Origin: Planctomycetota bacterium
GTDB lineage: Bacteria > Planctomycetota > UBA11346
DNA length: 64,000 bases
Reading direction: 5' to 3'
Assembly: GCA_016745075.1 (NCBI GenBank)
Contig: JADGDD010000008.1
Span: forward strand, 10,678 to 74,677
Program-made: the position numbers and the translations under genes
The notes under the pieces: generated by a model
Told to the model about the DNA's origin: nothing
What the model saw: the letters and a program-made list of their open reading frames with translations, nothing else
Database searches by the model: none
Shown here: positions 1 to 64,000 of the stretch, piece after piece
How the letters are laid out: each line of letters starts with the position of its first letter
How positions within the stretch are numbered: the stretch's first letter is position 1

Positions 1-500
1 CCTTAGAGATAGGTACATACACAGGATACAGTACACTAAGCGTAGCATTGGCAATGCCAGCTGACAGCATGACTATTACTTGTGACATTAATTCAGACTG
101 GGCAAGTATTGGCAAGAAATACTGGAAACAAGCTGGTGTAGACAATAAAATCGACCTGAGAATAGGCCCTGCATTGGATACTCTTGATAAGCTGATACAT
201 GACGGACAAGAAAACTCCTTTGACTTCTCTTTTATAGACGCAGATAAGATAAATTATGATGGGTATTTTGAAAAATCACTGAAGCTATTACGTCCCGGTG
301 GGCTACTGGCTATTGATAATGTGTTTCTTTTTGGTTCTGTTGTTGATTTAGGATTATTGGACAAAGATTTGAGAGCAAGGATATCTGATACAGACATTTT
401 AACAATGCGTATTCTTAATGAAAAAATAAAACATGATGAACGGGTAGATTTGACAATGTTATCCATAGCCGATGGCCTGACACTGGTACGTAAGAGATAA
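1..500 (+). CDS. Class I SAM-dependent O-methyltransferase, family 3 (caffeoyl-CoA OMT-like); 5' end lies upstream of the window
   Basis: Open frame runs from the window edge (frame of nt 3) to TAA at 498-500; translation LEIGTYTGYSTLSVALAMP ... FIDADKINYDGYFEKSLKLLRPGGLLAIDNVF carries SAM-binding and OMT family-3 blocks. Confidence 0.75.
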   Translation, partial: LEIGTYTGYSTLSVALAMPADSMTITCDINSDWASIGKKYWKQAGVDNKIDLRIGPALDTLDKLIHDGQENSFDFSFIDADKINYDGYFEKSLKLLRPGGLLAIDNVFLFGSVVDLGLLDKDLRARISDTDILTMRILNEKIKHDERVDLTMLSIADGLTLVRKR

Positions 501-1028
501 AATAAAGAAACAGAACAATACCCTCCAGCCGAAATACAAATACACCGCTAATCTGTACTTCTACATTAAGTATTAATAACAAGCCTTATAATGTCTGCCT
601 GCTAACGTGAGAGAGGTATCCATATGGTGTTAGGGAAATAGGTTATTAACATTAAGAACTGAAAACCATAGACCGACACTTACTGTAGCAGATCTTTGCG
701 ATGAAGGTAACATTAGCTCTATATCTACAGAAAAGGTAAACAACATCTTTCCATCACTAAAACTATATTTCGGTGCAGAAGCGCAGGCGAGTAGAGTACT
801 ATAGACATCTCTATCCACTTCTGACACTTCATTTCATTCTATCAGCTTTCCCGAATCCCCTTGCACCCATCTACTATAGGCGTAGTATATAAACAGAATT
901 ACCTTTCTTCTTCTTGTCCTTTGCGAAGGAGCACACGCACATCCACCACACTCTTCATGAACGTACCTAAAATCGAAACTGCTCTTTTGACTCCAGAACA
1001 ACACGTACAGGCGAGGAAACAACATGCC

Positions 1029-3626
1029 ATGCACACACCAAAACACGTAGACATTGCACGCAAACTTCTGTTCAGTTTCCTTTTGATGTGGTTAATTTTT
1101 CTGTCTTTTGGGGTGTTATCAGTTTATTGGGTTGATAACGCCAGCACGCTCACACGTACGTTTTACAACCAACCCTTAGTCGTTTCCAATGCAGTTCTAC
1201 AAGCAAATATTTCCATCACCAAAATGCATCGTAATATGAAGGATGTTGTGCTCTTCTCAGGGATAGAACGTAGCCAAAATGCTATTGCAAACGTAAAACA
1301 ACACGAACAAGAGGTCTATGAGCAACTAACCATCATACAGTCAAAGATATGGGGGGCAGACGGGCAAAAGCGAGTAACCGAAACTCGTAGAGTATTTGAT
1401 CAATGGAGACCCATTCGTATGGAAGTGATTGATCTCGCCTCAAATGGTAAACGTCAAGAAGCGTCTGAAATAACAATAGAAAAAGGGGCAAAGCATGTTG
1501 CCGAGTTAGAAAAGAAAATACTTCAACTCACGCAATATGCACAAAACAGATCGCTGCTCTTTATTCAGGAAGCTGAAGACACTCAATTTCACACCACAAT
1601 TTTTACCGTAACATTTCTATGTTTGGGTACGCTTGGCTCCTTTCTCATTGCACATGTTACCATACAGCAAACAACACGCTCTGAAGAAAAACTCCTAGAG
1701 AGTGAAGAAAAATACCGTGTTTTAGTTGAAAATATGGATGATGGCGTCAGCACTATGGATAAACATGGTATTTTCCACTACGCAAATGAACGGTTTGCAG
1801 AAATTTTTGGCTATCAACTTAATGAAATTATCGGAACACACTGGACTGATATTTTTGACAACACATCACATAAAATGATACGTAACCAAATTGCTCAGCG
1901 TAAAGCTGGAGTGACCAGCGTTTATGAAATAGAACATACCACGTGCGATGGTAAAGAATTGTTTTTGCGAGTCTCTGCTGTACCGGTCTACAACCGTAAC
2001 GGCGAAATGAACGGTAGCACTGGAGTCGTTTCTGACATTACCAATCACAAACAGTTTGAGCAAACACTGATGCAAGCAAAAACGGAAGCTGATGTTGCTA
2101 ACCGTACAAAATCAGAATTCCTTGCCAATATGAGCCATGAAATCCGTACACCTATGAATGCAATAATCGGATTTAGCGACCTTCTACTTAATGAGAACAA
2201 AAAACGAGCACAATATGATAAACTCTCCGCAAAAGACATCACTCAAATACAAAAAATATCTATCTCGGCAAAAAACTTACTCTCTGTTATTAATGACATT
2301 CTTGATTTCTCTAAAGTTGAAGCTGGAAAGTTAGAAATTGAAAGCATCGACTTTGATCTTCGTATTATCCTCCATAACATGCAGACTCTTCTCCAAAAAA
2401 GCGCACAACAAAATAACGTCACCTTCTCTGTGACTATTGCCGAGAATGTTCCTTATTTTTTGAAAGGTGATCCTCATAGACTGTACCAAGTACTTCTCAA
2501 CCTCACTAATAATGCGATTCAATTTACACATAATGGTACTGTCTCCATATATATCACGCAAGAAAAGCATGCTTCTACAGGAGTGCAACTACGGTTCATG
2601 GTGGAAGATACTGGAATTGGCATTCCAGCCAAACTACAAAACAAAATATTTAATGCATTTAGTCAAGCTGACTCGTCTCATGCCCGCCGCTACGGAGGCA
2701 CAGGTTTAGGATTGGTCATTTCCAAACGGCTTGCACAATTGATGGGTGGGGAAATAACATTCTCCAGCACCGAAGGTAGAGGTAGCACATTTTACTTCAC
2801 GACCACTTTCGATGTTGGCACCATGCCAATACGTAATGACCATACGGCAGATTTCAAAGTCCACAATTTACGCATTCTCTTAGTTGAAGACAACCTGTTC
2901 AATCAAGAACTCATTACTGCCATTCTTAACAATCAGAAAATCACCATTGCCAACAACGGTAAAGAGGCGGCAAATATTTTGGAACAAGAATGTTTTGATA
3001 TGATCTTAATGGACATTCAGATGCCCATTATGGATGGATTTGAAACAACCACTCTTATCCGCGATCGTCATTCAAATATTCTTGATCACGATGTTTTTAT
3101 TACTGCAATGACTGCCCATGCTACAAAAGAAGACCGTCAAAAATGTTTTGACACAGGAATGAATAAATATTTACCCAAACCACTTGAGGCCGATGCCTTA
3201 CTCTTCATTATTAATCAACACTTTGGCAAGACCCACAGCGCCAGCACTTTCCGAAAACAGCAATCACACAGTACATTATTAAATATACCATTATTTCTAG
3301 ATAACATACGCAATAATAAACAATTAGCGGCTAAAATGATTGGTATTTTTCTTGATGGTTGCCGAGAAAAATGTACGACTATCAAGACAGCCATCCACAA
3401 CAATGATGCAAACATGCTGAGCTCTTCTGCCCACTCCTTCAAAGGCATGTTGTCTTATTTCTGTCAGCAAGGCACAAAACTGTCCTATCAGCTCGAACAA
3501 ATAGGAACATCAGGAGAAATTAAGCAAGAAGATGCTATTTTATTCTTTGACCAACTTGAAAGCATCGTACATCGTATAGAACCAGAGCTTAAAGACCTTA
3601 AGTCTACATGGGATACCTGCGCTTAA
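1029..3626 (+). CDS. Hybrid sensor histidine kinase/response regulator (TM sensor region, PAS, HisKA, HATPase_c, receiver, C-terminal HPt)
   Basis: Two hydrophobic segments flank a ~160-aa putative periplasmic region; PAS-like block; H-box ANMSHEIRTPMNAIIGFSDLL; ATPase G-boxes EDTGIGIP and GGTGLGLVISKRLAQLMGG; receiver ILLVEDN...LMDIQMPIMDGFE; HPt-like SAHSFKGMLSYF. Start ambiguous (in-frame candidates 861 TTG/ATG, 957, 1029); 1029 chosen because GAGG lies ~12 nt upstream and a TM helix follows. Confidence 0.85.
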   Translation: MHTPKHVDIARKLLFSFLLMWLIFLSFGVLSVYWVDNASTLTRTFYNQPLVVSNAVLQANISITKMHRNMKDVVLFSGIERSQNAIANVKQHEQEVYEQLTIIQSKIWGADGQKRVTETRRVFDQWRPIRMEVIDLASNGKRQEASEITIEKGAKHVAELEKKILQLTQYAQNRSLLFIQEAEDTQFHTTIFTVTFLCLGTLGSFLIAHVTIQQTTRSEEKLLESEEKYRVLVENMDDGVSTMDKHGIFHYANERFAEIFGYQLNEIIGTHWTDIFDNTSHKMIRNQIAQRKAGVTSVYEIEHTTCDGKELFLRVSAVPVYNRNGEMNGSTGVVSDITNHKQFEQTLMQAKTEADVANRTKSEFLANMSHEIRTPMNAIIGFSDLLLNENKKRAQYDKLSAKDITQIQKISISAKNLLSVINDILDFSKVEAGKLEIESIDFDLRIILHNMQTLLQKSAQQNNVTFSVTIAENVPYFLKGDPHRLYQVLLNLTNNAIQFTHNGTVSIYITQEKHASTGVQLRFMVEDTGIGIPAKLQNKIFNAFSQADSSHARRYGGTGLGLVISKRLAQLMGGEITFSSTEGRGSTFYFTTTFDVGTMPIRNDHTADFKVHNLRILLVEDNLFNQELITAILNNQKITIANNGKEAANILEQECFDMILMDIQMPIMDGFETTTLIRDRHSNILDHDVFITAMTAHATKEDRQKCFDTGMNKYLPKPLEADALLFIINQHFGKTHSASTFRKQQSHSTLLNIPLFLDNIRNNKQLAAKMIGIFLDGCREKCTTIKTAIHNNDANMLSSSAHSFKGMLSYFCQQGTKLSYQLEQIGTSGEIKQEDAILFFDQLESIVHRIEPELKDLKSTWDTCA

Positions 3627-3882
3627 TGGTTCTTTTTTCCTCTGACAATATCCCGTCGTGCAAGCTATCGGCTAGGGCAACATGGTACAAAACACCTCTG
3701 TACGTAGGGTTCGTATGCCAACTGGTTATACATAGGCTGTTTTCAATCGGTCATCTCTTCTCCTCAACTTGCGCACCAAAGCCGTTCTTATAAGGTCTTG
3801 GTTTTCCACCACCTGTAACGATGTGCCTATGGCCTACCGTTACATTACTCTTGGTAGAGAGTCCTACCGAACGGAGACATCT

Positions 3883-4461
3883 ATGTCTAAAAGCATTATA
3901 GGCACCCAAACCGAAAAAAACCTCTTACTTGCTTTTGCTGGTGAATCACAAGCACGCAACCGCTACACCTTCTTTGCCAGTGCTGCAAAGAAAGAAGGCC
4001 TAGTACAAATTGCTGACATTTTTTCCGAAACTGCTGAACAAGAGAAAGAACACGCTAAACGTTTTTTCAAGTTCTTAGAAGGTGGTGATCTACAAATTAC
4101 AGAAACCTTTCCTGCTGGAAAAGTGGGCAGCACTCTTGAAAATCTACGAGCTGCAGCCGCAGGCGAAGAACATGAATGGGAAGAAGTCTATCCAGCATTT
4201 GCTCAAGTTGCTCGTGATGAAGGTTTCCCACAAATTGCTACTGCCTTCGAAGCCATTGCCATAGCAGAAAAACAACACGGCAAACGCTACAAAGACCTTG
4301 CCGATAACCTTGATGCAGGGCAAGTCTTTAAAAGAAATGGACAAGTTGTGTGGCGCTGCCGTAACTGTGGTTACCTCCATGAAGCAGAAGATGCTCCTAA
4401 AGTTTGTCCTGCCTGTTTGCATGCACAAGCTCACTTTGAAATACTAGCCGAAAACTGGTAG
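3883..4461 (+). CDS. rbr: Rubrerythrin (ferritin-like diiron domain plus C-terminal rubredoxin-like CxxC...CxxC)
   Basis: NLLLAFAGESQARNRYTFFA ... EEHEW ... C-terminal RCRNCGYLHE...VCPACLHAQ; start moved to ATG 3883 (MSKSIIGT) inside the longer listed ORF. Confidence 0.9.
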   Translation: MSKSIIGTQTEKNLLLAFAGESQARNRYTFFASAAKKEGLVQIADIFSETAEQEKEHAKRFFKFLEGGDLQITETFPAGKVGSTLENLRAAAAGEEHEWEEVYPAFAQVARDEGFPQIATAFEAIAIAEKQHGKRYKDLADNLDAGQVFKRNGQVVWRCRNCGYLHEAEDAPKVCPACLHAQAHFEILAENW

Positions 4462-4508
4462 CACGTCTTCACTTAGTATCAGCTGATTCTAAGAATTTCT
4501 AGAAGCGA

Positions 4509-4551
4509 ATTCTATGAAACAGGCTCACTGTGTAAGCCTGTTTCATAGAAT
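4509..4551. terminator. Bidirectional hairpin between convergent rubrerythrin and glycyl-radical-enzyme genes
   Basis: Perfect 16-bp inverted repeat attctatgaaacaggc / gcctgtttcatagaat with an 11-nt loop, lying between the two stop codons; T-rich flank on the + side. Confidence 0.5.
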
Positions 4552-4558
4552 ATAGATT

Positions 4559-6913
4559 TTAGTTCAAAGTCCGTTCTAACACCTCTCTCTGAACCTTAGG
4601 CGGAAGCTCAACAAAACGTGCGGAAAAACCACCGACTCGTACAATAAGGTTCTGCCATTTCTCTGGTTCTTTCAGTGCAGCCTCAAGGTCTCCTTTGCCA
4701 ACGACGTTAATCATGGCTTGTGGTCCGCCAGAACGAAAATAGACGGCAAGTAGGGCTTCAAATTTTGTACGCGTTTTGGTGACAGTCTCTTTGGAAAATT
4801 TCATATTTTGAGTCGTGCCTGCATGGCAGTCTGTACGCAATGATAACAATGAATTCAAAAAGGCGGTTACGCCGGACTTGTCTGCACCAGGCTGAGGGTT
4901 GTTAGCATTAGCAAGATGATCCCAATCATATCGACCATCAGCAGAAGCCATGGTTTGGCTTCCCAATCCAACATTAGCCTGGTTATTGATCACAACAATT
5001 AAATAGGAAGCAAGCCCAATACGCTGCGCTTGTGCTGCTGTGCTTTCACAACAACGTTCGTGAATACAGGCGGCCATGGCATCTGCCTCTGTATGTTCAT
5101 TTCCATATTTTGGGACCGCTAGCAATTGTTGGCGTATATGTTCATGTCCTTCAAAGTTAACAGCGAGTGCAGACATCAATTCATCTGCACTGATTTTTTT
5201 CTGTTCATACACGAGGTGCTTTATTGCGAGGAGAGAGTCTGCGACGTTTATTTGCCCGTAGGATTCTAGCGTTCCCCCGAGGTGAGCCAAGCCACCATCA
5301 AACATACCTGCACCTGCTTCCAAGCAGTCATCATATAACAAACTCCAAAGTCCATAGGCGCAGTGGTCTGCTACAACTTTATACTCCAATGCCTGTTGAT
5401 CTGCGAGTAACTCTATCCAATAATCCATATTTTGGAAATACATCTTTAACAACTGATCAAAATCAGGGATGTCACGCAGCAAGGCACAAGCCGGCATGTA
5501 GGTTTTTCTCCCTGTATAGGGCTCGGTATTATTATGGAGCATGCATTCTAATATTTTGCTATGATTAAAAACACCAGACGGTGTGCCAAAGCTCTTTTTA
5601 TACAATACATATTCACCACAGCCATAGGGCACATACTGTTCTGCCCATTCTTCTGATACCTGAAATGCTTTTTGTACCGATGGTATATTAACATCATCGT
5701 TGTATAACATCGGGAAGGTGTGTCCTTCCGCGATACTATCCAAGGCATGACTATATAATTCTGGATCTTGGCCAGTATAAAAACGCAGAGACAATTGTGG
5801 AGCTGGCAAGCAAACACGTCTTGTTGCTTCTATGGCCACATGGGCAAAACGATTTGCTGCCTGCTCGTTACGTCGCCCTTTACCACCAATGATAATACGG
5901 TTATCGTAGGGCGCTCCATTATAGTTTATTATGTCCCAAAGGTTTGCACAAAGGTCTAGCGCTTCGGCTTCTGTTAATCGACCAGCTTCCAAATCAGCAA
6001 CAAGAAAATCCCCTAAATATTCATCCATTCGCCCCCATGAATACGTAGCAGAATACACACCATAGAGTAAGGTTAATTGCATCGCCTCATGTAAGGTTTG
6101 AGGAGCATTTTTTGTAATAGCAAGCAAAGCTGTGCGCATCTGCATGCATCCCAAGCGCTGCTGTTCGTCTATACACGTATGTGCGATTAAGCCCGCGTGC
6201 TCTGCTAATGCCACGGCGCAGGTTTTTATTCCATCGAGAGAAATAAGTAGGCCATCATACATGGCCACAGGCTCATTGGCCGCTTCAGCTCGCATTTTTC
6301 TGTGTTGCACATCTGCATATAAACCGGGTAATCCTTTTTTCATTAATTTATCATAGTCAAAGTGTGGGCCGGTATTGCGCACCAAAGGGTGGCCTACACT
6401 TGCTGCCTCCTTGAGAGACAAATTATTAATGGCAGGCATTTCTCGTTTCATTTCTGGAGTCAATGCCGCTTCAAATCGTGCACAGGTCGTTTCTGTTTCC
6501 CAAAAGTCTACAATACCTTGCAATTCTGTTCGTACCGCATCATCTGGCTGGAGGTCTTCTATTTTTTTGTCCAAAATATTTTTATGACAATAATATCCTG
6601 CACCAGGACCAGAGCCAGGACACAATGGTAGAAAACCCAATGCTGGAATGTGATGCTTGGCCGCATTCCATTTATACAATACCGCATCTACGCCCGGCGT
6701 TGCAATGCAGCGACCTGCTAACAAATCATTCGGTTTCACAGGAGATAAAGTTGCTGGATACTGTGCTGCTAGACAACGGGCTTCTCGAATCGCTTTATCT
6801 TCATCAATGTTCGCTTTATAGACAGCGGTGAACTGGCGTTCTACTTGGAATGCATCTTCACAAAATGGATGTACAGCATGCGTAGATACCGTGTATAATG
6901 GTGCGTTTGTCAT
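4559..6913 (-). CDS. Glycyl radical enzyme (pyruvate formate-lyase / PFL2 superfamily), substrate unknown
   Basis: 784 aa; C-terminal glycyl radical motif IVRVGGFSARFVELPPKVQREVLERT; mid-protein GCGE loop consistent with the thiyl-radical Cys/Glu site; RBS GAAGGA before ATG at 6913. Confidence 0.85.
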   Translation of the reverse strand: MTNAPLYTVSTHAVHPFCEDAFQVERQFTAVYKANIDEDKAIREARCLAAQYPATLSPVKPNDLLAGRCIATPGVDAVLYKWNAAKHHIPALGFLPLCPGSGPGAGYYCHKNILDKKIEDLQPDDAVRTELQGIVDFWETETTCARFEAALTPEMKREMPAINNLSLKEAASVGHPLVRNTGPHFDYDKLMKKGLPGLYADVQHRKMRAEAANEPVAMYDGLLISLDGIKTCAVALAEHAGLIAHTCIDEQQRLGCMQMRTALLAITKNAPQTLHEAMQLTLLYGVYSATYSWGRMDEYLGDFLVADLEAGRLTEAEALDLCANLWDIINYNGAPYDNRIIIGGKGRRNEQAANRFAHVAIEATRRVCLPAPQLSLRFYTGQDPELYSHALDSIAEGHTFPMLYNDDVNIPSVQKAFQVSEEWAEQYVPYGCGEYVLYKKSFGTPSGVFNHSKILECMLHNNTEPYTGRKTYMPACALLRDIPDFDQLLKMYFQNMDYWIELLADQQALEYKVVADHCAYGLWSLLYDDCLEAGAGMFDGGLAHLGGTLESYGQINVADSLLAIKHLVYEQKKISADELMSALAVNFEGHEHIRQQLLAVPKYGNEHTEADAMAACIHERCCESTAAQAQRIGLASYLIVVINNQANVGLGSQTMASADGRYDWDHLANANNPQPGADKSGVTAFLNSLLSLRTDCHAGTTQNMKFSKETVTKTRTKFEALLAVYFRSGGPQAMINVVGKGDLEAALKEPEKWQNLIVRVGGFSARFVELPPKVQREVLERTLN

Positions 6914-6916
6914 AAT

Positions 6917-7894
6917 TTATTTCCTTCTGTTTAATTTTATATAACGCCCACCAAGTAGCCATTCACTGATATACAGATTTCCATCTGCATCTGCGGTTAT
7001 GCCATGAGGGCTGTTTAGTATCCCTACTGGTAAATCAGGTGGTTGTAATTCATTCTTTTCATTAAGAGCATTGGGCCAGCCCGGACGTGATACACATTCT
7101 TTTCCATCTGCCAGAGTTGCTACTACCGCATTCTCTGCATCCAAAACGACTAACTGCGCACATAAATCGACTATAATCACATATGTTTCGACTTGAGCAA
7201 ATGCACTTGGGCTCCGAAATTCTTTATGGGTTATTACTGAGTGAAAACAACCCGTACTATCAAATATTTGGACGCGACCATTTCCTCTATCTGCCACATA
7301 GATCAAGGTCTGTTCTACTCTACGCGTATCAATCCAGACGCTATGCGGACAGGCAAAGAGACCTGCTCCTTCGCTACCATTTATACTGCACACATGCTGA
7401 CCGCTCGCACTGAGACAATGGACAACGCCATACCCATAGCCATCTGCTATCCATATGTGTCCAGTTTCTGTATCTACGGCTACGCCGGTTGGTTTAAATT
7501 GTGTGTCATCTGCACTGTACCCACAGTGTTCTGGACCAAAACGTTGGACCACCGCTCCCGTACCCGTACAGACAAGCACTTGACCAATACCATGTTTGGT
7601 TTCATCACCATCTTTATGACCAATATCCGCTACTAAAATGTAATTTTCATTTTCACTCCGCATACAGCATAAGGCGTGCGTTTCTACCACAGGTGCTGCA
7701 ATTTCAGCAACACGTAGAAGCTTTCCTGCGGGACTATAAAAAGACAAGACGGGATCATTAACATCACCAACGACAATCTCACCATCTGCGGTACAAGCCA
7801 TACCATGATGTGAAAAATATTCTGGTTTAGAGGGACGCTGACCCCAATTTTCTTGCCATTCAAAGTTCAGTGGTCCAGCTTGCAATTGAGTCAT
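6917..7894 (-). CDS. NHL-repeat six-bladed beta-propeller protein
   Basis: Repeated blade motifs such as YVADRGNGRVQIFD, HIWIADGYGYGVV, NLYISEWL; start ATG overlaps the upstream PhyH stop (ATGA). Confidence 0.6.
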   Translation of the reverse strand: MTQLQAGPLNFEWQENWGQRPSKPEYFSHHGMACTADGEIVVGDVNDPVLSFYSPAGKLLRVAEIAAPVVETHALCCMRSENENYILVADIGHKDGDETKHGIGQVLVCTGTGAVVQRFGPEHCGYSADDTQFKPTGVAVDTETGHIWIADGYGYGVVHCLSASGQHVCSINGSEGAGLFACPHSVWIDTRRVEQTLIYVADRGNGRVQIFDSTGCFHSVITHKEFRSPSAFAQVETYVIIVDLCAQLVVLDAENAVVATLADGKECVSRPGWPNALNEKNELQPPDLPVGILNSPHGITADADGNLYISEWLLGGRYIKLNRRK

Positions 7895-8697
7895 TGTTCA
7901 TGCCCTACTGCTTGCCCAATAAGCTTCTCTCGCCATGAATTGTTTATCTCATATGGCTGCGCATAGGTATTGCCCGCCTGATCTTCTCCACGTGCAAGGT
8001 AAATGCGAAAGTCGGGATCATTTTCGTGTTGCGTAAAATGACAATCCGCAGAAAAATATCTGAGCGTTAATCCACAACGACGAATCATACTCGTATTGGG
8101 ATTACTGCCATGAATAATTCGGCCATCATGAATAGAACAATGGTTCGGATCTAATTCAAAAGCAACAGCACTATCTTTATCAAAACTACCAGCATCAATT
8201 TCTTCAGCAAAAACCGCATCATCCTTTACAAGGTGATAATTATGATCTGCAAGCAGGTGACTACCTGGGATAACCTGCAAGCACCCATTTTCTTTGAGAG
8301 ACGGGTCTAAAGCCAGCCACACCGTACAGACCGAATCCATACGGTCCAGCATACCAGCCCAATACGCACTATCTTCATGCCATGGAATACGCCGACCCGT
8401 ACCTGCTGGTTTGGTGATGAAATGGGTAGTAAATAGAACAATATTTGGGCCAATCAATTGCTCTACCATATCTAAAACCGTATCATGCAATGCCCACCTG
8501 AATAATTCAGGGAAAAGAAAATGTGGTTTATCCATTTCTTCTGGACGGCCATTATAGATCTCTTTCCATTCTGTAGCGATAGATTCATGATAGCACTGTA
8601 AATCAGTAAAATCTTGCTCAGATAATAATGGTGCTGTTGGTACTATATAACCTTGTTTTTTATAGGCAGCACACTCAGCGGCAGATAAAATTGCCAT
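7891..8697 (-). CDS. Phytanoyl-CoA dioxygenase (PhyH) family Fe(II)/2-oxoglutarate-dependent oxygenase
   Basis: PWHEDSAYW (HxD iron ligands) and a downstream His in IIHGSNPN; ATG at 8697 preceded by AAGGAG (the listed ORF begins at an in-frame TTG at 8700). Confidence 0.75.
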   Translation of the reverse strand: MAILSAAECAAYKKQGYIVPTAPLLSEQDFTDLQCYHESIATEWKEIYNGRPEEMDKPHFLFPELFRWALHDTVLDMVEQLIGPNIVLFTTHFITKPAGTGRRIPWHEDSAYWAGMLDRMDSVCTVWLALDPSLKENGCLQVIPGSHLLADHNYHLVKDDAVFAEEIDAGSFDKDSAVAFELDPNHCSIHDGRIIHGSNPNTSMIRRCGLTLRYFSADCHFTQHENDPDFRIYLARGEDQAGNTYAQPYEINNSWREKLIGQAVGHEQ

Positions 8698-8826
8698 CAA
8701 ATCTCCTTTTCTTCTCTCATCATTATATGAGCCGATAAAAGGGAAATCCTGTCATATTGTGATGAAAAACGACCCTCTTGTGATGTTTGCTTGCCATTTT
8801 AACCTTCCGCACTATCTTTTCGTGAT

Positions 8827-9666
8827 ATGTCCATGCAATTATTTTGGGATGACATCTGCGAACACAGCCCTGGGAATATGCTCCGCTGTGCTCAAGGTTA
8901 TTACACACCTGGATACCGTTTTCAGCAGCACTATCATGACTTTGCTGAATTCTTTCTCATCACAGAGGGTGAAGGTTATCATTACTGCGATGGCCATCGA
9001 TCTCCCTTACGAGCATCTTCCTGCTGCTTTATTCACCCAGATTGTGAACATTCTCTGACCGCTTCTGAAGAGAGCAGCATGTCCATCATCAACGTGGCCA
9101 TAGCTCCTCAATTATGGACCCATATTCACGATCTCTATTTTGATACTGCACAAGACTGGTTTTGGAGCCGCTCCAAAGGTTGTTCTGTTCATCACGTTCC
9201 CGAACAGGCTCGGCGGTCATTTATGGATGCAGTCACTGAATTAGAACAAGACCACTCAAGTCGCCTAGCAGAAGATGCGCTCCTTTTGCATTTTATCAAT
9301 ACGTTCACCACGACCACCACACAAACAAATAGCAATAAAGCACCACAATGGCTACAAGAACTACTGCTGACCATGAACGAACCAAAATATTTCCAAGACA
9401 GCATGGAGGCTATGGTGCGCTTAAGCGAAAAAAGCAGAGAACATATTAATCGAAGTATTCGTACATACTATCAACAAACGGCCACTGAATATATGAATGG
9501 ATTACGCATGCGCTATTCCTGCCGTCGCTTGCTTGAAAGCACTGATAGCATCATGAAGATTGCTCTTGATTGCGGATTTGAATCTCAAGCCCATTTTTTT
9601 CGCCTCTTTAAAAAGACACACCACTGCACGCCACGACAATTTAGAATGACTCGTAAAGTTCTCTAA
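8827..9666 (+). CDS. AraC family transcriptional regulator (cupin-like N-domain plus C-terminal AraC HTH)
   Basis: C-terminal SCRRLLESTDSIMKIALDCGFESQAHFFRLFKKTHHCTPRQFR is a typical AraC-type HTH pair; divergent from the PhyH-NHL-GRE operon. Confidence 0.8.
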   Translation: MSMQLFWDDICEHSPGNMLRCAQGYYTPGYRFQQHYHDFAEFFLITEGEGYHYCDGHRSPLRASSCCFIHPDCEHSLTASEESSMSIINVAIAPQLWTHIHDLYFDTAQDWFWSRSKGCSVHHVPEQARRSFMDAVTELEQDHSSRLAEDALLLHFINTFTTTTTQTNSNKAPQWLQELLLTMNEPKYFQDSMEAMVRLSEKSREHINRSIRTYYQQTATEYMNGLRMRYSCRRLLESTDSIMKIALDCGFESQAHFFRLFKKTHHCTPRQFRMTRKVL

Positions 9667-9721
9667 ACCGTAGCAGTCACAACTTATTTCTTCATCACAC
9701 GCTATCCAAAGGGTTTCCTCT

Positions 9722-12700
9722 ATGCGTATTCTTACTCTCCTCTTTTTTCTCTGCGGATTATGCTCAGCTTCCGATTGGCCGATGCTCCTGCATGACATTC
9801 AACGAAGTGGCATCAGTGAAGAACAGCCAACATTTCCGTTACACCATAACTGGAGCTATCAACCACTACAGGCTCCAGTACCAGCATGGGACAAACCAGC
9901 TTTACAAGATTATTTTAATGGATTTTCTTCCATACACCACGCACAAGCTTTTAACCGCGCCTACCACAGTATCTGCGCAAATAATAAAGTTTTCTTTGCA
10001 TCGTCTGCTAATGATAGCGTTGTCTGCCTTGATGCTGCCAGTGGCAAAACATTGTGGGTAGCACTCACCAGTGGGCCTATTCGTCTACCACCAACCTTCC
10101 ATAAAGGCTCACTGTACTGTGGTTCTGATGATGGTTTTGTCTACTGCTTTGATGCTAACACTGGAGCACTCTTATGGCGTTCCTGTCCAAGTGCGACCAT
10201 TCTGGCGCAACGCCCCGCTTATTTGCCAGGCAATAAGCGCATTATTTCTCGCATGCCCGTGCGCACTGGTTTTATTATTGATACAGAACAACAAACGATT
10301 TATGGCCAATGTGGTTTATTCCCAGAAGAGAAGGTTATTGCCTTTCAACTTGATCTCAACACCGGAGCAGTTGTGAGCTCCACTCAGGCCAACGCCGCGG
10401 AAGGATCAGTAACACGTATTGGTGATGAAATCTATGCCTCACGTGGACGGAAAAGTTTTATGATTTCTGATAGAACAGGTAAAGAGGTTTTTAAAAGTAA
10501 TAAAACAAAAGGAGCAGGTGTTACCTCTGGCTACGGCACTCTTGCTCTTACTGGCGGTAATGAGCGGAAAGAGCTTATGCTCTTTGATACAGAGAATAAA
10601 AAAATACTTGCTATGTGTACAGGCCTACGCGGTTTATTACTGAAAGACACACTGTATCTCATAGATGGAGCAACCATACAATCTTACAAAATCGCTGATC
10701 TCATACGTTTCCATAAAGAATATAATGACGCTCTCAACGGACCAATTAAACTCACGTGGTCTGATAAAAGCGAGTTGAAAGCGCAACGCAATCTCCAAAT
10801 AGAAAATGCTGTTCTCTGGAAACAACCCTGCACTTCCACCACTGCACTTATTGCCTGCGGATCGACCATCATTACCGGAGCTCCACAGCACATCACGGCG
10901 TTCGACAGCAATACGGGAGCCGTACTCTGGGAGCAACAGGTAGACGGAACCCCCTATTCTCTCGCTTTTTCTCATGGACGTTTATTCGCAAGCATGGACA
11001 ACGGCCATACACTGTGCTTTTCAGCTCAGGATCAAGATCATATTCTTCAAACAGAACAACACGATATAACCGCATTTTCTCCTGTAGATTCCATACAGCA
11101 GTATACCACGAATATCATCAAAGAATCTCCACAGAGCAAAGGATATTGTGTTATTGTCAACCCGAGCACTTGTGAAATAGCTTATGATATTGCCACCCGT
11201 TCTGATATGCATGTACTTTGTCTCATCGATGATGAAGAAGCCTGCTTAACAGCTCAACAACAATTATTGCCGACCGGCTTATATGGCACTCGCATTCACT
11301 ACCTACGCGGATCACTGTCTACTGTTCATATTCAAGATTACATCGCCACGGTTATTGTTAGTGAACAAGCCCTCAGTGATGAGATAGAATCAGAAGCACT
11401 TCGTATTGTTCGCCCAGAAGGTGGAGTCATCTTATGCTTTAATACAAGCACTCCTGCAAACGATAATTGGACCCAACACTCGGATAAAAATATATCATAC
11501 AGCCGTTACCAACGAGGCACACTTGCTGACACAGGAAACTGGAGTCATGCCTATGGTGGACCAGAGGCCACCAGTTGCAGTAATGATGATACCGTTCATG
11601 GACAATTTGAACTGCAATGGTTTGGTGCGCCTGGCCCTGAAAAAATGAATGACCGCCATCACCGCCCAATGCCACCATTGTATGCTCAAGGAAAAATGTT
11701 TGTACTTGGAAATGAGTACCTTTACGGCGTTGATGCATACAATGGAACCATACTTTGGGAACGCCCCGTCCCTGGTTCACGCCGACTTGGTATTATGTAC
11801 GATACAGCCCCAATGATAGCGCATGATCACAGTCTTTTCCTTTCAATCGGAACATCTTGCATTCAGATAGATGCCAACACTGGGGCCACACAACAAGAAT
11901 TTACGCCGCCGCAGACGAATTCCTCCTGGGGGTTTGTTGACCGTTATCAACAACTCCTACTTGGCAGCAGCCAACACAGCAATGCCAGTCTGACAAAAGT
12001 TGGAAAAATCAATAAACTCATGGAGGCAGATAATAGACTTGTTGCCGTAAGCACTCATCTATTTGCCCTTGATCTCAAACATGCAACAAAGAAATGGGAT
12101 CATAATTCAGGGCTTATCGTTAATTCAACTATTGTTCGCAGCGCAAATACGCTCTGCTTTTTAGAATCACGAAATCCAGAGCTGATAACAACAGATGCTG
12201 GTAGATTTGAACTCAATCAACTTGCAGAAAATGCTTCTCTGTATTTTGTAGCTCTGGATATAGAAAACGGACAGGTGCTCTGGGAAAAACAGACCAATCT
12301 TCCTTACAATAATGTGTTCTTTCTGCAAATCGCCAATGATACCCTGCTCGCCAGCGGCTCATATAACCAAGACAAACGTCGTCACTATGGCATGAGTGCT
12401 CTTTCACTGACTGATGGCAGCACGCGTTGGTCTTCCAATTTTGATGAAGGGAAAAAAGGTGGATCACATGGCGAACAATGGCAACACCCTGCTATTGTTG
12501 GCGAAAACATTTATCTGATGCATCACATTATCAGCCTCACAACTGGTACACGTAGCCAAGAGGGTGAAGGTGGCAGGAAATGGCGCAAAGGACATGGCTG
12601 CGGTACTATTTCCATGTCTAACAATGCCATATTTTACCGTGGCCAATGTATTACTGACCTACAAACGTGGAACCAAGAACGCATCTTCCGCGGCAATAAA

Positions 12701-12826
12701 CCAGGCTGCTGGATCAACCTTATTCCCGCAGGTGGCCTCTTGCTGATGCCGGAAGCCAGTGCTGGTTGCTCTTGCTCTGTACAAGTGCAAACGTCTATGG
12801 CATTGCGACCAGTGGGTCACAAATAA
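9722..12826 (+). CDS. Secreted PQQ-like beta-propeller repeat protein (BamB/PQQ-repeat family), ~1034 aa, multi-domain
   Basis: N-terminal signal peptide MRILTLLFFLCGLCSA; recurring propeller motifs (DG.VYCFDANTGALLW, ITAFDSNTGAVLWE, LYGVDAYNGTILWE); central degenerate Rossmann-like segment; paralog of 27528-30551. Confidence 0.65.
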   Translation: MRILTLLFFLCGLCSASDWPMLLHDIQRSGISEEQPTFPLHHNWSYQPLQAPVPAWDKPALQDYFNGFSSIHHAQAFNRAYHSICANNKVFFASSANDSVVCLDAASGKTLWVALTSGPIRLPPTFHKGSLYCGSDDGFVYCFDANTGALLWRSCPSATILAQRPAYLPGNKRIISRMPVRTGFIIDTEQQTIYGQCGLFPEEKVIAFQLDLNTGAVVSSTQANAAEGSVTRIGDEIYASRGRKSFMISDRTGKEVFKSNKTKGAGVTSGYGTLALTGGNERKELMLFDTENKKILAMCTGLRGLLLKDTLYLIDGATIQSYKIADLIRFHKEYNDALNGPIKLTWSDKSELKAQRNLQIENAVLWKQPCTSTTALIACGSTIITGAPQHITAFDSNTGAVLWEQQVDGTPYSLAFSHGRLFASMDNGHTLCFSAQDQDHILQTEQHDITAFSPVDSIQQYTTNIIKESPQSKGYCVIVNPSTCEIAYDIATRSDMHVLCLIDDEEACLTAQQQLLPTGLYGTRIHYLRGSLSTVHIQDYIATVIVSEQALSDEIESEALRIVRPEGGVILCFNTSTPANDNWTQHSDKNISYSRYQRGTLADTGNWSHAYGGPEATSCSNDDTVHGQFELQWFGAPGPEKMNDRHHRPMPPLYAQGKMFVLGNEYLYGVDAYNGTILWERPVPGSRRLGIMYDTAPMIAHDHSLFLSIGTSCIQIDANTGATQQEFTPPQTNSSWGFVDRYQQLLLGSSQHSNASLTKVGKINKLMEADNRLVAVSTHLFALDLKHATKKWDHNSGLIVNSTIVRSANTLCFLESRNPELITTDAGRFELNQLAENASLYFVALDIENGQVLWEKQTNLPYNNVFFLQIANDTLLASGSYNQDKRRHYGMSALSLTDGSTRWSSNFDEGKKGGSHGEQWQHPAIVGENIYLMHHIISLTTGTRSQEGEGGRKWRKGHGCGTISMSNNAIFYRGQCITDLQTWNQERIFRGNKPGCWINLIPAGGLLLMPEASAGCSCSVQVQTSMALRPVGHK

Positions 12827-12978
12827 CTTCTCCATCTGGTAAGATCAATTCATAGAGAGGAAATAGAGTCAGAAAGAGCACTACACGTTTATTTTTTCTA
12901 AGCCTCCTTTTATTTCAGTATTGAGCTGCACAAAGAACTCTCTACTAGACCTTTTCTAAGGCTTGTCAGAATATCAGC

Positions 12979-14853
12979 ATGACCGATATGATGAACGCAC
13001 TCAAGGAAGGCTGGGGCTATGATAGCTTTCGGCCTTTGCAGAAAGATGCAGTGGAAGCTGCGCTTTCTGGAACTGATTGCCTCGTCATTTTACCTACTGG
13101 TGGCGGGAAAAGCCTCTGTTATCAGTTACCGGCTGCCTGTGGTATCGGCCTTGTCATGGTCGTATCTCCACTGATTGCCTTAATGGATGACCAAGTTGCA
13201 TCTGCACGTGATTCCGGCATTATTGCCGCTGCCTTGCATTCCAACTTGCCTGCTGCTGAAAAACACAGTGCTATGCAAGCCATTAGCGATGGCAGCCTGC
13301 AATTACTCTACATTAGCCCAGAACGTTTATCGCTTGGTGATATTATTGGTCAAATTTCTGACCGTCTTGGTTTAATTGCCGTAGATGAAGCCCACTGTAT
13401 TTCGCATTGGGGTCATGACTTCCGACCTGAATACCGGATGCTGGCACAAATATTTAATCGCGTACCCACCGTTCCGCGTATGGCCCTTACCGCCACCGCT
13501 ACTCCACATGTGCAACGTGATATTTGTGTGCAAGTGCCGCTACGTGATGAAATCCATTTATTGGGCCATCCAGATCGCCCCAATTTAATTTACCGCGCCT
13601 TGCCAAGAAAAAATGCTATTAAACAAATGATGTCCATCATAGAACGACACCCCAATGAAGGTGGTATTGTCTATGCACAAACTCGCAAAGAGGTAGAGCG
13701 TATTACCTCCTCTCTTGATGGTCATGGTGTTGGTTGTGCTGGCTATCATGCAGGCATGCCTGCACGCACGCGACAAAAAGTTCAAATGGATTTCGTCAAT
13801 GAGCGCGTTGATGTCGTTGTTGCCACCATTGCTTTTGGCATGGGTATAGATCGCTCCAATGTACGCTACGTTATTCACGCAAATTACCCGCGCAGTATTG
13901 AACATTACCAACAAGAATCTGGACGGGCTGGACGTGATGGCTTAAATGCCGAATGCGTGTTACTGCATAGCTACGCCGATATTGTGATGCACCGTCGTCT
14001 CTCCACTATGGACGGGCCGCTCAGCCCCGAACGACAGCAAGCTTTAGATCAGCAGTTATCTGGAGTAACTCGTTACGCAAGCTCTCCAGTCTGCCGTCAT
14101 CGTCTACTGACTGAACACTTTGGTGAAACGTATTCCATTCCTGAAGGTAATGATTTACAAAAGGGTTGTGGCGCTTGTGATGTATGTCTTGCGGAAACCA
14201 TTGAGCTAGACGCAACAGAAGCTGTTGAAGTTGCCCAAAAAATAATATCCGCAGTCTGGCGTTGCCAAAATCGTTTTGGTGCTGGACACGTTACGGACGT
14301 ATTGATTGGTCGAGATACCGAAAAAATTCGCCGCGCCCAACATGATGAGCTCTCTGTCTTTGGATTACTACGCTTAGAGGGCGATACCTCCGTGCGGTTC
14401 TGGATAGACCAGCTCATCATGCAAGATTTACTCACCGTTATTCCGAATGATGGCTACCCGCTGCTGGCTATTTCCGAACAAGGTAAAGCACTCTGTAAAG
14501 GTGATGGCAGCGTCCGTCTTGGCCAAGTGCAAAAACCAACGAAAAAGAAAAAGTCCAGCGCTGGCAAAGCCCCCGCCGACAACAGCGTGGAGTGGGAAGA
14601 CGTGGACCGCGAACTCTACGAACAACTCCGCGACCTACGCAAATACATCGCCGAAGACATCAACAAACCACCATATATTATTTTCTCCGATGCTTCTCTC
14701 CGCGACATGGCCCGCGAACTACCAGCCAATCGCATAGACATGCTTGCCGTCAAAGGTGTGGGGGATCACAAACTCGAAAAATACGGAGCATCTTTTCTCG
14801 CCTGTATCTCCGGCGAATCTGTTGAAGAAGCGTTTGAGATATTTAAGGCATAA
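12979..14853 (+). CDS. recQ: ATP-dependent DNA helicase RecQ
   Basis: Walker A ILPTGGGKSLCYQLPA, DEAH box LIAVDEAHCISHWGHDFRPEY, Zn-binding/RQC region, C-terminal HRDC domain. Confidence 0.9.
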   Translation: MTDMMNALKEGWGYDSFRPLQKDAVEAALSGTDCLVILPTGGGKSLCYQLPAACGIGLVMVVSPLIALMDDQVASARDSGIIAAALHSNLPAAEKHSAMQAISDGSLQLLYISPERLSLGDIIGQISDRLGLIAVDEAHCISHWGHDFRPEYRMLAQIFNRVPTVPRMALTATATPHVQRDICVQVPLRDEIHLLGHPDRPNLIYRALPRKNAIKQMMSIIERHPNEGGIVYAQTRKEVERITSSLDGHGVGCAGYHAGMPARTRQKVQMDFVNERVDVVVATIAFGMGIDRSNVRYVIHANYPRSIEHYQQESGRAGRDGLNAECVLLHSYADIVMHRRLSTMDGPLSPERQQALDQQLSGVTRYASSPVCRHRLLTEHFGETYSIPEGNDLQKGCGACDVCLAETIELDATEAVEVAQKIISAVWRCQNRFGAGHVTDVLIGRDTEKIRRAQHDELSVFGLLRLEGDTSVRFWIDQLIMQDLLTVIPNDGYPLLAISEQGKALCKGDGSVRLGQVQKPTKKKKSSAGKAPADNSVEWEDVDRELYEQLRDLRKYIAEDINKPPYIIFSDASLRDMARELPANRIDMLAVKGVGDHKLEKYGASFLACISGESVEEAFEIFKA

Positions 14854-14887
14854 GAAAAACAAAAGAAACACTCCCATGCCGTTTGTT

Positions 14888-15766
14888 TTACAGAGACGAC
14901 ACTTGCAATTGTTGGCGATAGGACTTTGGCGTTTGCCCCACTTCTTTTTTGAAGATCCGAGAAAAATAATTACTGTCATTGAAACCACTCGCAAAAGCGA
15001 TCTTGGTAATACTGTCATTCGTTGTGGTTAATAATGCTTTTGCATGATTAAGACGTAAGCGATTCAGGTACATAATGGGGGTCACACCATAGTCTGATTT
15101 GAAACGACGAATAAATTGATTAACAGATAAATGAGCTGCATCTGCTAACTCCGCCAAAGAAATATCTCTGCTGTATTCGCTTTCAAGGAGGGCAACGCTT
15201 TCTGCTAAAGCCATTAACGGGTTTGCCTCTGAATTTTCTTCTGAAAAGATACTACAAAGTTCAACAATTAACCGTTGCATCGCAGCAACTTTCCTTGCCT
15301 GAGGTGCTTGCGTGTGCCGAATAGGTTCAGTGAGATCGACACAGAGCGGCTTGATCATTTTCAATTGTTGAGCACTTAGTCTTAAACGATTATAATTACG
15401 TTCCTGTTCTCGATACACTGGCTCCAAAATAAAAAGCGCATGATAACCAGACAATGCAGTAAGATCATAGGTGTGTGCTTGTAACCACGTTGGTAAAAAC
15501 ATGCAGTTAATGATTTCCATATCCCGTGAATGGGCAAAGCCATGTACTTGCCCTGGCGCTATTGCAAAAACATCTCCGGCAGCAATCGGCACTAGGCCCC
15601 ACTCCGTTTGATGTTGGCCACTACCACGACAAACGATAACCAATTCGCTAAAATCATGGCGGTGAATGGGGTAATCATCACGCGGAAAACGCCAAAAGGA
15701 AGCTTGCACCGGAGCTGCTGGATGAAGCCCCTGTTTCTCTAAAGCAATAGTCGGAATCTGATGCAT
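14888..15766 (-). CDS. AraC family transcriptional regulator (cupin plus HTH)
   Basis: C-terminal LSVNQFIRRFKSDYGVTPIMYLNRLRLNHAKALL...ITKIAFASGFNDSNYFSRIFKKEVGQTP; divergent from the PhyH/URO-D-like operon. Confidence 0.85.
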   Translation of the reverse strand: MHQIPTIALEKQGLHPAAPVQASFWRFPRDDYPIHRHDFSELVIVCRGSGQHQTEWGLVPIAAGDVFAIAPGQVHGFAHSRDMEIINCMFLPTWLQAHTYDLTALSGYHALFILEPVYREQERNYNRLRLSAQQLKMIKPLCVDLTEPIRHTQAPQARKVAAMQRLIVELCSIFSEENSEANPLMALAESVALLESEYSRDISLAELADAAHLSVNQFIRRFKSDYGVTPIMYLNRLRLNHAKALLTTTNDSITKIAFASGFNDSNYFSRIFKKEVGQTPKSYRQQLQVSSL

Positions 15767-15864
15767 GGTGATATTATGCTAAAGAATGGTGACAAGGTCA
15801 AGGCTCAGCATCATCAACACTATAGACTCTTAGAATAAACATACGATAAAATAAAGGAATTTAC

Positions 15865-16620
15865 ATGCCAGCACTCACGAAAGCTCAGATAACGGATTAC
15901 CATGAACATGGTTTTGTTATGCTGGGAAAAATTATGGATGATGCAACCTTAGATGTCATTCGCTCAGAAGAGCAGAGGCTCATGGCAACCGTTGGTTCTG
16001 CCCATGATGAAGATCTTGCTAACCGCAGTGTCTTCATTTCTTTATGCCACCATCATAGTGCTGCGTTTCGTAACGTTGCCACGCAAGGGCCACACCTTGA
16101 TGCGGTAGAACAAATTGTTGGCGAAGACTTCTTACTATGGTACACGCAGTTTGTTATAAAACATCCAGACACGGGGGATGCTAAGAGTGAGTTTCCGTGG
16201 CATCAAGATAATGGCTATGGCGCAATTACTCCCGATAATAACGTAACAGTTTGGATTGCTCTTGATGACGTGACCGAAGAAAACGGATGCGTATGGGTTG
16301 TGCCCGGCAGTCATAAACAGGGGCTACTTGACCATCAGAAAAAAAATGACTCATGGCATTTACATTTAGACGTCGAGACCGATGGTATTCCTGCCATTAT
16401 GAAAGCAGGCGAAGCGGTGATGTTTAGTGGATTAACCCTGCACCGTTCAAAATTAAATCACACGAATGCTCCACGCCGCGCTATGTTTATGGAATACGCA
16501 CATGCCAGTAGTCACTTAATTGAAGATCAGCAAGCACTTATCCATAAATCTCACACATGGATGGTACGTGGACAATTGCCCCTAGACATTCCCAATCAAG
16601 CACCGGAGACACAATCATGA
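15865..16620 (+). CDS. Phytanoyl-CoA dioxygenase (PhyH) family Fe(II)/2OG oxygenase
   Basis: FPWHQDNGYG (HxD), VVPGSHKQG, GLTLHRS; RBS AAGGAA upstream of ATG 15865. Confidence 0.75.
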   Translation: MPALTKAQITDYHEHGFVMLGKIMDDATLDVIRSEEQRLMATVGSAHDEDLANRSVFISLCHHHSAAFRNVATQGPHLDAVEQIVGEDFLLWYTQFVIKHPDTGDAKSEFPWHQDNGYGAITPDNNVTVWIALDDVTEENGCVWVVPGSHKQGLLDHQKKNDSWHLHLDVETDGIPAIMKAGEAVMFSGLTLHRSKLNHTNAPRRAMFMEYAHASSHLIEDQQALIHKSHTWMVRGQLPLDIPNQAPETQS

Positions 16621-17678
16621 CATGCACTCAAACACCCGTTGAGGAGATGCAAAAACGTATTCTCCATGCTTACGACCATCCAGATGAGCAAGCCTGTTTT
16701 TATAGTGGTAATGTAGAACGCACCGGTAGTACCCGCTTAGATCATCTACCCTATTGGGACTGGAGTTGCCAACCTGCCCGCTCTGTCCCAAGCAATACGA
16801 CTTGCCTTTTTCCACTCGCACTGAATTGCCCACAAATACACACCACCGAAGGGAAACTATGGGTCAATCCAATTTTTGAAGACGAGGACGAAGAAGATTT
16901 TATTCTGGAACTGCCAGATATACGTAGCGGTTTTGGCGACACCATTTTACAAGAAATGGCGACAATGGCTCGTGATTTACCCGCGGGTGAAACCATACGT
17001 GAAGTTGATATTCAATCCTCACTGGGCATTGCTGAACTCGTCTGTGGGCAAAATTTGTATATAGCCTTACTAGAAGAACCTGAAGCCATCAAAAAAATGC
17101 TCACACGCATTACTGATTTCGTTATTGATTTTGTTCACGAAATGCGCCGTGTTTGTGGACCACGTTTAAACGGTGCAGGCTTTCCTTTTATTTGGTCAGA
17201 CCAACACAGCACGCTTGTCAGTGATGATACACTGACCTTAGTTTCTCCACAGCAACATCTGGAATTTAGTCTCCCGTACGTGAATCAATTTGCTGATGCC
17301 TGCGGCCCCATTCATTACCATTCTTGCTCATGGTATGAACGCTTTTTTGATAATATTAAACAAGTCCGTAATGTCCGCACCTATAATTGGAATACCGGTA
17401 ACAGCGACGATCCACATCATATTATTCGAGAGTTTTCTGGACGAGCTGTACTCGCGCCACACATCTGTAAAGATATGCATCTCAGCAACGATGTTGCTCG
17501 TTGGGGCCATTCTTTCTCCGACGAAGTAGATCTACTCAGCTATGTGTTAGATGGCATGCTCGATAATACCAGCTTTCATTTCTGGCTTGGTGAATTTGAT
17601 GAGAAGCCAGATGTACTTGAACGGATGTATGATATTTTGCATGAACGAGGGTACTCACCACAAGCACAACTCGGCTAA
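16617..17678 (+). CDS. Uroporphyrinogen decarboxylase (URO-D)-like family protein, function unknown
   Basis: Fold-level similarity to URO-D/MtaA-like proteins and to the paralog at 46534-47562; ATG 16617 overlaps the PhyH stop (ATGA) with GGAG 8 nt upstream, so the listed start at 16557 is rejected. Confidence 0.55.
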   Translation: MTCTQTPVEEMQKRILHAYDHPDEQACFYSGNVERTGSTRLDHLPYWDWSCQPARSVPSNTTCLFPLALNCPQIHTTEGKLWVNPIFEDEDEEDFILELPDIRSGFGDTILQEMATMARDLPAGETIREVDIQSSLGIAELVCGQNLYIALLEEPEAIKKMLTRITDFVIDFVHEMRRVCGPRLNGAGFPFIWSDQHSTLVSDDTLTLVSPQQHLEFSLPYVNQFADACGPIHYHSCSWYERFFDNIKQVRNVRTYNWNTGNSDDPHHIIREFSGRAVLAPHICKDMHLSNDVARWGHSFSDEVDLLSYVLDGMLDNTSFHFWLGEFDEKPDVLERMYDILHERGYSPQAQLG

Positions 17679-17721
17679 TATTATCCATTCACTTTCCTTG
17701 GCAGGCCATAGGGTCTAAAAC

Positions 17722-18546
17722 ATGGATATATCTGTCATTTTTACGACCTACAATCAGCCACGCTGGCTGGAGCTCGTGCTCTGGGGTTTTTCTATCCAGA
17801 GCCACAGTGATTTTGAGATTGTCATTGCTGATGATGGCTCCAAGCCAGAAACCGCTGCCCTCATTGCAGATATTCAGAAAAAAACAGCACTCACCATCCA
17901 ACATATTTGGCATGAAGACAATGGCTTTCAGAAATGTAGTATTCTGAACAAAGCCATTGTTGCGGCCAAACATGATTACTTGGTTTTTACTGATGGCGAT
18001 TGTATTCCTCATCCTGATTTTTTAAAAACACATAACAAACATGCTCAAAAAAATGCATTCCTCTCTGGCGGCTACTTCAAATTGCCGCAAGACATAAGTG
18101 AGGCTATTACCATTGATGAAGTACTCCAAGGCTTACCCTGTTCCCCTGCGTGGCTGCGCAGCAACGGCATGTCTTGGACCCCAAAAATGTTAAAGCTACA
18201 GGCCAAAGGGGCCTCATCATCTCTACTAGATATGCTGACAACCACCCGCCCAACGTGGAATGGCCATAATGCTTCCACATGGAAAGAATACGCGCTAGCG
18301 ATAAATGGTTTTGACGAGCGTATGCAATATGGCGGCCAAGATCGAGAATTTGGTGAGCGCCTTGAAAACATTGGCGTACGCGGCAAACAAATTCGACACA
18401 AAGCATGTTGTGTACATCTACACCATAAACGTGGTTATGCGACACCTGAGAGTATTGCCAAAAATAAAGCGATACGCGCAGACACGGTTTCGCAAAAAAT
18501 AACGAAAACGGAACATGGCATCGAACAGATGCTCACCGCTCCATAA
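17722..18546 (+). CDS. Glycosyltransferase family 2
   Basis: N-terminal ISVIFTTYNQPRWLE...FEIVIADDGS...VFTDGDCIP (GT2 DxD-type motifs). Confidence 0.75.
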   Translation: MDISVIFTTYNQPRWLELVLWGFSIQSHSDFEIVIADDGSKPETAALIADIQKKTALTIQHIWHEDNGFQKCSILNKAIVAAKHDYLVFTDGDCIPHPDFLKTHNKHAQKNAFLSGGYFKLPQDISEAITIDEVLQGLPCSPAWLRSNGMSWTPKMLKLQAKGASSSLLDMLTTTRPTWNGHNASTWKEYALAINGFDERMQYGGQDREFGERLENIGVRGKQIRHKACCVHLHHKRGYATPESIAKNKAIRADTVSQKITKTEHGIEQMLTAP

Positions 18547-18552
18547 ACAATA

Positions 18553-19599
18553 TTAGAGGTAGAGGCTCTCCCACTGCTCAATAACCTGTGCAGCAGATAC
18601 GGCTTCTAAGGTATTTGCTGCTGCCCACGCCTCTGGTCCTGGCGCACAGGCTTCAATACTTGTTTGCGCAGCAATCAGCACAGGGCTTGTTTCTGCACGT
18701 GGGCAGAATAAACGCGGATCTGTCTGGCCAAATAAAACCAACAGAGGACAGCCAACCGCAGCCGCAATATGGGCAGGGCCTGTATCAACACTCACACAAC
18801 AATCAGCCATTTCCATTACAGCCAACAGGCGGCGAATCGGCAACTGATCAGCAACGGAAATGACCTGCGGCAACTGCACCTGCGCCGCCAAAGATTCTGT
18901 ATACTCTTGTTCTGGTGGCGCACCACAAAGTAGCACAACGGCATCTGGGTTACTTAAGACCATATGACGCATCACCTGTACCCAGCGCTCATCTGGCCAA
19001 AACTTGACATTGCTAGACCGGTCTCGGGCACCCGCTCTCATGGTTTTTTTATTACCTGGCTGAATTAAAATAATAGGTCGGTCTTGCCAGCCATTCTTCT
19101 CCAACCAAGCACGACACTCTCTGCGTTCTTCTTCACTCACAACTAATTGGGTGCCAGTGACCGAACACGGAGGCCAAGCTGTCTTAACCGTCTCTTTAAG
19201 AGCCAAACGTTGCCAATGCTCTATAGTATGTTCATCCTGATGGCGCTCATCGACCAAAGAATCTACCGCATCTTGTTTGAGGTCATAGCCAGCCCGTTCT
19301 AACAAACGGTAGACTTTGGGCATTTCTTCCAACACCCACACGGGACTGTTCCCACGTTCTTTGAGAGATGTGACCAACTGTTTCTGTTCACTACTCAAAA
19401 GATATGGCGTTTTTCGAGAACCAATCACATAGACATCTCGAACCCACGGGCAATTGGCATAGAGTACCTTGGTCCACGCCCCAGAGCCAACCACATCACA
19501 TGGCTCCCCGCTACGCTCTGCGAGCATACGCAAAAGCGGCGTTAACATCACCATGTCTCCAAGCGCACCAAAGCGCACTACTAGGGGGTTGTTCGGCAT
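18553..19599 (-). CDS. Glycosyltransferase family 9 (LPS heptosyltransferase-like)
   Basis: N-terminal RFGALGDMVMLTPLLRML and overall GT9 organisation. Confidence 0.75.
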   Translation of the reverse strand: MPNNPLVVRFGALGDMVMLTPLLRMLAERSGEPCDVVGSGAWTKVLYANCPWVRDVYVIGSRKTPYLLSSEQKQLVTSLKERGNSPVWVLEEMPKVYRLLERAGYDLKQDAVDSLVDERHQDEHTIEHWQRLALKETVKTAWPPCSVTGTQLVVSEEERRECRAWLEKNGWQDRPIILIQPGNKKTMRAGARDRSSNVKFWPDERWVQVMRHMVLSNPDAVVLLCGAPPEQEYTESLAAQVQLPQVISVADQLPIRRLLAVMEMADCCVSVDTGPAHIAAAVGCPLLVLFGQTDPRLFCPRAETSPVLIAAQTSIEACAPGPEAWAAANTLEAVSAAQVIEQWESLYL

Positions 19600-19799
19600 T
19601 CTTTCGGCCTCCGCTTTTGTCTGGGCGCACTCTAGCGGCTCCTCCAGCTTTTCCAGTGCAAGTCAGAGCGCAGCCTTGCCTTATGAGTAGTCAGCTCATG
19701 ATGAGCAGCCATTCAAAACCATGATTTTTACTGGTGTTGAGCCATACCTGCCCAGCATTCAGACTATAAACGATTCCCACGAACAGCAAAGAATACCCT

Positions 19800-20939
19800 A
19801 TGACTCGAGACATTGCACCAGATAAAAAGCTCCTCTTCAAAGTCCATATGCCAAAATCGGTAGATGGCCCCTTGCTAGAAACTTTACATAGCGGCTTTAT
19901 TGGCCAAGGCACCAAAGTTGACGAATTTGAAGAAAAACTTCGTGCTTACTTCAACCATGAACATGTAGTTACCGTGAACTCTGGTACTTCTGCTCTCCAA
20001 TTGGCACTTCGTCTCGCCAATGTTGGTCCTGGCGATGAAGTCATCTCAACTCCTATGACTTGTACGGCCACCAATATGCCCGTTCTCGCTATGGGGGCAA
20101 AACTGGTCTGGGCAGACAGCAATCCTGTAACCGGCTTGATTGATGCGGAATCTATTCGTTCTAAAATTACAGAAAAAACAAAAGCCATTATTATGGTACA
20201 TTTTGGCGGATTGCCTTGTGATATTGATGGCATTAATGCCCTCGCACAAGAACATCAGATCAAAACAATTGAAGATGGTGCACACGCCTTTGGCGTTTCC
20301 TACAAAGGTAAAAAAGTAGGCTGCCATTCTGATTTTGTTATGTTCTCTTTACAAGCAATTAAACATATCACCACCATAGATGGCGGACTCTTATTCTGCA
20401 AGAATGCAGAAGATTACAAACGTGCTGTACTCTTACGTTGGTACGGCATTGATAGAAATGCCAAACGCAAAGAATTCCGTTGCGAAGAAAATATTGCTGA
20501 ATTTGGTTATAAATTTCATATGAATGATATTTGTGCAGTCATTGGCATAGAGCAATTAAAATATGTTGATGATTTACTGCAACGCCACCGTGATAATCAA
20601 CTCTTTTATGATGAGCGCCTCAAAGCGATTCCTGGCATTCAACTCATACCCAAACCATCAGACATCGTCTCATGCCCGTGGTTATATGTCTTACATGTCA
20701 CCGATGGCAGACGTAATGATTTTATGGCATGGATGGATACACAAAACGTTATGGCCTCCCGCGTACATGAACGCAACGATATCCACGATGCCTTCGCTGA
20801 AAGCAACTGTCAACTGCCTGGTGTTGATACATTTAATGCCAGCCAAGTTTCTATTCCGGTTGGCTGGTGGATTACCGACGACGACCGTGCCTATATTGCG
20901 GATAAAATAGAAGAGTTCTCGCAAACTTTCGTCCAATAA
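19800..20939 (+). CDS. DegT/DnrJ/EryC1/StrS family PLP-dependent sugar aminotransferase
   Basis: GDEVISTPMTCTATNMP...KTKAIIMVHFGGLPCDIDGI...IEDGAHAFG...FSLQAIKHITTIDGG with the PLP lysine present. Confidence 0.85.
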   Translation: MTRDIAPDKKLLFKVHMPKSVDGPLLETLHSGFIGQGTKVDEFEEKLRAYFNHEHVVTVNSGTSALQLALRLANVGPGDEVISTPMTCTATNMPVLAMGAKLVWADSNPVTGLIDAESIRSKITEKTKAIIMVHFGGLPCDIDGINALAQEHQIKTIEDGAHAFGVSYKGKKVGCHSDFVMFSLQAIKHITTIDGGLLFCKNAEDYKRAVLLRWYGIDRNAKRKEFRCEENIAEFGYKFHMNDICAVIGIEQLKYVDDLLQRHRDNQLFYDERLKAIPGIQLIPKPSDIVSCPWLYVLHVTDGRRNDFMAWMDTQNVMASRVHERNDIHDAFAESNCQLPGVDTFNASQVSIPVGWWITDDDRAYIADKIEEFSQTFVQ

Positions 20940-20968
20940 GTTCTCTCTAGCCACACAAGGTTCCCGCC

Positions 20969-21778
20969 ATGTCCATGCAACATATTATTATTACTCGTTT
21001 CAATATTCCGATGGTGGAACACACCGAAGATAAAAACGGTCAGAAAACACAGACTGATGCATGGATGGAAGAACGTTTTGCCCTGTTTGAAAAATTCTGC
21101 ATGCCGTCTATCATGGCACAGACCAACCAGAACTTTCAATGGGTGGTATTATTTGGCGCACATACCAGCCAACAATGGCGAGACCACATTACAGCAATAG
21201 AAGAACGCTATGATCGATTTACACCACTCTTTATGGATCACCCCAATATTGCTGAACCAATTAATGAGCTCGTTACTGATACCACCAAAAAAGTGCTCAC
21301 AACTCGTTTAGATAACGATGATGCGCTTCATAAAGAATATGTTGAAGTTATTCAGAAAAATGCTGAGTCCAAACAAGACAATTGTTTTCTGCTGTTCCGT
21401 TTTGGCTATTCCTTTAATGGAGAAATGGCAGTTGTTCGTTCACACAAATACAACCCCTTTAGTACTTTTATTGAATGCATTAACGATGAGAGAGCACCCA
21501 TTCAAACGGCTTATTGCAGCAGACATGGCCGCACCCATGAGGTAGCGCCTCTGCATTACATTAAAGAACGCCCTTTTTGGCTGGTTGGCATTCACGATAG
21601 AAACGCGGTTAATTTACACGTTGGGGAGACCAGAGATTATTCACTAAGCAAACCCAAAGATGTGCTCAAACTTATTCGTAATAGATATCTTCGCCCACTG
21701 CGTAGGTATTTTTGGCCAAAAGCTTACAGACAAACCTATACCTTAGCAGACATTCAAAAAGAATTTGGTGTGAAATAA
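20969..21778 (+). CDS. Putative glycosyltransferase (rhamnosyltransferase-like family)
   Basis: N-terminal HIIITRFNIP... resembles the putative rhamnosyltransferase family; placement inside a glycosylation cluster; weak assignment. Confidence 0.45.
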   Translation: MSMQHIIITRFNIPMVEHTEDKNGQKTQTDAWMEERFALFEKFCMPSIMAQTNQNFQWVVLFGAHTSQQWRDHITAIEERYDRFTPLFMDHPNIAEPINELVTDTTKKVLTTRLDNDDALHKEYVEVIQKNAESKQDNCFLLFRFGYSFNGEMAVVRSHKYNPFSTFIECINDERAPIQTAYCSRHGRTHEVAPLHYIKERPFWLVGIHDRNAVNLHVGETRDYSLSKPKDVLKLIRNRYLRPLRRYFWPKAYRQTYTLADIQKEFGVK

Positions 21779-21800
21779 AAGAACTGACTCAGACGTTCAT

Positions 21801-22709
21801 TTACCCACGTCTATTCTTTCGCCACAATCGCGCTACATGGCGACGGTCTGAGGGAATGCGTTGTAAAGCTGGAAGGCGACGGTAATTGACTCCGCCATCT
21901 GCGAGCACCACTTCTAAACCAAGCTCCCAAGCAATACGCAACGTTTCGTAAGACCAATCTCCTCCGCGACCAAAAGGCGCTGCAAAGACAGGGATATATC
22001 CGGGCAAATCTTGCAGAGCTGTTTGATCATCACGTAAAGCCTGCTGTTGCCACTGTGCAGATTTATGGATAAAACGTTCATGGTCACGACCATGCAACCC
22101 AACATGAAATACATGACTATCTAATTGGCTCAATGCTTCGTAAGAAAGAAAGCGGCTCGTGCCAAGCGACACTCCTGCCACCAACGCTTCTATTTTCTGG
22201 GTGCCATCACGATAAAACTCCGCATCGTCACAATGACGCAGATCTCGTGAAAGCTGCTCATATTCTGGAGTCCACAATTTCTGTAACGTTGAATCTGGAT
22301 GCTGCCGTAAAGCTTGTGCTATCGTAATCCAAACGGCATAAGGCTGGTTAAAAACACCACTATTCACAAATAATGTTGCCGGTATCTGCTGTTGCTGTAG
22401 CCACGGCAAAGCTTGTTCCGCTATGCTGTTATCTCCATCATCAAAGGTCAATACAGCATAATTACGGTCTAATGGCCCAGTACGCAATCGTTCTATCGCC
22501 TCTATCAAAGAAATAATAGGCATACGGCTGTGAAGAAAGCGCACACTGGCAGTAAATGTTTTTTGAGAAGTCCATGTCTCACGCGTATGTCGCTGTGGAC
22601 AAAAAGATTCACTGACTTGATGATAATTATAGACAGCTACATGAGGCCTGCCGTGTAAAGCCCGAGTAATGGCACCGGGGATTTTTTGTATTTCTCTAGC
22701 AATACTCAT
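21801..22709 (-). CDS. Polysaccharide deacetylase (NodB-like) family protein
   Basis: YAVLTFDDGDNSIAEQALPWLQQQQIPATLFVNSG; ATG overlaps the upstream GT4 stop (ATGA). Confidence 0.7.
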   Translation of the reverse strand: MSIAREIQKIPGAITRALHGRPHVAVYNYHQVSESFCPQRHTRETWTSQKTFTASVRFLHSRMPIISLIEAIERLRTGPLDRNYAVLTFDDGDNSIAEQALPWLQQQQIPATLFVNSGVFNQPYAVWITIAQALRQHPDSTLQKLWTPEYEQLSRDLRHCDDAEFYRDGTQKIEALVAGVSLGTSRFLSYEALSQLDSHVFHVGLHGRDHERFIHKSAQWQQQALRDDQTALQDLPGYIPVFAAPFGRGGDWSYETLRIAWELGLEVVLADGGVNYRRLPALQRIPSDRRHVARLWRKNRRG

Positions 22710-23872
22710 GACCGCACCAATTCATCATACAGTGCTTCTAAGGTTTTGCATTGCGTCTGAATATTAAAATATTCTTCCATACGTTGCCGCCCTTGCTGCC
22801 CAAACGTCATTCGTAGATGCACATCTGAAAGCATGTCATCTAAGCAACGGGTTAAATCTTTGGAGTCATTTTTCTTCGCCAACAAACCAGTACGTTGATC
22901 TTGAATCACTTCACCAATTCCACCACAGTCATAAGCGACCACGGGAAGCCCTGAAGCTGACGCTTCAGCACAAGCAAGAGACAAAGCTTCTTCTGCACCA
23001 GTGTCCATTACCCGAGATGGCACACAGGACACATCTGCTTCCTGAACAACTTTACGTACTTCTTCTGGTGGTAATAATCCGTAAAATGTGCACCGATCAG
23101 CTAAAGGGGCAGCCTGCTCTTCAAGCGCCTGCCGACTGGGGCCATCCCCAACGATATGATACTGCCAGTCTGGATATTTTTGAGACAACTCGATTGCTGC
23201 TCGTAATAAATCTTGGCAGCCCTTCTGTTCGTTTAATCGGCCAACAAAAACAACCCGTGGTGGATGATCTGTTTTATGAACTGCGGGTGTAAAGAGCGAG
23301 GTATCCAAACCAATATAATGGACTCGCACAGATGATTCGTCAGCGCCACCCGCTATGAGTTTTTTTTGCACAAATGCAGACACTGCCAACACGGGTGATT
23401 TTCGCTCAAATAACCGACGACGCGCACGCCCATATTGTGCGTTACTAGATTGAATCGTGATATCACTACCATGAAAGGTTGTCAGCAAGGGAACATCAAG
23501 CGCATCTGCCAGAGCCAGAGCTGGTGCAGCACTCCAACCAAAGTGGGCATGCACTAATTGCGGTTGATAAGCCCGCACCTTTTTCAACCATGCTGGAGGA
23601 ATCTTTCCAAAAACTCGTAAATAGATTTGTTGCAATAAAGAACAGCAGCCAGACTCAGACAAACAACAGGTATCCAAGCCATCCAATAAATGAGCACCAC
23701 TACGATCATAGGTGTAACCCGCCAATACTGCCCGCCAGTTTTCTAAATGACGAACTTGGCTGGCAATAAATGTTTCCGAGGCAGGCAACAAACGCTTACG
23801 AAACACCGCCACACAGGGTTTTCTCTCTGAGTCAGATTCTGTCGCAGTAAATGTTGATGAAGAGGCCGTCAT
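22706..23872 (-). CDS. Glycosyltransferase family 4 (GT-B fold)
   Basis: VVFVGRLNEQKGCQDL...SRVMDTGAEEALSLACAEASASGLPVVAYDCGGIGEVI; start moved to the in-frame ATG at 23872 (listed ORF begins 23971). Confidence 0.8.
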   Translation of the reverse strand: MTASSSTFTATESDSERKPCVAVFRKRLLPASETFIASQVRHLENWRAVLAGYTYDRSGAHLLDGLDTCCLSESGCCSLLQQIYLRVFGKIPPAWLKKVRAYQPQLVHAHFGWSAAPALALADALDVPLLTTFHGSDITIQSSNAQYGRARRRLFERKSPVLAVSAFVQKKLIAGGADESSVRVHYIGLDTSLFTPAVHKTDHPPRVVFVGRLNEQKGCQDLLRAAIELSQKYPDWQYHIVGDGPSRQALEEQAAPLADRCTFYGLLPPEEVRKVVQEADVSCVPSRVMDTGAEEALSLACAEASASGLPVVAYDCGGIGEVIQDQRTGLLAKKNDSKDLTRCLDDMLSDVHLRMTFGQQGRQRMEEYFNIQTQCKTLEALYDELVRS

Positions 23873-24080
23873 ACGTTCATGGAATACTTGCAGCTCTACC
23901 CATTGGCGCAACGCCCTGTTTTTGCAACCCTCTCCCACACCATCCAAAAACAACCGAACAGAAGGAGTCAAAACTCAAGCAAAACCAAAAGACAAACGAA
24001 CAGGCGGAGAGAAGGGGCCAAAGGCCCCGACCGACCGCCGAGATACGTTTTTGCTGATACAATGGGCAAAGCCCATCAGC

Positions 24081-24112
24081 AAAACACCCCAAGCGTAAAA
24101 CGCTTGGGGTGT
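24081..24112 (-). terminator. Rho-independent terminator downstream of the tRNA-Phe/tRNA-Ala pair
   Basis: 12-bp stem acaccccaagcg / cgcttggggtgt with 5-nt loop, followed on the minus strand by UUUU. Confidence 0.5.
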
Positions 24113-24171
24113 TATCGACAAAGGTCGTGGGGTGTGCGCCGAAGGCGCGAGGGGCAAAGCCCCTATACAAA

Positions 24172-24247
<76 letters not shown>

Positions 24248-24308
24248 ATATCTATTTTCAATTTAGCGTTTTAAGAACACTTGTAACCGCTTCTCAATAA
24301 CACTGTAG

Positions 24309-24384
24309 TGGTGGCCTCGGGCAGATTCGAACTGCCGACACAAGGATTTTCAGTCCTCCGCTCTACCAACTGAGCTACAAGGCC
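24309..24384 (-). tRNA. tRNA-Phe (anticodon GAA), CCA encoded
   Basis: 76-nt cloverleaf folded by hand: acceptor GGCCTTG/CGAGGCC, anticodon loop CT-GAA-AA, T-loop TTCGAAT, 3' ACCA. Confidence 0.95.
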
Positions 24385-24411
24385 GTCTCTACAACTTGTT
24401 ACCGCTGACGC

Positions 24412-24448
24412 GGGGGCGAAAAATAGGGCAGTTCTGGCTGCTGTCAAT
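24412..24448 (-). promoter_or_regulatory. Candidate sigma70-type promoter of the tRNA operon with GC-rich discriminator
   Basis: On the minus strand TTGACA (24448-24443), 17-nt spacer, TATTTT (24425-24420), then CGCCCCCG about 28 nt before the tRNA-Phe 5' end. Confidence 0.3.
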
Positions 24449-24528
24449 GGCTTCTTTTAGCAAACACTATGAAGAGAGCTCTTCTCTACTCTTTACACCG
24501 TTTCTCACACTGTTTTTGCACTGTTCTA

Positions 24529-25110
24529 TTACGTACTTTCACCACTTGCTTGGATACTATCCTTGATGTTTTCTGACTGCCCTTCGGCAAGATCACCTTC
24601 ATCGTCAGCGTCCAAAGGGACACCAAAGAGTTCCAATTGATGGTGTACAAGCTTAAACCCAAGCTCATGAGCAATACGCTCTTTGATAGCTTCGAGCTCC
24701 TCGTTAACGAACTCAATTACTTCACCGGTTTGCATATTGATCAAATGGTGATGATGATGCTTGGACATAATTGGCTCAAATGAAGCCGTTCCTGTACCAA
24801 AATCTCGTTTAACCGCTGCACCAATTTCAACAAGGAGGTTGATCGTACGATAGACGGTAGCTGTGCTGACCGTTGGATCTACTTCACGTACACGTTGATG
24901 CAGGTCTTCTGCAGTTACATGCTCTCTACAGCCAATAAACATTTCAACAATACTCTGCCGCTGATTCGTCCAACGAACATTTCTGGCCCGCGCCTCTTTG
25001 CGAACGCGTCCAACCAATTCTGCAACACTCTCTACAGGGAAATCTACTGGAGATTCCACGGGGCTTTCCACGGCACCGTCCGGCCCTTGGCGAATGGCTT
25101 CGTCTTTCAT
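24529..25110 (-). CDS. Fur family metal-responsive transcriptional regulator (Fur/Zur/PerR-like), with N- and C-terminal extensions
   Basis: Core SKHHHHHLINMQTGEVIEF parallels the Fur HHHDH metal-site block; winged-helix region TVYRTINLLVEIG; 193 aa. Confidence 0.75.
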   Translation of the reverse strand: MKDEAIRQGPDGAVESPVESPVDFPVESVAELVGRVRKEARARNVRWTNQRQSIVEMFIGCREHVTAEDLHQRVREVDPTVSTATVYRTINLLVEIGAAVKRDFGTGTASFEPIMSKHHHHHLINMQTGEVIEFVNEELEAIKERIAHELGFKLVHHQLELFGVPLDADDEGDLAEGQSENIKDSIQASGEST

Positions 25111-25351
25111 GCCCTATTCGTATACGCAGCGTGAGCAAAGGCAACGGTTTGCCGTTTTCTCATACCCCTAAGGCATGCACACACTGATTTAGAATTCACT
25201 TTATCGCAGCTTACTGCCTAAACGCTTGGCTTAGCGATTTTGCCCCTATCATCCCGCGTATCTACTCATTGCGGATTCTAGCGCTGCCTCCGTGCCATAG
25301 GTCCTAGCCCGCCCCACACTCTTTGGATACTCTCTAAAGAAAGGAATATAC

Positions 25352-26335
25352 ATGACTGCTCCTATTCGCGTTGCCGTTACTGGCGCTGCTGGTCAAATTT
25401 GCTACAGCCTTCTCCCACGCATTGCTGCTGGTGAAATGTTTGGCAAAGATCAACCGGTCATTCTTCAATTGCTAGAAATCCCTGTTGAAAAAGCACAACA
25501 AGCTCTTGTTGGTGTGGCTATGGAACTTGACGACTGTGCATTCCCATTACTACAAGATATTATCTGCACTGATGACCCAAAAGTTGCTTTTAAGGACGCA
25601 AACTGGTGTTTGCTAGTTGGCTCTAAGCCACGCGGACCTGGCATGGAACGTGCAGACCTTCTGAAAGACAATGGTAAAATATTCATTGGCCAAGGCCAAG
25701 CTATTGACGAAGTAGCCGCAGACGATTGCCGCGTTGCCGTTGTTGGTAACCCATGCAACACCAATGTGATGATTGCCGCTGCTCAAGCTAAACGCTTACC
25801 AGCAGAACGTTTTACTGCTATGACTCGCCTTGACCAAAACCGTGGCTGCACCCAGCTTGCACAAAAAGCAGGCGTTGCTGTTACTGAAGTAGAAAACTTA
25901 ATCATCTTTGGCAACCACTCACCAACAATGTACCCAGACTTTACTCATGCAACTATTGGTGGCAAACCTGCTGCTGAAGTGATCAACGACGATGCATGGC
26001 TCAAAGAAACCTTTATTCCAACGGTTGGCAAACGCGGCGCTGCAATTATTGCTGCTCGTGGCCTTTCTAGCGCTGGCTCTGCTGCCAATGCTTTAATCGA
26101 CCATGTTAAAGCTCTCCACACCCCATCAGACACGGTTCATTCTATCTGCGTGAAGAGCGACGGTAGCTACGGCTTCACTGCTGGCGTTTGGGCTAGCGTT
26201 CCTGTACGCACTACTGCTCCTGGCACCTATGAAATTGTTCAAGGCGTTGAACTTGATGAGTTCTCTCAAGGCCAAATCGCCATCACCAATGATGAACTTA
26301 CTGGTGAACGCGAAACCGTAAAAGACATGCTCTAA
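25352..26335 (+). CDS. mdh: Malate dehydrogenase (NAD-dependent)
   Basis: N-terminal [27 protein letters not shown] dinucleotide fold and MDH-type catalytic region. Confidence 0.9.
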
Positions 26336-26361
26336 AAACTCGTTCTTTAAAGAACACCCAT

Positions 26362-26396
26362 AAGCCTGACACATATTTGTGTCAGGCTTATTTTTG
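26362..26396 (+). terminator. Rho-independent terminator of mdh
   Basis: Stem aagcctgacac / gtgtcaggctt with 6-nt loop followed by ATTTTT. Confidence 0.6.
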
Positions 26397-26448
26397 ATGC
26401 TGACAAACTGTTTATTTACAAATAAGACAAGCCCCTTACATAGGGGAC

Positions 26449-26670
26449 GTGCCAACCATTCTCTTTGCTCTTATTGGATTGATCACCGGAATTATTCTGC
26501 TCACCCTCGCACCATTCTTTTGGGACCTCCAAGAACGATGGTGCTTTGGTGTACTGTTTTTATCCTTTGGGTTATTACTCGTTATTGGCTCATCTTTATT
26601 GGCCGCCGCAAGTCTCGTATTTAAGGCCACTCGAAAAAACTCTTCAACACCACCATTAGGACACCCATGA
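26449..26670 (+). CDS. Small two-TM membrane protein (hypothetical)
   Basis: 73 aa with two hydrophobic helices; stop overlaps the next start (ATGA); no recognisable family. Confidence 0.35.
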   Translation: MPTILFALIGLITGIILLTLAPFFWDLQERWCFGVLFLSFGLLLVIGSSLLAAASLVFKATRKNSSTPPLGHP

Positions 26671-27524
26671 GCGATAAACACATAAAACTCCTCTGCATCG
26701 GTAATAGTTTCACTGGAAGTGCGCTTGCCCATTTACCGAGTATGATTGCAGCCTCTCCACAGAACCATACCTTAATTTTAGGGGCGGCAATTATTGGCGG
26801 CGGGCCATGGGATCAACACTGGGGTGAAGTAGAAGCCAATAAAGCGAATCCTGCTCATGGTAAGCCCTATGATGGTAAAAGCCTCATAGAGATGCTTCAT
26901 CAAGAAACATGGGACATGATTACCATTCAGCAAAATAGCTGGAAAAGTTGTGACATGTCTACCTATTACCCCTACGCACAACTTATGTATGATTTTATTC
27001 GCAGCCACGCACCACAAGCCGAAATTATTATCCACCAAACATGGGCCTATCGAGATGACGAAAATATTCTCCCAGAGGGCTACTCATGTGAACACATGTA
27101 TCAAGACCTCACCACCAATTATCACGCCATTGCTAAAGAGCTTGGTATTCGTCGTATCATTCCGGCTGGCGATGCCTTCAGGAATGCTTACGATCATCCT
27201 CATTGGCAGTGCACTGCACCCGACCCACATTTTGATTACAAAAACCCGATTTTTCCACAGCTCCCAGATCAAACACATTCGTTAAGCAGAGGCTGGGGAT
27301 GGGATGAACAAAAAACACTGTGCATGGACCATCACGCAAACCTCTTAGGCGAATTTCTTGCCGGTGCCGTCTGGTTTGAATTCTTTTTTGAAGAAAGCAT
27401 TATTGGTAATAGTTATCGTTTTGAAGGCATGCAGGATACAGACGCGCAACTCTTGCAAGAAGTTGCACATGCAACCGTTCATCATGGCCACAAACCAGCA
27501 TTGTATCCGAAACACCTCAATTAA
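26667..27524 (+). CDS. SGNH/GDSL-hydrolase-like protein (possibly DUF4886-type)
   Basis: N-terminal LLCIGNSFTG resembles the SGNH block-I motif; weak assignment. Confidence 0.45.
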   Translation: MSDKHIKLLCIGNSFTGSALAHLPSMIAASPQNHTLILGAAIIGGGPWDQHWGEVEANKANPAHGKPYDGKSLIEMLHQETWDMITIQQNSWKSCDMSTYYPYAQLMYDFIRSHAPQAEIIIHQTWAYRDDENILPEGYSCEHMYQDLTTNYHAIAKELGIRRIIPAGDAFRNAYDHPHWQCTAPDPHFDYKNPIFPQLPDQTHSLSRGWGWDEQKTLCMDHHANLLGEFLAGAVWFEFFFEESIIGNSYRFEGMQDTDAQLLQEVAHATVHHGHKPALYPKHLN

Positions 27525-27527
27525 TAA

Positions 27528-30500
27528 CTACTGCACACACAATACCGATCCGTTTTGCAAAGCGACGAAAAGACGATCTCCACAGGCACTTAAACCATCC
27601 ACTACAGGCATTGCTGGCAAGGGCTGACTCCACTGCTCTGCTCCGCTCGTACTATTAAAAGCTGTTAATACAAATTGTGGGTCGTCATTGCCTCCTACTT
27701 GATGGGCACTCACAACCGTACTGCGACAAAGCAACAATGCCATGCTATTGTGTCCCTTCACTTCCCATACACGTAGCGCATCTTCATCTTTTTCCTGTTT
27801 ATCAAAATAATACCCAGACACCGCTTTTTTAGCCGATTGTTTACCACGGTAACGTGCCACGAATTGCTCTGTATCCCAACAAATAAGACGGTGGTTGGTA
27901 TTTTGTGTGCCACCAGACCCCATACGGATGAAAAAACGTTCATTCCAAACAGGAGGAATACGAGAAATTTCTGGAATACGAAATTCTTTACTGATCCCCG
28001 CTTCATCGGTCATAAACACATGTAACCCATTATTAACAACCGCATGTGTTGTTTCCATATGTAACATCCGTCCACCATGAATAATAATACCGTCGGCAAT
28101 ACGCCCAACAAAAGAACCGCCCGTTCTATAAGATCTCAGACGCTTATCCCATTGTGTTTTTTTGATACGACCATCGGCAAGCGCAACATGGAGAGGCTCA
28201 CTTCCTGCACCGCTAGCAAACACTGCATATTCACCATCACGACAAGCACCACCTTGGTTATGAGCTGCTTCTGGTAAACGTACCGCCCAGTTATGCTGAC
28301 CGGTTTGAATATCCAAACTCACTGCATAAACCCCATCGAATGCAAGCATGCCGCAACTTGTTACAACTGAATTTTCCGTGACAATCAGCGGCCCCATTAT
28401 TGGCCAGGTATCAATAAGTTGACCGTAATAAGGTATCCGTCGTTCTTGTGGTGTAAGCTGTGTCCGCCAAACAATCACACCTGTTTCTAAGCAACGCGCA
28501 CTGACAAAACCATCACTTGATCCAGCAATAACTAAACCTTGTGTTATATGCGGTGCCACAAAATAAGGCGAGCGTTCTTGTTTCTGCCAGACTACCGAGC
28601 CATCATCTGGCTGCACACGTCTTATGCTGCCATCTGTACCGCAAATAAAGACCGCTGTTGCTGTTGGTGTAACAAATAACCGAACATCGTTTGCTTCTGC
28701 TTGATAGACCCACTGCTGTTTTCCTTCAGCACAGATACTATCGTAAAATCCATTGCGATCTGTATGTCCACGCACAGCCGCAGGTGCAGGTGCACTCTGA
28801 TTATTTTTTGCAGATCCACCTGCACGCGTTACCGGAACATATGTTTCTGGAACCGTACTCGGAAATGCTCCACGTGCCGTCCACGCGCTCATTTCTTGTG
28901 AACATGAACAATCCATCGGTACACGCACCAACAAACCGCCAGCTGGTAACTCTCCATCCCAGCAATTCGAGCGTGACCATCGACTAAATAACGTTTCTCC
29001 AGTAACCACATTATATTGTTTACTAGCGCCATTCAGCATCCAATCACCAACCGCTGTGATACGTGAACAACCTCGCCCACCAAACTTTACTTTCTCTTGA
29101 ATAAGTGTTCCGTCTGCTGCATTGATAAGTACATTTTCGCCACGTTCTTTCTTCGGATGAGCAATCTTTGTGAGCAATCCATTTTTTGTCGCAAGAATAT
29201 GTATACTAAACTGACTCTTCTTCGGTTTTTCATAACTCCATATTTCTGCCCCAGTCTCTGGGTGAAAAGCTATAATATGACGACGTGCAGGAATTTCTAA
29301 AACATAGGCATCATCCATAAGCAGTGAGGCAGGTGTTGTCATCATCTTTTCACCAATGTGCACTTCATCAATGCGTTCAACAACAGCTGTATCCCTATTA
29401 CGCCAGCGCTCTGCCCCGGTGTTCGCATCAAGAGAGACAATCGATCCACCAACAGTATAATAACACATAATATTATTACGTAGTGCGCAGGTACGTGCAT
29501 CAATTGGCTTCTCTTCTTGTTTTTCCCACAATACGTTTCCATCTCGTACAGCTATAATCCGAAAACCAAAAACATGTTCTATCATACCCGTGACACGGTT
29601 TTCCCAACTAGGGCATTGAGCCAAAGTACCTTTATGCTCACCCGCATAGCGAACTGTTTTCACTGGTTCATCTGCTGGTCCTGCTAAAAGATACATGGTA
29701 TCATCTACGACCACCATCCATTTCAGGCTTTCACTTTCTTTACCATAGGTCCACGTTTGCAGCGTTTTTCCTGTTTCTGGTTCTATATCCTCAACTACAC
29801 CATCATGCATATAATAAAAATGATCAGGCTGGGCCACATACGCACTACGATGAACCTGCGTTCCTTTTGGAAGATCTCTCTGCCATAAAACAGTACCGTT
29901 ATACAAACTGCGAGCAGTTAATTTATAGAGATAGTTCCATTCACGTTTATGATCTGCACCCCAGCCAGTTGCTGTAAATATTCTACCGCCAGATATGGTA
30001 CTGGTAATGCCGGCTGGCTGATGGGCTGGGCCGCTAATCCACTGAAACGCACCTTTCAAACTCACCCGTTGATCTTCTGAAACATTATTATTATCTGGGC
30101 CGTGCTGCCAATGACTCCAATCATCTGCACCTTCTAAGGCCGGCTTACGAATAAGCGTATGAGTAGCTCCCTTAATAGCGACGACACGAGACCACGTTTT
30201 ATATTCAGGTGGTACAGTTGCCTGACCCGCCACCACCAGCGCCCCAAAGGGAGCAACCACCTGCATGGCCGCTGTCCATGGCACTGAAGCAGGGTCTGCG
30301 CAATAGACTATATCAATTAAATTTTCACCATAGGGCAACGAGCTGCCCTCAAACAATTCCAATAGGATTCCATCTGTATTTTGTAATTGCGTGACAAGAC
30401 TTTTTTCAGTCGCTGAGGAGCAGACAACAAGTCCACGTTGTTTGCCAACCGTTTGCAATAAAGCATCTGCCTCTACTGCTTCCACAGCATTCCAACACAG

Positions 30501-30551
30501 AAAAAGACAACAGACACTGAGCAGATACGACATACACGTAAAGGTTCTCAT
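27528..30551 (-). CDS. Secreted PQQ-like beta-propeller repeat protein, ~1007 aa (paralog of 9722-12826)
   Basis: Signal peptide; shared blocks with the paralog (ADDWSHWQHGPD vs TGNWSHAYGGPE; CWDGELPAGGLLVRVPMDCSCS vs CWINLIPAGGLLLMPEASAGCSCS); multiple propeller blades. Confidence 0.65.
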   Translation of the reverse strand: MRTFTCMSYLLSVCCLFLCWNAVEAVEADALLQTVGKQRGLVVCSSATEKSLVTQLQNTDGILLELFEGSSLPYGENLIDIVYCADPASVPWTAAMQVVAPFGALVVAGQATVPPEYKTWSRVVAIKGATHTLIRKPALEGADDWSHWQHGPDNNNVSEDQRVSLKGAFQWISGPAHQPAGITSTISGGRIFTATGWGADHKREWNYLYKLTARSLYNGTVLWQRDLPKGTQVHRSAYVAQPDHFYYMHDGVVEDIEPETGKTLQTWTYGKESESLKWMVVVDDTMYLLAGPADEPVKTVRYAGEHKGTLAQCPSWENRVTGMIEHVFGFRIIAVRDGNVLWEKQEEKPIDARTCALRNNIMCYYTVGGSIVSLDANTGAERWRNRDTAVVERIDEVHIGEKMMTTPASLLMDDAYVLEIPARRHIIAFHPETGAEIWSYEKPKKSQFSIHILATKNGLLTKIAHPKKERGENVLINAADGTLIQEKVKFGGRGCSRITAVGDWMLNGASKQYNVVTGETLFSRWSRSNCWDGELPAGGLLVRVPMDCSCSQEMSAWTARGAFPSTVPETYVPVTRAGGSAKNNQSAPAPAAVRGHTDRNGFYDSICAEGKQQWVYQAEANDVRLFVTPTATAVFICGTDGSIRRVQPDDGSVVWQKQERSPYFVAPHITQGLVIAGSSDGFVSARCLETGVIVWRTQLTPQERRIPYYGQLIDTWPIMGPLIVTENSVVTSCGMLAFDGVYAVSLDIQTGQHNWAVRLPEAAHNQGGACRDGEYAVFASGAGSEPLHVALADGRIKKTQWDKRLRSYRTGGSFVGRIADGIIIHGGRMLHMETTHAVVNNGLHVFMTDEAGISKEFRIPEISRIPPVWNERFFIRMGSGGTQNTNHRLICWDTEQFVARYRGKQSAKKAVSGYYFDKQEKDEDALRVWEVKGHNSMALLLCRSTVVSAHQVGGNDDPQFVLTAFNSTSGAEQWSQPLPAMPVVDGLSACGDRLFVALQNGSVLCVQ

Positions 30552-30553
30552 TA

Positions 30554-31567
30554 TTATTTCTCCGTCAGTAATCGAGGTGGAATGAGATGCAGACAGGCTG
30601 GACCTTTGTCTCCACGCATTCGTTGTAATAAACGTTTGGCACCAATCCGCGCCATATCCGCGATGGGATATTCTAAAGCAAAACAGTGGTCCGGCCTATT
30701 TGTTGGCAATTCGACAACACCTGTTGTTAACGATACAATAGTCACACCATATATATCATGTTGCGTACATAAATCATGCAGCTGAGTGGCCAATGTATCT
30801 GTTGGACAAATAACTGCTTCCAAATCTTCTTCACTGAGCCACTGCCGTAAGAGATTACTATCGTCTTTTCTGAACCAATGATTATGAGGCGTAGTCACTA
30901 CCACCGGTTTTTTCTGCTGCATAAGCATACCCGTAATAGCCCCTGCTTGCCGAGCGATAAATGATGGATCATGAGCCACACTTTCTACAGATGGGCCAGC
31001 AAAACCAATTCGCTCATAGCCTTGTCGATATAACTCCTCACAAGCTTGCCGAGCAACAGCATTATCATCTACCGTGACACTATCATACACACCATGATGA
31101 TTGAGGCCAAGACAAACAACGGGAGTAGTTAACCCTGCTTCCAGATCTGGGATCACACCGGTAAAATACAGCATACCATCTGCGGCATTCATCTCATCTC
31201 TGTCTGGCACATACGGTAACAAAAAGACCTCATAGCCCTGTTGCTGAAACCATGTACGCACTGTGTTAAAACAGAGGGCGACAACTTGACCGACATGACT
31301 CTCTGGAATGGAGACCAATACCCGCCCTGTGTACACTTTTTCATCCCGCACAAAATACCCACTACGTGGACGGCTCTCAATCAGTCCTACTTCTATGAGT
31401 TGTTGTAAGCCTGTAACCACTTCATGCTGGGTGGCACCATACTGCTCTCGCAGACCTGGTATAGACAAAAGCTTATCACCAACAGCTAAATCACCTCTTC
31501 CAATACGAGCACGCACATCCTTCACAAGCTGGCGTTGGCTATCACGAACACGATCTGTCATAACCAT
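30554..31567 (-). CDS. Transcriptional regulator with GntR-type N-terminal HTH and LacI/periplasmic-binding-protein-like C-terminal domain
   Basis: N-terminal GDKLLSIPGLREQYGATQHEVVTGLQQLIEVGLIESRPRSGYFV; ~270-aa sugar-binding-like C-domain; stop 3 nt from the downstream propeller gene start. Confidence 0.7.
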   Translation of the reverse strand: MVMTDRVRDSQRQLVKDVRARIGRGDLAVGDKLLSIPGLREQYGATQHEVVTGLQQLIEVGLIESRPRSGYFVRDEKVYTGRVLVSIPESHVGQVVALCFNTVRTWFQQQGYEVFLLPYVPDRDEMNAADGMLYFTGVIPDLEAGLTTPVVCLGLNHHGVYDSVTVDDNAVARQACEELYRQGYERIGFAGPSVESVAHDPSFIARQAGAITGMLMQQKKPVVVTTPHNHWFRKDDSNLLRQWLSEEDLEAVICPTDTLATQLHDLCTQHDIYGVTIVSLTTGVVELPTNRPDHCFALEYPIADMARIGAKRLLQRMRGDKGPACLHLIPPRLLTEK

Positions 31568-31839
31568 CTATATTATCTGTAAGATTTATAATATCAACAA
31601 GAGAATAACATCACTGAAAGATCAAAAAACGATCAATAATTAAAATATTAACTACGGGATGATCTATAATTAACCTATTGTATTATTAATGAATTTCAAG
31701 AAGAGAGGGAAATACGTATAAGATGAGTCCTATATCATGTCACTAACATAACTTACATACAGAATACAACAATAGTGGCACAGTATATGCCTAGAGGTTT
31801 AGCACCACCACTCCTCTACCTCTTTTTTGGAGCTTTCCT

Positions 31840-33201
31840 ATGCTATCCTCTCTTCTTCGGCACACAGCCATAATTTGCGCAAGTGCAACATTTTGTCTAC
31901 CTCTGCATACAGCAGAAACAGAACAACTTGAACTAGAAAAATCAGAATTGAAATTTGGATTTATTAAACTAACAGATTGCGCACCACTAGTTATCGCCAA
32001 AGAAAAAGGGTTTTTCTCTGATGAAGGACTCTCTGTAGAAGTCGTTGCTCAATCCAACTGGAAAATCTTGCTTGATAATGTTATCTCAGGAGAACTTGAT
32101 GGCGCACATATGCTCTCTGGTCAACCCATTGCCGCCACGATTGGCATAGGGACCAAGGCTCATATTGTAACCGCCTACACCATGGACTTAAACGGCAATG
32201 CCATCACTGTTTCTAATTCTGTCTGGTCACGCATGCAAGAGGCTGATGAGAGTCTCGATACAGAAACACCACCACACCCAATCTCTGCCCAATCACTGCG
32301 CCCTGTTGTTGATGAATATTTAGAAAATGGCGAAAAGCTGCAAATGGGGATGGTTTTTCCGGTAAGTACCCATAATTATGAATTACGATACTGGCTTGCA
32401 TCCTCTGGTATTCATCCAGGTATGTATAGCGCATCTGATGTTGGCGGACGTACCAGTGCTGAAGTAGAATTGTCCGTCACCCCACCTCCAATGATGCCAG
32501 CAACGCTAGAAGCGGGAAACATTCAAGGTTACTGCGTTGGTGAACCGTGGAATCAAAAAGCGGTCAGCACCAGCATTGGTGTACCCGTTGTTACCAATTA
32601 TGATATTTGGAAAAATAATCCAGAAAAAATTTTTGGTGTTTCTGCCGCCTGGGCAGAAGAAAATCCACAAACACATCTAGCTGTGGTTAAAGCGCTTATT
32701 CGCGCAGGACAATGGTTAGATGCCACAGATACACAAGGCACCCTAATAAACAGGAGTGAAGCTGCTCGTATTTTATCTGGCTCAAATTATGTCGGTGCTG
32801 ATTTTGATATTATTAAAAACTCTATGACTGGATTTTTCTACTTTCAAAAAACAGACAAACGGGCTATGCCAGAATTTAATGTATTTTTTGATCACTTCTG
32901 TACTTATCCGTGGTATTCTGATGGCGTTTGGTTTCTCACTCAAATGCGACGCTGGGGACAAATTACCGAAGCGAAACCTGCTTCATGGTATGCAGAAACG
33001 GCTCAAAAAGTTTACCGCCCAGATGTCTACCGTGAAGCTGCTAAGCTGTTACTCGCAGAAGGCTTTATTACTGAAGAAGATATTCCTTGGGATACCGATG
33101 GCTATAAAGCACCAACCAAAGAATTTATTGACGGCATTCTCTATGACGGTCACGATCCACTTGGCTACCTCAGCAAGCATACTATTGGACACAAGGAATA
33201 A
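31840..33201 (+). CDS. ABC transporter substrate-binding protein, NrtA/CmpA-like (NMT1 family)
   Basis: Signal peptide; [34 protein letters not shown]...; size (453 aa) fits NrtA-type rather than SsuA-type binding proteins. Confidence 0.75.
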
Positions 33202-33206
33202 ACAGC

Positions 33207-34829
33207 ATGTCTGACGAAAACAGGCGCACAGCAACAGAGCGCATCAAACATTTTCTTTTACAGGTGATTGACCTGACGGCTTTAGGCTTCTTAGAACCCG
33301 TTGTCCGCCTTATCTATGGGGAAGAACCACGTGTACAGATACGGAAAATAGGACGATTTGTTGCTGTTCCCATACTCGCCTTTCTCTGCTTTGTTGGCAT
33401 TTGGGCAGCATGGGCACCACACCACAAAACAAAGGCTGGAGAAGTACCAACCCCAAGCGTTGTCAGCGAAGCTTATACAACCATTCTGACTTTTAGTGAA
33501 CGAGAGGATAGCAAAGAGGAAGCTTATCTCCTCTCAGAAGCAGAACGGGTTCCCCTATTACAACAGGCAGAAGCTCAATTGCTGAAAGCGCGCACTACTG
33601 CACAAGCTGCTGATGAAGCAGTAGCACATGCACAAGAAGCTGATACAGCCAGTAAAAAACAACTGACAGAACGTATTAGCGAGCAATTAAAAACGCATAA
33701 GTCCACCTACAAGCAGGAGAGAAAAACACGGGAGAACGCTCTCAAAACAGAGCTTGGTACCCTGAGTAGCAACGAAAGTATTGCCCGTGTTGCTGCATTC
33801 CGTGAATGGAAAAGCAAGCAAACACGTCTACAAAAATCTATGAAGGAAGATCTTGCACGCATACGCGCACAAGTAAATCCCAAGGTACAAACTGCCTTAG
33901 CACAACAAACATCTTGTGCTGAAGAAGTACAATACCTGTCGAGCTATTGCGACATTCTCAGCAAAAGTAACAAGGAAAGCAAACTCGCTGCTATAGACGC
34001 AGAAATTCTTGCATTACAGAATAGCATGAAACAAGCTGACACAAAAAATAGATACAAACAAGCAGATAAAATACTCGTCTTACATGAACGTCGTAAAAAG
34101 GTTGAAGCGAGCAGCTACGCAAAAGCATCAACCTTACCCATGCAAATTATCCGTAGTATTGCATGTGTCTTTGCTGGTTTTCTTATTGGCACCGTCATTG
34201 CCGTTCCCATAGGTGTATGCTGTGGTTTAAGCAGCACTTTTATGGCAGCAGTAACACCGTTTATAGCACTCTTTAAACCAGTCTCCCCCATTGTCTGGCT
34301 TCCTATTTTACTCATTATTGTTGGTGGCTTTATTCCTGATCCGGAAACACATTGGTTGATTCAATGGCTCTGGGATGCGCCACTTATCGGTGAATTAAAA
34401 ATAAACCCTGCTTTTCTCGCTTCTGCTCTTACCGTAGCTATGTGCTCACTTTGGGCAACCATGGTCAATGCCGCGTTGGGTGTTGCTTCCGTAGATGAAG
34501 ACCATCTTAATGTTGCAAAAGTCTTACGTTTAGGTTTTTGTGCACGATTATTTAAAATTATTTTACCATCTTCACTGCCACTTATTTTTGCAGGCATGCG
34601 CATTAGCCTCGGCGTTGGTTGGATGGTATTAATTGCAGCGGAATTACTAGCCAGCTCAGAAGGGATTGGTAAATTTGTTTGGGACCAATTTAACAATGGC
34701 GCATCGGACTCTTTTGCAAAAATGTTTGTGGTCGTCTTTGTCGTTGGTTTCGTCGGACTGATTTTGGATCGTATTATGATCATCTTCCAACGCCTCGTTA
34801 GTTTCGAAGGCTCTGTTGCAGCCATTTAA
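33207..34829 (+). CDS. ABC transporter permease (NrtB-like) with a ~230-aa insertion after the first TM helix
   Basis: C-terminal 250 aa match binding-protein-dependent permease TM core; N-terminal TM followed by a long charged, Lys/Glu/Gln-rich coiled-coil-like region. Confidence 0.75.
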   Translation: MSDENRRTATERIKHFLLQVIDLTALGFLEPVVRLIYGEEPRVQIRKIGRFVAVPILAFLCFVGIWAAWAPHHKTKAGEVPTPSVVSEAYTTILTFSEREDSKEEAYLLSEAERVPLLQQAEAQLLKARTTAQAADEAVAHAQEADTASKKQLTERISEQLKTHKSTYKQERKTRENALKTELGTLSSNESIARVAAFREWKSKQTRLQKSMKEDLARIRAQVNPKVQTALAQQTSCAEEVQYLSSYCDILSKSNKESKLAAIDAEILALQNSMKQADTKNRYKQADKILVLHERRKKVEASSYAKASTLPMQIIRSIACVFAGFLIGTVIAVPIGVCCGLSSTFMAAVTPFIALFKPVSPIVWLPILLIIVGGFIPDPETHWLIQWLWDAPLIGELKINPAFLASALTVAMCSLWATMVNAALGVASVDEDHLNVAKVLRLGFCARLFKIILPSSLPLIFAGMRISLGVGWMVLIAAELLASSEGIGKFVWDQFNNGASDSFAKMFVVVFVVGFVGLILDRIMIIFQRLVSFEGSVAAI

Positions 34830-34838
34830 GGACACACT

Positions 34839-35705
34839 ATGTCACTGCTTACTTTAGAACATGTCAACAAAGGTTTTGGCCCTGCGGCAAACAGATATGA
34901 AGTTCTTCATGATATTAACCTGAGCGTGGAAGAAAACGAATTTGTTGCTATTATTGGTTTCTCTGGCTCTGGAAAAAGCACTCTCATGTCTCTACTGGCT
35001 GGTTTAACCCAGCCAGATAGCGGCACAATGCGCTTACGTGGCGAAATCGTCAACAAACCGGGCCCAGAGTTAGGAATTATGTTTCAAAATTATTCCCTGC
35101 TTCCTTGGCTTTCTGTTTATGAAAATGTAGAAATTGCAGTTCGCCAAGTTTTTCCAAAAATGGAGAAAGGTGAACGAGCTGATTATATCCGCCATTACAC
35201 CAGTATGGTCGGGCTTGATAACGCTGAGTGGAAAAAACCCAGTGAGTTATCTGGCGGTATGCGCCAACGTTTATCGCTCGCTCGTACACTCTCTATGAAA
35301 CCAGATATTTTATTACTTGATGAACCGCTCTCTGCTTTAGATGCAATAACTCGTTCAAGTCTACAAGATGAAATTATTCGTATTTGGAATGATGATAAAA
35401 AAACAGTGGTGATGATTACGAACGATGTAGACGAAGCCGCACTGATGGCTGACCGTATTGTACCGCTTACCCTTGGTCCTGCGGCCACCCTAGCATCAGA
35501 CTTCCCCGTAACACTTGATCGGCCACGAGACCGCACCACGCTCAATTACAATGACACCTTCAAAACACTTCGCAATGATGTCAGCCAATTCATGATGAGC
35601 CTCAGTGATGAGGCACAAACTGAAACAAACGACACTTATATATTACCAGACATACAACCAAAAGACTTCACTCAGCATACCGTTTTATCAAGGGCCCACT
35701 CATGA
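34839..35705 (+). CDS. ABC transporter ATP-binding protein (NrtD/SsuB-like)
   Basis: Walker [10 protein letters not shown], signature LSGGMRQR, Walker B LLLDEP. Confidence 0.9.
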
Positions 35706-36577
35706 ATGAACCATATGTCGATATCACTGGGCTCGTTAAAGAATACCCCAACCCCAAAGGAGATCCGATACGGGTTGTCGATCGTTTTAATTTATCGGTA
35801 CAACGCGGAGAATTCATTGGGCTTATTGGCCACTCTGGCTGTGGTAAATCTACCGTGTTAACAATGGTTGCAGGGCTCAACGACATCACCAGCGGATCAG
35901 TCATCGTTGACGGCAGAGAAACAAGTGGCCCCGGCCCAGACCGAGCGGTGGTATTTCAATCACCTTGTTTATTACCGTGGATGACTGCTTATAATAATGT
36001 GATGCTTGGAGTGAAGCGTGTCTATCCCACAGCCACACAACAAGAACGACATGATTTAGTATGCTACTATATGAACCGTGTTGGGCTTGCAGACAGCATG
36101 GATAAATATCCAGGAGAGATGTCTGGCGGTATGCAACAACGCGTTGGTATTGCTCGAGCTATTGCCCTCAAACCGAAAGTATTGCTCTTAGATGAACCCT
36201 TTGGCCGGCTCGATTCATTAACACGAATGGAATTACAAGATGTTATCTTACAGATTTTAAGTACGGAAAAAATAACAACACTTATGGTGACTCATGATCC
36301 AGACGAAGCCGTTTTTATGTGTGACCGTATTTGCATGATGACCAATGGTCCACGAGCAAAGGTTGGACAAATTGTTAGTATTCCTTTCGGCCAAAATCGT
36401 GTGCGCGCTGATGTTCTTAGTGATCCACGTTATTATGATTTACGTGTCAGCTTAATTGATTTTCTTGATAAATGTGAAAAAGAAAAAGAACAGGCACCTG
36501 TTACCGATAGCCATAATCCGTATGAAACAACACTGCAACCACAATTAGCACTTGGTCGCCTAGGAGTCTCTTCATGA
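35702..36577 (+). CDS. ABC transporter ATP-binding protein (second ATPase, NrtC/D-like)
   Basis: Walker [10 protein letters not shown], signature MSGGMQQR, Walker B LLLDEP; start overlaps previous stop. Confidence 0.9.
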
Positions 36578-37500
36578 ATGACCAGACAATGATTCGCGCT
36601 GTTGAAATATGGACTCAGAAAGAAAAGAGATGGCACTGCGATGCCCAAGTTGGTACGGATGATGTTGGTGGAGTTGAACGCCAAGCATACGACAACGATC
36701 TCTTCGCCGAACAGATGCTTGATCCGCAACCACGCCTCTACACTGATTCAGACAGCATACACAACGAATGTATTGCTCGTACTTCTATCGCAGAACCACA
36801 CAATATTGGCGCACTGCTCTGCCTGCCTTGTATCGAACACAATACCATACAAGCACTCGTTCTATTCTTTCTTGCGCCAGAAGCGGTCACACAAGGAGCA
36901 GTAGAAATATGGAGTGGCACCCACGGCAGTCACGAATTACACGTGTGCCAAGGCTATTACCCGCAAGCACAACAATTTGGCACCCTAAGCAGTTCTATCG
37001 GCCTACCCTATGGAAGTGGACTACCTGGACGTGCTTGGAGCATTGCTGCTCCACAAGTAGTTCCTGATATTGGAACTGCCCAACGTTTCTTGCGCTCATC
37101 CAGCGCTGATAATGAATCACTCGGCCTTGGTATCGCCATACCCATCATTTCTACACACACCTTACTTGGTGTCTGCACACTCTTATCTCCACGACAATAT
37201 CCATCTACCCGAGTTGTCGAAATATGGAGACCACATCACAGCAAACAAGGTAAAATGGATTGTGCCGATGCATTTTACCAAGATGGCATCCTACTTTCAA
37301 AAGCTCCCGCTCATATCGCCCCTGGAAATGGCCTTGCTGGTCGCGCTTGGTCCGAACGTACACCTGTTTGTTGCAACGACCTCTCTACCGCCTGCCATAA
37401 GCGCACAACTGATTTTGCAGAGAGTCCACTCACCTATGGCCTAGCCCTTCCTATTATTGTAGGCGAAGACATACGTTCGGTTATCTGTTTGTATTGGTAA
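36574..37500 (+). CDS. Tandem GAF-like domain protein (putative ligand sensor), last gene of the ABC operon
   Basis: Repeated blocks [10 protein letters not shown] / [10 protein letters not shown] and three VEIW segments; start overlaps the preceding ATPase stop; GAF assignment by motif only. Confidence 0.45.
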
Positions 37501-37560
37501 AAGGCTGGACAGCTCTTCACCTTATGGTCATACAATCACTTGAATATACTTACATATGCA

Positions 37561-37593
37561 AACGCCTCTTCGTACAAGAAGAGGCGTTTTTTT
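37561..37593 (+). terminator. Rho-independent terminator of the ABC/GAF operon
   Basis: Stem aacgcctcttc / gaagaggcgtt with 6-nt loop followed by a T7 run. Confidence 0.6.
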
Positions 37594-37621
37594 ACACAAT
37601 AAGGTAGGTATCACTCAAACT

Positions 37622-39175
37622 TTATTCCCACTCAATAGTGCCTGGAGGCTTACTGGTAATGTCATAGACAACACGATTAATGCCGCGAACTTCGTTGATG
37701 ATACGGCTACTCATGCGACCGAGGAGATCGTGTGGAAGCTGGGCGAAGTCGGCGGTCATGCCGTCTGTAGCGGTGATGGCGCGGATCGCACAAACGTTTT
37801 CAAAAGTTCGTTCGTCACCCATGACACCGACTGTTTTTACTGGCAACAATACTGCAAAATATTGCCACACTTCGCGGCCAAATCCCGCGTCTTCAATTTC
37901 TTGACGAACAATAGCATCGGCTTCTTGCAGTACGCGTGTTTTCTCAGCAGTGATGTCTGAGCAGATACGGACGGCTAAGCCTGGGCCTGGGAATGGCTGA
38001 CGCCAAACAACACTATCTGGCAGACCAAGTTCTGTTCCGACGGCGCGCACTTCATCCTTAAACAAAAAACGGAATGGTTCGAGTAAATCAAGCTCAAGGT
38101 CTTCTGGTAAACCACCAACATTATGGTGACTCTTAATAACAGAAGCTGGGCCACCGTGTACGCTTTGTGATTCAATAACGTCTGGATACAGAGTTCCTTG
38201 AGCAAGGAACTTCACTTCCCCTTCACCTGATAATTTAATTTTCTCAGCTTCTCTCCGGAAAACTTCAACAAACTCGTTACCAATTATTTTACGTTTCTTT
38301 TCTGGGTCACTAACACCAGCTAATAAACCGAGGAAATCATCAGTTGCGTCAACATAGACCAGCTTGGCTTCTGCAATATGTTCTGCATACATGTCTTGTA
38401 CAGATTGTGCTTCATCTTTGCGGAGCAATCCATTATTAACGAACACACACGTCAGTCGACTACCAATAGCTTTGTGAATAAGCACAGCTGCCACGGAAGA
38501 GTCTACACCGCCAGACAGACCCAGTACAACGTGCGCATCACCAACGGCTGCACGAATGCGAGCAACTTCTTCTTCTATGAAGTCACCCATTTCCCAATCA
38601 CCTTTGCAATTACAAATATGAAAGAGGAAGTTTTTCAGAATAGCAAAGCCATGCTCACTGTGTACAACTTCTGGATGAAACTGCACACCGTAAAATTTAA
38701 TGTCTGGTATTTCTACCGCAGCTAGCGGGCAATTATCACTCTTGGCAATCGCATTGACACCTGGAATATTTTCAATGCGGTCGCCATGCGACATCCATAC
38801 CGTTTGCCGCTGCGGTAAATCTTTAAACAATGGGTTGGCAATATCACAGACAATTTCGGTGCGACCAAATTCACGTTCGTCAGCAGGTTTTACCGTCCCA
38901 CCATTCAAATGTGCGGTTAACTGCATACCATAACAAATGCCCATAACAGGGATACCAAGTCCGTAGACTTTTTTATCAACAGTTGGCGCATATTCACCAT
39001 ATACAGACGCAGGCCCACCAGACAAAATAATACCTTTTACCTCTGGGCGACGCATCTCATCAACAGATGCGGTGCAGGGTAAAATTTCGCAGTAAACCCC
39101 AGCCTCACGAACACGGCGCGCAATAAGCTGCGTTACCTGTGAACCAAAATCAAGAACTATAATTGTTTCATGCAT
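37622..39175 (-). CDS. guaA: GMP synthase (glutamine-hydrolysing)
   Basis: N-terminal class-I glutamine amidotransferase, central PP-loop SGGVDSSV, C-terminal ...KPPGTIEWE. Confidence 0.97.
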   Translation of the reverse strand: MHETIIVLDFGSQVTQLIARRVREAGVYCEILPCTASVDEMRRPEVKGIILSGGPASVYGEYAPTVDKKVYGLGIPVMGICYGMQLTAHLNGGTVKPADEREFGRTEIVCDIANPLFKDLPQRQTVWMSHGDRIENIPGVNAIAKSDNCPLAAVEIPDIKFYGVQFHPEVVHSEHGFAILKNFLFHICNCKGDWEMGDFIEEEVARIRAAVGDAHVVLGLSGGVDSSVAAVLIHKAIGSRLTCVFVNNGLLRKDEAQSVQDMYAEHIAEAKLVYVDATDDFLGLLAGVSDPEKKRKIIGNEFVEVFRREAEKIKLSGEGEVKFLAQGTLYPDVIESQSVHGGPASVIKSHHNVGGLPEDLELDLLEPFRFLFKDEVRAVGTELGLPDSVVWRQPFPGPGLAVRICSDITAEKTRVLQEADAIVRQEIEDAGFGREVWQYFAVLLPVKTVGVMGDERTFENVCAIRAITATDGMTADFAQLPHDLLGRMSSRIINEVRGINRVVYDITSKPPGTIEWE

Positions 39176-39353
39176 AATACTAACCTTTAATGTTTTTAAT
39201 TTAAGAGTGGGAATCGGGGGTTTTTTCTGGAGAAAGATTCATCTGTAATCTAAATTCCTATCGCTAAATTTGACGCACAAACTCAACGGCTTCTTTAAAT
39301 CGATCTCCTGAAGCTCCAACAATTCCCATCATCTCTTTTTTCTGTACCACCAC

Positions 39354-40814
<1,461 letters not shown>

Positions 40815-40890
40815 TTATCTCTCAAGGAGACATCTTTTACAGACGGTTTCCGCAAGGCAAGCAGGCCGTTGAGGCACCGATGTATAAACG

Positions 40891-41814
40891 TTGCCCCACA
40901 GCCCCACGCTCATACGATCTCTGGCTATGCGACCTGAACTACGAAACCGTCTTCTCTTCGGCCTCCCCATGGCAGCACTTGTCATGGGCTGCATCATCTA
41001 CGACCTCAACTCTGGCAATCACTGGGGTATACTCAGTCTACTCAGTATCTGTGTAATTATGGCTTGTGGCGAGATAAAAGGGCTTGGTAAAGCCCATGGC
41101 TATTCTATACCACTTATTCCCTTAACCGTTAGCTGCCTTGCACTTATGGGATGGTTTGCTGCGCAAGCCCTAAATCTTATTCCGCTAGAATTGCAAAAAA
41201 TCCCTGGAGTTGCCTTAATTATAGGCATGGCCTTTGTCTGGCAAAGCCTGTCTCATTTAAGTAAACACGGCTATGCAGACTACACTCGGCATTTAGGGCT
41301 TGGTAGCTTTGGTTTGGTCTATGTTGGCATCTGCGGCGGCATGATCTTTAACTTAGCTGTGATAGAACAACCTGGCAACGTCAGTGCTGGGACACAACTG
41401 GTTATTATGATGATTTGCGCCTGTAAACTAGGTGACGTCTTCGCCTACTTTGGTGGACGTGCCTTTGGCAAACATAAGCTCGCTCCCCGTGTAAGTCCCG
41501 GCAAAACGTGGGAAGGCTTCTTTAGTGCCTTCTTTGGCGCTGTAGTAGGCACCCTCTTTGCCTGTTGGATTATTGGTATGGCCGTACCAGAACAAAGCCT
41601 AGCATTGCCTGAGCTCTGGCAGCAAATTGTTTGGGGGCTTCTTTTGGCACCAATTGGAGTCGTTGGCGATCTTGTAGAGAGCTGTCTCAAACGGGATGCA
41701 GATGTGAAAGATTCCAGCACTGCCATTCCTGGCTTTGGTGGTTTTCTTGATTTATTTGATGCCGTGTTATTTGCTGCTCCAGTTGCCTACGTCTTAACGC
41801 TCTTTCTTCTGTAG
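40891..41814 (+). CDS. cdsA: Phosphatidate cytidylyltransferase (CdsA family) membrane protein
   Basis: Multi-TM protein with the CdsA signature region RVSPGKTWEGFFSAFFG. Confidence 0.7.
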   Translation: MPHSPTLIRSLAMRPELRNRLLFGLPMAALVMGCIIYDLNSGNHWGILSLLSICVIMACGEIKGLGKAHGYSIPLIPLTVSCLALMGWFAAQALNLIPLELQKIPGVALIIGMAFVWQSLSHLSKHGYADYTRHLGLGSFGLVYVGICGGMIFNLAVIEQPGNVSAGTQLVIMMICACKLGDVFAYFGGRAFGKHKLAPRVSPGKTWEGFFSAFFGAVVGTLFACWIIGMAVPEQSLALPELWQQIVWGLLLAPIGVVGDLVESCLKRDADVKDSSTAIPGFGGFLDLFDAVLFAAPVAYVLTLFLL

Positions 41815-41831
41815 AGCCTGCTTTCGGAAAC

Positions 41832-42788
41832 ATGCCCATGCGATTAGTTATACTCTCTTTATGCGTTCTTACCCTTACCATAACAACCAGCACAGTATCA
41901 GCAGCAAGCTACACCGCCCAATCCGTTGCTGACGACGGGCGTATCATTGTGCTCTTTAATCGTATTCCGGTCTCTCTTACTTTAGCACACATCACGCTGC
42001 CTGATGACCAACAATTACATAAACAAGCCATAGCCCAGATAGAGCAACTTATTAAGGGCAAAAGAATCCGAGTTGATTTTCGTAATACATTTGGTGTTGA
42101 TCGCTTGGGAGCTGGTCGCGTTCATATGACCATAGATAAAACAAATATCGCCCGTGAACTGGTTGAAGCTGGCCTTGCTCGTTACCAAGCTGCTTCACAA
42201 ACAGAGAATGCCTATGAAAAACCACTGATCTCCCTCGAAGAAAAAGCCAAGAAAAAAGAAAAGGGCATCTGGGCGGCCAACAAACGAGTAAGCACACACA
42301 ATGAGCACACAACACCGGCTGCAACAACTAAACCCAAGAAAAAAAAGAGCACAAAACGCACTGCTCAAAAAACAATTACTGGTCCATATTGCGCAGAACT
42401 CAACTCTAAATTTTATTACCCAAGTGATGCGTCCGCTGTCCGTCATGCCAAAAATTTAATCTATTATAAAAATGAACGAGAAGCCAAACGTGCCGGTAAA
42501 AAACCAGCACCTAAAAATACAGGTGATGTACAACTCAGTTCAGCCACTGAACAACAAGCAGATGAATACCTTAAAAAAGGAACCATCGATTACGTAAAAG
42601 CAGTCAATTTGCCCCCCACTCACGAACGTGACAAACTCTACGGTGCCTGCATGCCAAACCTTATGAAAGCCGCACAAATTTACAGCCACCTTATCGAAAA
42701 CGGCAAAGGTAATGATGACATGCAAGAAAAACTACGGAAAGCAATGATGTACCGTTATGGTGCCATGAAATCAAAACGTCATCACTAA
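41832..42788 (+). CDS. Secreted thermonuclease (SNase-like) domain protein with uncharacterised C-terminal domain
   Basis: Signal peptide; SNase-like block RIRVDF...GRVHMTIDKTNIARELVEAGLARY...EEKAKKKEKGIWA; C-terminal ~150 aa Lys-rich with no recognised family. Confidence 0.65.
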   Translation: MPMRLVILSLCVLTLTITTSTVSAASYTAQSVADDGRIIVLFNRIPVSLTLAHITLPDDQQLHKQAIAQIEQLIKGKRIRVDFRNTFGVDRLGAGRVHMTIDKTNIARELVEAGLARYQAASQTENAYEKPLISLEEKAKKKEKGIWAANKRVSTHNEHTTPAATTKPKKKKSTKRTAQKTITGPYCAELNSKFYYPSDASAVRHAKNLIYYKNEREAKRAGKKPAPKNTGDVQLSSATEQQADEYLKKGTIDYVKAVNLPPTHERDKLYGACMPNLMKAAQIYSHLIENGKGNDDMQEKLRKAMMYRYGAMKSKRHH

Positions 42789-42819
42789 TAGACCTTTATT
42801 TATTCCACTAGGATTCCTT

Positions 42820-43668
42820 ATGAAACAACTCCTCTTCCTGACCATCACCTGCCTTGTTCTTCTCCTGAGCAGCTGTGGAAACACTACTCATCGCACCCAT
42901 CTCCCGCAAGACACCACCCATACTTCTGACCTTACTCGACTCACCGCAAGTGGTGTGGTAAAAGTGGGTATTAAAGTAGATGCCGCTCCCTTTGGCTACA
43001 CCATTGGTAGTATTAATGCAGGATATGATGTAGATGTTATTGTTGCCGTCTGTAGCCGAATTGGCCTCTCCAACATCAGATTTGTACCAGTAACCAGCAG
43101 CAACCGTTTTGACCTCCTGCAAAGTGGTGCAGTTGATATTGTTATTGCTTCAACCTCTATTACCCGCTCTCGTGAGGCACATGTAGATTTTAGCATTCCT
43201 TATTTCCAAGATGGCCAAGGATTGCTCACCGCGACTACATCAGACATCACCAGTTACCAAGACCTGACCGATAAAAAAGTTGGCTGTGTAACCGGCGCAA
43301 CCAGTGCTGGTATCATTAGTAAAGTTGCACCATCATCTACCGTTGTTCTCTTCCCTGATTACACAGCTCTGACCGCCGCTTTACTTGAAAAAGAAATTGA
43401 CGCTGCCTCATCCGATAGTCTTATTTTAATGGGCATGCAAAACGCCGCTCCAAGTGGCCGCCTCCACCTTGCTGGCCCTATTTTCACCACAGAACCATAC
43501 GGCATCGCCGTTCGTGAAAACCAATCAGACCTACGCGACGCGCTTTCTGGAGCGCTGCAAGACATGTGGGATGCCGGAGAGCTGCAAAACATTATCGATA
43601 TTTGGTTTGGCCCCGCCACCAAATACAAAGGCAATCTTTCATTTACGATGACAACACTTCCTGAATAA
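42820..43668 (+). CDS. Polar amino-acid ABC-type substrate-binding lipoprotein (SBP family 3), orphan
   Basis: Lipobox LLLSSCG; VKVGIKVDAAPFGY...DIVIASTSITRSREAHVDFSIPYF typical of family-3 binding proteins; no permease or ATPase adjacent. Confidence 0.8.
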   Translation: MKQLLFLTITCLVLLLSSCGNTTHRTHLPQDTTHTSDLTRLTASGVVKVGIKVDAAPFGYTIGSINAGYDVDVIVAVCSRIGLSNIRFVPVTSSNRFDLLQSGAVDIVIASTSITRSREAHVDFSIPYFQDGQGLLTATTSDITSYQDLTDKKVGCVTGATSAGIISKVAPSSTVVLFPDYTALTAALLEKEIDAASSDSLILMGMQNAAPSGRLHLAGPIFTTEPYGIAVRENQSDLRDALSGALQDMWDAGELQNIIDIWFGPATKYKGNLSFTMTTLPE

Positions 43669-43720
43669 AAAACACCGCTGGTAAGACCTTTTTACCTCAT
43701 ACAATCGGTATAAAACCCTT

Positions 43721-44086
43721 TTACCGGCCAGCGCCCTCAACAAGCCCTATACCAACAGTCATATCCTGAGTGCTACGATGAGCAGCGGCATCGATTGCAA
43801 AAACCGTCACCTTATACCTGCCATCATCTACAATACCAAAACTACTATCATTCAGTGGCACATTCACACGATATGCGACTGAACTAACATCTGTATCAGC
43901 GTGATTATTCACCGTCACTATAGTGCCAGGGTCAATTGAACCAGCAATCGTGAGGGCCGTAATGTTAAAACTTGGCGCTCTCTCCACAGACGTCGAAGTT
44001 GTATTGTGACTGCTCTTATCAACGCCATCACTGCAACCAGACAAAAAACAAGCCACACAACAGAGCACAATGTGGTGTATACGCAT
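43721..44086 (-). CDS. Small lipoprotein, hypothetical
   Basis: Signal peptide with lipobox FLSGC; beta-rich; no family recognised. Confidence 0.5.
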   Translation of the reverse strand: MRIHHIVLCCVACFLSGCSDGVDKSSHNTTSTSVERAPSFNITALTIAGSIDPGTIVTVNNHADTDVSSVAYRVNVPLNDSSFGIVDDGRYKVTVFAIDAAAHRSTQDMTVGIGLVEGAGR

Positions 44087-44116
44087 AGGTTCTCCCTTTT
44101 CTTTTTCACATATGTT

Positions 44117-44575
44117 TTAGTTATTTGTATCTGGTACCACCTGAACTGGATCAGCTTGCAAAGTAACGACTTCAGTGCTCACTTTTCTCTGATCATCCAT
44201 CATCACTATGATGGCTTTGGTTGCTGGTGCACCTGATGATACCATCACGCTGTACGACCAAACGCCATCATACATTGGAATAGCCTGCACAGCACTCTCA
44301 TTGATACTGATCCCGAATAAGATAACCGCTTCGTTATCACTAACAGTTCCAGAAAGTGTTATGGTTGTTGTCGGTCCCATATTATCACATGCCAAACCCC
44401 AATCTTGCTTCTCTTCCTTACTAACAAAATGGTGACCTCTACCAGCACTAGCAACATCACTGGTAACATCACTGGTAACAATCATGTCTTCAGCAGCAGT
44501 AGGCAGCGCGAGCAAACTACCACCCACACACGATGCCAAAAACAATAGAAGAAAAATTAAAACAAGGTATTTCAT
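44117..44575 (-). CDS. Small lipoprotein, hypothetical
   Basis: Start moved to ATG 44575 (MKYLVLIFLLLFLASC) preceded by AAGGAGG; lipobox LASC. Confidence 0.5.
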   Translation of the reverse strand: MKYLVLIFLLLFLASCVGGSLLALPTAAEDMIVTSDVTSDVASAGRGHHFVSKEEKQDWGLACDNMGPTTTITLSGTVSDNEAVILFGISINESAVQAIPMYDGVWSYSVMVSSGAPATKAIIVMMDDQRKVSTEVVTLQADPVQVVPDTNN

Positions 44576-44716
44576 ACGAAAAATCTCCCTCCTTGACCAA
44601 GACAAGCACACAGACAATTGTCACCCTTATTTTAGGCCCATCCACATATGCTCACATTTATGTGAGAATTACAAGTCTTTTCTGTTATACGTACTACTCA
44701 CCACTATCATTACTTA

Positions 44717-45076
44717 ATGCTATCACCGTTCGGGGATCTTTTTGAGCACTACAGACAACGATCAGGTCTGTCTAAACGGAAGCTTGCCGCAGCAGCTGGC
44801 ATTACCTCAAGCTCTGTAATGACCGATGTTTTGCGTGAACGAGGACAAGGTATCCGTGCCTACGGACCACCTCTGCATGCCTTAGCAATTTGGGCAAAAA
44901 CACTAGAATTGGATCCAATGGAAACCGAATGGTTCTGCTTACTCGGTCGCCTTGAGCATGGCGACCAGATTGCACGAGACCAAGTTATTCAACTATATGA
45001 AGAACTTCGTGCGCATAAGGATGCTGCAATGCACACACAGAGACATGTTGCTGAGCCAACAAAATACCAGCCATAA
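44717..45076 (+). CDS. Putative XRE-type HTH DNA-binding protein
   Basis: N-terminal RQRSGLSKRKLAAAAGITSSSVMTDV resembles an HTH_XRE helix-turn-helix; weak assignment. Confidence 0.45.
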   Translation: MLSPFGDLFEHYRQRSGLSKRKLAAAAGITSSSVMTDVLRERGQGIRAYGPPLHALAIWAKTLELDPMETEWFCLLGRLEHGDQIARDQVIQLYEELRAHKDAAMHTQRHVAEPTKYQP

Positions 45077-45202
45077 TACTGACCATACCATATCAGCACT
45101 AATCATTCTTATGTTGTCATTGCATGCAGGCCCTGATCACAATTCCTCAGCTTGCATGTAGCAACATCAAGATTCTTATGGGGCAAACTTTAGGAGAGTA
45201 GT

Positions 45203-46156
45203 ATGTACCGTGAGACAATCAAAATTATGGACTGCACCGTTCGTGACGGCGGGCTAATGAATGCATGGCAATTTGATGATGACTTTGTGAAAGGTATTTA
45301 TACCGCCTGTGTTGATGCTGGCATTGATTACATGGAGATTGGCTACAAAAGCAGCGAGCATGCGTACTCACGTGAAGAAAATGGTCCGTGGAAGTTCTGT
45401 GATGAAACCGATTTGCGCCGTATTGTTGGTGACAATAATACAGATCTTAAACTGTCAGCCATGGCTGACATTGGTCGAATTGACGAAGAAGATATTCCAC
45501 AAGCAAGCGACAGCGTCATCGATATGCTGCGCGTCGCTTGTTATACCCATCAGGTAGATAAGGGTATAGCCCTTGCTGAACACGTTTTAGACAAGGGCTA
45601 TGAAACCACGCTTAACATTATGGCTGTTTCTACCACCATGGAACGAGACCTTGATGAAGCGCTAAATGATATTGCTAAGAGCCGTGTGAAAGCAGTTTAT
45701 ATTGTTGATAGCTTTGGTTCAATGTACAGCGAACAAATCCAAAGCCTCTGCGAAAAATACCGCAGTATCTTAGGTGATGATGTCACCCTTGGTTTTCATG
45801 GCCATAACAACCAACAATTGGCCTATGCAAATACAGTTGAAGCCGTTATTCGTGGCGTTGATATGTTAGACGGTTCCTTGCTTGGCATGGGACGTGGAGC
45901 CGGAAACTGCCCTACAGAATTGTTACTCGGCTTTTTGAAAAACCCAAAATACAGTTTACGTCCTGCTCTTCAGGCCATTCAAGACCAGATGATTCCAATG
46001 CAACAAAAAGTAGATTGGGGCTACCACCTCCCCTACATGATTGTTGGCATGCTGAATCAACACCCACGCTCTGCCATGGCCTGCATGGATGGCGACGACC
46101 GTAACAACCTAACCGGATTCTTTGATAAAGTCACAGACGAAGCTATTATTGATTAA
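45203..46156 (+). CDS. HMGL-like (DRE-TIM metallolyase) aldolase family protein, 4-hydroxy-2-oxovalerate aldolase-like
   Basis: IKIMDCTVRDGG N-terminal block; GFHGHNNQQLAYANTVEAV...LGMGRGAGNCPTE metal-site blocks typical of the pyruvate carboxyltransferase/HMGL-like fold. Confidence 0.65.
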   Translation: MYRETIKIMDCTVRDGGLMNAWQFDDDFVKGIYTACVDAGIDYMEIGYKSSEHAYSREENGPWKFCDETDLRRIVGDNNTDLKLSAMADIGRIDEEDIPQASDSVIDMLRVACYTHQVDKGIALAEHVLDKGYETTLNIMAVSTTMERDLDEALNDIAKSRVKAVYIVDSFGSMYSEQIQSLCEKYRSILGDDVTLGFHGHNNQQLAYANTVEAVIRGVDMLDGSLLGMGRGAGNCPTELLLGFLKNPKYSLRPALQAIQDQMIPMQQKVDWGYHLPYMIVGMLNQHPRSAMACMDGDDRNNLTGFFDKVTDEAIID

Positions 46157-46159
46157 ACT

Positions 46160-46533
46160 CCATCTTCGGTGATTTGCTCCTCGGAAAGCGGACGTCCTCG
46201 TCCGCTAGCCACAGTGACATACTTTCGAACAGGGACATTACTGATCTCTTCCTATTCTACCATATATCCTAGGCGGACGGGGACGTCCGCCCTCCGGGCT
46301 ACTAAACCCACGCTCTGCTATCGCAACAACTTCACCAGATTTTTTGATGAAGTTACAGACGAAGCTATTATTGATTAAACTCCGCCCTCGGTGACAGGGA
46401 CATTAGCCCGGAAAGCGGACGTCCTCGTCCGCTAGCGATAGCCCCTGTGAAAATCTTTCAAGCAGGGACATTACTAATCTCTTCCTATTGTATCGTATAT
46501 CCTAGGCGGACGGGGACGTCCGCCCTCCGGGCT
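46160..46533. repeat. REP array 1: two ~190-bp units, each with an inverted REP pair (GCGGACGTCCTCGTCCGC and GCGGACGGGGACGTCCGC); unit 2 begins with a duplicated copy of the upstream gene's last ~44 nt
   Basis: REP-A at 46188-46205 and 46415-46432; REP-B at 46273-46290 and 46506-46523; 46339-46382 repeats 46118-46161 with few mismatches. Confidence 0.8.
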
Positions 46534-47562
46534 TTAACTCAATGCGGTCAAACAATGTTCAGCTCCGTTCGTCGCTCTATCTAAATAGGTCTTTATGTTT
46601 TCCAGTGGGACATCTCCACTAATGCTATGTGATGGCGATAAAATATAACCGCCGCCCGGCATCATTATATTAATCAACTCTTCTGTATCTTTGCGCACAT
46701 CATCTATACTACCAAAGGGCATAGTTTTTTGCACGCTGAGTCCACCCCAAAACGCAAGCTTATTACGGTATTTTTCTCTAAGCTTCCAAATATCCATTGC
46801 TTCTGGTTGGAATGGGTCAAATACATCTACACCGCATTCAACAATATCGTCCATTAAATCTTCTACATTACCACAACAATGAAGACTAACAAGTAGCCCA
46901 GCCTCTTTGGCAACCGCACAACTTTGCGCAAAGCGTGGTTTAATAAATTCTCGCCACATTGGTGGAGAAATAAGCGTACCAAGCTGACTGCCCCAATCAT
47001 CACCAAAGTGCACACAGTCTACACCAAGGGCGGCGGCGTTTTTTATAACGGCATCGTTATACTCGGTAATTTTATCTAATAATTCGTGAATGAATTCTGG
47101 CTCTGCAATGAGATCCATCATAAATTCTTCCATACCATATAAAGCCCAAGCTCGTTCAAAGAGAGAAAAACCAATGCTAACCATATGAAAATGATCTGGA
47201 TACTTTTCTTTATCACGTCGAATGAAATCATAGACGGGAAGATCGTTAGGATTCGGAAATTCATAATCGCCAAATTCTGCATCTTCTAATACTGGCTGAT
47301 CAACGATACCCAGTGTCTTGTCTTGCGTTTTATTCCAGACCACCCCAAAGTAATCTTTAAAATACCCCGGCTTCACTTCTTCCCAGCCGTTATTCGTATG
47401 AGAAGCAACCACACCACTTCCGGTTTCAAGCACAGGATCAAAAGGACGACCAAGAAATCTCTCAATATTCTCTTTCGCTTCTACAGTAAATTTAATAGAA
47501 TGCGGCAATTGTTCTGGTTCTTGATGTGTAATGGCTTGGATAAAGTCGCTACGGTAAGTCAT
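46534..47562 (-). CDS. Uroporphyrinogen decarboxylase (URO-D)-like family protein
   Basis: Typical URO-D family C-terminal region ...LHCCGNVEDLMDDIVECGVDVFDPFQPEAMDIW...; start moved to ATG 47562 preceded by AGGAG (listed ORF extends to 47838 through a hydrophobic, non-homologous leader). Confidence 0.7.
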   Translation of the reverse strand: MTYRSDFIQAITHQEPEQLPHSIKFTVEAKENIERFLGRPFDPVLETGSGVVASHTNNGWEEVKPGYFKDYFGVVWNKTQDKTLGIVDQPVLEDAEFGDYEFPNPNDLPVYDFIRRDKEKYPDHFHMVSIGFSLFERAWALYGMEEFMMDLIAEPEFIHELLDKITEYNDAVIKNAAALGVDCVHFGDDWGSQLGTLISPPMWREFIKPRFAQSCAVAKEAGLLVSLHCCGNVEDLMDDIVECGVDVFDPFQPEAMDIWKLREKYRNKLAFWGGLSVQKTMPFGSIDDVRKDTEELINIMMPGGGYILSPSHSISGDVPLENIKTYLDRATNGAEHCLTALS

Positions 47563-47722
47563 CTTCAGAGCTCCTATCAGGAAAGATATTTCTATAAGGC
47601 GAGCGGCTTTGCTCATCATACATTTTACCTGCACTCCCTTTATGATCAACAAAAAGTACAAGAGATGATCGTTTCTGATCAAAAGCATTGACCCCAAGCA
47701 TTTTATCAGCAAGGATAGTACA

Positions 47723-48148
47723 ATGGAAACAGATGACCTCATCATTTCTAACCGCGTCACCATCCCCCAACGGGAAATAACCATGACGGCAATCCGAGCG
47801 CAGGGTGCCGGTGGCCAACATGTGAACACGTCCTCCACAGCTATCCACCTACAATTTGATATACATGCATCATCATTACCCGCATATTACAAAGAACGAT
47901 TACTCGCCGTAAAAGACAAACGTATTTCAAGCGCAGGTATTATTACCATCAAAGCACAAGAATATCGTAGCCAAGAACAAAATCGTCAACATGCCCTCAA
48001 TAGACTTGCTGACATGATTCGTGCCGTTACCGTTGTTCAGCGTAAACGCATTGCCACACGCCCAAGCAAGGGTTCCAAAACACGACGACTCGACAGCAAA
48101 AACAAGCGTGGTCAATTAAAAGCAAGACGACGCGAACGTTTCGACTAG
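47723..48148 (+). CDS. arfB: Peptidyl-tRNA hydrolase ArfB (alternative ribosome-rescue factor B)
   Basis: GGQ motif in [16 protein letters not shown] and the basic C-terminal tail [14 protein letters not shown]. Confidence 0.85.
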
Positions 48149-48589
48149 TACCATATGTTTGTTCTCAGCCACTATTATATTCATGTCTTGATACGTCGTA
48201 TTATTGATAACCGTTCTACTGCCAAGCAACAATTCAGTTTTCACTGACGAAGGTGGGCGCAAAGTTTTACCGTAGGTTCTCACCTTTAGCACCAGTTCAA
48301 TCATTAACAGTGCTAAAAAAATGAACAAGACAGAACTGCACCGCCTACGCTCAAGCACTCGTAGCTGGGAACACAACAGATCTCCATGCACAGTTTGATA
48401 AGACAATGAAAGGTGCCATTAGTCTTGAACAAATAGAGACACTCTGGATAGAACTTCAAGAAAAAAGCAGACATAGCATTTAATTTGGGAAAGGGGAAGT
48501 TAAAACCATTAACGGGCACCGCACCACAGTGCTCCCTTTGCTGGACGGAAAAACAATCCCTTACAATTTACAGATAACCATCAATAAAA

Positions 48590-48917
48590 CAGCCGCAAGA
48601 CTGGGCATTTTCATTTTACCCGCAAGATGAATAGCTCGGAGAGCGGACGTCCTCGTCCGCTTTGGAGATACGGAAGAGTATCGATGAGGTAGGAGTAATT
48701 CTTGCGCGGATAAAAGGAACAAAGGGCTAACGCTAGCGGACGGGGACGTCCGCTTTCCGGGCTGAGGTAAAAGGAATGCCAGCGGCATGGAGAGAAGCTC
48801 GGAGGGCTAACGCTTTGGAGATACGGAAGAGTATCAATAAGGCGGGAGAAATTCTTGCGCGGATAAAAGGAACAAAGGGCTAACGCTAGCGGACGGGGAC
48901 GTCCGCTTTCCGAGCTG
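48590..48917. repeat. REP array 2 upstream of the RAYT gene; starts with a copy of the RAYT 3' end
   Basis: 48590-48640 matches the last ~50 nt of the RAYT CDS (49489-49539); REP-A at 48643-48660; REP-B at 48736-48753 and 48889-48906; the second unit has lost REP-A. Confidence 0.8.
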
Positions 48918-48960
48918 TATTTTTGCTTGTTTTGGGCTGTCGTCTTCTATTCTTTGATTT

Positions 48961-49539
48961 ATGGCGGTTCATAAAGAATGGTATGATCGTGGACATCTTC
49001 CACATTATGATACGGGAAACTGTTATCAATCTTTGACGTATCGTTTGGGAGATAGCCTCCCGCAAGCTGTTCTACAACACATGAAAAATAACGTGCTTTA
49101 TGAACCAGAACAATACCGACAAAAATTGCTACGTAAACAAATTGAACACTACCTTGATGCGGGGTATGGCTCCTGCCTTCTTGGAGAACCAGCGGCAGCA
49201 CAGGCCGTTATTGATACGTGGAAATACAATGATGGACATGCCTATCGCTTAATTGCTGGCTGTGTTATGCCAAATCATGTGCATGTTCTTATTCAAGAAC
49301 TCAGAGGACATCCGCTTGGTTCGATTATACAAACGTGGAAAAGCTACAGTGCCAGAATTATCAACAAAATATTTGCACGTTCTGGCCAACTGTGGATGCA
49401 AAGTTATTGGGATAGATATATACGCGATGATAAACATTTCTGGCGTACCGTTCATTATATCAGAGATAATCCCGTTCAAGCAGGGCTGGTAAAACAGCCG
49501 CAAGACTGGGCTTTTTCATTGTACCCGCAGGATGAATAG
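48961..49539 (+). CDS. REP-associated tyrosine transposase (RAYT; IS200/IS605-like Y1 HUH transposase)
   Basis: HUH motif PNHVHVLIQ and C-terminal catalytic block SYWDRYIRDDKHFWRTVHYIRDNPVQAGLV; flanked on both sides by REP arrays. Confidence 0.85.
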   Translation: MAVHKEWYDRGHLPHYDTGNCYQSLTYRLGDSLPQAVLQHMKNNVLYEPEQYRQKLLRKQIEHYLDAGYGSCLLGEPAAAQAVIDTWKYNDGHAYRLIAGCVMPNHVHVLIQELRGHPLGSIIQTWKSYSARIINKIFARSGQLWMQSYWDRYIRDDKHFWRTVHYIRDNPVQAGLVKQPQDWAFSLYPQDE

Positions 49540-49835
49540 CTCGGAGAGCGGACCTCCTCGTCCGCTTTGGAGATACGGAAGAATATCGATGAGGCGGGAG
49601 AAATTCTTCCGCGGATGAAAGGAACAAAGGGCTAACGCCTGCGGACGGGGACGTCCGCTTTCCGGGCTGAGGTAAAAGAAATGCCAGCGGCACGGAGGGA
49701 AGCTCGGAGGGCGGACGTCCTCGTCCGCTTTGGAGATACGGAAGAATATCGATGAGGCGGGAGAACCTCTTGCGCGGATGAAAGGAACAAAGGGCTAACG
49801 CCTGCGGACGGGGACGTCCGCTTTCCGGGCTGAGG
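49540..49835. repeat. REP array 3 downstream of the RAYT gene: two ~145-bp units each with REP-A and REP-B
   Basis: REP-A 49548-49565 (variant GCGGACCTCCTCGTCCGC) and 49711-49728; REP-B 49641-49658 and 49804-49821. Confidence 0.8.
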
Positions 49836-49887
49836 TCTTCGTGAGCCCAGAAAGATAACGCTAGCGTTATCTTTCTGGGCTCAACAA

Positions 49888-49930
49888 ACACAGCCTGTGA
49901 CTTTTGTCACAGGCTGTGTTTTATTTTATG
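49888..49930 (+). terminator. Intrinsic terminator (14-bp stem, U-tract), likely bidirectional between the REP-RAYT unit and PFOR
   Basis: acacagcctgtgac-tttt-gtcacaggctgtgt followed by TTTATTTTAT; preceded by a perfect 40-bp palindrome at 49843-49882. Confidence 0.6.
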
Positions 49931-49942
49931 CTCTTGTCGGTG

Positions 49943-52900
49943 CTACAGTGACTTGAGGTATTCTTTTTGTGCTTCGTAGTCGGCGTTGGTTACACCTGCG
50001 CGGCTTTGCAGCATACGCCATGCTTTACGGCGTTCGATACAGAAGAGAACCATTTGACGGGTGATTAAATGGTACACTGGTGTGCCGTCTGCTTTGTAGT
50101 CTATCGCATAGACACCTTTATTGGGAATGTATGCGCGATGTGTTTTATCCAAGAAGCGGCGGTTAACCACATCGTCTTGGGTAATGTTTTTCATCAACTC
50201 GTTCAGCTCAAGGAGGCCATCCACATTGCCATCTTTGATGATTTTGTGGTGATTACGGAAGCGTGCTTCTGTGAAAGCCCAATGCGCGGTGGTGTAGTTA
50301 TATTTTTCTTTAGTGCCTGGGATCTTTTTCGTCATCCAGTCATTCTTACCTTGTGCATTACCTTTAAGGCTGAGTGCTTCGCCGTAGGTTTCACCAAGAC
50401 CAGAGTTAAAGACAAATTCTGGCATACAACGACTATCACGGGCAAGCATGGCTTGGGCTTGTGATGCGTCATCAGCGACACCGTGTTCTGGTTGGCAAGT
50501 GGTGTAGGCTTGGACATAACACGTACCACGGTAGCAAAGACCATCGATAACTGCTTTGTAGAAGTTCGCGCTGTTTGCCATGCTGACCTGTGCAACAAAT
50601 GGTGAACCGTGACCATTCATGAAGATTTCTGAAACAGATTTCTTCTCGGTCAGTTTACCTTCTGTGGCTGGACCAATTTGGTTCATGTCAAATCCACCAG
50701 TCATAACAGAACTATCCGAGTTTTGACCACCAGTGTTTGAGTAAACCTGTGTATCCAACATCAAGATGTTTACGTTTGGACGGTTTTGCAGGACAACTTT
50801 AGACATGTTTTGGAAACCAATGTCACCCATGCCGCCATCACCACCAACTGCCCAGATTTTTGGCAATTCGTTAATTTCAAGATCAGTCATGTACATATCA
50901 GAGAAGTGCGTGTACGTGAAGTAATCCTCTGCGGTGTATCCTTCAGCAAAACTAGCAAGTAAGCTGTCAGCAAGGCGTTCTGGAATAACCGAACGACTAC
51001 CGTGGTTTTGAATAAAGCTTTCCGCTACCAACCAACCAATGGTTACACCGTCTTGGAACAAACTGTTCATCCATGGGTATGGATGCGGGTTATTTGGTGG
51101 GGTAGAACCGTACACACTATTACAACCAGTGTGGGCAGTCATCGCCATAGCGCACATACCGTTTGCCAAGGTACCTTCGATAGTTTGTAGGTCACGATGG
51201 TTAAAGGCATCTTGTGTCAGCACTGCTACAACAGCATCAACTAAATCAGCATCAGAACCATTCCAGTCAGCAAGACGAACGTCGGTGTCTGCTGTATCTG
51301 AACCGCCAAGACCACAAAGCACATGCAGAACAGTACGTTTATATGCTTCGTATCCGGCTTCATCAGCAGCCTTGAATGATTCAAGCGATTTCAATCCAGT
51401 TTCTTTTAATTGTTTAGCTTTGGCAGTTAAACGATCTGCTTTGGCGTGGAACATTGGGCGCATCAAGGTTTCTGTTACGGTAGCGATACCGCGAAGAACA
51501 CTCTTCTCACCACAACCAGCACAGCCGCCGTCACCTGCAAGGAAGCTGGTATATTTGCTACGCAGCATCAAGTGGTAGCGCAGAGCCGCAGCGCGTGTTT
51601 CTGCTGGATTTTCTGCATCAAACATACCAAGGAATTTTTGTGGAGTATCAGCAAGTAGCTTATGGAAGCCTTCTGAGGTTTCCATGTCTGCGTGAATTTC
51701 TTCGGTTTCTGTTGCCATATAGATAGCATCATCACCACAAACATCAACACACTCGCCGCAACCTTTACACTTATCATTAACAGAAATGCTAAAGATACCG
51801 CCAGCGCCTTCTTCTTTCTTCTCAAGCAAGCTAAAGATACTCATGGTACGTTGGTAAGCCCATTTTGTTTTACCAAGAATGGTTTCTACAGCAGCCAATG
51901 CTTCTTTACTTACTGCACTGTCACCTTCTGCACTTTTGGTTAATGCGTTCATTGCAATTTCTGCAAAGCTGGTGCCAGCTTTTTCTGCTACAGATGCTTT
52001 CATAGCATCGCGGGCAAGCGCAGAGGCCGGGATAACATGTTTCAACAGTACTTCACGAGCAGCGTCATCACCAACGTAGTTTTGAACCGCAGTACGGATA
52101 ACCGTGGTAATTTCTTGAGCGCTATTCGGCAAGGCCGTATCTGGGCAAATGCTGATACAGTCCATACATTGGGTACAGTTTTCTGAGACCCAGATTGGCA
52201 CTTCACGACGAGCAACATATTTACTGACGTTTTCTGTGTTACCGGATGCAACATTACCAACAGCAGCGAGTGCGCTGGCTGGCTGATTGTAGCCGTAACC
52301 TGCGCGATATTCGCTATCGAAGTAGCTTGATTTTTGAATGTTTGGACGTGGTTGTTCTACAATTGATGTATCGCAACCAGATGTGGTTGGGCAGATACTA
52401 CCAGAAACAAAGCTTGAACGGTCTGCTGCATCAAGCTTGCCATAGGCAACTTCTTGTAAGGTGCTGAATCCGTCTTCCATTACTTTCATGTTAGAATCAA
52501 CAACAGCATCACCAAAACGGCCAAATTTCTTCACATACTGTGCGCGCACTGTGCTAGCAAAGTTTTCTTCGGTGATTTTGTAGTCGCCAAGGAAGCTAGA
52601 CACTTTAAAGAATGCACCAAGGAACGCGTTACCTTGCATACGAGTTTGCAATTCTGGGCGATCTGTTGCTTCTTTAGCAATGTTAAAGCCAGCAAGTGTG
52701 TAAACTTTAATATTTTTGTCGACAATTTCTTGACGATATTGTGGTGGAATACGTTGCCATGCAACATCAGGCGACTCGCTGCTTTCCCATACAAATGCAC
52801 CGCCTTCACGTAGGCCGTCAAGTGGGTTTGAGTGAAGGAAGATTTTTGGGTCACAGCAGAGAACCACGTTTACGTGACGAAGGTCACAGTTCATACGGAT

Positions 52901-54514
52901 ACGTTCTGGGGCAGCTACCATAAAGTAGTTGGTTGGCGCGCCTTTTTTCTCTGAACCGTATTTTGGATTCGCACTAATATTAACAATTTCTTTCAAGGTG
53001 CCGTCATCTTCGCGCAAGTCGTCACGCTCAGCAACCATGTTCGAGAAAGTACCAAGAATTTCACCAAGGTTTTTACCAGTGGTGATCATACCCCAGCCAC
53101 CGATAGAGTGGAGGCGAACCGCGATAGAGCCTTCTGGCAAGAAGGAGCGAACATCGTCAGAGATAACCGCGTATGGGTGATCAATACCGACATAGAAGAA
53201 TGCTTCACCGTCAGTTGCTTTTTTGCCATCTTGGCGAGCAATTTGACCAGTTGCATATTCGTACGCGCCAAGAATACCTTCTGGACGGAAGTCACGAGAA
53301 CCGAGACCGTACACACCAGAGTAGATTTCTGGTTTTTCAGTTGCTGGGTCAATAGCAGACAAACCTGCATGACGGTTTGATTTTTTATTTTCGCATGCTT
53401 TAGAGATAGCAACGCGAATGTCACGAGTAAGTGGGTTATCACCAGACAGTGATTCGTCTGTACGTTCCAGAACGATAACGCGCTTCTTACCTTTAACAGC
53501 TTTAACAATAGCGTCTTCTGGGAATGGGCGAATAACGTTGACGTGGATAACGCCAGCTTTTTCACCTTTGTTACGCAAGTGGTCAACACCAGCTTCAATA
53601 TTTTCTGCTGCACTACCAAGGGCAATAAAGACAGTTTCTGCATCATCGCAACGGTATTGGCTAATAAGACCATACTCACGACCTGTTAATTCAGCAAATT
53701 CTTCATAGGCTTGTTCGAAAAAGCCAAGAACACCTTCAGAGAAGTTGTTACGACGAGCGGCAATACCGTTCATGTAATGTTCTTGGTTTTGCACTGGGCC
53801 AAGCAACTGAGGTGCTTTTAAGCTGAGAACTTCAGGCACACGACGACGGGTTTCACCGAAGAGTTCTTTTTGTGCTGGAGTTGGACATTCAATTTGATCA
53901 TTTGGATGGCCAAGGAATTCACGAACAAGACCTGGCTCTGGACGACGGAAGGTACGCTCAAGATGGGTGGTTAAGAAGCCATCTTGGATATTCATACCTG
54001 GAGTTAAAGTTGCTTCGGTAACTTTGCGCAAAATTAACGCTTGGTCACTTGCTTGTTGAGCGTCTTTTGCAAAACACATCAACCAACCAGTGTCGAGTGT
54101 CGCGTAAATATCATCATGTGCACAATGTACATTCAGCGCATGTTTGGTCAGCGCGCGAGCACCAACTTGTAAGACCATAGTGCTGAGTTTGCCTGGCGCG
54201 TGATAATATTGCTCTACACCGTAGACAATACCTTGGCCAGAAGTGAAGTTGACCGTACGTTTACCGGTAACGGATACCGCAATGGCACCACCCATAGCAG
54301 CGTGTTCGCCTTCAGCTTCAATGGCTATAAAAGAATCGCCAAAGGCATTTAACTGACCTTTGGCGTATTGGAGTTGAAAGTTTTCACCTTGTTCTGTAGA
54401 TGGAGTGATTGGGTAAAACACACCAGCCTCGGCCACAAGTGGCTCTGTGTAAAAGGCGACTAATTGGTTACCATTTGTCGTAACACGTGTTCCTGGATAC
54501 TTGGGTGAAGTCAT
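49943..54514 (-). CDS. nifJ: Pyruvate:ferredoxin (flavodoxin) oxidoreductase, single-polypeptide type (NifJ/Por-like), unusually long (1523 aa)
   Basis: N-terminal pyrimidine-binding domain, two 4Fe-4S ferredoxin motifs (CTQCMDCISICP, CKGCGECVDVCG), C-terminal ThDP-binding GGDGGMGDIG...; start at 54514. Confidence 0.9.
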   Translation of the reverse strand: MTSPKYPGTRVTTNGNQLVAFYTEPLVAEAGVFYPITPSTEQGENFQLQYAKGQLNAFGDSFIAIEAEGEHAAMGGAIAVSVTGKRTVNFTSGQGIVYGVEQYYHAPGKLSTMVLQVGARALTKHALNVHCAHDDIYATLDTGWLMCFAKDAQQASDQALILRKVTEATLTPGMNIQDGFLTTHLERTFRRPEPGLVREFLGHPNDQIECPTPAQKELFGETRRRVPEVLSLKAPQLLGPVQNQEHYMNGIAARRNNFSEGVLGFFEQAYEEFAELTGREYGLISQYRCDDAETVFIALGSAAENIEAGVDHLRNKGEKAGVIHVNVIRPFPEDAIVKAVKGKKRVIVLERTDESLSGDNPLTRDIRVAISKACENKKSNRHAGLSAIDPATEKPEIYSGVYGLGSRDFRPEGILGAYEYATGQIARQDGKKATDGEAFFYVGIDHPYAVISDDVRSFLPEGSIAVRLHSIGGWGMITTGKNLGEILGTFSNMVAERDDLREDDGTLKEIVNISANPKYGSEKKGAPTNYFMVAAPERIRMNCDLRHVNVVLCCDPKIFLHSNPLDGLREGGAFVWESSESPDVAWQRIPPQYRQEIVDKNIKVYTLAGFNIAKEATDRPELQTRMQGNAFLGAFFKVSSFLGDYKITEENFASTVRAQYVKKFGRFGDAVVDSNMKVMEDGFSTLQEVAYGKLDAADRSSFVSGSICPTTSGCDTSIVEQPRPNIQKSSYFDSEYRAGYGYNQPASALAAVGNVASGNTENVSKYVARREVPIWVSENCTQCMDCISICPDTALPNSAQEITTVIRTAVQNYVGDDAAREVLLKHVIPASALARDAMKASVAEKAGTSFAEIAMNALTKSAEGDSAVSKEALAAVETILGKTKWAYQRTMSIFSLLEKKEEGAGGIFSISVNDKCKGCGECVDVCGDDAIYMATETEEIHADMETSEGFHKLLADTPQKFLGMFDAENPAETRAAALRYHLMLRSKYTSFLAGDGGCAGCGEKSVLRGIATVTETLMRPMFHAKADRLTAKAKQLKETGLKSLESFKAADEAGYEAYKRTVLHVLCGLGGSDTADTDVRLADWNGSDADLVDAVVAVLTQDAFNHRDLQTIEGTLANGMCAMAMTAHTGCNSVYGSTPPNNPHPYPWMNSLFQDGVTIGWLVAESFIQNHGSRSVIPERLADSLLASFAEGYTAEDYFTYTHFSDMYMTDLEINELPKIWAVGGDGGMGDIGFQNMSKVVLQNRPNVNILMLDTQVYSNTGGQNSDSSVMTGGFDMNQIGPATEGKLTEKKSVSEIFMNGHGSPFVAQVSMANSANFYKAVIDGLCYRGTCYVQAYTTCQPEHGVADDASQAQAMLARDSRCMPEFVFNSGLGETYGEALSLKGNAQGKNDWMTKKIPGTKEKYNYTTAHWAFTEARFRNHHKIIKDGNVDGLLELNELMKNITQDDVVNRRFLDKTHRAYIPNKGVYAIDYKADGTPVYHLITRQMVLFCIERRKAWRMLQSRAGVTNADYEAQKEYLKSL

Positions 54515-54882
54515 GTGAACCTTTCAAAAAAACGCTGAAAACCAGCGGAGTGACATAAATCTGGCGCTACACTCTTCGTGCGACACGCCTTTGTGACTTG
54601 ATTACAACCTTCGTGGCTTAGCCACGGCTGGACCTTCGGGCCCAAAATTGAACTAAGGAAGGTACGGTAGTTCACCTCACACGCTAGTAACAATTTCTTC
54701 ATTTTGTCTTAATTTGGGACCCTTCAGATGCTGAAATAGACTGACCGCCATCCCTTGCATACGGTGCTCTTCTGACCCTACTTCCACTTGACTGACCAGT
54801 TCAGCTACAAGGATGCTTTGCCACCAGAGACAAGGGGTTGCCATGAGCAACCTCATCACCCCCCTAGCGGACGGTATCAACG

Positions 54883-55293
54883 ATGGAATCGTATTCTCTT
54901 ATCGGTATTTTCGCCATTCTTGGCATACTTTATGTTGGTGGCGCTATTCTTGTATCACGCATCCTCGGCCCTAAGGGCGCAACTGGCGAAGCGGCGGGCA
55001 AGAAGTTTCAGCCCTACGAATGCGGTATAGACCCAACCGGATCGGCCCGCATTCAGTTCCGCATTGGTTACTATCTTTTTGCTTTGGTTTTCATGGTTTT
55101 TGATGTGGAAAGCCTTTTCCTTTTTCCCTGTGCAAAAATCTTTAATGCTGTAGCAAGTCCAGACAGTACACTGCCAGAAGCCGCTGCGAACATTGGCCAA
55201 GGCCAAATTTTAATCGAACTCTTAGTTTTTGTCTCAATCCTTGGCCTTGGCCTCATCTTTGCTTGGCGAAAGAAGGTGCTTGAATGGGAATAG
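54883..55293 (+). CDS. nuoA: NADH-quinone oxidoreductase subunit A
   Basis: 136 aa, 3 TM; [11 protein letters not shown]...[10 protein letters not shown] conserved NuoA blocks. Confidence 0.9.
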
Positions 55294-56519
55294 ACCTTCA
55301 GCTCATCCCCAAGGTACTGGACCCCCTTCCTGGTGGAAAAGGCCTCACTAACGCAGTTGACTACATTGTAAACTGGGCTCGCTCCAGTTCTTTATGGCCC
55401 TTGGTCTACGGTACCTCGTGCTGTGCCATTGAGATGATGGCAACCGGTGCTGCCCGCCATGATATTTCTCGTTTTGGCGCAGAGGTCTTCCGAGCCTCTC
55501 CGCGACAAGCCGACCTCATTATTTTAGCAGGTACGCTCACTGAAAAAATGAGCCACCATCTCAAGACGCTCTATGAGCAAATGCCAGAGCCAAAGTACGT
55601 TATAGCAATGGGTGCCTGCACTATTTCTGGCGGCCCATTTTACTACGATAATTACTCCGTGATTAAAGGCGCAGACCGTATTGTACCGGTTGATGTCTTT
55701 ATTCCCGGCTGCCCACCACGACCAGAAGCCCTGTTACACGGCATTCTCGAATTACAAAAACTTATATCTGGTGAAACGATTCGCCAGCCACGCGTTCCGC
55801 GCCCCCTCAACGATGACCCCATGATCGACCGTCATAGTGCTGATGCCGCCGCTTGGAAAGAAGAAGACAAAAAGATTCAGGAAGAACTTGCAGGCAAACG
55901 CGAGCAGTGGGCCGCAGAGAACCCAGACTTCAAAGCCTATAAAGGCGAACGTTTCAAAAACGTCAGCGGCCCCAAAATGGGACACACTCCAGTTGAACGC
56001 AGTTGTACCAGCGTTGCCGACATTTGCGCTGCCGTACATGACAAATTCCCAGACATTCCACTGTACAATAAAGCTGAAATTACAGATGAAGAGCTAGCCG
56101 AGCTTTCACCACAATACATTCCAGATTTTGTTGTTGGTCAAGAACAATACACTGCTTTTATCAGCTTTCTCAAAAACCATGCCGACCTGAATATGGATTT
56201 ACTGTTACAGGTTACAGCCGTAGACTGGAAAGACCATTTTGATGTCTTGGTGCATCTCTACTCCACCACTGGCAAACATAAAATATTTGTTCGCTGTAGC
56301 GTAGACTATAGTAAAGAGAACGATACTCCAGAAATTGACACCATCAGTCATCTTTTCTCAGGTGCAAACTGGCATGAACGTGAAATATTTGATTTATTTG
56401 GCATCACCTTTACCAACCATCCAGATATGCGCCGCATCTTATTACGCGACGATTTTGTTGGCCACCCGCTGCGTAAAGATTTTGAAGATAGCAGCCGTAT
56501 TGTGAAGAGGCCCTACTAA
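55284..56519 (+). CDS. nuoB/nuoC: NADH-quinone oxidoreductase subunits B and C, fused
   Basis: N-terminal NuoB motifs [25 protein letters not shown]; C-terminal NuoC block [26 protein letters not shown]...GHPLRKDF; single 411-aa frame. Confidence 0.9.
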
Positions 56520-57670
56520 TGGATTTAGTGCAGACAGAAATTCCAGAAGGCTTCACCCGTTCTGCTGGTGGCGGTCATACAGAAGAATATTATTTAAATA
56601 TGGGGCCGCAGCACCCATCTACCCACGGTGTGTTACGCTTAATGGTACGCCTTGATGGTGAAACGGTTAAAGAAATTGTTCCACACATTGGCTATATTCA
56701 TCGTTCCATTGAAAAAATGGCCGAGTCCCAAAGCTTAATACAAAACATTCACCTGACCGACCGCTTAGATTATTTATCGTGCCACATGACCAACCTCGGT
56801 CTCTGCTTAGCCATTGAACAAGGTGCAGATGTTGGTGTACCAGAACGCGCTGAATACATTCGTATTATTGTGTGTGAATTACAACGTATCCAAAGCCACT
56901 TGCTCTGGTGGGGTTGTTTTGCGATGGACCTTGGTGCGCTGACTGCTTTCTTATACGGGTTTGATGAACGTGAAAAAATAACAGATCTCTTTGAAGAGCT
57001 CTGCGGCGCGCGCTTAACCATGAATTACTTTCGCCCCGGCGGCTGTGTGTCAGATCTCCCAAATGAGTTCATTCCACGCATTCTCAAGATTTGCGAACAT
57101 ATGAAAACCACCTTGGACGAATACGATAATCTCGTCAGTAAAAATATGATTATCCGTGAGCGCACTCAAGGCGTTGGCATTCTCAGCAAAGAACGCGCAT
57201 TATCCCACGGTTGCACCGGCCCTGTTGCCCGCGCCTCTGGCATTAATTACGATGTGCGCAAAGACGAACCCTATGGCATTTACAATCGTTTTGACTTTGA
57301 TGTACCATTGGGTGCAACCGGTGACTGCTATGACCGCTACACCGTTCGTATTGAAGAAATGCGACAAAGCATACGCATACTGGAGCAGGCTTGTAAAGAC
57401 CTTCCAGATGGCGACTTCCGCAGCAAAGAAAAACCCAATTATAAGATACCAAAAGATGAACACAGCTTTAGCTCTGTAGAAACGGCACGTGGTAATTTTA
57501 GCACCTATGTCGTTAGTGATGGTGGAAAAACACCTTACCGGATTAAATACCGTTCACCAAACTTCTCTCATATTGGCGCGATTAACGACATGGCTTCTGG
57601 CTATAAACTTGCAGACCTTGTAACTGTTCTTGCCACCCTTGACCCTGTGATTCCGGATATCGATAGATAA
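56519..57670 (+). CDS. nuoD: NADH-quinone oxidoreductase subunit D
   Basis: 383 aa; NiFe-hydrogenase-large-subunit-like NuoD blocks; start overlaps the nuoBC stop. Confidence 0.93.
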   Translation: MDLVQTEIPEGFTRSAGGGHTEEYYLNMGPQHPSTHGVLRLMVRLDGETVKEIVPHIGYIHRSIEKMAESQSLIQNIHLTDRLDYLSCHMTNLGLCLAIEQGADVGVPERAEYIRIIVCELQRIQSHLLWWGCFAMDLGALTAFLYGFDEREKITDLFEELCGARLTMNYFRPGGCVSDLPNEFIPRILKICEHMKTTLDEYDNLVSKNMIIRERTQGVGILSKERALSHGCTGPVARASGINYDVRKDEPYGIYNRFDFDVPLGATGDCYDRYTVRIEEMRQSIRILEQACKDLPDGDFRSKEKPNYKIPKDEHSFSSVETARGNFSTYVVSDGGKTPYRIKYRSPNFSHIGAINDMASGYKLADLVTVLATLDPVIPDIDR

Positions 57671-58785
57671 TGGATACTTCAACACACCAACCAGTACAAC
57701 AGTCAGTAGCAGAACGCCTCGATCCACATACGGCAACCACACCACTTGGTGACTGGGTTCGTGAACTCTGTGATGCACCGGACGGCGGCAACCTGCTGTC
57801 CATGACTATTAATGTCATCATTATCATTATAGCAATCTGTGCATTTTCATCCCTTACGGCTATGGTACTCGTGTGGATGGAGCGCAAACTTGCAGGCCGT
57901 TTCCAACGCCGCTTGGGCCCAACCCGCACTGGCCCTTTTGGCTTACTGCAAACAGCTGCGGATGGCTTGAAATTATTCTTAAAAGAAGGTTTCCGTCCAA
58001 ACGCCTCTGACCCCTTCACCTATTATCTTGCACCGCTGCTGCCGCTGACTGGTGCGTTTATGGTGTTAGCCGTTATTCCTTTTGGCCCCAGTATGTGGAT
58101 AGCAGACCCAGAACTTGGCCTCATCTTTATCAGTGCGATTGCGGGACTGGGCGTACTGGCCTTACTTATTGGCAGCTGGGGTTCTAATAATAAATATTCA
58201 CTTATGGGTGGCTTGCGTGCTGGTGCGCAGGCCATTTCTTATGAAGTCTCTCTTATTCTCTGCTTTTTACTCATTGTACTCGCTAGTGGTGAAACAAATT
58301 TGCTGAACATTGTTGAAGGACAGCAAGGCAATTTCTGGAACTGGTGGATCATTAAACTGCCCGGGGCTGGCTTCATTGCATTTATCTTCTTTATTATTAC
58401 CAGTACCGCAGAATTAAACCGAACACCATTTGATACCACAGAAGCAGAATCTGAATTAACAGGTGGCTTTCATACGGAATATTCTGGCATCGCCTTTTCC
58501 ATGTTCTTCTTGGCTGAATACGTGCACATGTTCATCGCAGCAGCCATTGGCGCAACTTTATTCCTTGGTGGCTACAATGCTCCTTTTGAGTTCCTACCAG
58601 ACGGTTGGTGGTGGCTTATGGCAAAATCGTATGCAATTATTTTCCTCTACATCTGGTTCCGTTGGACCTTCCCACGTTTACGTATTGACCAATTGATGGC
58701 GCTTGAATGGAAATTTCTGCTGCCGTTATCACTGATCAATCTAGTTTTTGCAGGAATTCTTATTGCGATGGGATGGATACTCTAA
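57670..58785 (+). CDS. nuoH: NADH-quinone oxidoreductase subunit H
   Basis: WMERKLAGRFQRRLGPTRTGPFGLLQTAADGLKL block; multi-TM; ~45-aa N-terminal extension. Confidence 0.93.
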   Translation: MDTSTHQPVQQSVAERLDPHTATTPLGDWVRELCDAPDGGNLLSMTINVIIIIIAICAFSSLTAMVLVWMERKLAGRFQRRLGPTRTGPFGLLQTAADGLKLFLKEGFRPNASDPFTYYLAPLLPLTGAFMVLAVIPFGPSMWIADPELGLIFISAIAGLGVLALLIGSWGSNNKYSLMGGLRAGAQAISYEVSLILCFLLIVLASGETNLLNIVEGQQGNFWNWWIIKLPGAGFIAFIFFIITSTAELNRTPFDTTEAESELTGGFHTEYSGIAFSMFFLAEYVHMFIAAAIGATLFLGGYNAPFEFLPDGWWWLMAKSYAIIFLYIWFRWTFPRLRIDQLMALEWKFLLPLSLINLVFAGILIAMGWIL

Positions 58786-59352
58786 ATGACCACGCCAGAC
58801 CAACATCAAGACACGCCTCCACAAAACCGTCCACAAAGCCGTCCACAAAACATGGGCGCATTCACTCCTGAAGCACAGGCAGAAGACACGTGCACTAAAC
58901 CGAGTTTTTACGCCTATTTTATTAAGCGCCCTATTGTTGGTGCTTTTTCTTTGCTCACAGGCATGGGCATTACTCTTAAAACCTTGTGCAATGTCACTAG
59001 TACAGTCACGCAAGAGTACCCGGAAAACCGCGACACCCTGACTATGCCACCAGCCTTTCGTGGCCAAGTTATTATGCCACATGACGAAGAGGGCGAGCAT
59101 AAATGCACAGCTTGTACCTTATGCGAAAAAGCTTGCCCCAACGGCACCATTTCTGTGTTGCCGATGAAAAATATCGCTAACAAAAAAGTACTCGGCAAAT
59201 ACATTTACCGTTTTGACCAATGTACGCTCTGTTCGCTCTGTGTTGAAGCCTGCCCTTTTGATGCGATTCGTATGGGAAATGACTTCGAGCACGCCACCGT
59301 TGATAAGGATAGCCTTGTTATGGTCCTGAATGAAAAAGAAGGGCGGCTGTAA
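58786..59352 (+). CDS. nuoI: NADH-quinone oxidoreductase subunit I (2x[4Fe-4S])
   Basis: CTACTLCEKACP and CTLCSLCVEACP ferredoxin motifs. Confidence 0.9.
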   Translation: MTTPDQHQDTPPQNRPQSRPQNMGAFTPEAQAEDTCTKPSFYAYFIKRPIVGAFSLLTGMGITLKTLCNVTSTVTQEYPENRDTLTMPPAFRGQVIMPHDEEGEHKCTACTLCEKACPNGTISVLPMKNIANKKVLGKYIYRFDQCTLCSLCVEACPFDAIRMGNDFEHATVDKDSLVMVLNEKEGRL

Positions 59353-59912
59353 TGGAAGCAACACTGACCACAGACATCCTCTTTTATTTATTTTCTGCGG
59401 CTATTCTTGGCTGTGGCCTTATGGCGGTCACAGTTAAAAACCTGCTGCATTCTGCCATCGCTTTAATGGGCTGCCTCTTTGGAACGGCTGGTTTGTTTCT
59501 GCTTCTGGATCATGAATTTGTCGCCCTAATGCAAATCCTCGTCTACATTGGCGGGGTTGTTATTTTTATTATTTATGCAGTTTTGCTGACCACCCATTTG
59601 GGCACACGTTACCTCCCCGCCTCTACCCTCAAATACATTTCCGGCGTTACCCTAGCCGCTATTGTTCTGGGCTTAGTTCTCCACATAGATCCACAGGCAA
59701 CCCACACAGCTGTCAATCCAGACCGCACAGCCACTACCATAGATGCTATTGGCTACCGTTTACTTGATGGCAGCACCAATGGCTTCCTTATTCCTTTTGA
59801 GGTCATTTCTGTTCTCTTGCTCTCTGCAATGATTGGCGCGGCAACAATTGCCAAACATCAGAAGCCAGGCGCTACTAATGATGAAGACGAAACAGGAGGG
59901 TCAGCATCATGA
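59352..59912 (+). CDS. nuoJ: NADH-quinone oxidoreductase subunit J
   Basis: 186-aa multi-TM protein in the conserved operon position; start overlaps the nuoI stop. Confidence 0.85.
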   Translation: MEATLTTDILFYLFSAAILGCGLMAVTVKNLLHSAIALMGCLFGTAGLFLLLDHEFVALMQILVYIGGVVIFIIYAVLLTTHLGTRYLPASTLKYISGVTLAAIVLGLVLHIDPQATHTAVNPDRTATTIDAIGYRLLDGSTNGFLIPFEVISVLLLSAMIGAATIAKHQKPGATNDEDETGGSAS

Positions 59913-60220
59913 ATCTAACCGCCTGTTTAAGCCTTTCTGCGATACTGTTTTCTTTTGGTATTTTCGGTCTGATGACGCGCCGGAAAATTATTGCCATGTT
60001 GCTCGCTATTGAGCTCATGCTCAATGCTGCACTTATTAACTGCGTTGCTTTTGCCTACTATGCCCCCGCCGGTGCAGACACCGACGTTGGCTCCATTCTC
60101 CCTATTTTCATTGTTGCTATTACCTCTGCGGAAATGGCCGTGGCCCTTGCTGTTATTGTTGCGATGTACCGCAAACGCAAAGTCATAGATATTGAACGAC
60201 TGGAGGATCTCCATGATTGA
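59909..60220 (+). CDS. nuoK: NADH-quinone oxidoreductase subunit K
   Basis: 103 aa, 3 TM, LLAIELMLNAA block. Confidence 0.9.
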   Translation: MNLTACLSLSAILFSFGIFGLMTRRKIIAMLLAIELMLNAALINCVAFAYYAPAGADTDVGSILPIFIVAITSAEMAVALAVIVAMYRKRKVIDIERLEDLHD

Positions 60221-62198
60221 ATCCTCGTGGATGATTCTACTGCTACCGTTTATCAGCTTCATCGGCGGTATCCTTTTCTTACACAAACAACCAAAGCTCG
60301 CTGCAGGTTTTTCTATTCTCTGCAATGGTGCTGCTATGGTTATGGCGCTTATCCTTGCTGTGGGTTTTCTCAGCAGTGATGACACTGGTTATCATGCGCT
60401 AGCACACACCTGGTCTTATGACTGGTTTGCCATTACCGATACCTTAACCGTTAGCATTGGTGCATTGCTCGACCCAATCTCTATTATGATGTTGGTTGTC
60501 ATTACGGTTATTTCAACACTGGTACACACTTATTCTATTGGTTATATGGAAAATGATGCTTCTGCGGGGCGCTTTTTTCCGCTCTTATCGTTTTTTGTAT
60601 TCAGTATGCTTGGTCTCGTGATTGCACCGACCCTTGTACAAATGTTTGTATTTTGGGAACTAGTTGGCGTTTCTTCTTATATGTTAATTGGCTTTTGGTA
60701 TCATAAACCATCAGCTGTCGCTGCCAGTAAAAAAGCATTCATTATTACCCGCTTTGCCGATGCCTTCTTCTTGACTGGCATTATTCTTATGGCCACTCAA
60801 TTTGGTTCAATCGGATTTGATGCAATTAACCAAGGTGCCACTGCATTTAGCAGTATGAATACAGCAAACCCAAGCTTTAGTCTCGAAGGCGGTGCCGTTC
60901 AAGTCTTTACTGCTCTGGCTGCGCAAGAAGGCAGCGCTGGATTCCTTGGGCTCAACCTGCTCTCTTGGGCTACTATTCTGATCTTCATTGGTGGCTGGGG
61001 TAAATCGGCCATGTTCCCACTCCACGTTTGGTTGCCTGATGCGATGGAAGGGCCTACTCCAGTTTCTTCTATCATCCACTCAGCCACTATGGTTGTTGCA
61101 GGAATTTATTTAACAGCCCGACTTTTCCCAGTTTTTGCCGTTGCCGAATACACGCTTTCTGTCGTTGAATTTACCGGAGCCATTACAGCACTCTTTGCTG
61201 CTATTATTGCCTGTACTCAACGCGATATCAAACGCATCCTCGCTTTCTCAACGTTATCTCAACTTGGCTACATGATGTTCTCGCTTGGCGTAGCCGACAT
61301 GGAACACACCGCAGGCTTTACAGCCTCTATGTTCCACGTCTTTACTCACGCTTTCTTTAAATGCCTCTTATTCTTGAGCGCTGGCTTGATTATCCATTCC
61401 GTTCACAGCAATGACATTGCCCTAATGGGTGGTCTGCGCAAAAAACTCAAAGGCACCTACTTTGTTACACTCTTAGCTGTATGTGCCATCGCTGGTGTTC
61501 CTTTTCTGTTTTCCGGCTTCTGGTCCAAAGAAGAGATTATCATGGCTGCATGGTCAAATGGCCATCAATGCAGCGCTATCATTGGCTTGCTGGTTGGCGG
61601 CCTTACGGCTTTTTACATGGGCCGCTACTTCTTCCTTATCTTCCATGGCGAATATCGTGGTGACGCACATCACCTTGAACATGCACATGAAAATAAGTTC
61701 ATGCTTTTTCCTATGGTTCTGCTTGCCATCCCAACAATCATAGCTGGCTACCCAATGCTCACTGGGCACACTTTCTTTAATACGGTTATCCCACAAGCAA
61801 CTCTACCGACTCATCCTGATCATAGCGCTAGTTGGATTATGCCAGTTGCTATTGCAATGGCCATTGGCGGCCTGCTTGTTGCATGGCTGAAATATGGTCG
61901 TCGTGCAGTATCCTTTGATACGCCATCAACAAATATTGTATACCGTTGTATTAGTAATAAATTCTACATCGATGAATGCTATATTTTTGTAACGAAAAAG
62001 ATTATCTTCCGTTGCGTTGCCGCACCGATGAAACTCTGTGATGATTACATCGTTGATGGCATCATTCATTCCAGCGCTGCTATTATGCGTGGTTGCGCTG
62101 CCGTGATTCGTCATTGGCAAAATGGGCAAACCCATGTTTATCTGGGACTTATGATTATTGGCCTTGCCTTACTCGCTTGGTTTGGAGGCGCACTCTAA
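60213..62198 (+). CDS. nuoL: NADH-quinone oxidoreductase subunit L (antiporter-like)
   Basis: WLPDAMEGPTPVSSIIHSATMVVAGIYL block; ATG 60213 with GGAGG 7 nt upstream (listed ORF starts at TTG 60192). Confidence 0.9.
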   Translation: MIESSWMILLLPFISFIGGILFLHKQPKLAAGFSILCNGAAMVMALILAVGFLSSDDTGYHALAHTWSYDWFAITDTLTVSIGALLDPISIMMLVVITVISTLVHTYSIGYMENDASAGRFFPLLSFFVFSMLGLVIAPTLVQMFVFWELVGVSSYMLIGFWYHKPSAVAASKKAFIITRFADAFFLTGIILMATQFGSIGFDAINQGATAFSSMNTANPSFSLEGGAVQVFTALAAQEGSAGFLGLNLLSWATILIFIGGWGKSAMFPLHVWLPDAMEGPTPVSSIIHSATMVVAGIYLTARLFPVFAVAEYTLSVVEFTGAITALFAAIIACTQRDIKRILAFSTLSQLGYMMFSLGVADMEHTAGFTASMFHVFTHAFFKCLLFLSAGLIIHSVHSNDIALMGGLRKKLKGTYFVTLLAVCAIAGVPFLFSGFWSKEEIIMAAWSNGHQCSAIIGLLVGGLTAFYMGRYFFLIFHGEYRGDAHHLEHAHENKFMLFPMVLLAIPTIIAGYPMLTGHTFFNTVIPQATLPTHPDHSASWIMPVAIAMAIGGLLVAWLKYGRRAVSFDTPSTNIVYRCISNKFYIDECYIFVTKKIIFRCVAAPMKLCDDYIVDGIIHSSAAIMRGCAAVIRHWQNGQTHVYLGLMIIGLALLAWFGGAL

Positions 62199-63703
62199 TG
62201 CCTTTCTTGCTTAACTGTACGTGGATATTGCCGACACTCATCGCTTTGAGCCTCATGTTTGTGCCTAAACAAAAGGTTGGTGTCATTCGTGGCATGAGCG
62301 TTGCCGGAGTGCTCGGCATTCTTGCCCTCGTTGTTAGCCTTATCATTGCTTTCCTTGCCGGTGATTATGCCAGCCCTGTGGGCAGTGCTGAAACCACCCT
62401 CGCTTTTTCTTATCGTACACCGTGGTTTGAAGCCATTGGCAACCAGTTCTATACTGGTGTTGATGGGTTCTCTTTGTTAATGATGCTCATGGCCTCTATT
62501 ATTGCCCTCTGTGGTGTGCTGGTCAGCTGGACTATTACCGATCGCTGCAAAGAATTCTTCATCCTGCTCTTTATTTTACTAGCCGGCACCTTTGGCTGCT
62601 TTATTAGCTTTGATTTACTGACCTTTTTCTTGTTTAACGAAATCACGCTTATTCCAACCTACTTGCTGATCGCTATTTTTGGCAGTGGCAAAAAAGAGTT
62701 CGCAGCAATGAAGTTAAACCTCATGCTGTTTGGCGGCTCTGCCCTTATCATCCTCGGCATGGCTGGCACCTACTCTGCCACTGGCAGCTTTGATATGATT
62801 GCCATTGCAAACAACCAATCAGAAACGCTTGGCTCCATAGCCATGTGGGCCTTCCCTGCTTTGTTTATGGGTTTTGGCATTTTAGGTAGTGTCTTCCCAT
62901 TTCATACGTGGTCTCCAGTTGGTCATGCTTCTGCACCAACCGCTATCTCTATGTTCCTTGCTGGTGTGCACATGAAGTTAGGCGGCTACGGCTGTCTTCG
63001 TGCTGCTATTTACCTGATGCCTGAAGGGGCTCAGGAATGGATGCCTCTATTTATGGTACTTGCCACTATCAGCGTTGTTTACGGTGCCTTTATTGCCATT
63101 CGTCAACGCGATCTGAAATACATCAATGCTTATGCTTCTATTTCACACGTTGGCCTTGTTACTTTTGGCTTTGCAACCCTGACCGCTGTTGGCCTAAAAG
63201 GCGGTGTTTTGCAAATGATTAGTCATGGTTTTGTAACCGCTGTTGTTTTTGCGCTGATCGGCTGCATCTATGGCCGCACTCATACCCGCAACATTGATGA
63301 AATGGGTGGCTTAATGAAGAAGATTCCATTCCTGAGCGTCTGTTTTGTTCTCGCTGGCTTTGCGGTGGTTGGCATGCCGGGCACCTCAAGTTTTGTTGCC
63401 GAATTAACCATTTTTATTGCAGGTTTTAGTGGCTCACTAGATGACACCCTGCGCCTTGTTTGTGGCGCACTATGTATTTCATCCATCGTCATCACTGCTG
63501 TCTATGTTTTGCGCACTGTTAACTCTGTCGTTCATGGTCCACTTGTTGATAACGGTCATGAATTTACCGACGCTCGTTTCATTGAAAAGGTTCCGCTTAT
63601 CATCTTGCTGACCTGCATATTTGCCATGGGGCTGTTTCCTGGTTGGATTATTGAACTTGCTGAACAATCACTCACTCCTGTTGTTACCAATCTGGGACGC
63701 TAA
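62198..63703 (+). CDS. nuoM: NADH-quinone oxidoreductase subunit M (antiporter-like)
   Basis: Antiporter-like TM core; ATG 62198 overlaps the nuoL stop (TAATG) with GGAGG upstream; listed ORF start 62093 rejected. Confidence 0.9.
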   Translation: MPFLLNCTWILPTLIALSLMFVPKQKVGVIRGMSVAGVLGILALVVSLIIAFLAGDYASPVGSAETTLAFSYRTPWFEAIGNQFYTGVDGFSLLMMLMASIIALCGVLVSWTITDRCKEFFILLFILLAGTFGCFISFDLLTFFLFNEITLIPTYLLIAIFGSGKKEFAAMKLNLMLFGGSALIILGMAGTYSATGSFDMIAIANNQSETLGSIAMWAFPALFMGFGILGSVFPFHTWSPVGHASAPTAISMFLAGVHMKLGGYGCLRAAIYLMPEGAQEWMPLFMVLATISVVYGAFIAIRQRDLKYINAYASISHVGLVTFGFATLTAVGLKGGVLQMISHGFVTAVVFALIGCIYGRTHTRNIDEMGGLMKKIPFLSVCFVLAGFAVVGMPGTSSFVAELTIFIAGFSGSLDDTLRLVCGALCISSIVITAVYVLRTVNSVVHGPLVDNGHEFTDARFIEKVPLIILLTCIFAMGLFPGWIIELAEQSLTPVVTNLGR

Positions 63704-63706
63704 CTT

Positions 63707-64000
63707 ATGACCCTGCCGACAGCACTTTGGACAGACATCGCTCTTGGAAGCCTTGCTTGTATTATCTTATTAAGCGAATCACTACTTGGCCCACGCCTTC
63801 GCAAGGCCATTGTTTTTCATGGTGCGTGGATTGGTTTAGTGCTGATTGGAATACTCACCGTCTGTACCGCTCCTGAATCTGAACAAGCAATTGGCAACTA
63901 CCTCATCCGCCCGTGGACGATTCCTTTTCGTTTATGTTTTTGTATTGCTGGCGCATTAAGCGTTTTACTCTCCCGCAATTTACTCAGCGGTACCGGCCAT
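63707..64000 (+). CDS. nuoN: NADH-quinone oxidoreductase subunit N, 5' part (continues beyond window)
   Basis: ATG 63707 after nuoM; hydrophobic N-terminus in the conserved operon position; open to the window edge. Confidence 0.75.
   Translation, partial: MTLPTALWTDIALGSLACIILLSESLLGPRLRKAIVFHGAWIGLVLIGILTVCTAPESEQAIGNYLIRPWTIPFRLCFCIAGALSVLLSRNLLSGTGH

Follow-up and report, generated by a model that had tools for sequence, protein, structure and literature searches.

A divergently regulated operon pairing a PhyH-family dioxygenase and an NHL propeller with a glycyl radical enzyme

The operon and its control region

The 64-kb window, meaning the whole stretch of DNA that was analysed, carries three consecutive genes on the minus strand. 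In order of transcription, these encode a PhyH-family Fe(II)/2-oxoglutarate dioxygenase of 268 amino acids (positions 7891-8697; Pfam PF05721, 2.3e-27), an NHL six-bladed beta-propeller of 325 amino acids (6917-7894; Pfam NHL, 1.4e-13) and a glycyl radical enzyme (GRE) of the C-x-E (1,2-eliminase/isomerase) type with 784 amino acids (4559-6913; Pfam PFL-like, 8e-98, and Gly_radical, 4.8e-19). The PhyH reading frame was listed from a TTG at 8700, but its likely start is the ATG at 8697, in agreement with the public gene call. The tight coupling of the three genes described in the initial annotation was verified at both junctions, as the PhyH stop overlaps the NHL start in an ATGA, and only the letters 'att', a gap of 3 nt, separate the NHL stop TAA from the ATG of the GRE. 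No internal terminator was found within the three genes. Beginning 8 nt past the GRE stop, a minus-strand hairpin with a 20-bp stem (4509-4551) closes the operon, with an RNA fold energy of -29.5 kcal/mol (z = -8.4, as stable in 0 of 200 shuffles), and this hairpin is common to the operon and a convergent rubrerythrin gene (3769-4461) beyond the GRE. Judging from the open reading frames and the sequence, the three genes thus make up a single closed unit, and the overlap, the short gap, the lack of an internal terminator and the strong end hairpin together point to transcriptional as well as translational coupling. Since each of the operon proteins has hundreds of homologues, the reading frames are no chance pattern. 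In the public gene call, two IS110 transposase genes are located approximately 6-9 kb beyond the GRE.

Divergent from PhyH lies an AraC/XylS-family regulator on the plus strand (8827-9666, with an alternative start at 8833 in the public gene call), featuring an N-terminal cupin ligand-binding domain (Pfam AraC_binding, 1.7e-15) and a C-terminal HTH_18 domain (1.8e-18). The control region of the operon (8698-8826, minus strand) includes a direct repeat, CATCACAA, at 8778-8785 and 8757-8764 with a spacing of 21 bp, a TATAAT at 8722-8727, and a ribosome-binding site, AAGGAG, 5 nt ahead of the PhyH ATG. A consensus promoter scan of this region found no good -35 element, as expected if the promoter is activator-dependent. 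Further, the pattern ATCA[ACT]-N16-[AGT]TCA[ACT] is present in 7 of 26 AraC-divergent intergenic regions of related loci, where approximately 0.5 would be expected. Among the AraC proteins compared, those nearest to the window regulator are divergent from operons of the order PhyH-GRE-activase (L058, L082 and L089; 120-135 bits), and it is less like most regulators of PhyH-only cassettes, with the exception of one (L095_b) that is about level with the regulators of GRE-only loci. The divergent AraC gene noted in the initial annotation thus stands, and the recurring, predicted operator-like repeat supports AraC control of the operon.

The operon proteins and their characterised relatives

The initial identification of the 784-residue protein as a GRE was confirmed by both Pfam domains, the glycine motif and the C-x-E loop. 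R759-V-G-G762 and G431-C-G-E434 are invariant in 25 family members, and the window GRE is full length and has lost none of the residues invariant in the family, which number more than 100 and comprise G762, C432 and E434 among others. It scores far under every NCBIfam equivalog cutoff (best 296 against 678 bits; equivalogs 200-250 against 1000 or more), the top NCBIfam model being the PFL2-3 subfamily, and its best PDB matches reach only about 200 bits (HpzG 8iof, 201; GD 1r8w, 197; CutC, 193). By these comparisons, the GRE is a member of a large clade that matches no characterised subfamily. It shares fold, glycine motif and C-x-E loop with the known GRE 1,2-eliminases (glycerol/propanediol dehydratases, HypD, HpyG/HpzG, CutC, IslA/IseG, HpsG/HpfG), but His164 of GD is not conserved in the window family, where an invariant arginine (R179) stands four positions upstream, and microcompartment genes are absent.

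YbiW and PflD of Escherichia coli are likewise PFL-like GREs with a C-x-E loop (YbiW C441/E443 align with window C432/E434), act on sugar derivatives and are encoded in sugar-uptake loci. They are C-O lyases of 1,5-anhydroglucitol-6-phosphate and 1,5-anhydromannitol-6-phosphate in anhydroglycolysis, where a non-hydrolysable ring ether beside a carbinol is cleaved (PMC13450708). The neighbourhoods also have features in common, as the AraC-type yijO adjoins pflDC and the Gig2-like/DUF1479 gene ybiU adjoins ybiVWY. However, YbiW and PflD reach only ~165-170 bits to the window GRE, which is no nearer to them than to other eliminases and is without their family-specific residues, while they in turn are without the polar window-family invariants R179, R339, R347, Y404, Y435, E550, Y552, H618, N643/N644/N647, H697 and Q702. 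Their loci use PTS uptake and aldolases, whereas loci of the window family rely on ABC or MFS transporters and encode kinases and reductases. E. coli has neither a PhyH nor an NHL gene, and YbiU showed no detectable homology to PhyH (hhalign probability 0.5%).

The initial annotation did not remark on the missing activase beside the GRE. No radical-SAM activase was found anywhere in the 64 kb of the window or in the 10 kb that precede it, whereas 44 of 79 related loci carry the activating enzyme next to the GRE. It is common for an activase to be encoded apart from its GRE, one example being E. coli PflA serving TdcE.

For the PhyH protein, the initial annotation had named the 2-His-1-carboxylate iron site as the feature on which the assignment hinges, and this site is present as H107-E-D109 with H196, together with the 2-oxoglutarate arginine (R206/R207). 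The HxD...H triad and this arginine are kept in all 14 GRE-linked PhyH proteins examined. The AlphaFold model (pLDDT 95.4) resembles ThoJ, SyrB2, SnoK and human PhyH, and the closest solved structures and sequences comprise the hydroxylase ThoJ as well as EvdO1, EvdO2 and AviO1, sugar-tailoring members that illustrate the ability of the PhyH family to act on glycosides. In contrast to the catabolic-looking, AraC-regulated window operon, these four serve biosynthetic tailoring in actinomycete antibiotic clusters and share 20-24% identity with the window protein. Judged from conserved residues and the model, both PhyH and GRE look catalytically intact.

The model of the NHL propeller (pLDDT 93.8) was matched by Foldseek to TRIM NHL domains, the peptidyl-hydroxyglycine lyase PAL (3fvz, TM 0.67) and Vgb lyase; PAL stands at rank 6 as the first enzyme, below five TRIM-type NHL domains. 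The active site of PAL consists of Zn(His)3, Tyr and Arg. The propeller family has invariant histidines H73, H184 and H297 on the inner strands of the alternate blades 2, 4 and 6, and further invariant residues are Y153, R203, H159, D90, D151 and E311, so that the arrangement of three His, a Tyr and an Arg suggests a PAL-like active site, although sequence similarity to PAL is limited to ~100 residues. In peptidylglycine alpha-amidating monooxygenase, a hydroxylase is similarly coupled to a six-bladed NHL-type propeller. There, however, the hydroxylase (PHM) is a copper enzyme rather than an Fe/2OG PhyH, and the window proteins are separate, cytoplasmic and found in a carbohydrate rather than a peptide context.

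Recurrence of the PhyH-GRE pairing

That the synteny might be confined to this genome, a possibility raised in the initial annotation, is contradicted by 13 of 76 non-redundant metagenomic loci in which PhyH is encoded no more than 10 kb from a GRE of this family, often, though not always, with an NHL or SGL propeller at its side. In nine of these the distance is below 3 kb and in four more 3-10 kb, corresponding to PhyH densities of 2.6 and 0.77 per 100 kb, respectively. The PhyH-GRE loci represent at least seven gene orders and two PhyH subtypes, including GRE-activase-NHL-PhyH (L016, with only a few bases between activase, NHL and PhyH), PhyH-GRE-activase (L058, L082), and PhyH convergent or divergent (L020, L021, L023, L039, L061, L089). 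An NHL gene is beside PhyH in the window, L016 and L039, and an SGL gene in L042, L046 and L047; L029 has an SGL gene within the same operon, at a distance of two genes. In the PhyH-linked loci, the GREs most resemble proteins whose names point to Opitutaceae, Marinimicrobia, Ignavibacteriaceae and Cloacimonetes, suggesting that the link has been kept or re-made across lineages. No pairing of PhyH and GRE families was found in the literature searched and no such enzyme is included in a 2026 GRE review, in line with the initial annotation, which did not recognise the combination as a described pathway.

The linkage is nevertheless patchy on the GRE tree, and the closest GRE relatives (54-59% identity; L001, L003, L005, L098, L099, L100) are without a PhyH or NHL gene, which marks the PhyH-NHL module as accessory and not obligatory. 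Divergent AraC-PhyH cassettes are very common in the genomes examined, several of which belong to the PVC group, and often occur multiple times per locus, raising the chance of incidental adjacency. The neighbours of the GRE loci are overwhelmingly carbohydrate genes, including sugar ABC transporters, an MFS_2 symporter, RhaT and sugar kinases, glycoside hydrolases (GH92, GH38, GH43, GH2, GH78, GH106, GH127, GH94), and GFO/IDH/MocA and aldo-keto reductases.

Proposed oxic and anoxic routes and competing explanations

Fe(II)/2OG dioxygenases need O2, which destroys glycyl radicals and the [4Fe-4S] clusters of activases, and the initial annotation accordingly called the co-transcription paradoxical. 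The observation behind this holds, as the motifs of both enzymes are intact in one operon, but the paradox itself would be resolved naturally by alternative oxic and anoxic routes. In known cases, O2-dependent hydroxylation and glycyl-radical elimination reach the same products, with TauD-type Fe/2OG dioxygenases and the GRE IslA for C-S cleavage, and oxygenases and CutC for choline. The known pairs are split between organisms or between loci under separate control, whereas the window has one operon with one regulator, in a pairing that recurs in many uncultured bacteria. This recurrence suggests two alternative ways, with and without air, to break one stubborn bond in a sugar-derived molecule.

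The best explanation of the locus is a substrate-induced, AraC-activated catabolic operon from a widespread, carbohydrate-linked cluster family around a new C-x-E GRE clade. Within this frame, we tentatively favour, with a probability of about 40%, an oxygen-agnostic operon in which a C-O or C-N bond that resists hydrolysis is broken by PhyH and the PAL-like propeller in air, and by the GRE without air. From the gene content and these analogies we infer the type of substrate, a lyase function for the propeller and the logic of two routes. The target would be a hydroxyl-adjacent C-O (possibly C-N) bond in a sugar-derived small molecule, such as an anhydro-alditol, an O-alkyl or O-methyl sugar, or an otherwise substituted deoxy sugar. 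In the presence of O2, PhyH would hydroxylate the heteroatom-adjacent carbon and the coupled propeller would handle the unstable hydroxylated product, a hydroxylate-then-lyse sequence as in PHM plus PAL. Without O2, the GRE, after activation by a radical-SAM activase from another part of the genome, would take a hydrogen from the carbinol carbon and expel the same leaving group with E434 as the base, an elimination modelled on CutC, IslA, YbiW and PflD. The single ligand-sensing AraC regulator would induce all components, and oxygen would pick the competent branch post-translationally. Both halves have precedent on one substrate class, as YbiW and PflD open 1,5-anhydroalditol-6-phosphates anaerobically (PMC13450708) and C-1 of 1,5-anhydromannitol is hydroxylated in aerobic Sinorhizobium by a still unidentified oxygenase (PMC12441222). 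An anhydro-sugar substrate gained no specific support here, the GFO/IDH/MocA protein of the cluster resembling TM0312 (236 bits) and not anhydrofructose reductase (66 bits), and the GRE standing no nearer to YbiW or PflD than to other eliminases.

Co-transcription and tight packing, including the few bases between activase, NHL and PhyH in L016, would also fit a sequential pathway of a microoxic niche, in which PhyH and propeller act on a different step than the GRE and all are needed together at very low O2. PhyH might then remove a substituent (methyl, amino or a sulfate-bearing carbon) before the GRE elimination or process the GRE product; the sugar-tailoring neighbours EvdO1, EvdO2 and AviO1 agree with this, and the conserved nearby aldo-keto and GFO/IDH/MocA reductases could follow an oxidative step. 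We regard this as rather unlikely, as simultaneous flux is hard to sustain when O2 kills the glycyl radical and the activase cluster, and most family loci, closest relatives included, work without PhyH. A further alternative, that an AraC-PhyH(-propeller) cassette recombined with an AraC-GRE cassette via their related regulators and the two act on different compounds, draws on tandem AraC-PhyH arrays without a GRE (three pairs in L095, three PhyH genes in L011, L093, and window positions 14888-16620), on NHL homologues in aerobic actinomycetes and unrelated contexts, and on the patchy linkage. Such incidental juxtaposition is unlikely given the 13 of 76 loci with their varied orders, two PhyH subtypes and concentration within 3 kb, the resemblance of linked GREs to those of Cloacimonetes, Marinimicrobia and Ignavibacteria and not only PVC bacteria, the affinity of the window AraC to PhyH-GRE-activase regulators over most PhyH-only ones (L095_b excepted), and the operator-like repeat of GRE loci standing before the window PhyH.

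That the GRE is a non-functional passenger in an effectively aerobic PhyH-propeller pathway is suggested by the missing activase, for lack of which the enzyme could form no radical, and by the IS110 pair as a sign of local rearrangement. We consider this decidedly improbable, because the reading frame is full length with every family-invariant residue kept, the intact loci L001 and L098 are likewise without an adjacent activase, distant activases are common, and the activase search covered only the window and its 10-kb flank. Least probable of all, and very improbable, is that the PhyH-like protein is no substrate oxygenase. It would then scavenge or sense O2 and so protect or gate the GRE, or else act as a metal-dependent isomerase or epimerase without any oxidation. 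The epimerase SnoN and the carbocyclase SnoK, with net non-hydroxylating reactions, are among its structural neighbours, and a protective role comes to mind because the partner enzyme is O2-labile and the link occurs in lineages classed as anaerobic. Yet SnoN and SnoK themselves require O2 and 2OG, the iron triad and 2OG-binding arginine are strictly conserved, the dedicated propeller partner argues for real product chemistry, and no precedent was found in the literature searched.

In addition to the rubrerythrin, the window encodes a PFOR-like protein, both of anaerobe type, as well as respiratory complex I, a combination compatible with life at fluctuating oxygen.

Organisation and control of the operon

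The genes for the PhyH-family Fe(II)/2-oxoglutarate (2OG) dioxygenase, the NHL beta-propeller protein and the glycyl radical enzyme (GRE) form a single minus-strand transcription unit closed by a hairpin, with an AraC-type regulator gene (8827-9666, plus strand) diverging upstream. The PhyH reading frame extends from a TTG at 8700, while its likely start is the ATG at 8697, which is preceded by AAGGAG and gives a product of 268 amino acids, the same as in the public gene call. The PhyH stop and the NHL start (6917-7894, 325 aa) overlap as ATGA, and the NHL stop codon, TAA, is separated by three bases from the ATG of the GRE gene (4559-6913, 784 aa), which has AAGGAA upstream. Eight bases past the GRE stop begins a hairpin with a 20-bp stem (4509-4551; -29.5 kcal/mol and z = -8.4 by RNA folding), on which a rubrerythrin gene converges. 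This hairpin was seen by direct folding and was not picked up by a consensus terminator scan, because it does not have the T-rich tail that the scan requires. Scanning the PhyH-NHL-GRE unit for internal terminators or promoters gave none that was convincing. The overlap, the three-base gap, the terminal hairpin and the continuity of the unit therefore argue for transcription as one unit. Our ORF map agrees with the initial annotation on the four genes, their strands, their tight coupling and the divergent regulator, and the observation is real and not an artefact. An Rfam search of the window returned two tRNAs only, and no riboswitch or other RNA element.

The regulator combines a cupin ligand-binding domain with an HTH_18 domain (Pfam). 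Within the 129-bp intergenic region, CATCACAA occurs twice on the operon strand, 21 bp apart (8778-8785 and 8757-8764), and 29 bp separate the end of the second copy from a TATAAT box at 8722-8727; a promoter scan of the same region found no good -35 element. Such a layout is the one expected of an AraC/RhaS-type activator, making CATCACAA a putative operator. Among related loci, the pattern ATCA[ACT]-N16-[AGT]TCA[ACT] is present in 7 of 26 AraC-divergent intergenic regions, compared with about 0.5 expected from its frequency across all loci, and a near-identical ATCAATATAGTG...AAAAGTCAT element is found in three GRE loci (L003, L005 and L100). The window regulator is closest to those of the PhyH-GRE-activase operons in the GRE loci L058, L082 and L089 (120-135 bits), compared with 100-114 bits for other GRE-linked regulators and lower scores for most regulators linked to PhyH only. 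Together, the regulator similarity and the repeat pattern thus indicate that a GRE-family regulator and an operator-like repeat precede the PhyH gene, and that PhyH and NHL lie inside the regulated unit. A related operator-like consensus, approximately ATCAATA-N14-[AG]TCA[ACT], lies at 9918-9943 of L003 and in the intergenic regions of L005, L100, L014, L021, L022, L023 and L032, upstream of GRE operons of different lineages, and could define a regulon.

Predicted properties of the three enzymes

The initial annotation had taken the 784-aa protein for a GRE, and the sequence hallmarks of such an enzyme are present. These include a PFL-like domain (PF02901, 8e-98, residues 26-648), a Gly_radical domain (PF01228, 4.8e-19, residues 669-768) and the radical-glycine motif R759-V-G-G762-F, whose first four residues (R759, V760, G761 and G762) do not vary in an alignment covering 25 family members and which aligns with the RVAG of HpzG, glycerol dehydratase (GD), YbiW and PflD. 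The Cys loop, G431-C432-G433-E434, is invariant in the same alignment, and its C432 and E434 correspond to YbiW C441 and E443, which are named catalytic in a 2026 GRE review (PMC13450708). The C-x-E motif is the mark of GRE 1,2-eliminases and the newer 'isomerases', its glutamate forming a hydrogen bond with the substrate hydroxyl and deprotonating it (PMC13450708). Judged by these motifs, the window GRE belongs to the C-x-E (1,2-eliminase/isomerase) class and constitutes an uncharacterised clade within it.

By sequence comparison, the enzyme falls outside every characterised subfamily (GD, PD, HypD, CutC, IslA, HpsG/HpfG, YbiW/PflD, decarboxylases and PFL). None of the curated NCBIfam cutoffs was reached, the best match being TIGR01774 (PFL2-3 subfamily) with 296 bits against a cutoff of 678, and all GRE equivalogs, such as HpsG/HpfG, HypD, CutC and PFL, gave at most 246 bits against cutoffs of at least 1000. 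The best solved structures (HpzG 8iof, glycerol dehydratase and CutC) scored only about 200 bits. His164 of glycerol dehydratase is not conserved in the family, where an arginine four positions upstream (R179) is invariant instead. Many polar residues invariant in the family are likewise absent from YbiW and PflD. A special kinship to these two was considered and rejected, as other eliminases score at least as well and the residues specific to the family differ. Among the candidates tested, the family comprises more than 1000 proteins at E <= 1e-20, all without a name or called 'pyruvate formate lyase family protein', with named sources in Verrucomicrobiota, Opitutaceae, Limnochordia, Atribacteria, Marinimicrobia, Ignavibacteriaceae and Cloacimonetes; a search of genome contigs added one relative, in a Bacteroidales MAG. 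For the source of the window, the named relatives of the GRE, NHL and PhyH proteins suggest membership of the PVC group.

The PhyH protein matches PF05721 with 97 bits (Pfam cutoff 22), and its structural model (pLDDT 95.4) has ThoJ, a PhyH-family hydroxylase that Foldseek identifies in PDB 6ZYK, SyrB2, SnoK and human PhyH (2a1x) as top matches, with EvdO2 also matched. The presence of a 2-His-1-carboxylate iron site, on which the dioxygenase assignment depended, is borne out by the HxD...H pattern and 2OG-binding arginine: H107, D109 (in H107-E-D109), H196 and R207 are invariant across 27 homologues, and R206 nearly so. The iron triad and the 2OG-binding Arg motifs are retained in all 14 GRE-linked PhyH proteins, which fall into two subtypes. 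By every sequence criterion, the protein is thus an intact Fe(II)/2-oxoglutarate oxygenase.

For the NHL protein, the model (pLDDT 93.8) is a six-bladed propeller with 24 propeller strands. Its structural neighbours in Foldseek are TRIM-type NHL domains and, among enzymes, peptidyl-hydroxyglycine lyase (PAL; 3fvz, E = 2e-13, TM 0.67) and virginiamycin B lyase. Across 40 homologues H73, H184 and H297 are invariant, placed on the inner strands of blades 2, 4 and 6, respectively, as are Y153, R203, H159, D90, D151 and E311; the NHL proteins of the PhyH-linked loci L016 and L039 retain all of these residues. The active site of PAL consists of a zinc ion bound by three histidines, together with a tyrosine and an arginine, and we take the order and spacing of the His, Tyr and Arg residues in the NHL protein to resemble it. 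The residue pattern makes a PAL-type active site a candidate, and a lead to follow.

Recurrence of the gene pairing and its carbohydrate setting

The PhyH-NHL-GRE synteny is absent from the closest GRE relatives (54-59% identity). Among the GRE loci compared, L003 and L005 carry an AraC gene divergent from GRE-activase (the activase being the radical-SAM GRE-activating enzyme), among genes for rhamnosidases (GH78 and GH106), a sulfatase and a giant PQQ-type propeller protein. The AraC gene of L001 diverges from a GRE gene followed by an MFS_2 sugar symporter gene, L098 has GRE-GH127-URO-D-AKR with RhaT and ThuA and without an activase gene, and L099 and L100 have GRE-activase pairs. A metagenome scan extended the survey to 80 further loci out of at least 544 matching. 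These were compared by tblastn and ORF clustering, and a divergent AraC gene was found in 28 of the surveyed loci (n=79).

Conservation of the PhyH-NHL-GRE synteny, which the initial annotation had left to a neighbourhood survey, thus fails at the level of the closest relatives and stands in a looser form: a PhyH gene recurs within 10 kb of the GRE gene in 13/76 non-redundant loci, nine of them within 3 kb and four at 3-10 kb. This amounts to 2.6 PhyH genes per 100 kb in the inner 3 kb and to 0.77 per 100 kb at 3-10 kb, both bins lying inside GRE loci. The arrangements vary widely. An AraC gene diverges from GRE-activase-NHL-PhyH in L016 and L017 and from PhyH-GRE-activase in L058 and L082, while in L089 PhyH lies upstream of AraC-GRE-activase on the opposite strand. 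PhyH is co-directional with AraC in L020, convergent on AraC in L021 and L023, and convergent on GRE-activase in L039 and L061, in part with NHL; in L029, L042, L046 and L047 it is part of a long sugar operon, 6-9 kb from the GRE gene. A propeller gene repeatedly accompanies PhyH, either NHL (window, L016 and L039) or SGL (L029, L042, L046 and L047). The GREs of the PhyH-linked loci are nearest to named proteins from Opitutaceae, Marinimicrobia, Ignavibacteriaceae and Cloacimonetes.

Divergent AraC-PhyH pairs also occur by themselves. The metagenomic contig L095 has three such pairs in series (5299-10698), L011 from Kitasatospora viridis carries three PhyH genes and three AraC genes with an NHL homologue, GFO/IDH/MocA and ThuA (503-6990), and one pair lies beside a rhamnosidase gene in L093 (2591-4338). 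The window holds a second pair 5 kb from the first (AraC 14888-15766, minus strand; PhyH 15865-16620, plus strand), the two PhyH proteins sharing about 34% identity over 162 residues, and an overlapping 373-aa reading frame after the second PhyH (16557-17678) has no Pfam match.

A possible parallel exists in E. coli K-12, where ybiV, a sugar phosphatase gene, and then ybiU, encoding a Gig2-like/DUF1479 protein (PDB 2dbi, 2csg), lie downstream of ybiW (GRE) and ybiY (activase) in the same orientation (857796-863511; L096 2797-8512). YbiU presumably has a 2OG-oxygenase-like fold, and the arrangement may parallel the pairing of a GRE with an oxygenase-like protein. Homology between YbiU and PhyH was not detectable by BLASTP or hhalign, and no YbiU structure was among the 50 Foldseek matches listed, so that the parallel is a lead only. 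Additionally, a gene for an AraC-type regulator, yijO, borders the E. coli pflD-pflC cluster (L097 5996-10318).

The recurrent neighbours of the GRE family are dominated by sugar-related functions. They include transporters (sugar ABC systems with SBP_1, permeases and MalK-type ATPase, the MFS_2 symporter and RhaT), glycoside hydrolases (GH92, GH38, GH43, GH2, GH13, GH94, GH78, GH106, GH127 and GH5) and kinases (FGGY, ROK and PfkB), as well as LacI regulators, nucleoside-hydrolase-like proteins, GFO/IDH/MocA and aldo-keto reductases and URO-D-like proteins. From these neighbours we infer that the substrate is a carbohydrate-derived small molecule. Since the clade has more than 1000 database members, found in the sugar-utilisation loci of bacteria that are abundant and uncultured, its substrate is likely to be a carbohydrate derivative that is common in the environment. 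Entire clades of GREs, which are key catalysts of anaerobic metabolism, still lack a function (PMC13450708). The 1,5-anhydro-alditols have a GRE route by YbiW and PflD (PMC13450708), and their aerobic C-1 hydroxylation is ascribed to an unidentified oxygenase (PMC12441222). A link to the anhydrofructose/anhydromannitol pathway was examined and rejected, as the conserved GFO/IDH/MocA protein is TM0312-like (236 bits, against 66 bits for anhydrofructose reductase), and the neighbouring aldo-keto reductase best matches YhdN/IolS-type proteins. With no specific support, the anhydro-alditols are kept only as an illustrative candidate. Literature searches on GH92 and on Verrucomicrobia and polysaccharide returned nothing relevant.

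Several of these neighbourhoods deserve separate mention. Around more distant GRE-family members, an extended conserved locus (L029 112-14246, L042 150-12367 and L046 7971-22103) combines nucleoside-hydrolase-like, sugar ABC binding protein, SGL, PhyH, GH92 and GFO/IDH/MocA genes with AraC divergent from GRE-activase and an aldo-keto reductase gene, plus GH43 in L029, and looks like an undescribed catabolic pathway. URO-D-like proteins of the uroporphyrinogen decarboxylase/methyltransferase type are encoded near the GRE in L003 (6857-7894) and L098 (12266-13381), and elsewhere in the window (46534-47838); these neighbours may point to methyl-group chemistry on the substrate. Giant PQQ_2/BamB-like propellers of 1007-1075 aa are encoded in the window (9722-12826 and 27528-30551) and in L005 (2312-5539), one of them directly downstream of the AraC gene, with a homologue (28% identity) near the L005 GRE.

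Proposed function and alternatives

From the observed gene identities, motifs, operon structure, operator-like repeat and synteny, we infer a substrate, a propeller chemistry and an either/or logic that together make up a dual-route model, to which we assign a probability of roughly 0.4, with oxic and anoxic cleavage under one AraC regulator. The regulator would sense a sugar derivative and switch on both branches. In air, PhyH would hydroxylate a carbon adjacent to a heteroatom and the propeller would process the labile product, following the logic of PAL and its hydroxylase partner PHM; in the loci with an SGL propeller, a lactonase-type step would be equally possible. Under anoxia, the activated GRE would abstract hydrogen from the carbinol carbon and then, E434 serving as the base, expel the same leaving group, as in CutC, IslA, YbiW and PflD. 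A more far-reaching formulation, which we put forward only tentatively, is an 'oxygen-agnostic' operon in which one sensor controls an O2-dependent route (Fe/2OG hydroxylase and PAL-like lyase) and an O2-independent GRE route, both directed at one ether or amine bond that resists hydrolysis in a sugar-derived compound. PhyH could then be an aerobic C-1 anhydro-alditol hydroxylase or an oxidative sugar de-alkylase, and through the GRE, radical C-O cleavage would gain a new class of substrates.

Several other explanations were weighed. Transcription as one unit would also suit a sequential pathway operating under microoxic conditions, a reading that we hold to be unlikely. The PhyH-GRE pairing recurs with repeated rearrangement, a signature of functional linkage that speaks against an incidental juxtaposition of cassettes. 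At the same time, divergent AraC-PhyH pairs are a very common multi-copy cassette, and therefore some incidental PhyH-GRE adjacency is expected; we judge this explanation distinctly unlikely for the window. The GRE might also be stranded without its activase, which adjoins the GRE gene in 44/79 related loci and was found neither in the 64-kb window, by tblastn, nor in the 10 kb beyond its start. We give this only a slim chance, the Cys loop and radical-glycine motif of the GRE being complete. Slimmer still is the chance of a non-oxygenase or protective role for PhyH, which would leave its conserved iron and 2OG sites to be accounted for. On the source contig (L002 18415-21451), two copies of an IS110-family transposase gene, each encoding 348 aa, are located about 1.5-4.5 kb outside the start of the window, some 6-9 kb past the GRE and beyond a histidine kinase gene, and they may be tied to local rearrangement or activase loss.

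Each component of the dual-route model belongs to a known superfamily, while the recurrent wiring of a dioxygenase and a propeller into GRE/activase operons is, as far as we found, new. The suggestion that the gene combination matches no described pathway is upheld, as a literature search on glycyl radical and phytanoyl-CoA dioxygenase returned no paper in the searched library combining both families and dioxygenase-GRE wiring is not described in the 2026 GRE review (PMC13450708). If the dual route is true, it would show how redox-interface bacteria hedge against oxygen fluctuation, and the operon would be the first we know of to combine an aerobic and an anaerobic means of cleaving a single bond. 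Its interest lies in giving testable access to a new class of GRE substrates and to a possible oxygen-hedging operon design. Handles for finding the substrate include the AraC sensor, the two enzymes, which allow a shared-substrate screen, and the putatively PAL-like family of bacterial propeller proteins. An aerobic enzyme that removes anhydro-alditols is explicitly wanted in medicine (PMC12441222), and a link of the window PhyH to this use is speculative.

In addition to rubrerythrin, the window encodes a Fur-family regulator, a pyruvate:ferredoxin-oxidoreductase (PFOR)-like protein and respiratory complex I subunits, a mix compatible with an organism facing variable oxygen. The PFOR-like protein (49943-54514) is a fusion of POR_N, PFOR_II, POR and several 4Fe-4S domains, and with 1523 aa is unusually long for a PFOR. 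In the complex I row (55284-63703), a 411-aa protein fuses the 20-kDa and 30-kDa (NuoB/NuoC-like) subunits, and genes for NuoD-, NuoH-, NuoL- and NuoM-like subunits come after it. After the second PhyH, an envelope glycosylation block (16557-23971) includes GT2, GT9 heptosyltransferase, DegT aminotransferase, rhamnosyltransferase-like, polysaccharide deacetylase and GT4 genes, and is followed by the two tRNA genes (24175-24384).

Follow-up and report, generated by a model that had tools for sequence, protein, structure and literature searches.

Among the described systems with which the locus analyzed here can be compared, the 1,2-eliminases of the glycyl radical enzyme (GRE) type (B12-independent glycerol dehydratase, GD, 1r8w; propanediol dehydratase, PD, 5i2g; HypD; HpzG, 8iof; CutC; IslA/IseG) are proteins of approximately 780–800 aa with an RVxG[FY] glycine loop, and YbiW and PflD, which open anhydro-sugar-phosphate rings, are described in E. 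coli together with activases of their own, YbiY and PflC. E. coli TdcE and GrcA are GREs without an adjacent activase that are activated in trans by PflA, the glycine loop of TdcE (RVSGYAV) being common to PflB, whose activase TdcE borrows. Activation of TdcE by PflA is thus the precedent for trans activation, and activase specificity depends on the glycine loop (PMC13450708, section 2.5).

The gene at positions 4559–6913 (minus strand) of the 64-kb window, i.e., of the whole stretch of DNA analyzed, had been called a GRE in the initial annotation, and this is borne out by its Pfam domains (PFL-like PF02901, 329 bits over residues 26–648; Gly_radical PF01228, 69 bits), by its cysteine and glycine loops, and by its AlphaFold model (pLDDT 87.9), which depicts the full GRE fold with a ten-stranded barrel domain. 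Its open reading frame runs uninterrupted across 784 aa, and all of the catalytic motifs are intact. The cysteine loop PYGCGEY (5609–5629, minus strand), invariant across 30 family members, holds C432 and E434, which align with C433 and E435 of the B12-independent glycerol dehydratase (GCVE). The radical glycine, which the initial annotation had placed within RVGGF (residues 759–763), is predicted to be G762 of the glycine loop VRVGGFSAR (4616–4642, minus strand), of which V758–G762, R766 and F767 are invariant in the same 30 members. The radical machinery (glycine loop, cysteine loop with its CXE motif, and GRE fold) is, in other words, wholly canonical, and the C432-G433-E434 triplet falls within the CXE class as defined by a Glu two residues past the catalytic Cys (PMC13450708, sections 5.6–5.7).

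Outside of this machinery, the enzyme is roughly equidistant from all of the solved GREs, sharing 22–24% identity with each, and its model superposes on GD, PD, HpzG, YbiW and CutC with TM scores of 0.79–0.83 (0.82 for GD). YbiW (8id7, TM 0.81) and PflD (8yjo, TM 0.79), at 22–23% identity, share with it the CXE motif and a sugar-related context, but differ in that there is no phosphotransferase or aldolase context at the window locus. The best NCBIfam match (TIGR01774, PFL2/glycerol dehydratase) scored 296 bits, its cutoff being 678, and none of the HypD, CutC, HpsG, HpfG, HPAD and PflB equivalogs came to its cutoff (67–246 bits versus 994–1150; e.g., 208 versus 1100 for HypD and 206 versus 1050 for CutC). 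What sets the family of the window GRE apart from the 1,2-eliminases, besides the low identity and the sub-cutoff scores, are the motifs HPLYRxTGP and PYGCGEY, both invariant in its 30 members. Furthermore, His164 of GD, the general acid protonating the leaving hydroxyl, aligns to P183 of the window GRE (a pairwise phmmer alignment at ~25% identity, hence of limited accuracy), and H184 next to it varies among the family members, so that dehydratase chemistry is not simply transferable to this enzyme. A literature search found nothing on its subfamily. The suggestion in the initial annotation that this might be an “unusual” GRE therefore stands as far as membership in a divergent, uncharacterised subfamily is concerned, but not with respect to the radical machinery.

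From its motifs, the enzyme is best read as a CXE-type eliminase or isomerase. In the mechanism that can be drawn from the conserved motifs and established GRE chemistry (reviewed in PMC13450708), a radical-SAM activase encoded at another genomic site would take a hydrogen from G762, the resulting glycyl radical would give rise to a thiyl radical on C432, and the latter would take a hydrogen from a substrate carbon that carries a hydroxyl group, itself to be deprotonated by E434; the ketyl radical could then expel or open an adjacent C–O (or C–N or C–S) bond, a step modelled on the 1,2-eliminases (GD, PD, HypD, CutC, IslA) or the ring-opening isomerases (YbiW, PflD).

The GRE is the final gene of an operon whose first gene (7891–8700, minus strand; start placed at 8697 by the gene caller) encodes a PhyH-family Fe(II)/2-oxoglutarate oxygenase (PF05721, 97 bits), followed by an NHL-repeat beta-propeller protein (6917–7894, minus strand; Pfam NHL/TEN_NHL), which overlaps the PhyH stop by 4 bp and beyond whose own stop the GRE begins after a gap of 3 bp, the three genes thus being translationally coupled. 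An AraC-family regulator (8827–9666, plus strand; Pfam AraC_binding and HTH_18) is divergent from the operon and falls into one blastp cluster with the AraC proteins of 45 of the 84 family loci, where they too are encoded upstream of the GRE in divergent orientation. At the other end, a 20-bp inverted repeat (4509–4551; arms 4509–4528 and 4532–4551, 95% complementary) lies between convergent stop codons, folds as RNA at -29.7 kcal/mol (z = -9.2 versus shuffles), and is a predicted bidirectional terminator-like hairpin. As it is followed by a convergent rubrerythrin gene (3883–4461, plus strand; NCBIfam RuberyRbr, 296 bits versus a cutoff of 200) standing outside the operon, the operon ends at the GRE. 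The flanks are thus the ones initially described (rubrerythrin convergent, NHL and PhyH genes upstream), with the latter two now placed in the operon of the GRE itself. Rubrerythrin was rejected as a functional partner, since it adjoins the GRE in no other family locus compared. An Rfam search near the operon revealed no riboswitch or other RNA element, just two tRNAs at ~24.2 kb. That the host is capable of anaerobic life is suggested by a nuo operon with 11 subunits, the rubrerythrin and a PFOR-like protein; the sample was taken from a marine biofilm that degrades bone (PMC7883544).

That no activase is encoded within 5 kb of the GRE, as initially claimed, has been upheld and can be extended, from motif, tblastn, HMM and precomputed Pfam searches, to the ~83 kb that these covered of a scaffold of 181 kb. 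CxxxCxxC is absent from every stop-to-stop open reading frame of at least 80 aa in the window, being confined to frames of no more than 74 aa, and tblastn with the activases encoded by the two nearest relatives gave no match in the window (best E = 0.02). Gene calls reaching 9 kb past its left and 10 kb past its right edge include no radical-SAM gene, and a six-frame search of the window and these extensions with a profile HMM of 68 activases from the family, independent of both gene calling and the CxxxCxxC motif, found no activase, matching just the ferredoxin domains of NuoI and of the PFOR-like protein. A Logan assembly made independently from the same run has the identical gene order, same junction included, and an assembly artefact is thereby ruled out as the cause of the absence. 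It is thus very improbable that an assembly break, a gene-calling error or a non-canonical cluster motif has concealed an activase on the same scaffold or in the same operon: what speaks for this is that approximately 83 of 181 kb were covered and that the window offers just 4.5 kb downstream of the GRE, but the extensions, the Logan assembly and the hairpin directly past the GRE stop (which together also exclude an activase of the same operon just outside the window, the finding that would have overturned the initial claim), along with the six-frame search, largely refute it for the operon, and an activase within the other ~98 kb (record positions 1–97,408) would amount to encoding in trans anyway.

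How exceptional this is can be judged from the subfamily, a large and uncharacterised one of which the window GRE is a divergent member. In the GTDB species genomes, it counts at least 545 loci, spread over Ignavibacteria, PVC bacteria, Bacteroidota, Bacillota and Chloroflexi (a scan of metagenome contigs with the window GRE alone yielded 4 loci only, none of them close). The activase is usually adjacent, as had been assumed at the outset, being present in 72 of 85 compared loci and in 56 of those 72 situated less than 600 bp downstream of the GRE. The activase-linked members (e.g., L008 and L002 from Verrucomicrobiota-type MAGs, Melioribacter roseus L022 and Rosettibacter primus L034) are 41–59% identical to the window GRE and share with it the invariant motifs and the divergent AraC regulator, but encode a PflA-like activase of 260–310 aa, usually directly downstream, that is absent at the window locus, where, in addition, PhyH and NHL sit between AraC and GRE. 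No activase was found in the fetched flanks of the remaining 13 of the 85 loci, window included (for 10 of the 13, these flanks measured 3 kb or more on either side), nor in 5, again including the window, of the 11 loci of at least 48% identity. The activase-less loci include Opitutales, Bacteroidales, Verrucomicrobiota and Clostridium lacusfryxellense, and one Verrucomicrobiota MAG carries two paralogues (L015 and L066), neither with an activase.

Could the window GRE, then, be a decaying relic whose activase was lost in a rearrangement of the 3' end of the locus, and which can no longer be activated? In the closest relatives (58–59% identity), the activase overlaps the GRE stop codon, precisely where the window has the hairpin and the convergent gene; two IS110 copies ~3–6 kb left of the window speak of rearrangement nearby; and the window GRE, although agreeing with the other 29 members at 113 of the 118 columns invariant in them, departs at five (R148E, D162I, G462N, G472Y and G477A), placing it towards the divergent extreme of the family. 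Set against this are the uninterrupted 784-aa frame with every catalytic motif intact, the tight coupling to the upstream genes (the 3-bp gap and 4-bp overlap), and a conservation score of 0.942–0.945, which lies within the activase-linked range (0.947 for L008). Moreover, activase-less copies are scattered over at least five phyla with no motif loss, GCGE and RVGGF being kept in every one of them, and their match to 171 conserved columns (median 0.956) does not differ significantly from that of the linked copies (0.974; Mann–Whitney p = 0.13). Decay of the locus is, accordingly, an unlikely explanation.

Activation in trans is instead the best-supported reading of the missing neighbour activase, as judged from sequence comparisons, because activase-less copies recur (13 of 85 loci, several phyla), retain their motifs and are not significantly less conserved. 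The gene is thus probably that of a functional CXE-type GRE, in an AraC-controlled PhyH-NHL-GRE operon, that would be activated in trans, by analogy with TdcE, and would act on a carbohydrate-derived substrate. The glycine loop of the window GRE (RVGGFSA) is not the one of TdcE and PflB; RVGGFSARF is near-invariant in the subfamily, most of the activase-less copies being identical and two having RVGGFCARF, and, as activase specificity tracks this loop, the donor would most likely be an activase that accompanies a paralogue from this subfamily. When the L008 activase, which is of the cognate type, served as the query, the search was saturated (7948 of 8000 candidates scored), and none of the matches listed at 56% identity or above was traceable to the sample of the window. 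Two candidates chosen by their source pattern, an activase (P0139) and a GRE paralogue (P0019), were discarded, both being from other samples; the latter represents one further activase-less locus.

As for the substrate, the family loci encode AraC or LacI regulators, ABC sugar transporters, oxidoreductases (GFO/MocA, aldo-keto reductase, Zn-ADH), FGGY and PfkB kinases, and glycosidases (GH92, GH106, GH10, GH78 and GH127), a genomic context of the relatives that points to a small carbohydrate-derived compound. The partners of the window GRE allow for a more specific, albeit doubtful, proposal, namely that PhyH-NHL-GRE comprises two alternative routes, an oxic and an anoxic one, for one cleavage of the same substrate: hydroxylation by the 2-oxoglutarate oxygenase could be followed by cleavage by the propeller as a lyase, in the manner of PHM and PAL, and the GRE could carry out a radical 1,2-elimination where oxygen is absent. 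The window PhyH has the HxD...H facial triad and the 2-oxoglutarate Arg (WHEDS, IHGSNPN, R207/208), the pattern WHxDS...H.S..N...R is kept by no fewer than 90% of the 20 PhyH sequences linked to a GRE, and a PhyH of the same cluster with an intact HxD...H...R is found no more than 7 kb from the GRE in 19 of 84 loci, spanning Verrucomicrobiota, Ignavibacteria, Bacteroidota and Bacillota. The closest solved relatives of the window PhyH are 6zyk, EvdO2, human PhyH and SnoK, the sugar-modifying EvdO2 and SnoK being in favour of the proposal. Six-bladed propellers also recur at family loci (SGL in 12, NHL in 5), four Ignavibacteria loci having homologues of the window NHL protein (~29% identity) at 2–6 kb upstream of the GRE, and in the PDB this protein matches NHL domains, the lyase core of PAL (3fvz, E = 2e-9) among them. 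Two such routes would suit life at an oxic–anoxic boundary, for which the marine bone-degrading biofilm (PMC7883544) is a plausible setting. The argument is, however, purely contextual: 65 of the 84 family loci are without PhyH, and the single-sequence AlphaFold model of the NHL protein was unusable (pLDDT 36). A bolder version, just as doubtful, would have the pairing of the PhyH/propeller, of which PhyH requires oxygen, and the GRE, which is oxygen-labile, cleave the same bond of a carbohydrate-derived substrate under oxic and anoxic conditions (e.g., for the removal of a methyl ether or another substituent), with the GRE performing an undescribed 1,2-elimination or ring opening and one shared activase serving dispersed PVC paralogues.

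The missing neighbour activase is a known situation (TdcE, GrcA) and by itself unremarkable. Of the GRE sequence types, which number in the thousands, only a few dozen have a known reaction (PMC13450708). The subfamily is widespread, has no characterised member and resides in glycan-utilisation loci, so that the identity of its substrate would add a new step to anaerobic polysaccharide degradation. Its activase-less copies make up a natural test set for how many GREs a single activase can serve, a range flagged as poorly understood (PMC13450708).

The glycyl radical enzyme (GRE) of the window, a 784-aa ORF at 4559-6913 (-), matches the Pfam families PFL-like (329 bits, residues 26-648) and Gly_radical (69 bits, residues 669-768), and the radical glycine supposed in the initial annotation is indeed present at its C-terminus, within the fingerprint VRVGGFSAR (Gly loop; translation of nt 4616-4642, minus strand). 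The Cys loop, PYGCGEY (translation of nt 5609-5629, minus strand), has its GCGE placed by phmmer opposite the GCVE of the B12-independent glycerol dehydratase (GD) 1r8w, which is the site of the catalytic C433 and E435, and an AlphaFold model with a 30-sequence family alignment as its input (pLDDT 87.9, pTM 0.89) superposes over the full length on all of the solved CXE-type GREs (TM 0.79-0.83, identity 22-24%). The domain matches, the Cys-loop alignment and a confident model superposing on solved GREs thus make the family assignment a sound one.

All of the NCBIfam equivalogs scored (sulfopropanediol dehydratases, HypD, CutC, PflB, HPAD and indoleacetate decarboxylase) remain far under their cutoffs on this protein; the best NCBIfam model, that of the PFL2/glycerol-dehydratase subfamily TIGR01774, reaches 296 bits vs. 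a cutoff of 678, and the top PDB sequence matches, at about 200 bits, are HpzG (8iof), GD, CutC and HplG. Protein databases hold a coherent family around it, annotated merely as “pyruvate formate lyase family protein”, with the closest relatives at 59% and 58% identity, hundreds more at 41-55%, and a 30-member alignment in which PYGCGEY, V758-G762, R766 and F767 of VRVGGFSARF and about 110 further positions are invariant. Scanning GTDB species genomes with both motifs (Cys loop and Gly loop) gave at least 545 confirmed loci of this subfamily, the hosts among the matches listed being Ignavibacteria and Melioribacteraceae (Melioribacter roseus, Rosettibacter primus), Verrucomicrobiota, Opitutales, Bacteroidales, Clostridia (Ruminiclostridium cellobioparum, Clostridium lacusfryxellense), Neobacillus, Chloroflexi, Acidobacteriota and others. 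No publication on the subfamily was found in a literature search, and a 2026 GRE review (PMC13450708) includes no enzyme matching it. The earlier suggestion of an unusual GRE holds, then, only in the sense of membership in a large uncharacterised CXE-type subfamily, as the enzyme is otherwise an intact GRE. It agrees with the other 29 aligned members at 113 of 118 columns otherwise invariant among them, departing from them in R148E, D162I, G462N, G472Y and G477A (nt about 6470, 6428, 5528, 5498 and 5483, respectively), and its conservation score of 0.945 is low but still inside the family range of 0.924-1.000. R148E and D162I form a joint change that might represent a lost salt bridge, and the three glycine replacements are grouped in a single loop (residues 462-477).

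The initial annotation had seen no radical-SAM activase near this enzyme, and this observation is correct and robust. Across the whole 64-kb window, no stop-to-stop ORF reaching 80 aa carries the motif CxxxCxxC (its few occurrences all lie within ORFs of at most 74 aa), tblastn of the activases flanking the two closest homologues against the window gave E = 0.02 at best, and a profile HMM of 68 family activases, run with filters off on the six-frame translation of the window plus scaffold extensions (all ORFs of 30 aa or more), found no activase, matching just NuoI and a PFOR-like protein, both in their 2x[4Fe-4S] domains (positive control: 364 bits). Gene calls with precomputed Pfam annotation on the source scaffold (scaffold_15, 181 kb; ENA assembly ERZ28566616) rule out an activase of the same operon just beyond the window: they show no Radical_SAM gene 9 kb past the left edge or 10 kb past the right edge, leaving about 83 kb of scaffold without an activase. 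An assembly artefact at the GRE junction is ruled out, as a Logan assembly made independently from run SRR11072027 has the identical gene order around the GRE. Signs of local rearrangement are seen in two IS110-family transposase genes of the same length (348 aa) in tandem orientation, about 3-6 kb beyond the left end of the window (4507-5553 and 6497-7543 of the left scaffold stretch, L091), and in an IS200-like Y1 transposase inside the window (48961-49539).

The GRE is the last of three same-strand operon genes, following PhyH (7891-8700, -), which overlaps by 4 bp with an NHL-repeat gene (6917-7894, -) whose stop lies 3 bp before the GRE start codon, itself directly preceded by a purine-rich stretch; an AraC-family regulator (8827-9666, +) diverges from the operon. 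Just 97 bp separate the GRE stop from the stop codon of the convergent rubrerythrin (3883-4461, +), and this spacer contains a 20-bp inverted repeat (4509-4551; fold -29.7 kcal/mol, z = -9.2), so the operon terminates with the GRE, leaving no space for an activase or its remnant.

Among 85 non-redundant loci with flanks of up to 10 kb per side, 72 have an activase homologue (70 at E < 1e-20, two interrupted by a contig end). Of the 70 activases, 56 begin no more than 600 bp downstream of the GRE, four lie further downstream and ten upstream. The fetched sequence of the other 13 loci, the window included, has none, 10 of them having 3 kb or more on each side; at 48% or more identity to the window GRE, this applies to five of 11 loci (the window, Opitutales L013, Bacteroidales L014, Verrucomicrobiota L015 and the GRE paralogue P0019 of locus L097), and L015 and L066 are two paralogues in a single Verrucomicrobiota MAG, both without an activase. 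GCGE and RVGGF are kept in all activase-less copies, whose median match at 171 conserved columns (0.956 vs. 0.974 for linked copies) does not differ significantly (Mann-Whitney p = 0.13). GREs that lack an adjoining activase are already known, and within the subfamily the situation recurs, apparently as a stable minority state and not as a one-off loss followed by decay. An 18-aa stretch in the closest relative's locus (L008 8924-8977; L009 1624-1677), 83% identical to residues 92-109 of that locus's own activase and, in L008, close to AraC genes about 1 kb upstream of the GRE (start at L008 position 10001), looks like a remnant of activase duplication or relocation.

With activase-less loci recurring and their motifs kept, activation in trans, one of the two readings offered initially, is the best supported for the window GRE, although unproven. 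According to the review, activase specificity tracks the Gly-loop sequence, and TdcE, sharing PflB's loop, is activated by PflA (PMC13450708). As the subfamily loop RVGGFSARF is near-invariant (RVGGFCARF in two activase-less copies) and unlike those of PFL (RVSGYAV) and GD (RVAGYSA), the likeliest source would be an activase that accompanies a paralogous GRE locus of this subfamily. By analogy with established GRE chemistry (PMC13450708, sections 2.5, 5.6 and 5.7), a radical-SAM activase encoded elsewhere would install the radical on G762, C432 would become a thiyl radical and take hydrogen from a carbinol carbon, the hydroxyl would be deprotonated by E434, and the resulting ketyl radical would drive cleavage of the neighbouring C-X bond, by elimination or ring-opening isomerisation. 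Simple diol-dehydratase chemistry should not be assumed, since the GD general-acid His164 falls opposite Pro183 in the phmmer alignment; the subfamily has instead invariant R179 and G182 in a conserved HPLYRxTGP segment (30-member alignment), and an anionic substrate is possible.

The subfamily's context is glycan utilisation, and the substrate is therefore probably a small sugar derivative. Clustering of neighbours within 7 kb of the GRE in 84 loci gave activase in 68, AraC in 45, PhyH in 19, GFO/MocA oxidoreductase in 17, ABC sugar-binding protein in 13, SMP-30/gluconolactonase-type propeller in 12, GH92 and LacI in 10 each, aldo-keto reductase in nine, FGGY kinase, URO-D-like protein and Zn-ADH in six each and NHL propeller in five, with GH106, GH10 and PfkB less frequent; the two closest relatives have GH78 and GH106 rhamnosidases, a sulfatase and a PQQ-like propeller around them, and GH127, URO-D and aldo-keto reductase are found at the Opitutales locus. 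The window also has a URO-D-family protein (434 aa, 46534-47838, -), and URO-D-like genes adjoin the GRE in the six related loci (e.g., L008, L013, L085), a recurrence that may point to a common pathway, perhaps one that handles methyl groups. Two PQQ_2/BamB-like beta-propeller proteins of about 1000 aa are encoded at 9722-12826 (+) and 27528-30551 (-), and a homologue of the former (28% identity) is found at the closest relative's locus, not far from its GRE (L002 2312-5539).

The biosample (SAMN14087006) corresponds to sample D2 in a study of a marine bone-degrading microbiome, where a single Planctomycetota MAG, a tentative one, is described and Kiritimatiellales are mentioned as anaerobic and saccharolytic (PMC7883544). 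The named relatives of the housekeeping GuaA (68-72% identity) are all Planctomycetota MAGs, and the nearest relatives of the GRE come from MAGs of Verrucomicrobiota, Opitutales and Puniceicoccaceae; Planctomycetota and Verrucomicrobiota both belong to the PVC superphylum. The PFOR-like protein, an 11-subunit nuo operon, malate dehydrogenase and rubrerythrin, all encoded in the window, fit an anaerobic or facultative lifestyle permitting GRE function. At 1523 aa, the PFOR-like protein (49943-54514, -; POR_N, PFOR_II, POR and several 4Fe-4S domains) is unusually long, about 350 aa above the typical single-chain PFOR, and the nuo-type complex I operon (~54700-64000, +), which runs on into the scaffold stretch L090, has a fused NuoB/C-like subunit (411 aa, Oxidored_q6 and Complex1_30kDa) and no NuoE/F/G in the stretch seen (window ~54700-64000 and L090). 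A cell-envelope glycan gene cluster (17722-23971: GT2, GT9 heptosyltransferase, DegT aminotransferase, putative rhamnosyltransferase, polysaccharide deacetylase, GT4) precedes tRNA-Ala and tRNA-Phe (24172-24384) and a Fur-family regulator.

A PhyH 43-47% identical to that of the window lies directly upstream of the GRE in Verrucomicrobiota (L029, L066, L071) and Cyclobacteriaceae (L065), and on the opposite strand in Neobacillus (L069), with more distant PhyH proteins of the same cluster in Ignavibacteria loci. The WHxDS, H.S..N and Arg motifs are at least 90% conserved across 20 GRE-linked PhyH sequences, which indicates that these are active Fe(II)/2-oxoglutarate oxygenases; among solved structures, those nearest to the window PhyH include the sugar-modifying EvdO2, EvdO1 and SnoK, and the similarity of the NHL protein is generic, with the PAL lyase core among its matches. 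The region holds two AraC-controlled PhyH oxygenases, as a second divergent module (14888-16620), 7 kb from the GRE operon, comprises an AraC gene (14888-15766, -) and a PhyH gene (15865-16620, +; PhyH 125 bits), after which comes a 373-aa ORF (16557-17678) with no Pfam match. An oxygen-dependent oxygenase co-transcribed with an oxygen-labile GRE is odd; that the operon provides oxic and anoxic routes to one cleavage seems improbable, though such an arrangement would suit life in a steep oxygen gradient. The chief lead is the reaction of this subfamily, together with its repeated linkage to PhyH oxygenases.

Follow-up and report, generated by a model that had tools for sequence, protein, structure and literature searches.

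A possible hydroxylase and PAL-like lyase operon with a glycyl radical enzyme gene in an uncultured planctomycete

A 64,000-nucleotide stretch of a Planctomycetota contig (JADGDD010000008.1; hereafter the window) contains an operon-like gene set encoding a PhyH-family hydroxylase, an NHL propeller protein that retains active-site residues of the lyase PAL, and a glycyl radical enzyme (GRE). We tentatively read this set as a hydroxylate-then-cleave operon, an explanation to which we give a little less than an even chance, in which the PhyH enzyme would hydroxylate a substrate, the PAL-like lyase would cleave the product and the GRE would act on a related compound. As part of that whole explanation, and with the same reserve, the genes are taken to form an AraC-controlled tricistronic catabolic operon, PhyH-NHL-GRE, of an uncultured bacterium. 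An initial sequence-only reading had proposed a module of two genes; the PhyH-NHL pair stands, and the co-transcribed GRE gene (6913..4559), which had been left out, adds a third cistron and changes the module. The region contains the following features:

4509..4551, no strand assigned, hairpin with a perfect 20-bp stem and a 3-nt loop, situated between the GRE gene and a convergent rubrerythrin gene
4559..6913, minus strand, glycyl radical enzyme of the PFL2/eliminase type, 784 aa (Pfam PFL-like and Gly_radical)
6917..7894, minus strand, PAL-like NHL six-bladed beta-propeller, 325 aa, cytosolic (Pfam PF01436)
7891..7894, minus strand, 4-base ATGA shared by the stop codon of PhyH and the start codon of NHL
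7891..8697, minus strand, PhyH-family Fe(II)/2-oxoglutarate (2OG) dioxygenase, 268 aa (Pfam PF05721)
8698..8826, no strand assigned, intergenic region of 129 bp between the divergent AraC and PhyH genes, defined by position only
8827..9666, plus strand, AraC-family regulator, 279 aa, with a cupin ligand domain and a helix-turn-helix (Pfam HTH_18, AraC_binding and Cupin_2)

Operon structure, regulation and the glycyl radical enzyme

The PhyH and NHL genes both lie on the minus strand and share an ATGA at 7894..7891, in which the stop codon of the former overlaps the start codon of the latter; this arrangement (GGGCATGAACAATGACTCAA) was read as translational coupling, confirming what had been noted from the sequence alone. 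The PhyH start codon (ATG at 8697) is preceded by a Shine-Dalgarno-like AAGGAG at a distance of 7 nt, and the GRE gene follows the NHL stop codon after a spacer of 3 nt, with AGAAGGAA as its ribosome-binding site. No internal terminator was identified within the operon, and a strong hairpin occurs only after the GRE gene, beginning 8 nt past its stop codon. RNA folding gave this hairpin a minimum free energy of -36.8 kcal/mol (z=-5.9), which none of 200 shuffled sequences equalled in stability; it marks the operon end and probably acts as a bidirectional terminator. Because the hairpin occupies this site, there is no space for an activase gene after the GRE gene. Consensus scans for sigma-70 promoters and intrinsic terminators showed no enrichment over shuffled sequences, and a search of positions 3500..10000 for riboswitches and other known RNAs returned a single match, a chance hit of a miRNA model on the same hairpin. 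The best homologues of all three operon proteins belong to the Planctomycetota/Verrucomicrobiota group. Base composition is even over the operon genes, and a recent horizontal insertion of the PhyH-NHL pair was rejected as no compositional signal was present.

The intergenic region 8698..8826 is presumed to be the promoter and operator region of the operon; the sigma-70 scan performed no better here than on shuffles, and no Rfam match was obtained. The divergently transcribed AraC-family regulator is presumed to control the operon. A divergent AraC gene of the same type was located upstream of the PhyH-subfamily gene in 35 of 80 loci and upstream in four of the six loci of the GRE clade. Phylogenetic analysis of the AraC protein gave no signal regarding the original partner gene of the regulator, with 22–30% identity to all sequences compared.

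The GRE was assigned by Pfam matches to PFL-like (E=8e-98) and Gly_radical (E=4.8e-19) and contains the glycyl motif VRVGGFSARF (Gly at about 762) as well as a Cys loop with the sequence YGCGEY, in which Cys is residue 432 and Glu residue 434. The protein scored 296 bits on the NCBIfam PFL2-3 subfamily, lies below all equivalog cut-offs and represents an uncharacterised clade; its best solved relatives (E about 1e-55 to 1e-58) are glycerol dehydratase, CutC and 8iof, the last being a chain entered as the alpha subunit of benzylsuccinate synthase. In the 64-kb window, no open reading frame of at least 100 aa with the CxxxCxxC motif of an activase was found, and tblastn searches with four activases of the clade gave a best E of 0.007. 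An activase gene adjoins the GRE gene in four of six related loci and in a further locus, L120, where the order is AraC divergent to PhyH (50% identical), GRE (37% identical) and activase, and where the GRE keeps both the YGCGEY and the VRVGGFSARF motifs. This is the one locus among those of the 80 closest PhyH relatives with the same GRE type and an activase, and in it the PhyH-GRE link recurs outside the window. Literature searches found nothing on a GRE together with PhyH. The presence of an O2-requiring PhyH and an O2-labile GRE on one transcript is odd and, like the absence of a GRE activase gene from the 64 kb, counts against the hydroxylase-lyase explanation.

A different explanation is that the transcript serves separate pathways with different substrates, the PhyH-NHL pair, or the NHL gene by itself, having landed in an AraC-PhyH or AraC-GRE unit. 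Such units exist on their own in the loci counted above (35 of 80 for AraC-PhyH; four of six for AraC-GRE, with or without activase), PhyH, NHL and GRE genes were found all together in none of the other NHL-relative and PhyH-relative loci examined, and the window GRE is not accompanied by the activase found next to four of its six relatives; on the other hand, the tight coupling (ATGA overlap and 3-nt spacer), the uniform composition and the independent recurrence of both the PhyH-NHL and the PhyH-GRE pairings argue against this explanation, which we consider unlikely.

The hydroxylase and the active site of the NHL protein

The PhyH protein matched PF05721 at 97 bits (cut-off 22; E=2.4e-27). 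Its iron ligands H107, D109 (motif WHEDS) and H196, and the 2OG-binding arginine R207, are invariant in all 41 PhyH-subfamily sequences. Since the iron motif is HxD, with Asp instead of Ala or Gly, the protein was read as being of the hydroxylase type; the halogenase reading, which came from an NCBIfam 'chlorinating enzyme' match of 42 bits where the cut-off is 226, was rejected on the same motif. The best solved relatives were 6zyk, EvdO2, human PhyH, SnoK and MysH (PDB 9c9n), the last of these matching at E=8e-9.

The NHL protein matched PF01436 at 50.5 bits (cut-off 20; E=1.4e-13). A signal peptide or a structural role had been named at the outset as speaking against a lyase; no signal peptide was found in the NHL protein, a secreted or structural role was rejected on that basis, and PhyH was likewise read as cytosolic. 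Profile-profile alignment with rat PAL (probability 99.2%, E=8e-20, 248 columns) placed H73, H184 and H297 of the window protein on the zinc ligands H585, H690 and H786, Y153 on the catalytic Tyr654 within a common DGY motif, and R203 on Arg706 within a common VADRxNGRxQ motif. Predicted strands at 72-80, 183-189 and 296-301 open at the three histidines, and the counterparts of all five residues are invariant in the 81 NHL-family sequences aligned. We regard H73/H184/H297 as a predicted zinc site and Y153 and R203 as predicted catalytic residues. The roles of the corresponding rat PAL residues were reportedly described by Chufan et al. in 2009. They are restated in a study of bacterial homologues (PMC10900485).

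The suggestion that the PAL metal ligands might be conserved holds for zinc (81 of 81 for the three histidines) but fails for calcium, as the ligand Asp787 of rat PAL is replaced by G298 in the window protein and by Gly in 79 of the 81 family sequences. The second active-site arginine, Arg533, corresponds to Val at a position that is variable in the family, and there are family-specific invariant motifs beyond those of PAL, namely PGWPN, SEW and a C-terminal GGR. No fused PhyH-NHL or PHM-NHL proteins were present among 120 word-index matches or among the best 150 matches of 1.84 billion representatives; the long proteins among those 150 were giant multi-repeat NHL proteins.

The top sequence and fold matches of the protein are the RNA- or protein-binding NHL domains of TRIM and Thin, which would suit a non-catalytic binding or scaffold propeller resembling TRIM-NHL proteins, but these matches stem from the repeated generic NHL motif, and the His3/Tyr/Arg set, invariant across phyla in the manner of an enzyme active-site signature, is absent from the aligned TRIM sequences. 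A scaffold role is thus hardly credible to us, and a generic non-enzymatic NHL domain was rejected given the invariance of these catalytic PAL residues in the family.

Gene neighbourhoods and the proposed pathway

The neighbourhoods of the NHL family were compared in 80 loci from other species with flanks of 6 kb on either side. The commonest partner was a formaldehyde-dehydrogenase-type enzyme (glutathione-independent), which adjoins the NHL-family gene in 36 of the 80 genomes, followed in this comparison by PhyH hydroxylases (8 of 80) and a P450 (1 of 80). All eight flanking PhyH genes directly adjoin the NHL-family gene, share its strand and are separated from it by 10–77 bp, and across the 80 loci the PhyH-NHL pairing exceeds the chance frequency. 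Some adjacency is to be expected by chance as such genomes abound in PhyH genes; a second one lies about 7 kb away in the window itself. The NHL-linked PhyH genes represent three unrelated subfamilies with a mutual identity of only 25–30%, and the NHL proteins linked to them occur in at least three branches of the NHL tree, from which we infer that the association arose more than once. The closest NHL relatives (40–41% identity, PVC clade) mostly adjoin other genes. An NHL neighbour is absent from all 80 loci of the closest relatives to the window PhyH (45–52% identity), most of which are stand-alone AraC-PhyH pairs, so that this PhyH subfamily is not generally dependent on a lyase. No third recurrent partner emerged from the 36 loci without PhyH or dehydrogenase, whose neighbours were diverse, and copper monooxygenases were absent from the most frequent 25 of the 85 Pfam families assigned to 63 'other' neighbours.

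The dehydrogenase partner at one locus (L004) scored 735 bits on the formaldehyde-dehydrogenase equivalog TIGR02819 (cut-off 637). Weak matches to a sequenced FdhA example (E about 1e-90) were obtained for 28 of the 36 partners, and the one partner scanned from this group, at 354 against 637 bits, remained under the FdhA equivalog cut-off. A partner of the formaldehyde-dehydrogenase type fits hydroxylation followed by release of an aldehyde by the lyase. Literature searches found nothing on the gene context of bacterial PALs or on formaldehyde dehydrogenase with NHL proteins. In Dehalococcoidia loci a gene for a galactonate-dehydratase-like enolase is located directly upstream of the NHL-family gene, and carbohydrate-related genes surround both the NHL and the PhyH families; together, the neighbourhoods of the two families point to a small carbohydrate-derived molecule as substrate rather than a peptide.

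The same surroundings could accommodate a metal-dependent lactonase or esterase (SMP-30/gluconolactonase-like) that follows a dehydrogenase or oxygenase within a pathway of sugar oxidation, given that a Zn-dependent medium-chain dehydrogenase is the most frequent partner, that the enolase and further neighbours are carbohydrate-related, and that some sources label relatives 'sugar lactone lactonase YvrE'. The propeller lactonases SMP30, PON1 and Drp35 have Glu/Asn/Asp calcium ligands, whereas the invariant residues of this family are the His3/Tyr/Arg of PAL. Structure-based identity was 22% to PAL against 12–14% to lactonases, the Pfam SGL match, at 21.3 bits, missed its cut-off of 26.3 bits and was confined to 48 residues (31-78), and the L004 enzyme, the one partner scanned from the closely matching group, is a formaldehyde-dehydrogenase equivalog and not a sugar dehydrogenase. 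We therefore judge a lactonase to be improbable. Still less probable, in our view, is true peptide amidation, with hydroxylation of a peptide's C-terminal glycine by PhyH and the NHL protein as an authentic peptidylamidoglycolate lyase. Although the catalytic PAL residues are kept, bacterial PALs cleave peptidyl-alpha-hydroxyglycine in vitro (PMC10900485) and iron/2OG enzymes are able to start oxidative peptide amidation (bioRxiv 10.1101/2025.10.30.685615), genes for precursor peptides, proteases, exporters or peptide maturation are absent nearby, both proteins are cytosolic, Arg533 of PAL is not conserved, the surroundings of both families are carbohydrate-related, and the main family partner, of the formaldehyde-dehydrogenase type, would not use glyoxylate.

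In the hydroxylate-then-cleave explanation, PhyH would use Fe(II), 2-oxoglutarate and O2 to hydroxylate a C-H bond beside a heteroatom (N-alkyl, O-alkyl or similar), as suggested by its family. The NHL protein, judging from the conservation of its active site, would bind zinc via H73, H184 and H297, and Y153 and R203 would break a hemiaminal- or hemiacetal-type C(OH)-X bond in a PAL-like manner, yielding an aldehyde and the de-alkylated compound. This would be the logic of PHM and PAL with three changes: an iron/2OG instead of a copper hydroxylase, separate proteins, and a cytoplasmic reaction. The GRE would most likely handle the same compound, or a closely related one, in the absence of O2, and the operon would thereby serve both oxic and anoxic conditions; alternatively, it may perform a sequential step. 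Many hydroxylated hemiaminals and hemiacetals collapse unaided by an enzyme, which counts against a dedicated lyase. The sequence-only proposal of PHM/PAL-like hydroxylation and cleavage is thus supported in part by these computational data: the PAL active-site residues, the recurrent PhyH-NHL adjacency and a partner fitting an aldehyde product speak for it, while the lack of NHL neighbours among the 80 closest PhyH relatives, the mostly different neighbours of the closest NHL relatives and the loss of Arg533 and of the calcium ligand Asp787 speak against it. A wider interpretation, which we offer as a long shot, is that the NHL family is the natural form of prokaryotic PALs, that is, cytosolic zinc lyases freeing formaldehyde or another aldehyde after hydroxylation by PhyH or P450, with O2-dependent and GRE routes to the same bond cleavage under one regulator. 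NHL-family lyases that end oxidative de-alkylation would explain the frequent pairing with formaldehyde dehydrogenase.

To our knowledge, the PAL lyase is well understood only in its role in animal peptide amidation. Its bacterial homologues already serve as biocatalysts (PMC10900485), and the locus and its family contexts offer a testable natural role for them, as lyases that would take over from iron/2OG or P450 hydroxylases and precede formaldehyde dehydrogenase. If this is true, an NHL-family lyase would be the missing second step of bacterial oxidative de-alkylation, the hydroxylate-then-cleave design would have been built independently with different hydroxylase chemistry, and the family would be a source of candidates for catabolic routes that release formaldehyde in the PVC group, Chloroflexota and Actinomycetota, as well as of new lyases for biocatalysis. 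The co-transcription of O2-dependent and O2-labile enzymes could reveal hedging between two chemistries at oxic-anoxic boundaries.

Comparison with known systems

PAM (PHM and PAL; rat PAL core, PDB 3FVZ/3FW0) likewise combines a hydroxylase with a subsequent lyase that is an NHL six-bladed propeller, and the PAL motifs DGY, PHS and VADRxNGRxQ are also found in the window NHL protein. The hydroxylase of PAM is the copper/ascorbate-dependent PHM, a copper type-II monooxygenase, whereas that of the window is an Fe(II)/2OG enzyme of the PhyH family. PAM is a fusion in the secretory pathway and the window proteins are separate, translationally coupled and cytosolic; rat PAL has Asp787 and Arg533, where the window protein has Gly and has not kept the arginine; and PAM acts on peptides, whereas the context in the window gives no hint of a peptide substrate.

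Bacterial PALs of the ExiPAL type (Exiguobacterium) are stand-alone six-bladed propellers with a His3 zinc site and catalytic Tyr and Arg; in vitro, such homologues act as lyases on alpha-hydroxyglycine compounds, and what they do in nature is stated to be unknown (PMC10900485, which also cites US patent 9,096,843 on prokaryotic PALs). No gene-context explanation of prokaryotic PALs was found in the literature searched. Comparison by published residues indicated that ExiPAL keeps the calcium-site Asp after the third His (H309-D310; PMC10900485), whereas the NHL family has His-Gly.

The window GRE matched glycerol dehydratase, CutC, HypD, IslA and HpsG over its full length (E about 1e-47 to 1e-57) and resembles glycyl radical eliminases in its glycyl motif and Cys-x-Glu loop, but has Gly after the catalytic Cys where these have Val. 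Glycyl radical eliminases come with activases, whereas the window GRE has none within the 64 kb and is co-transcribed with an O2-dependent enzyme.

In the Fe(II)/2OG oxygenases TauD and AtsK, a C-X bond is cleaved when the hydroxylated product collapses spontaneously. The same class includes MysH, a member of the PhyH family, which was proposed to alpha-hydroxylate an N-linked glycine, after which glyoxylate is released (PMC10666671). As proposed for the window, hydroxylation beside N, O or S in systems of this type leads via an unstable hemiaminal-type intermediate to an aldehyde. Their second step is thought to be enzyme-free, whereas in the window the gene for a PAL-like lyase is coupled to that of the hydroxylase.

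Operon layout and surroundings

The window derives from a 181-kb metagenomic scaffold (ENA ERZ28566616, BORC21-1 scaffold_15). The sequence-only reading had described a PhyH-family hydroxylase gene coupled to a gene for an NHL-repeat propeller, and this pair was borne out on the minus strand, where a single ATGA holds the stop codon of PhyH and the start codon of NHL. The unit is, however, a three-gene operon rather than a pair, continuing into a glycyl radical enzyme (GRE) gene that was absent from that reading.

Features of the operon region (window positions)
8697..7891, minus strand: PhyH-family Fe(II)/2-oxoglutarate (2OG) dioxygenase, 268 aa (Pfam PF05721, E=2.4e-27)
7894..6917, minus strand: NHL-repeat protein, 325 aa (Pfam PF01436, E=1.4e-13)
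6913..4559, minus strand: GRE, 784 aa (Pfam PFL-like, E=8e-98; Gly_radical, E=4.8e-19)
8827..9666, divergent from PhyH: AraC-family regulator, 129 bp upstream of PhyH
4509-4551: perfect 20-bp hairpin (z=-5.9), beginning 8 nt past the GRE stop

The NHL stop and the GRE start are separated by a gap of 3 nt, the latter being preceded by AGAAGGAA, and GC and GC3 are even across these genes. The hairpin faces a convergent rubrerythrin gene (3769-4461, plus strand), which scores 296 bits on an NCBIfam equivalog with a cut-off of 200; such a gene is characteristic of anaerobic or microaerophilic organisms that have to deal with oxygen. On the other side, a secreted 1034-aa protein of PQQ_2/BamB-like propeller repeats (9722-12826, plus strand) adjoins the AraC gene. 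Its 1075-aa counterpart in another genome (L008:312-3539, 28% identical) lies near an AraC-GRE-activase unit, suggesting that this gene grouping is kept, loosely, in distant genomes. Another divergent AraC/PhyH pair, the second in the window, is found at 14888-16620, its PhyH 33% identical to that of the operon, followed by a 373-aa ORF without a Pfam match and a glycan-biosynthesis run to about 24000 (GT2, GT9, DegT aminotransferase, rhamnosyl transferase, polysaccharide deacetylase and GT4).

Active sites of the NHL and PhyH proteins

The closest homologues of the window NHL protein are only about 40% identical to it, and its family consists of single-domain proteins of 300–360 aa. The family profile also matches giant proteins of 1,200–7,700 aa (for example, P0364-P0366) with 9–39 separately matched NHL-type stretches each, which inflate the count of 2,336 matches at E<=1e-30. 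In a 46-member alignment, H73, Y153 (DGYG), H184 (PHS), R203 (ADRxNxR) and H297 (SPHG) are invariant. Profile-profile comparison with rat PAL, the propeller lyase of peptidylglycine amidating monooxygenase (PAM), gave a probability of 99.2% (E=8e-20, 248 columns); the rat core sequence was checked against PDB 3FVZ and 5WM0 (100% identity, numbering 498–820).

Rat PAL residues with their roles, and window NHL counterparts in the profile-profile alignment
H585, Zn ligand: H73
H690, Zn ligand: H184
H786, Zn ligand: H297
Tyr654, catalytic: Y153
Arg706, catalytic: R203
Asp787, Ca ligand: G298, not conserved
Arg533, second active-site Arg: Val, not conserved

Counterparts of H73, Y153, H184, R203 and H297 are kept in 81 of 81 sequences (the window and 80 species), and a non-catalytic propeller is hardly credible. 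The sequence-only reading had proposed comparing the Zn and Ca ligands with those of PAL, naming a lack of any conserved metal-binding residues, a signal peptide or a clearly structural role as evidence against itself; none of these was observed. The three Zn histidines and the Tyr/Arg pair are retained, whereas the Ca ligand is replaced by glycine; the hydrophilic N-terminus indicates a protein without a signal peptide, unlike the neighbouring PQQ_2 protein, in which one is obvious. The window protein is accordingly predicted to be PAL-like in its active site, beyond its fold. Bacterial proteins with PAL activity and the same His3/Tyr/Arg arrangement exist (Exiguobacterium PAL; PMC10900485).

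The window PhyH protein has an HxD...H iron triad (H107, D109, H196) and a 2OG-binding arginine (R207), all invariant in an alignment of 41 subfamily members, which indicates a hydroxylase-type enzyme; the intact triad argues against a halogenase. The nearest solved structures include the sugar-modifying enzymes EvdO1/O2 and SnoK, and also MysH, for which alpha-hydroxylation of an N-linked glycine followed by glyoxylate release has been proposed (PMC10666671), a reaction resembling that of PHM, the hydroxylase of PAM, within the PhyH family. True peptide amidation by the window pair is very improbable, given the missing Arg533 counterpart, the cytosolic location of both proteins and the lack of peptide-maturation genes.

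Gene neighbourhoods in other genomes

A scan of one genome per species (185,579 species) identified 327 NHL relatives, the best 80 loci of which were analysed. By far the commonest partner was a medium-chain Zn dehydrogenase (36 of 80 loci), directly beside NHL in 34 of the 36. The example in L004, an Acidimicrobiales locus, passes as a glutathione-independent formaldehyde dehydrogenase (FdhA; TIGR02819, 735 bits against an NCBI equivalog cut-off of 637). About eight of the 36 match it closely, judging from E-values of 1e-143 or lower; the other 28, mostly from Chloroflexota, are more distant (E about 1e-90 to the L004 example), and one of these, when scanned, matched FdhA far better than anything else, but at 354 bits it stayed below the cut-off. 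NHL genes beside FdhA-type genes (36 of L012-L091, for instance L017, L045 and L074, and also L004-L007) occur in Acidimicrobiia, Mycobacteriales, Caldilineaceae and Dehalococcoidia, an adjacency that we did not find described in the literature. A lactonase or esterase function for the NHL protein would agree with the fold, with the dehydrogenase and enolase genes nearby and with names given in some databases; it is quite unlikely in view of the PAL-type active site, an SGL match below threshold and a partner assigned to FdhA.

PhyH was present in eight of the 80 loci, each time as the immediate same-strand neighbour: upstream of NHL with gaps of 10–77 bp in seven Chloroflexota/Dehalococcoidia loci, and 49 bp downstream in a Brocadiaceae locus. 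Together with the window PhyH these proteins form three subfamilies only 25–30% identical to one another, with intact iron triads throughout, and in a neighbour-joining tree the linked NHLs are spread over three or more branches, suggesting that the association was assembled more than once. An Acidimicrobiaceae locus (L035:4081-6987) has a cytochrome P450-domain ORF on the same strand 64 bp upstream of NHL, a further oxygenase partner for a lyase-like protein. Six Dehalococcoidia/Chloroflexota loci (L019, L039, L055, L066, L082, L083) carry, at about 3300-7000 in each, an enolase-PhyH-PAL-like NHL trio headed by a galactonate-dehydratase-like enolase-superfamily gene (391 aa); L037, L054 and L067 keep the enolase and NHL genes, the PhyH ORF being missing from the gap. 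The remaining neighbours were diverse (alginate lyase-ThuA fusion, sulfatase, GH38, GFO/IDH/MocA, aminotransferase, M50B peptidase, DUF1501), with neither a third recurrent partner nor a copper monooxygenase among the 25 Pfam families that occurred most often in the pooled neighbour scan.

The PhyH-NHL pairing is not universal: no NHL family member occurred in any of the 80 metagenomic loci that carry the nearest relatives of the window PhyH (45–52% identity). A divergent AraC gene lay just upstream in 35 of them; otherwise they were mostly monocistronic, with occasional same-strand partners (URO-D, xylose-isomerase-like TIM barrels, GH38, desaturase, 2-hydroxyacid dehydrogenase). At L120:4080-9858 (JFJP01020382.1), a divergent AraC gene is followed by PhyH (50% identical to that of the window) and directly by a GRE (37% identical, with YGCGEY and VRVGGFSARF motifs in both), then by a radical-SAM activase and a xylose-isomerase-like TIM-barrel protein; this locus has no NHL gene. 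Here again, an O2-dependent PhyH directly precedes an O2-labile GRE.

Six loci encoding GREs 53–59% identical to that of the window were examined; a divergent AraC gene is found in four and an adjacent activase gene in four, and no PhyH or NHL gene in any of the six. Their neighbours include rhamnosidase, GH127, sulfatase, URO-D, RhaT and ThuA. The activase is the next gene in L120 and in four of these relatives, whereas the candidate terminator hairpin directly 3′ of the window GRE leaves no space for one. No ORF of at least 100 aa with a CxxxCxxC motif was present in the 64-kb window, and tblastn against it with four activases of the clade gave a best E of 0.007. This missing activase, and the existence of stand-alone AraC/PhyH and AraC/GRE units, would fit three co-transcribed genes of unrelated function, an explanation made unlikely by the tight coupling of the genes and the independent recurrence of two pairings. 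URO-D genes (L010, L093, L127) and xylose-isomerase-like TIM barrels (AP_endonuc_2; L010, L120, L128, L131) recur as neighbours of the PhyH subfamily and of the GRE clade alike, hinting at a shared pathway.

Candidate reaction and relation to known systems

For the two-step hydroxylation-then-lyase module of the sequence-only reading, the analysis shows the operon layout, an intact Fe/2OG hydroxylase and a cytosolic propeller with a conserved PAL-type site, beside an intact GRE; Asp787 and Arg533 are not kept, nor is the pairing general. We regard this module as a tentative reading, somewhat short of probable, drawn as a whole from sequence data, predicted structure and the context of the genes. 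PhyH would hydroxylate a carbon adjoining a heteroatom, and the NHL protein, holding Zn through H73, H184 and H297 and using Y153 and R203 in the manner of PAL, would split the C(OH)-X bond to release an aldehyde. The strong link of the NHL family to the FdhA type suggests that in many genomes this aldehyde is formaldehyde, that is, that a methyl or hydroxymethyl group is removed oxidatively, and the links to PhyH and P450 would identify the makers of the hydroxylated substrate. All three families have neighbours with a carbohydrate flavour, from which a small compound derived from sugar is a likelier substrate than a peptide.

A GRE adjoins a window-type PhyH again in L120, and the AraC kind of regulator is common to both families. 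We prefer a reading in which the GRE would act on the substrate of PhyH, or on one related to it, by a route that needs no O2. A sequential role, in which the PhyH-installed hydroxyl is used in a radical elimination by the GRE, is possible; it fits less easily with two enzymes of which one needs oxygen and the other is damaged by it. Our literature search found no paper on bacterial PAL gene context, on the pairing of PhyH with a PAL-like protein or on co-transcription of a GRE and PhyH. The module would give bacterial PAL-like enzymes a concrete, testable natural role, and it exposes an unusual operon mixing O2-dependent and O2-labile enzymes.

In its proposed logic the window pair works like PAM, yet it is not a member, since hydroxylase chemistry, cellular location, Ca site and Arg533 all differ. 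With prokaryotic PALs the window NHL protein shares the broader PAL-like propeller fold family; these have His-Asp where its own subgroup has His-Gly, by which it is assigned to a distinct subgroup among PAL-like propellers.

Follow-up and report, generated by a model that had tools for sequence, protein, structure and literature searches.

A degenerate methyltransferase-fold domain between two beta-propellers in a predicted exported protein of a Planctomycetota bacterium

Introduction

The closest described systems to the protein presented here are BamB, an eight-bladed propeller protein of the BAM complexes, the class I SAM-dependent methyltransferases and the pseudo-methyltransferases. In the class I enzymes, the glycine-rich loop of motif I (E/D-x-G-x-G-x-G) touches the methionine/ribose part of SAM, and an acidic residue at the C-terminal end of beta2 hydrogen-bonds the ribose hydroxyls. 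The pseudo-methyltransferase (PsiME) of animal fatty acid synthase is a structural element. PMC10258763 counts it among the pseudo-methyltransferases.

Here we describe p1, a protein encoded on a 64,000-nt stretch of DNA from a Planctomycetota bacterium (the window, meaning the whole stretch that was analysed), together with its paralog p2 and the family to which both belong. Planctomycetota, Verrucomicrobiota, Kiritimatiellia and Lentisphaerota play a major part in breaking down complex polysaccharides of marine and gut origin, which are often sulfated. A large share of the proteins that these groups export is without an assigned function, and the family of p1 is large and often fused to carbohydrate-binding modules.

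Results

The complete open reading frame of p1 (9722..12826, + strand) codes for 1034 aa plus the stop and comprises a putative signal peptide, propeller A, a pseudo-methyltransferase domain and propeller B. These coordinates are exactly those of the original prediction, and its observation was confirmed overall, although the word "giant" is too strong for a protein of 1034 aa. Public assemblies contain a protein identical to p1 (P0001). Full-length collinear homologs span 97-100% of p1 with E values of 1e-68 to 1e-157, and in the 80 best GTDB loci listed the matches run across residues ~1-1030; the best matches in GTDB species genomes reach only 31-34% identity. The protein had also been called secreted, which is supported by its N-terminus (MR, 12 hydrophobic residues, then CSA|SDW) and by the homolog alignment, the N-terminus being read by eye only. 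The putative Sec-type signal peptide (aa 1-17, MRILTLLFFLCGLCSA/SDWP, 9722..9772, + strand) has a basic n-region, the 12 hydrophobic residues and small residues at -3/-1, and the mature N-terminus of the homologs aligns at (A/S)DWP. This stretch has low pLDDT in the model. Reading of the p1 N-terminus revealed no lipobox, LFFLC and LCGLC both failing L-[AS]-[GA]-C. We infer that p1 is Sec-exported, to the periplasm or the surface.

In the AlphaFold model, residues 456-597 (11087..11512, + strand) form a class I methyltransferase-fold domain with the order b1-aA-b2-aB-b3-b4-aD-b5-b6-b7 and a pLDDT of 93, that is, a predicted Rossmann-like alpha/beta fold whose seven-stranded sheet is closed by the b6-b7 hairpin. 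The original prediction had placed such a fold at nt 11130-11450 (aa 470-577), and would have been contradicted by a central segment lacking it; the fold is predicted there with high confidence, the location was correct, the predicted domain is somewhat wider, and both quoted peptides are present, GYCVIVNPSTCEIAYDIA from residue 474 and RIVRPEGGVILCF from residue 561. Searched alone, the central segment gave no Pfam match at E <= 10, and phmmer against the PDB returned 3dlc at E 0.57 only, which is not significant by itself. Since these single-sequence searches were not significant, homology was shown via family profiles. An HMM built from 8 homologs with Pfam-recognised methyltransferase domains, p1 being excluded, matches p1 463-571 with 48 bits (E 4e-11, computed for a nominal 1e6 sequences), and the family domain profile matches 3dlc in the PDB at E 5e-16. 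Furthermore, collinear homologs match Pfam Methyltransf_25/11/31 above cutoff at the position aligned to the p1 central domain. These profile comparisons show homology between the central domain and bona fide methyltransferase domains.

The SAM-binding features of this domain are degenerate in p1. Motif I (aa 474-484, GYCVIVNPSTC, 11141..11173, + strand; family consensus GYCL(D/V)LGCGxG) reads V-I-V-N-P-S-T-C at the GxGxG, with 0/3 glycines left. At the end of beta2 (aa 499-504, LCLIDD, 11216..11233, + strand, located by family alignment), Ile502 occupies the acidic position that binds ribose, which is D/E in 60 of the 80 family members, and the family-conserved Asp that follows, D504, is retained. 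The loss of the glycine-rich loop suggested at the outset is therefore real, and the beta2 acid is gone as well, a combination found in 3 of the 80 family domains, p1 among them. The loops of the nearest relatives of p1 (44-46% identity in propeller B) are degenerate too. Across the family the degree of motif I decay varies: many members have motif I intact, and in ~30% the SAM site is apparently intact, though these are also predicted to be exported. Pairwise identity across the family is 36% for the methyltransferase-like domain versus 40% for the propellers, a similar level of conservation, and in p1 the central domain is the most diverged of the three, with 24% identity to the family. Those positions of the domain that remain conserved within the family (G474, AGLYGxR, RPxGG) are unrelated to SAM binding. 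Since both the motif-I glycines and the beta2 acid are lost, the central domain of p1 is, judging from its sequence, almost certainly a non-catalytic pseudo-methyltransferase and not a canonical methyltransferase; the binding or scaffold role first proposed would be reasonable for the dead domain.

Propeller A (aa ~18-445, 9773..11056, + strand) is BamB/PQQ-like and probably eight-bladed according to Pfam PQQ_2, DSSP of the model and Foldseek. The PQQ_2 (PF13360) match scores 99.9 bits for a cutoff of 27.6, and the model shows a helical hairpin insert in this propeller (aa 324-362, 10691-10807, + strand). Propeller B (aa 600-1034, 11519..12823, + strand), PQQ-like by Pfam, model and family conservation, is also well above the PQQ_2 cutoff. 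The top Foldseek matches of the full-length p1 model are BamB 3q7m (E 1.9e-17, TMt 0.74 when normalised to BamB) and 8-bladed designer propellers (TMt 0.78-0.79); against the PDB the full-length model matched propellers only, and no solved structure with a propeller-methyltransferase-propeller architecture was found.

Conservation across 79 members marks propeller B in particular, with D622, R645, H646, N674, C713, R973 and N999 family-invariant and E1011 present in 90%. The junction from the methyltransferase domain to propeller B carries the motif G-N-W-S-H-A-Y-G-G-P-E-A-T-S-C-S-N-D (aa 605-622, 11534..11587, + strand), recognised in the alignment with p2 and the family, in which W607 and D622 are conserved at 100% and H609 at 92%. 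Further downstream lie G-H-G-C-G (aa 957-961, 12590..12604, + strand), with C960 invariant, and the C-terminal signature K-P-G-C-W-I-N-L-I-P-A-G-G-L-L-L-M-P-E-A-S-A-G-C-S-C (aa 993-1018, 12698..12775, + strand), defined by the same alignment, whose C996, C1016 and C1018 are conserved at 100%. These invariant polar and Cys residues suggest a ligand, metal or active site in propeller B, so that p1 may do more than serve as a passive scaffold.

The family is widespread and uncharacterised, belonging mainly to Planctomycetota and related bacteria (PVC and other phyla). At least 569 loci were found in GTDB species genomes, the pattern PGCW[IV]N[AML][IL][PV] and a second pattern having recovered 599 stretches of which 569 encode relatives; with the propeller B region alone as query, 748 clusters (50% identity) were obtained at E <= 1e-30. 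p1 shows the characteristic order of signal peptide, propeller A, methyltransferase fold and propeller B, together with the W-x-H junction, R-H (645-646), C960, PGCWIN and C-x-C, and its signature residues are 92-100% conserved across the 79 members. Malectin, CBM96, Laminin_G_3 and CHB_HEX_C modules are fused to homologs. Searches of the literature on propellers with methyltransferases in Planctomycetes and on periplasmic/secreted methyltransferases found neither the family nor a characterised member.

The paralog p2 (27528..30551, - strand, 1007 aa), 15 kb away from p1, has the order signal peptide, methyltransferase remnant, propeller B, propeller A, as determined by alignment with p1 and by a search with p2; BLASTP of p1 against p2 gave E values of 9e-16 and 2e-15. 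The remnant (aa ~36-112, 30216..30446, - strand) was delimited by comparison with p2-type orthologs, relative to which 27 residues are missing (aB, the AGxYGxR motif and b3). Some p2-type homologs retrieved with p2 retain Pfam methyltransferase matches, and hhalign of the p2-type N-terminal domains against intact methyltransferase domains gave 98.7% probability and E 3.4e-16. Propeller B of p2 (aa 140-556, 28884..30134, - strand) carries D-W-S-H (W145, H147) and C495, C530, C548 and C550, the counterparts of C960, C996, C1016 and C1018 of p1, while its propeller A (aa 596-1007, 27531..28766, - strand) aligns to p1 residues 78-432 (E 2e-15).

The block described earlier as common to both paralogs is real, W607, H609, C960, C996, C1016 and C1018 being 92-100% conserved in 79 family members, and the likeness is not confined to generic propeller blades, the family-specific W-x-H and C...CW...C-x-C motifs being present in both. 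It is also wider than had been thought, as it extends to all three domain types in permuted order, p2 having its own, more truncated methyltransferase remnant. In both paralog lineages the methyltransferase-fold domain always lies directly upstream of propeller B, fused to it via a conserved R-G-x-L-x-G-x-G-x-W-T/S-H junction, and propeller A precedes this unit in the p1-type and follows it in the p2-type.

An AraC-family regulator (AraC_binding/cupin + HTH_18; 8827..9666, + strand) lies 55 bp upstream of p1 on the same strand and possibly regulates p1 or is co-transcribed with it. A promoter/terminator scan of 8600-13100 gave counts within chance, with no above-chance signal between the AraC gene and p1. 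A GntR-HTH/Peripla_BP_3 regulator of the sugar-binding type (30554..31567, - strand) lies upstream of p2 in the same orientation and stops 3 bp short of it, so that both probably form one operon; in the window, p1 and p2 are each preceded by a sugar-type regulator. The immediate neighbours of p1 (RecQ, PhyH and a glycyl-radical enzyme) are not glycan-degradation genes. Elsewhere, family members often stand beside genes for polysaccharide breakdown; among the 80 best loci listed, 10 have sulfatases no more than 6 kb away (raw count). One locus of the Victivallales (L069) has two sulfatases upstream of the homolog and a heparinase II/III-like lyase, a further sulfatase and a beta-helix protein downstream; in another (L038) an AraC gene and DUF4838 adjoin the homolog, and in a third (L033) an aldose epimerase is near it. 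Part of this neighbourhood signal could be due to chance, because PVC genomes carry sulfatases, GFO/IDH/MocA oxidoreductases and AraC regulators in very high numbers.

Discussion

We give a probability of roughly 55% to the reading of p1 as an exported double-propeller protein with a dead structural or ligand-contacting methyltransferase domain, a functional site on propeller B and a glycan-related role. The dead domain would most likely be a rigid structural or ligand-contacting module positioning propeller B, whose functional site would most likely involve D622, R645-H646, N674, R973, N999 and E1011 together with the five conserved cysteines. From the carbohydrate-binding module fusions and the nearby sulfatases, lyase and sugar-type regulators we infer an extracytoplasmic glycan-related role; the most probable task of the family is to bind or process complex extracytoplasmic glycans, possibly sulfated ones. 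Expression of p1 would probably be under the AraC regulator and that of p2 under the GntR/Peripla_BP_3 regulator. A purely structural role of the domain does not explain the apparently intact SAM site in ~30% of the members.

Another group of loci would fit an envelope machine better than a glycan enzyme. In ~12 of the 80 loci, spread over several phyla, the operon that contains the family gene also encodes an FtsX permease, an ABC ATPase and a conserved, TM-anchored and lipoprotein-like protein of ~400 aa ("cluster 1"), the genes often overlapping by 4 bp, and a p2-type gene adjoins the p1-type gene in five loci (L003, L010, L024, L061 and L063), with a partial p2-type gene in L012. These arrangements, the TIGR03300 and PQQ_2 matches and the best structural matches, which are BamB chains in BAM complexes, would agree with an envelope scaffold whose BamB-like propellers are protein-protein platforms. 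There, p1- and p2-type proteins, possibly as a heteromer, would sit on a MacB-like FtsX/ABC transporter and a membrane-anchored lipoprotein, building or exporting an envelope component, the methyltransferase domain being a spacer. In the window, however, the tblastn search with the ~400-aa partner gave no match in the 64,000 nt, no FtsX-type permease was seen among the annotated ORFs, and p1 and p2 are not adjacent. Moreover, p1 falls far short of a BamB equivalog (TIGR03300 65.1 bits versus a cutoff of 285, PRK11138 39.4 versus 423) and lacks a lipobox, the carbohydrate-binding modules on many homologs are left unexplained, and the invariant polar and Cys residues of propeller B are more like a ligand or active site. 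We regard the envelope scaffold as an unlikely explanation, at around one chance in five.

More speculatively, the methyltransferase-fold and propeller-B unit, with its invariant Asp/Arg-His/Asn/Glu residues and its cluster of cysteines, might form the core for catalysis or capture in a new, uncatalogued extracytoplasmic glycan-active family of Planctomycetota, Verrucomicrobiota, Kiritimatiellia, Lentisphaerota and related bacteria, p1- and p2-type proteins working as a pair and the ~30% of members with an intact motif I perhaps methylating with SAM outside the cytoplasm; we hold this extended proposal to be doubtful, a little more so than the envelope scaffold.

It is far less probable that the central domain of p1 is itself active, binding SAM in a non-canonical way and methylating an extracytoplasmic substrate such as a propeller-held glycan. 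The fold is complete and confidently predicted, homologs have canonical SAM motifs, and D504, R561 and RPxGG are kept in p1; against this stand the replacement of the motif-I glycines and of the beta2 acid (N-P-S-T-C, Ile502), the divergence of the domain, its escape from the Pfam methyltransferase models even at E <= 10, and the putative Sec signal peptide. We know of no SAM supply outside the cytoplasm, and our search of the literature on periplasmic/secreted methyltransferases found no bacterial periplasmic SAM methyltransferase. Least probable of all, the propellers would be PQQ-dependent dehydrogenase domains of a periplasmic quinoprotein oxidoreductase, a reading to which a Pfam PQQ (PF01011) match of 46.6 bits and PQQ alcohol dehydrogenases among the Foldseek matches lend themselves, but the PQQ match spans only ~80 of 595 model positions, the dehydrogenase models score far under their cutoffs (TIGR03075 37.2 bits versus 480, TIGR03074 18.6 versus 833), BamB-like non-PQQ propellers score better and the genome looks anaerobic (PFOR, glycyl-radical enzyme, rubrerythrin).

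Returning to the dead-domain reading, the series from intact to fully degenerate methyltransferases in one architecture, together with the two domain-order lineages, offers a clean system for the transition from enzyme to pseudoenzyme. If the propeller-B site is catalytic, the family would be a new class of glycan-active proteins; if p1 is only a scaffold, it would be a well-documented yet ordinary case of domain decay.

Compared with known systems, p1 (in its predicted model) has the eight-bladed propeller fold in common with BamB, and both are exported, p1 by prediction, with a D-W-P-type first strand. Unlike BamB, p1 lacks a lipobox, combines two propellers per chain with an inserted methyltransferase-fold domain and bears the family-specific W-x-H and C...CW...C-x-C signatures in propeller B. 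The nearest class I SAM-dependent methyltransferases (Pfam Methyltransf_25/11), e.g. PDB 3dlc, 2yqz and RebM 3bus, differ from the p1 domain, in which the motif I glycines and the beta2 acid are gone and which lies between two propellers, is predicted to be exported and goes undetected by Pfam. Relatives annotated in databases as "methyltransferase domain-containing protein" or "PQQ-binding-like beta-propeller repeat protein", e.g. TKJ33524.1 of Planctomycetes bacterium B3_Pla (P0017), have the same collinear propeller-methyltransferase-propeller order, signal peptide and invariant motifs, and align over 97-100% of the length with 24-33% identity; unlike p1, many have a Pfam-detectable methyltransferase domain bearing GxGxG, and in many a Malectin, CBM96 or Laminin_G_3 module is present in addition. 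With PsiME the p1 domain shares a methyltransferase fold retained in a large multidomain protein after catalytic loss, so that it would be an analogous pseudoenzyme domain, the comparison being by fold only, between a cytosolic megasynthase and a predicted exported propeller protein. Unlike PsiME, the p1 family has intact and degenerate versions side by side.

A methyltransferase fold between two propellers

The ORF at 9722-12826 (+), which the original prediction described as coding for a giant secreted protein, is real and encodes a product of 1034 aa (p1), identical to a protein (P0001) of public assemblies, where its contigs reach 182 kb; both peptides quoted in that prediction occur in p1, from residues 474 and 561. 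The N-terminus, MRILTLLFFLCGLCSA followed by SDWPML, displays by eye the n-, h- and c-regions of a Sec signal peptide, and (A/S)DWP is the aligned start of the mature chain in the p1 homologs. On this reading of the sequence, p1 is predicted to be exported. Its sole Pfam matches are BamB/PQQ-type propeller repeats (PQQ_2, 99.9 bits), which flank a central gap.

When residues 434-639 were searched alone, no Pfam match was obtained at E <= 10, and the single match among PDB sequences was weak (putative methyltransferase 3dlc, E 0.57). A search of 5.8 billion proteins retrieved homologs collinear with p1 (24-32% identity, 97-100% coverage), many of which carry Pfam Methyltransf_25/11/31 domains; in P0020 and P0008 these matches exceed the curated cutoffs (42.7 and 46.6 bits, respectively, vs 27) and align to p1 residues 460-575. 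An HMM built from eight homologs with Pfam methyltransferase domains, p1 being left out, matches p1 residues 463-571 (48 bits, E 4e-11 for a nominal million sequences), and the profile of the domain family matches 3dlc (E 5e-16), RebM, TleD and glucose O-methyltransferase in the PDB. Three independent lines, homologs and profile searches included, settle the identity of the central segment, and the Rossmann-like fold initially suspected there is thus upheld.

Decay of the SAM site

The family consensus of strand b1 is (E/K)GYCL(D/V)LGCGxGxLA and its counterpart in p1 is KGYCVIVNPSTCEIA, which retains none of the glycines of motif I (the GxGxG SAM-binding loop), in agreement with the loop loss first noticed. 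In class I methyltransferases an acidic residue terminates strand b2; 60 of the 80 family domains (79 GTDB loci and p1) carry D/E there, and p1, with Ile502, has lost this acid too. Within the same 80 domains, the acid is kept together with three, two or one glycines in 24, 23 and 13, respectively, while 17 keep one to three glycines without the acid and only 3, p1 included, have neither. Degenerate loops are also found in the nearest p1 relatives (44-46% identity in propeller B): DCDDG, DFGNG, GKNVL, NDETG and NFDKG. Features unrelated to SAM binding, namely G474, the AGLYGxR loop and the R..RPxGG strand, are kept family-wide and in p1, and overall the methyltransferase-fold domain is conserved to nearly the same extent as the propellers (mean pairwise identity 36% vs 40%). 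Judged from these residues, the cofactor site of p1 appears dead, and the central domain is very probably a non-catalytic derivative of a methyltransferase.

A permuted paralog

The paralog p2 (ORF 27528-30551, -) has 1007 aa. BLASTP aligns p1 557-1022 with p2 93-554 (E 9e-16) and p1 78-432 with p2 600-1005 (E 2e-15). Because these two strong alignments are mutually non-collinear, the domain order is permuted, with propeller A, methyltransferase and propeller B in p1, and methyltransferase, propeller B and propeller A in p2. The block originally reported as shared by the two proteins (W-S-H at the junction, then GxGC, (P)xCW..(I/L)PAGGLL and C-S-C-S) proved real and family-specific, its residues being conserved across 79 members (W607, C960, C996, C1016 and C1018 in 100%, H609 in 92%).

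Comparison with p2-type orthologs (sharing the domain order of p2) places an N-terminal methyltransferase remnant in p2 at aa ~36-112 (nt 30216-30446, -). The p2-type orthologs of other genomes match intact methyltransferase domains with an hhalign probability of 98.7% (E 3.4e-16); relative to them, p2 is short of a further 27 residues, covering helix aB, the AGxYGxR loop and strand b3, and its remnant is a later decay stage than that of p1. The p2-type proteins form a sizeable lineage, some still with Pfam methyltransferase matches. Taking together the p1 and p2-type domain orders and the remnant in p2, the conserved unit is therefore the methyltransferase fold directly followed by propeller B, propeller A being the movable part.

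Distribution of the family

A scan of 185,579 GTDB species genomes with two DNA patterns from conserved family motifs, one being the PGCWIN stretch, returned at least 599 stretches, of which at least 569 encode relatives. Among the matches listed, the majority belong to Planctomycetota (Pirellulales, Phycisphaerae, Sedimentisphaerales); further ones come from Verrucomicrobiota, Kiritimatiellia, Victivallales, Armatimonadota, Hydrogenedentota, Omnitrophota, 'Zipacnadia', Aminicenantes and Bacteroidota, including the cultured Bacteroidota strain Puteibacter caeruleilacunae JC036. When 1.84 billion representatives were searched in full with propeller B by HMMER, 748 clusters passed E <= 1e-30, and the looser limit of E <= 1e-10 raised the number to 1533. 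The contig of L005 (DATKVG010000043.1), among the best full-length matches at 33% identity, is attributed to a 'Candidatus Bathyarchaeia archaeon' MAG, which may reflect horizontal transfer or erroneous binning.

Genes of the window

An AraC/cupin regulator precedes p1 at a distance of 55 bp, and a GntR-HTH/Peripla_BP_3 regulator precedes p2 at 3 bp; p2 and a DUF4886 gene are convergent. The p1-recQ pair is flanked by two modules of AraC and PhyH (phytanoyl-CoA dioxygenase family) genes, at 7891-9666 (PhyH 7891-8700, -; AraC 8827-9666, +) and at 14888-17678 (AraC 14888-15766, -; PhyH 15865-16620, +; then a weak URO-D-like ORF at 16557-17678). The gene string at 4559-8700 (-) encodes a glycyl-radical enzyme (PFL-like, 784 aa), an NHL-repeat protein (325 aa) and a PhyH protein, an unusual combination beside an AraC regulator. 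Several 4Fe-4S ferredoxin motifs accompany the POR_N, PFOR_II and POR domains of pyruvate:ferredoxin oxidoreductase in a 1523-aa protein (49943-54514, -). The glycyl-radical string, a PFOR-like gene and a rubrerythrin together suggest an anaerobic host. At the head of the complex I cluster (55284-63703), NuoB (Oxidored_q6) and NuoC (Complex1_30kDa) are joined in a single ORF (55284-56519, +), and one TTG start of ORFs 60192-62198 and 62093-63703 is probably miscalled, since they overlap by ~100 nt.

Possible function

The clues to function, drawn from fusions, neighbours, window context and conserved residues, are inferential. Carbohydrate-binding modules are fused to many homologs, such as Malectin with CBM96 at the C-terminus of P0008, Laminin_G_3 at the N-terminus of P0003 and CHB_HEX_C in P0011. 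In the best 80 of at least 569 GTDB loci, sulfatases were found near the family gene in 10 and GFO/IDH/MocA oxidoreductases in 7. In one Victivallales locus (L069) the family gene is preceded by a GFO/IDH/MocA oxidoreductase, a HEAT-repeat protein and two sulfatases, and followed by a heparinase II/III-like lyase, a third sulfatase and a beta-helix protein; in L038 the family gene adjoins an AraC regulator and a DUF4838 protein. URO-D family genes (uroporphyrinogen decarboxylase/methylcobamide methyltransferase-like) occur in 7 of the 80 loci, L068 included, 20 bp downstream of the family gene in L002 and L004, and in the window at 46534-47838 (-); this association may be genuine or coincidental. 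In propeller B, D622, R645-H646, N674, R973, N999, E1011 and five cysteines are 90-100% conserved, a pattern that is difficult to account for in a passive blade scaffold.

We propose that p1 would be exported, that its dead methyltransferase-fold domain would serve as a rigid structural or ligand-contacting partner of propeller B, which would hold the functional site, and that the family, putatively under sugar-type regulators, would capture or act on complex glycans outside the cytoplasm. The glycan-related extracytoplasmic function is by itself tentative, at somewhat under even odds; the combined reading, with a non-catalytic methyltransferase-derived domain, is the best supported (probability about 0.55).

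An envelope scaffold partnering a MacB-like ABC system is unlikely. It would fit an operon seen in ~12 of the 80 loci, in several phyla (including L003, L010, L024 at 3762-12414, L032, L034, L039, L044, L062, L074 and L076), consisting of a p2-type gene in some loci, a gene for a ~400-aa protein, a p1-type gene, an FtsX permease and an ABC ATPase; p2-type and p1-type genes adjoin in L003, L010, L024, L061 and L063, with a partial p2-type gene in L012. The ~400-aa protein is lipoprotein-like, with a C-terminal TM anchor and a DCECGLD motif, and has no Pfam match; tblastn did not find it in the window, and no FtsX-type gene is among the annotated ORFs there. A non-canonical, still active methyltransferase is very improbable. 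Canonical GxGxG and the beta2 acid persist in ~30% of members (e.g., P0020, L058, L059, L068), yet a signal peptide stands at the start of the family members examined; the apparently intact SAM-binding domain would then sit outside the cytoplasm, where we know of no SAM supply, a feature that the proposed reading does not explain. A PQQ dehydrogenase, a reading in keeping with the propeller repeats, is hardly credible, NCBIfam models for PQQ dehydrogenases being far under their cutoffs in p1; the BamB models are far under theirs as well.

We found no study of a propeller-methyltransferase family in the literature searched, no characterised representative of the propeller-methyltransferase-propeller arrangement in the literature and databases searched, and no earlier description of the permuted paralog pair or of the graded motif decay in these sources. 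The observation on p1 is solid and verified and offers a good experimental lead; the mechanism is not surprising on present evidence. The component folds are known, the architecture is in databases under automatic names ('methyltransferase domain-containing protein', 'PQQ-binding-like beta-propeller repeat protein', 'BamB'), and pseudoenzyme domains are a known concept.
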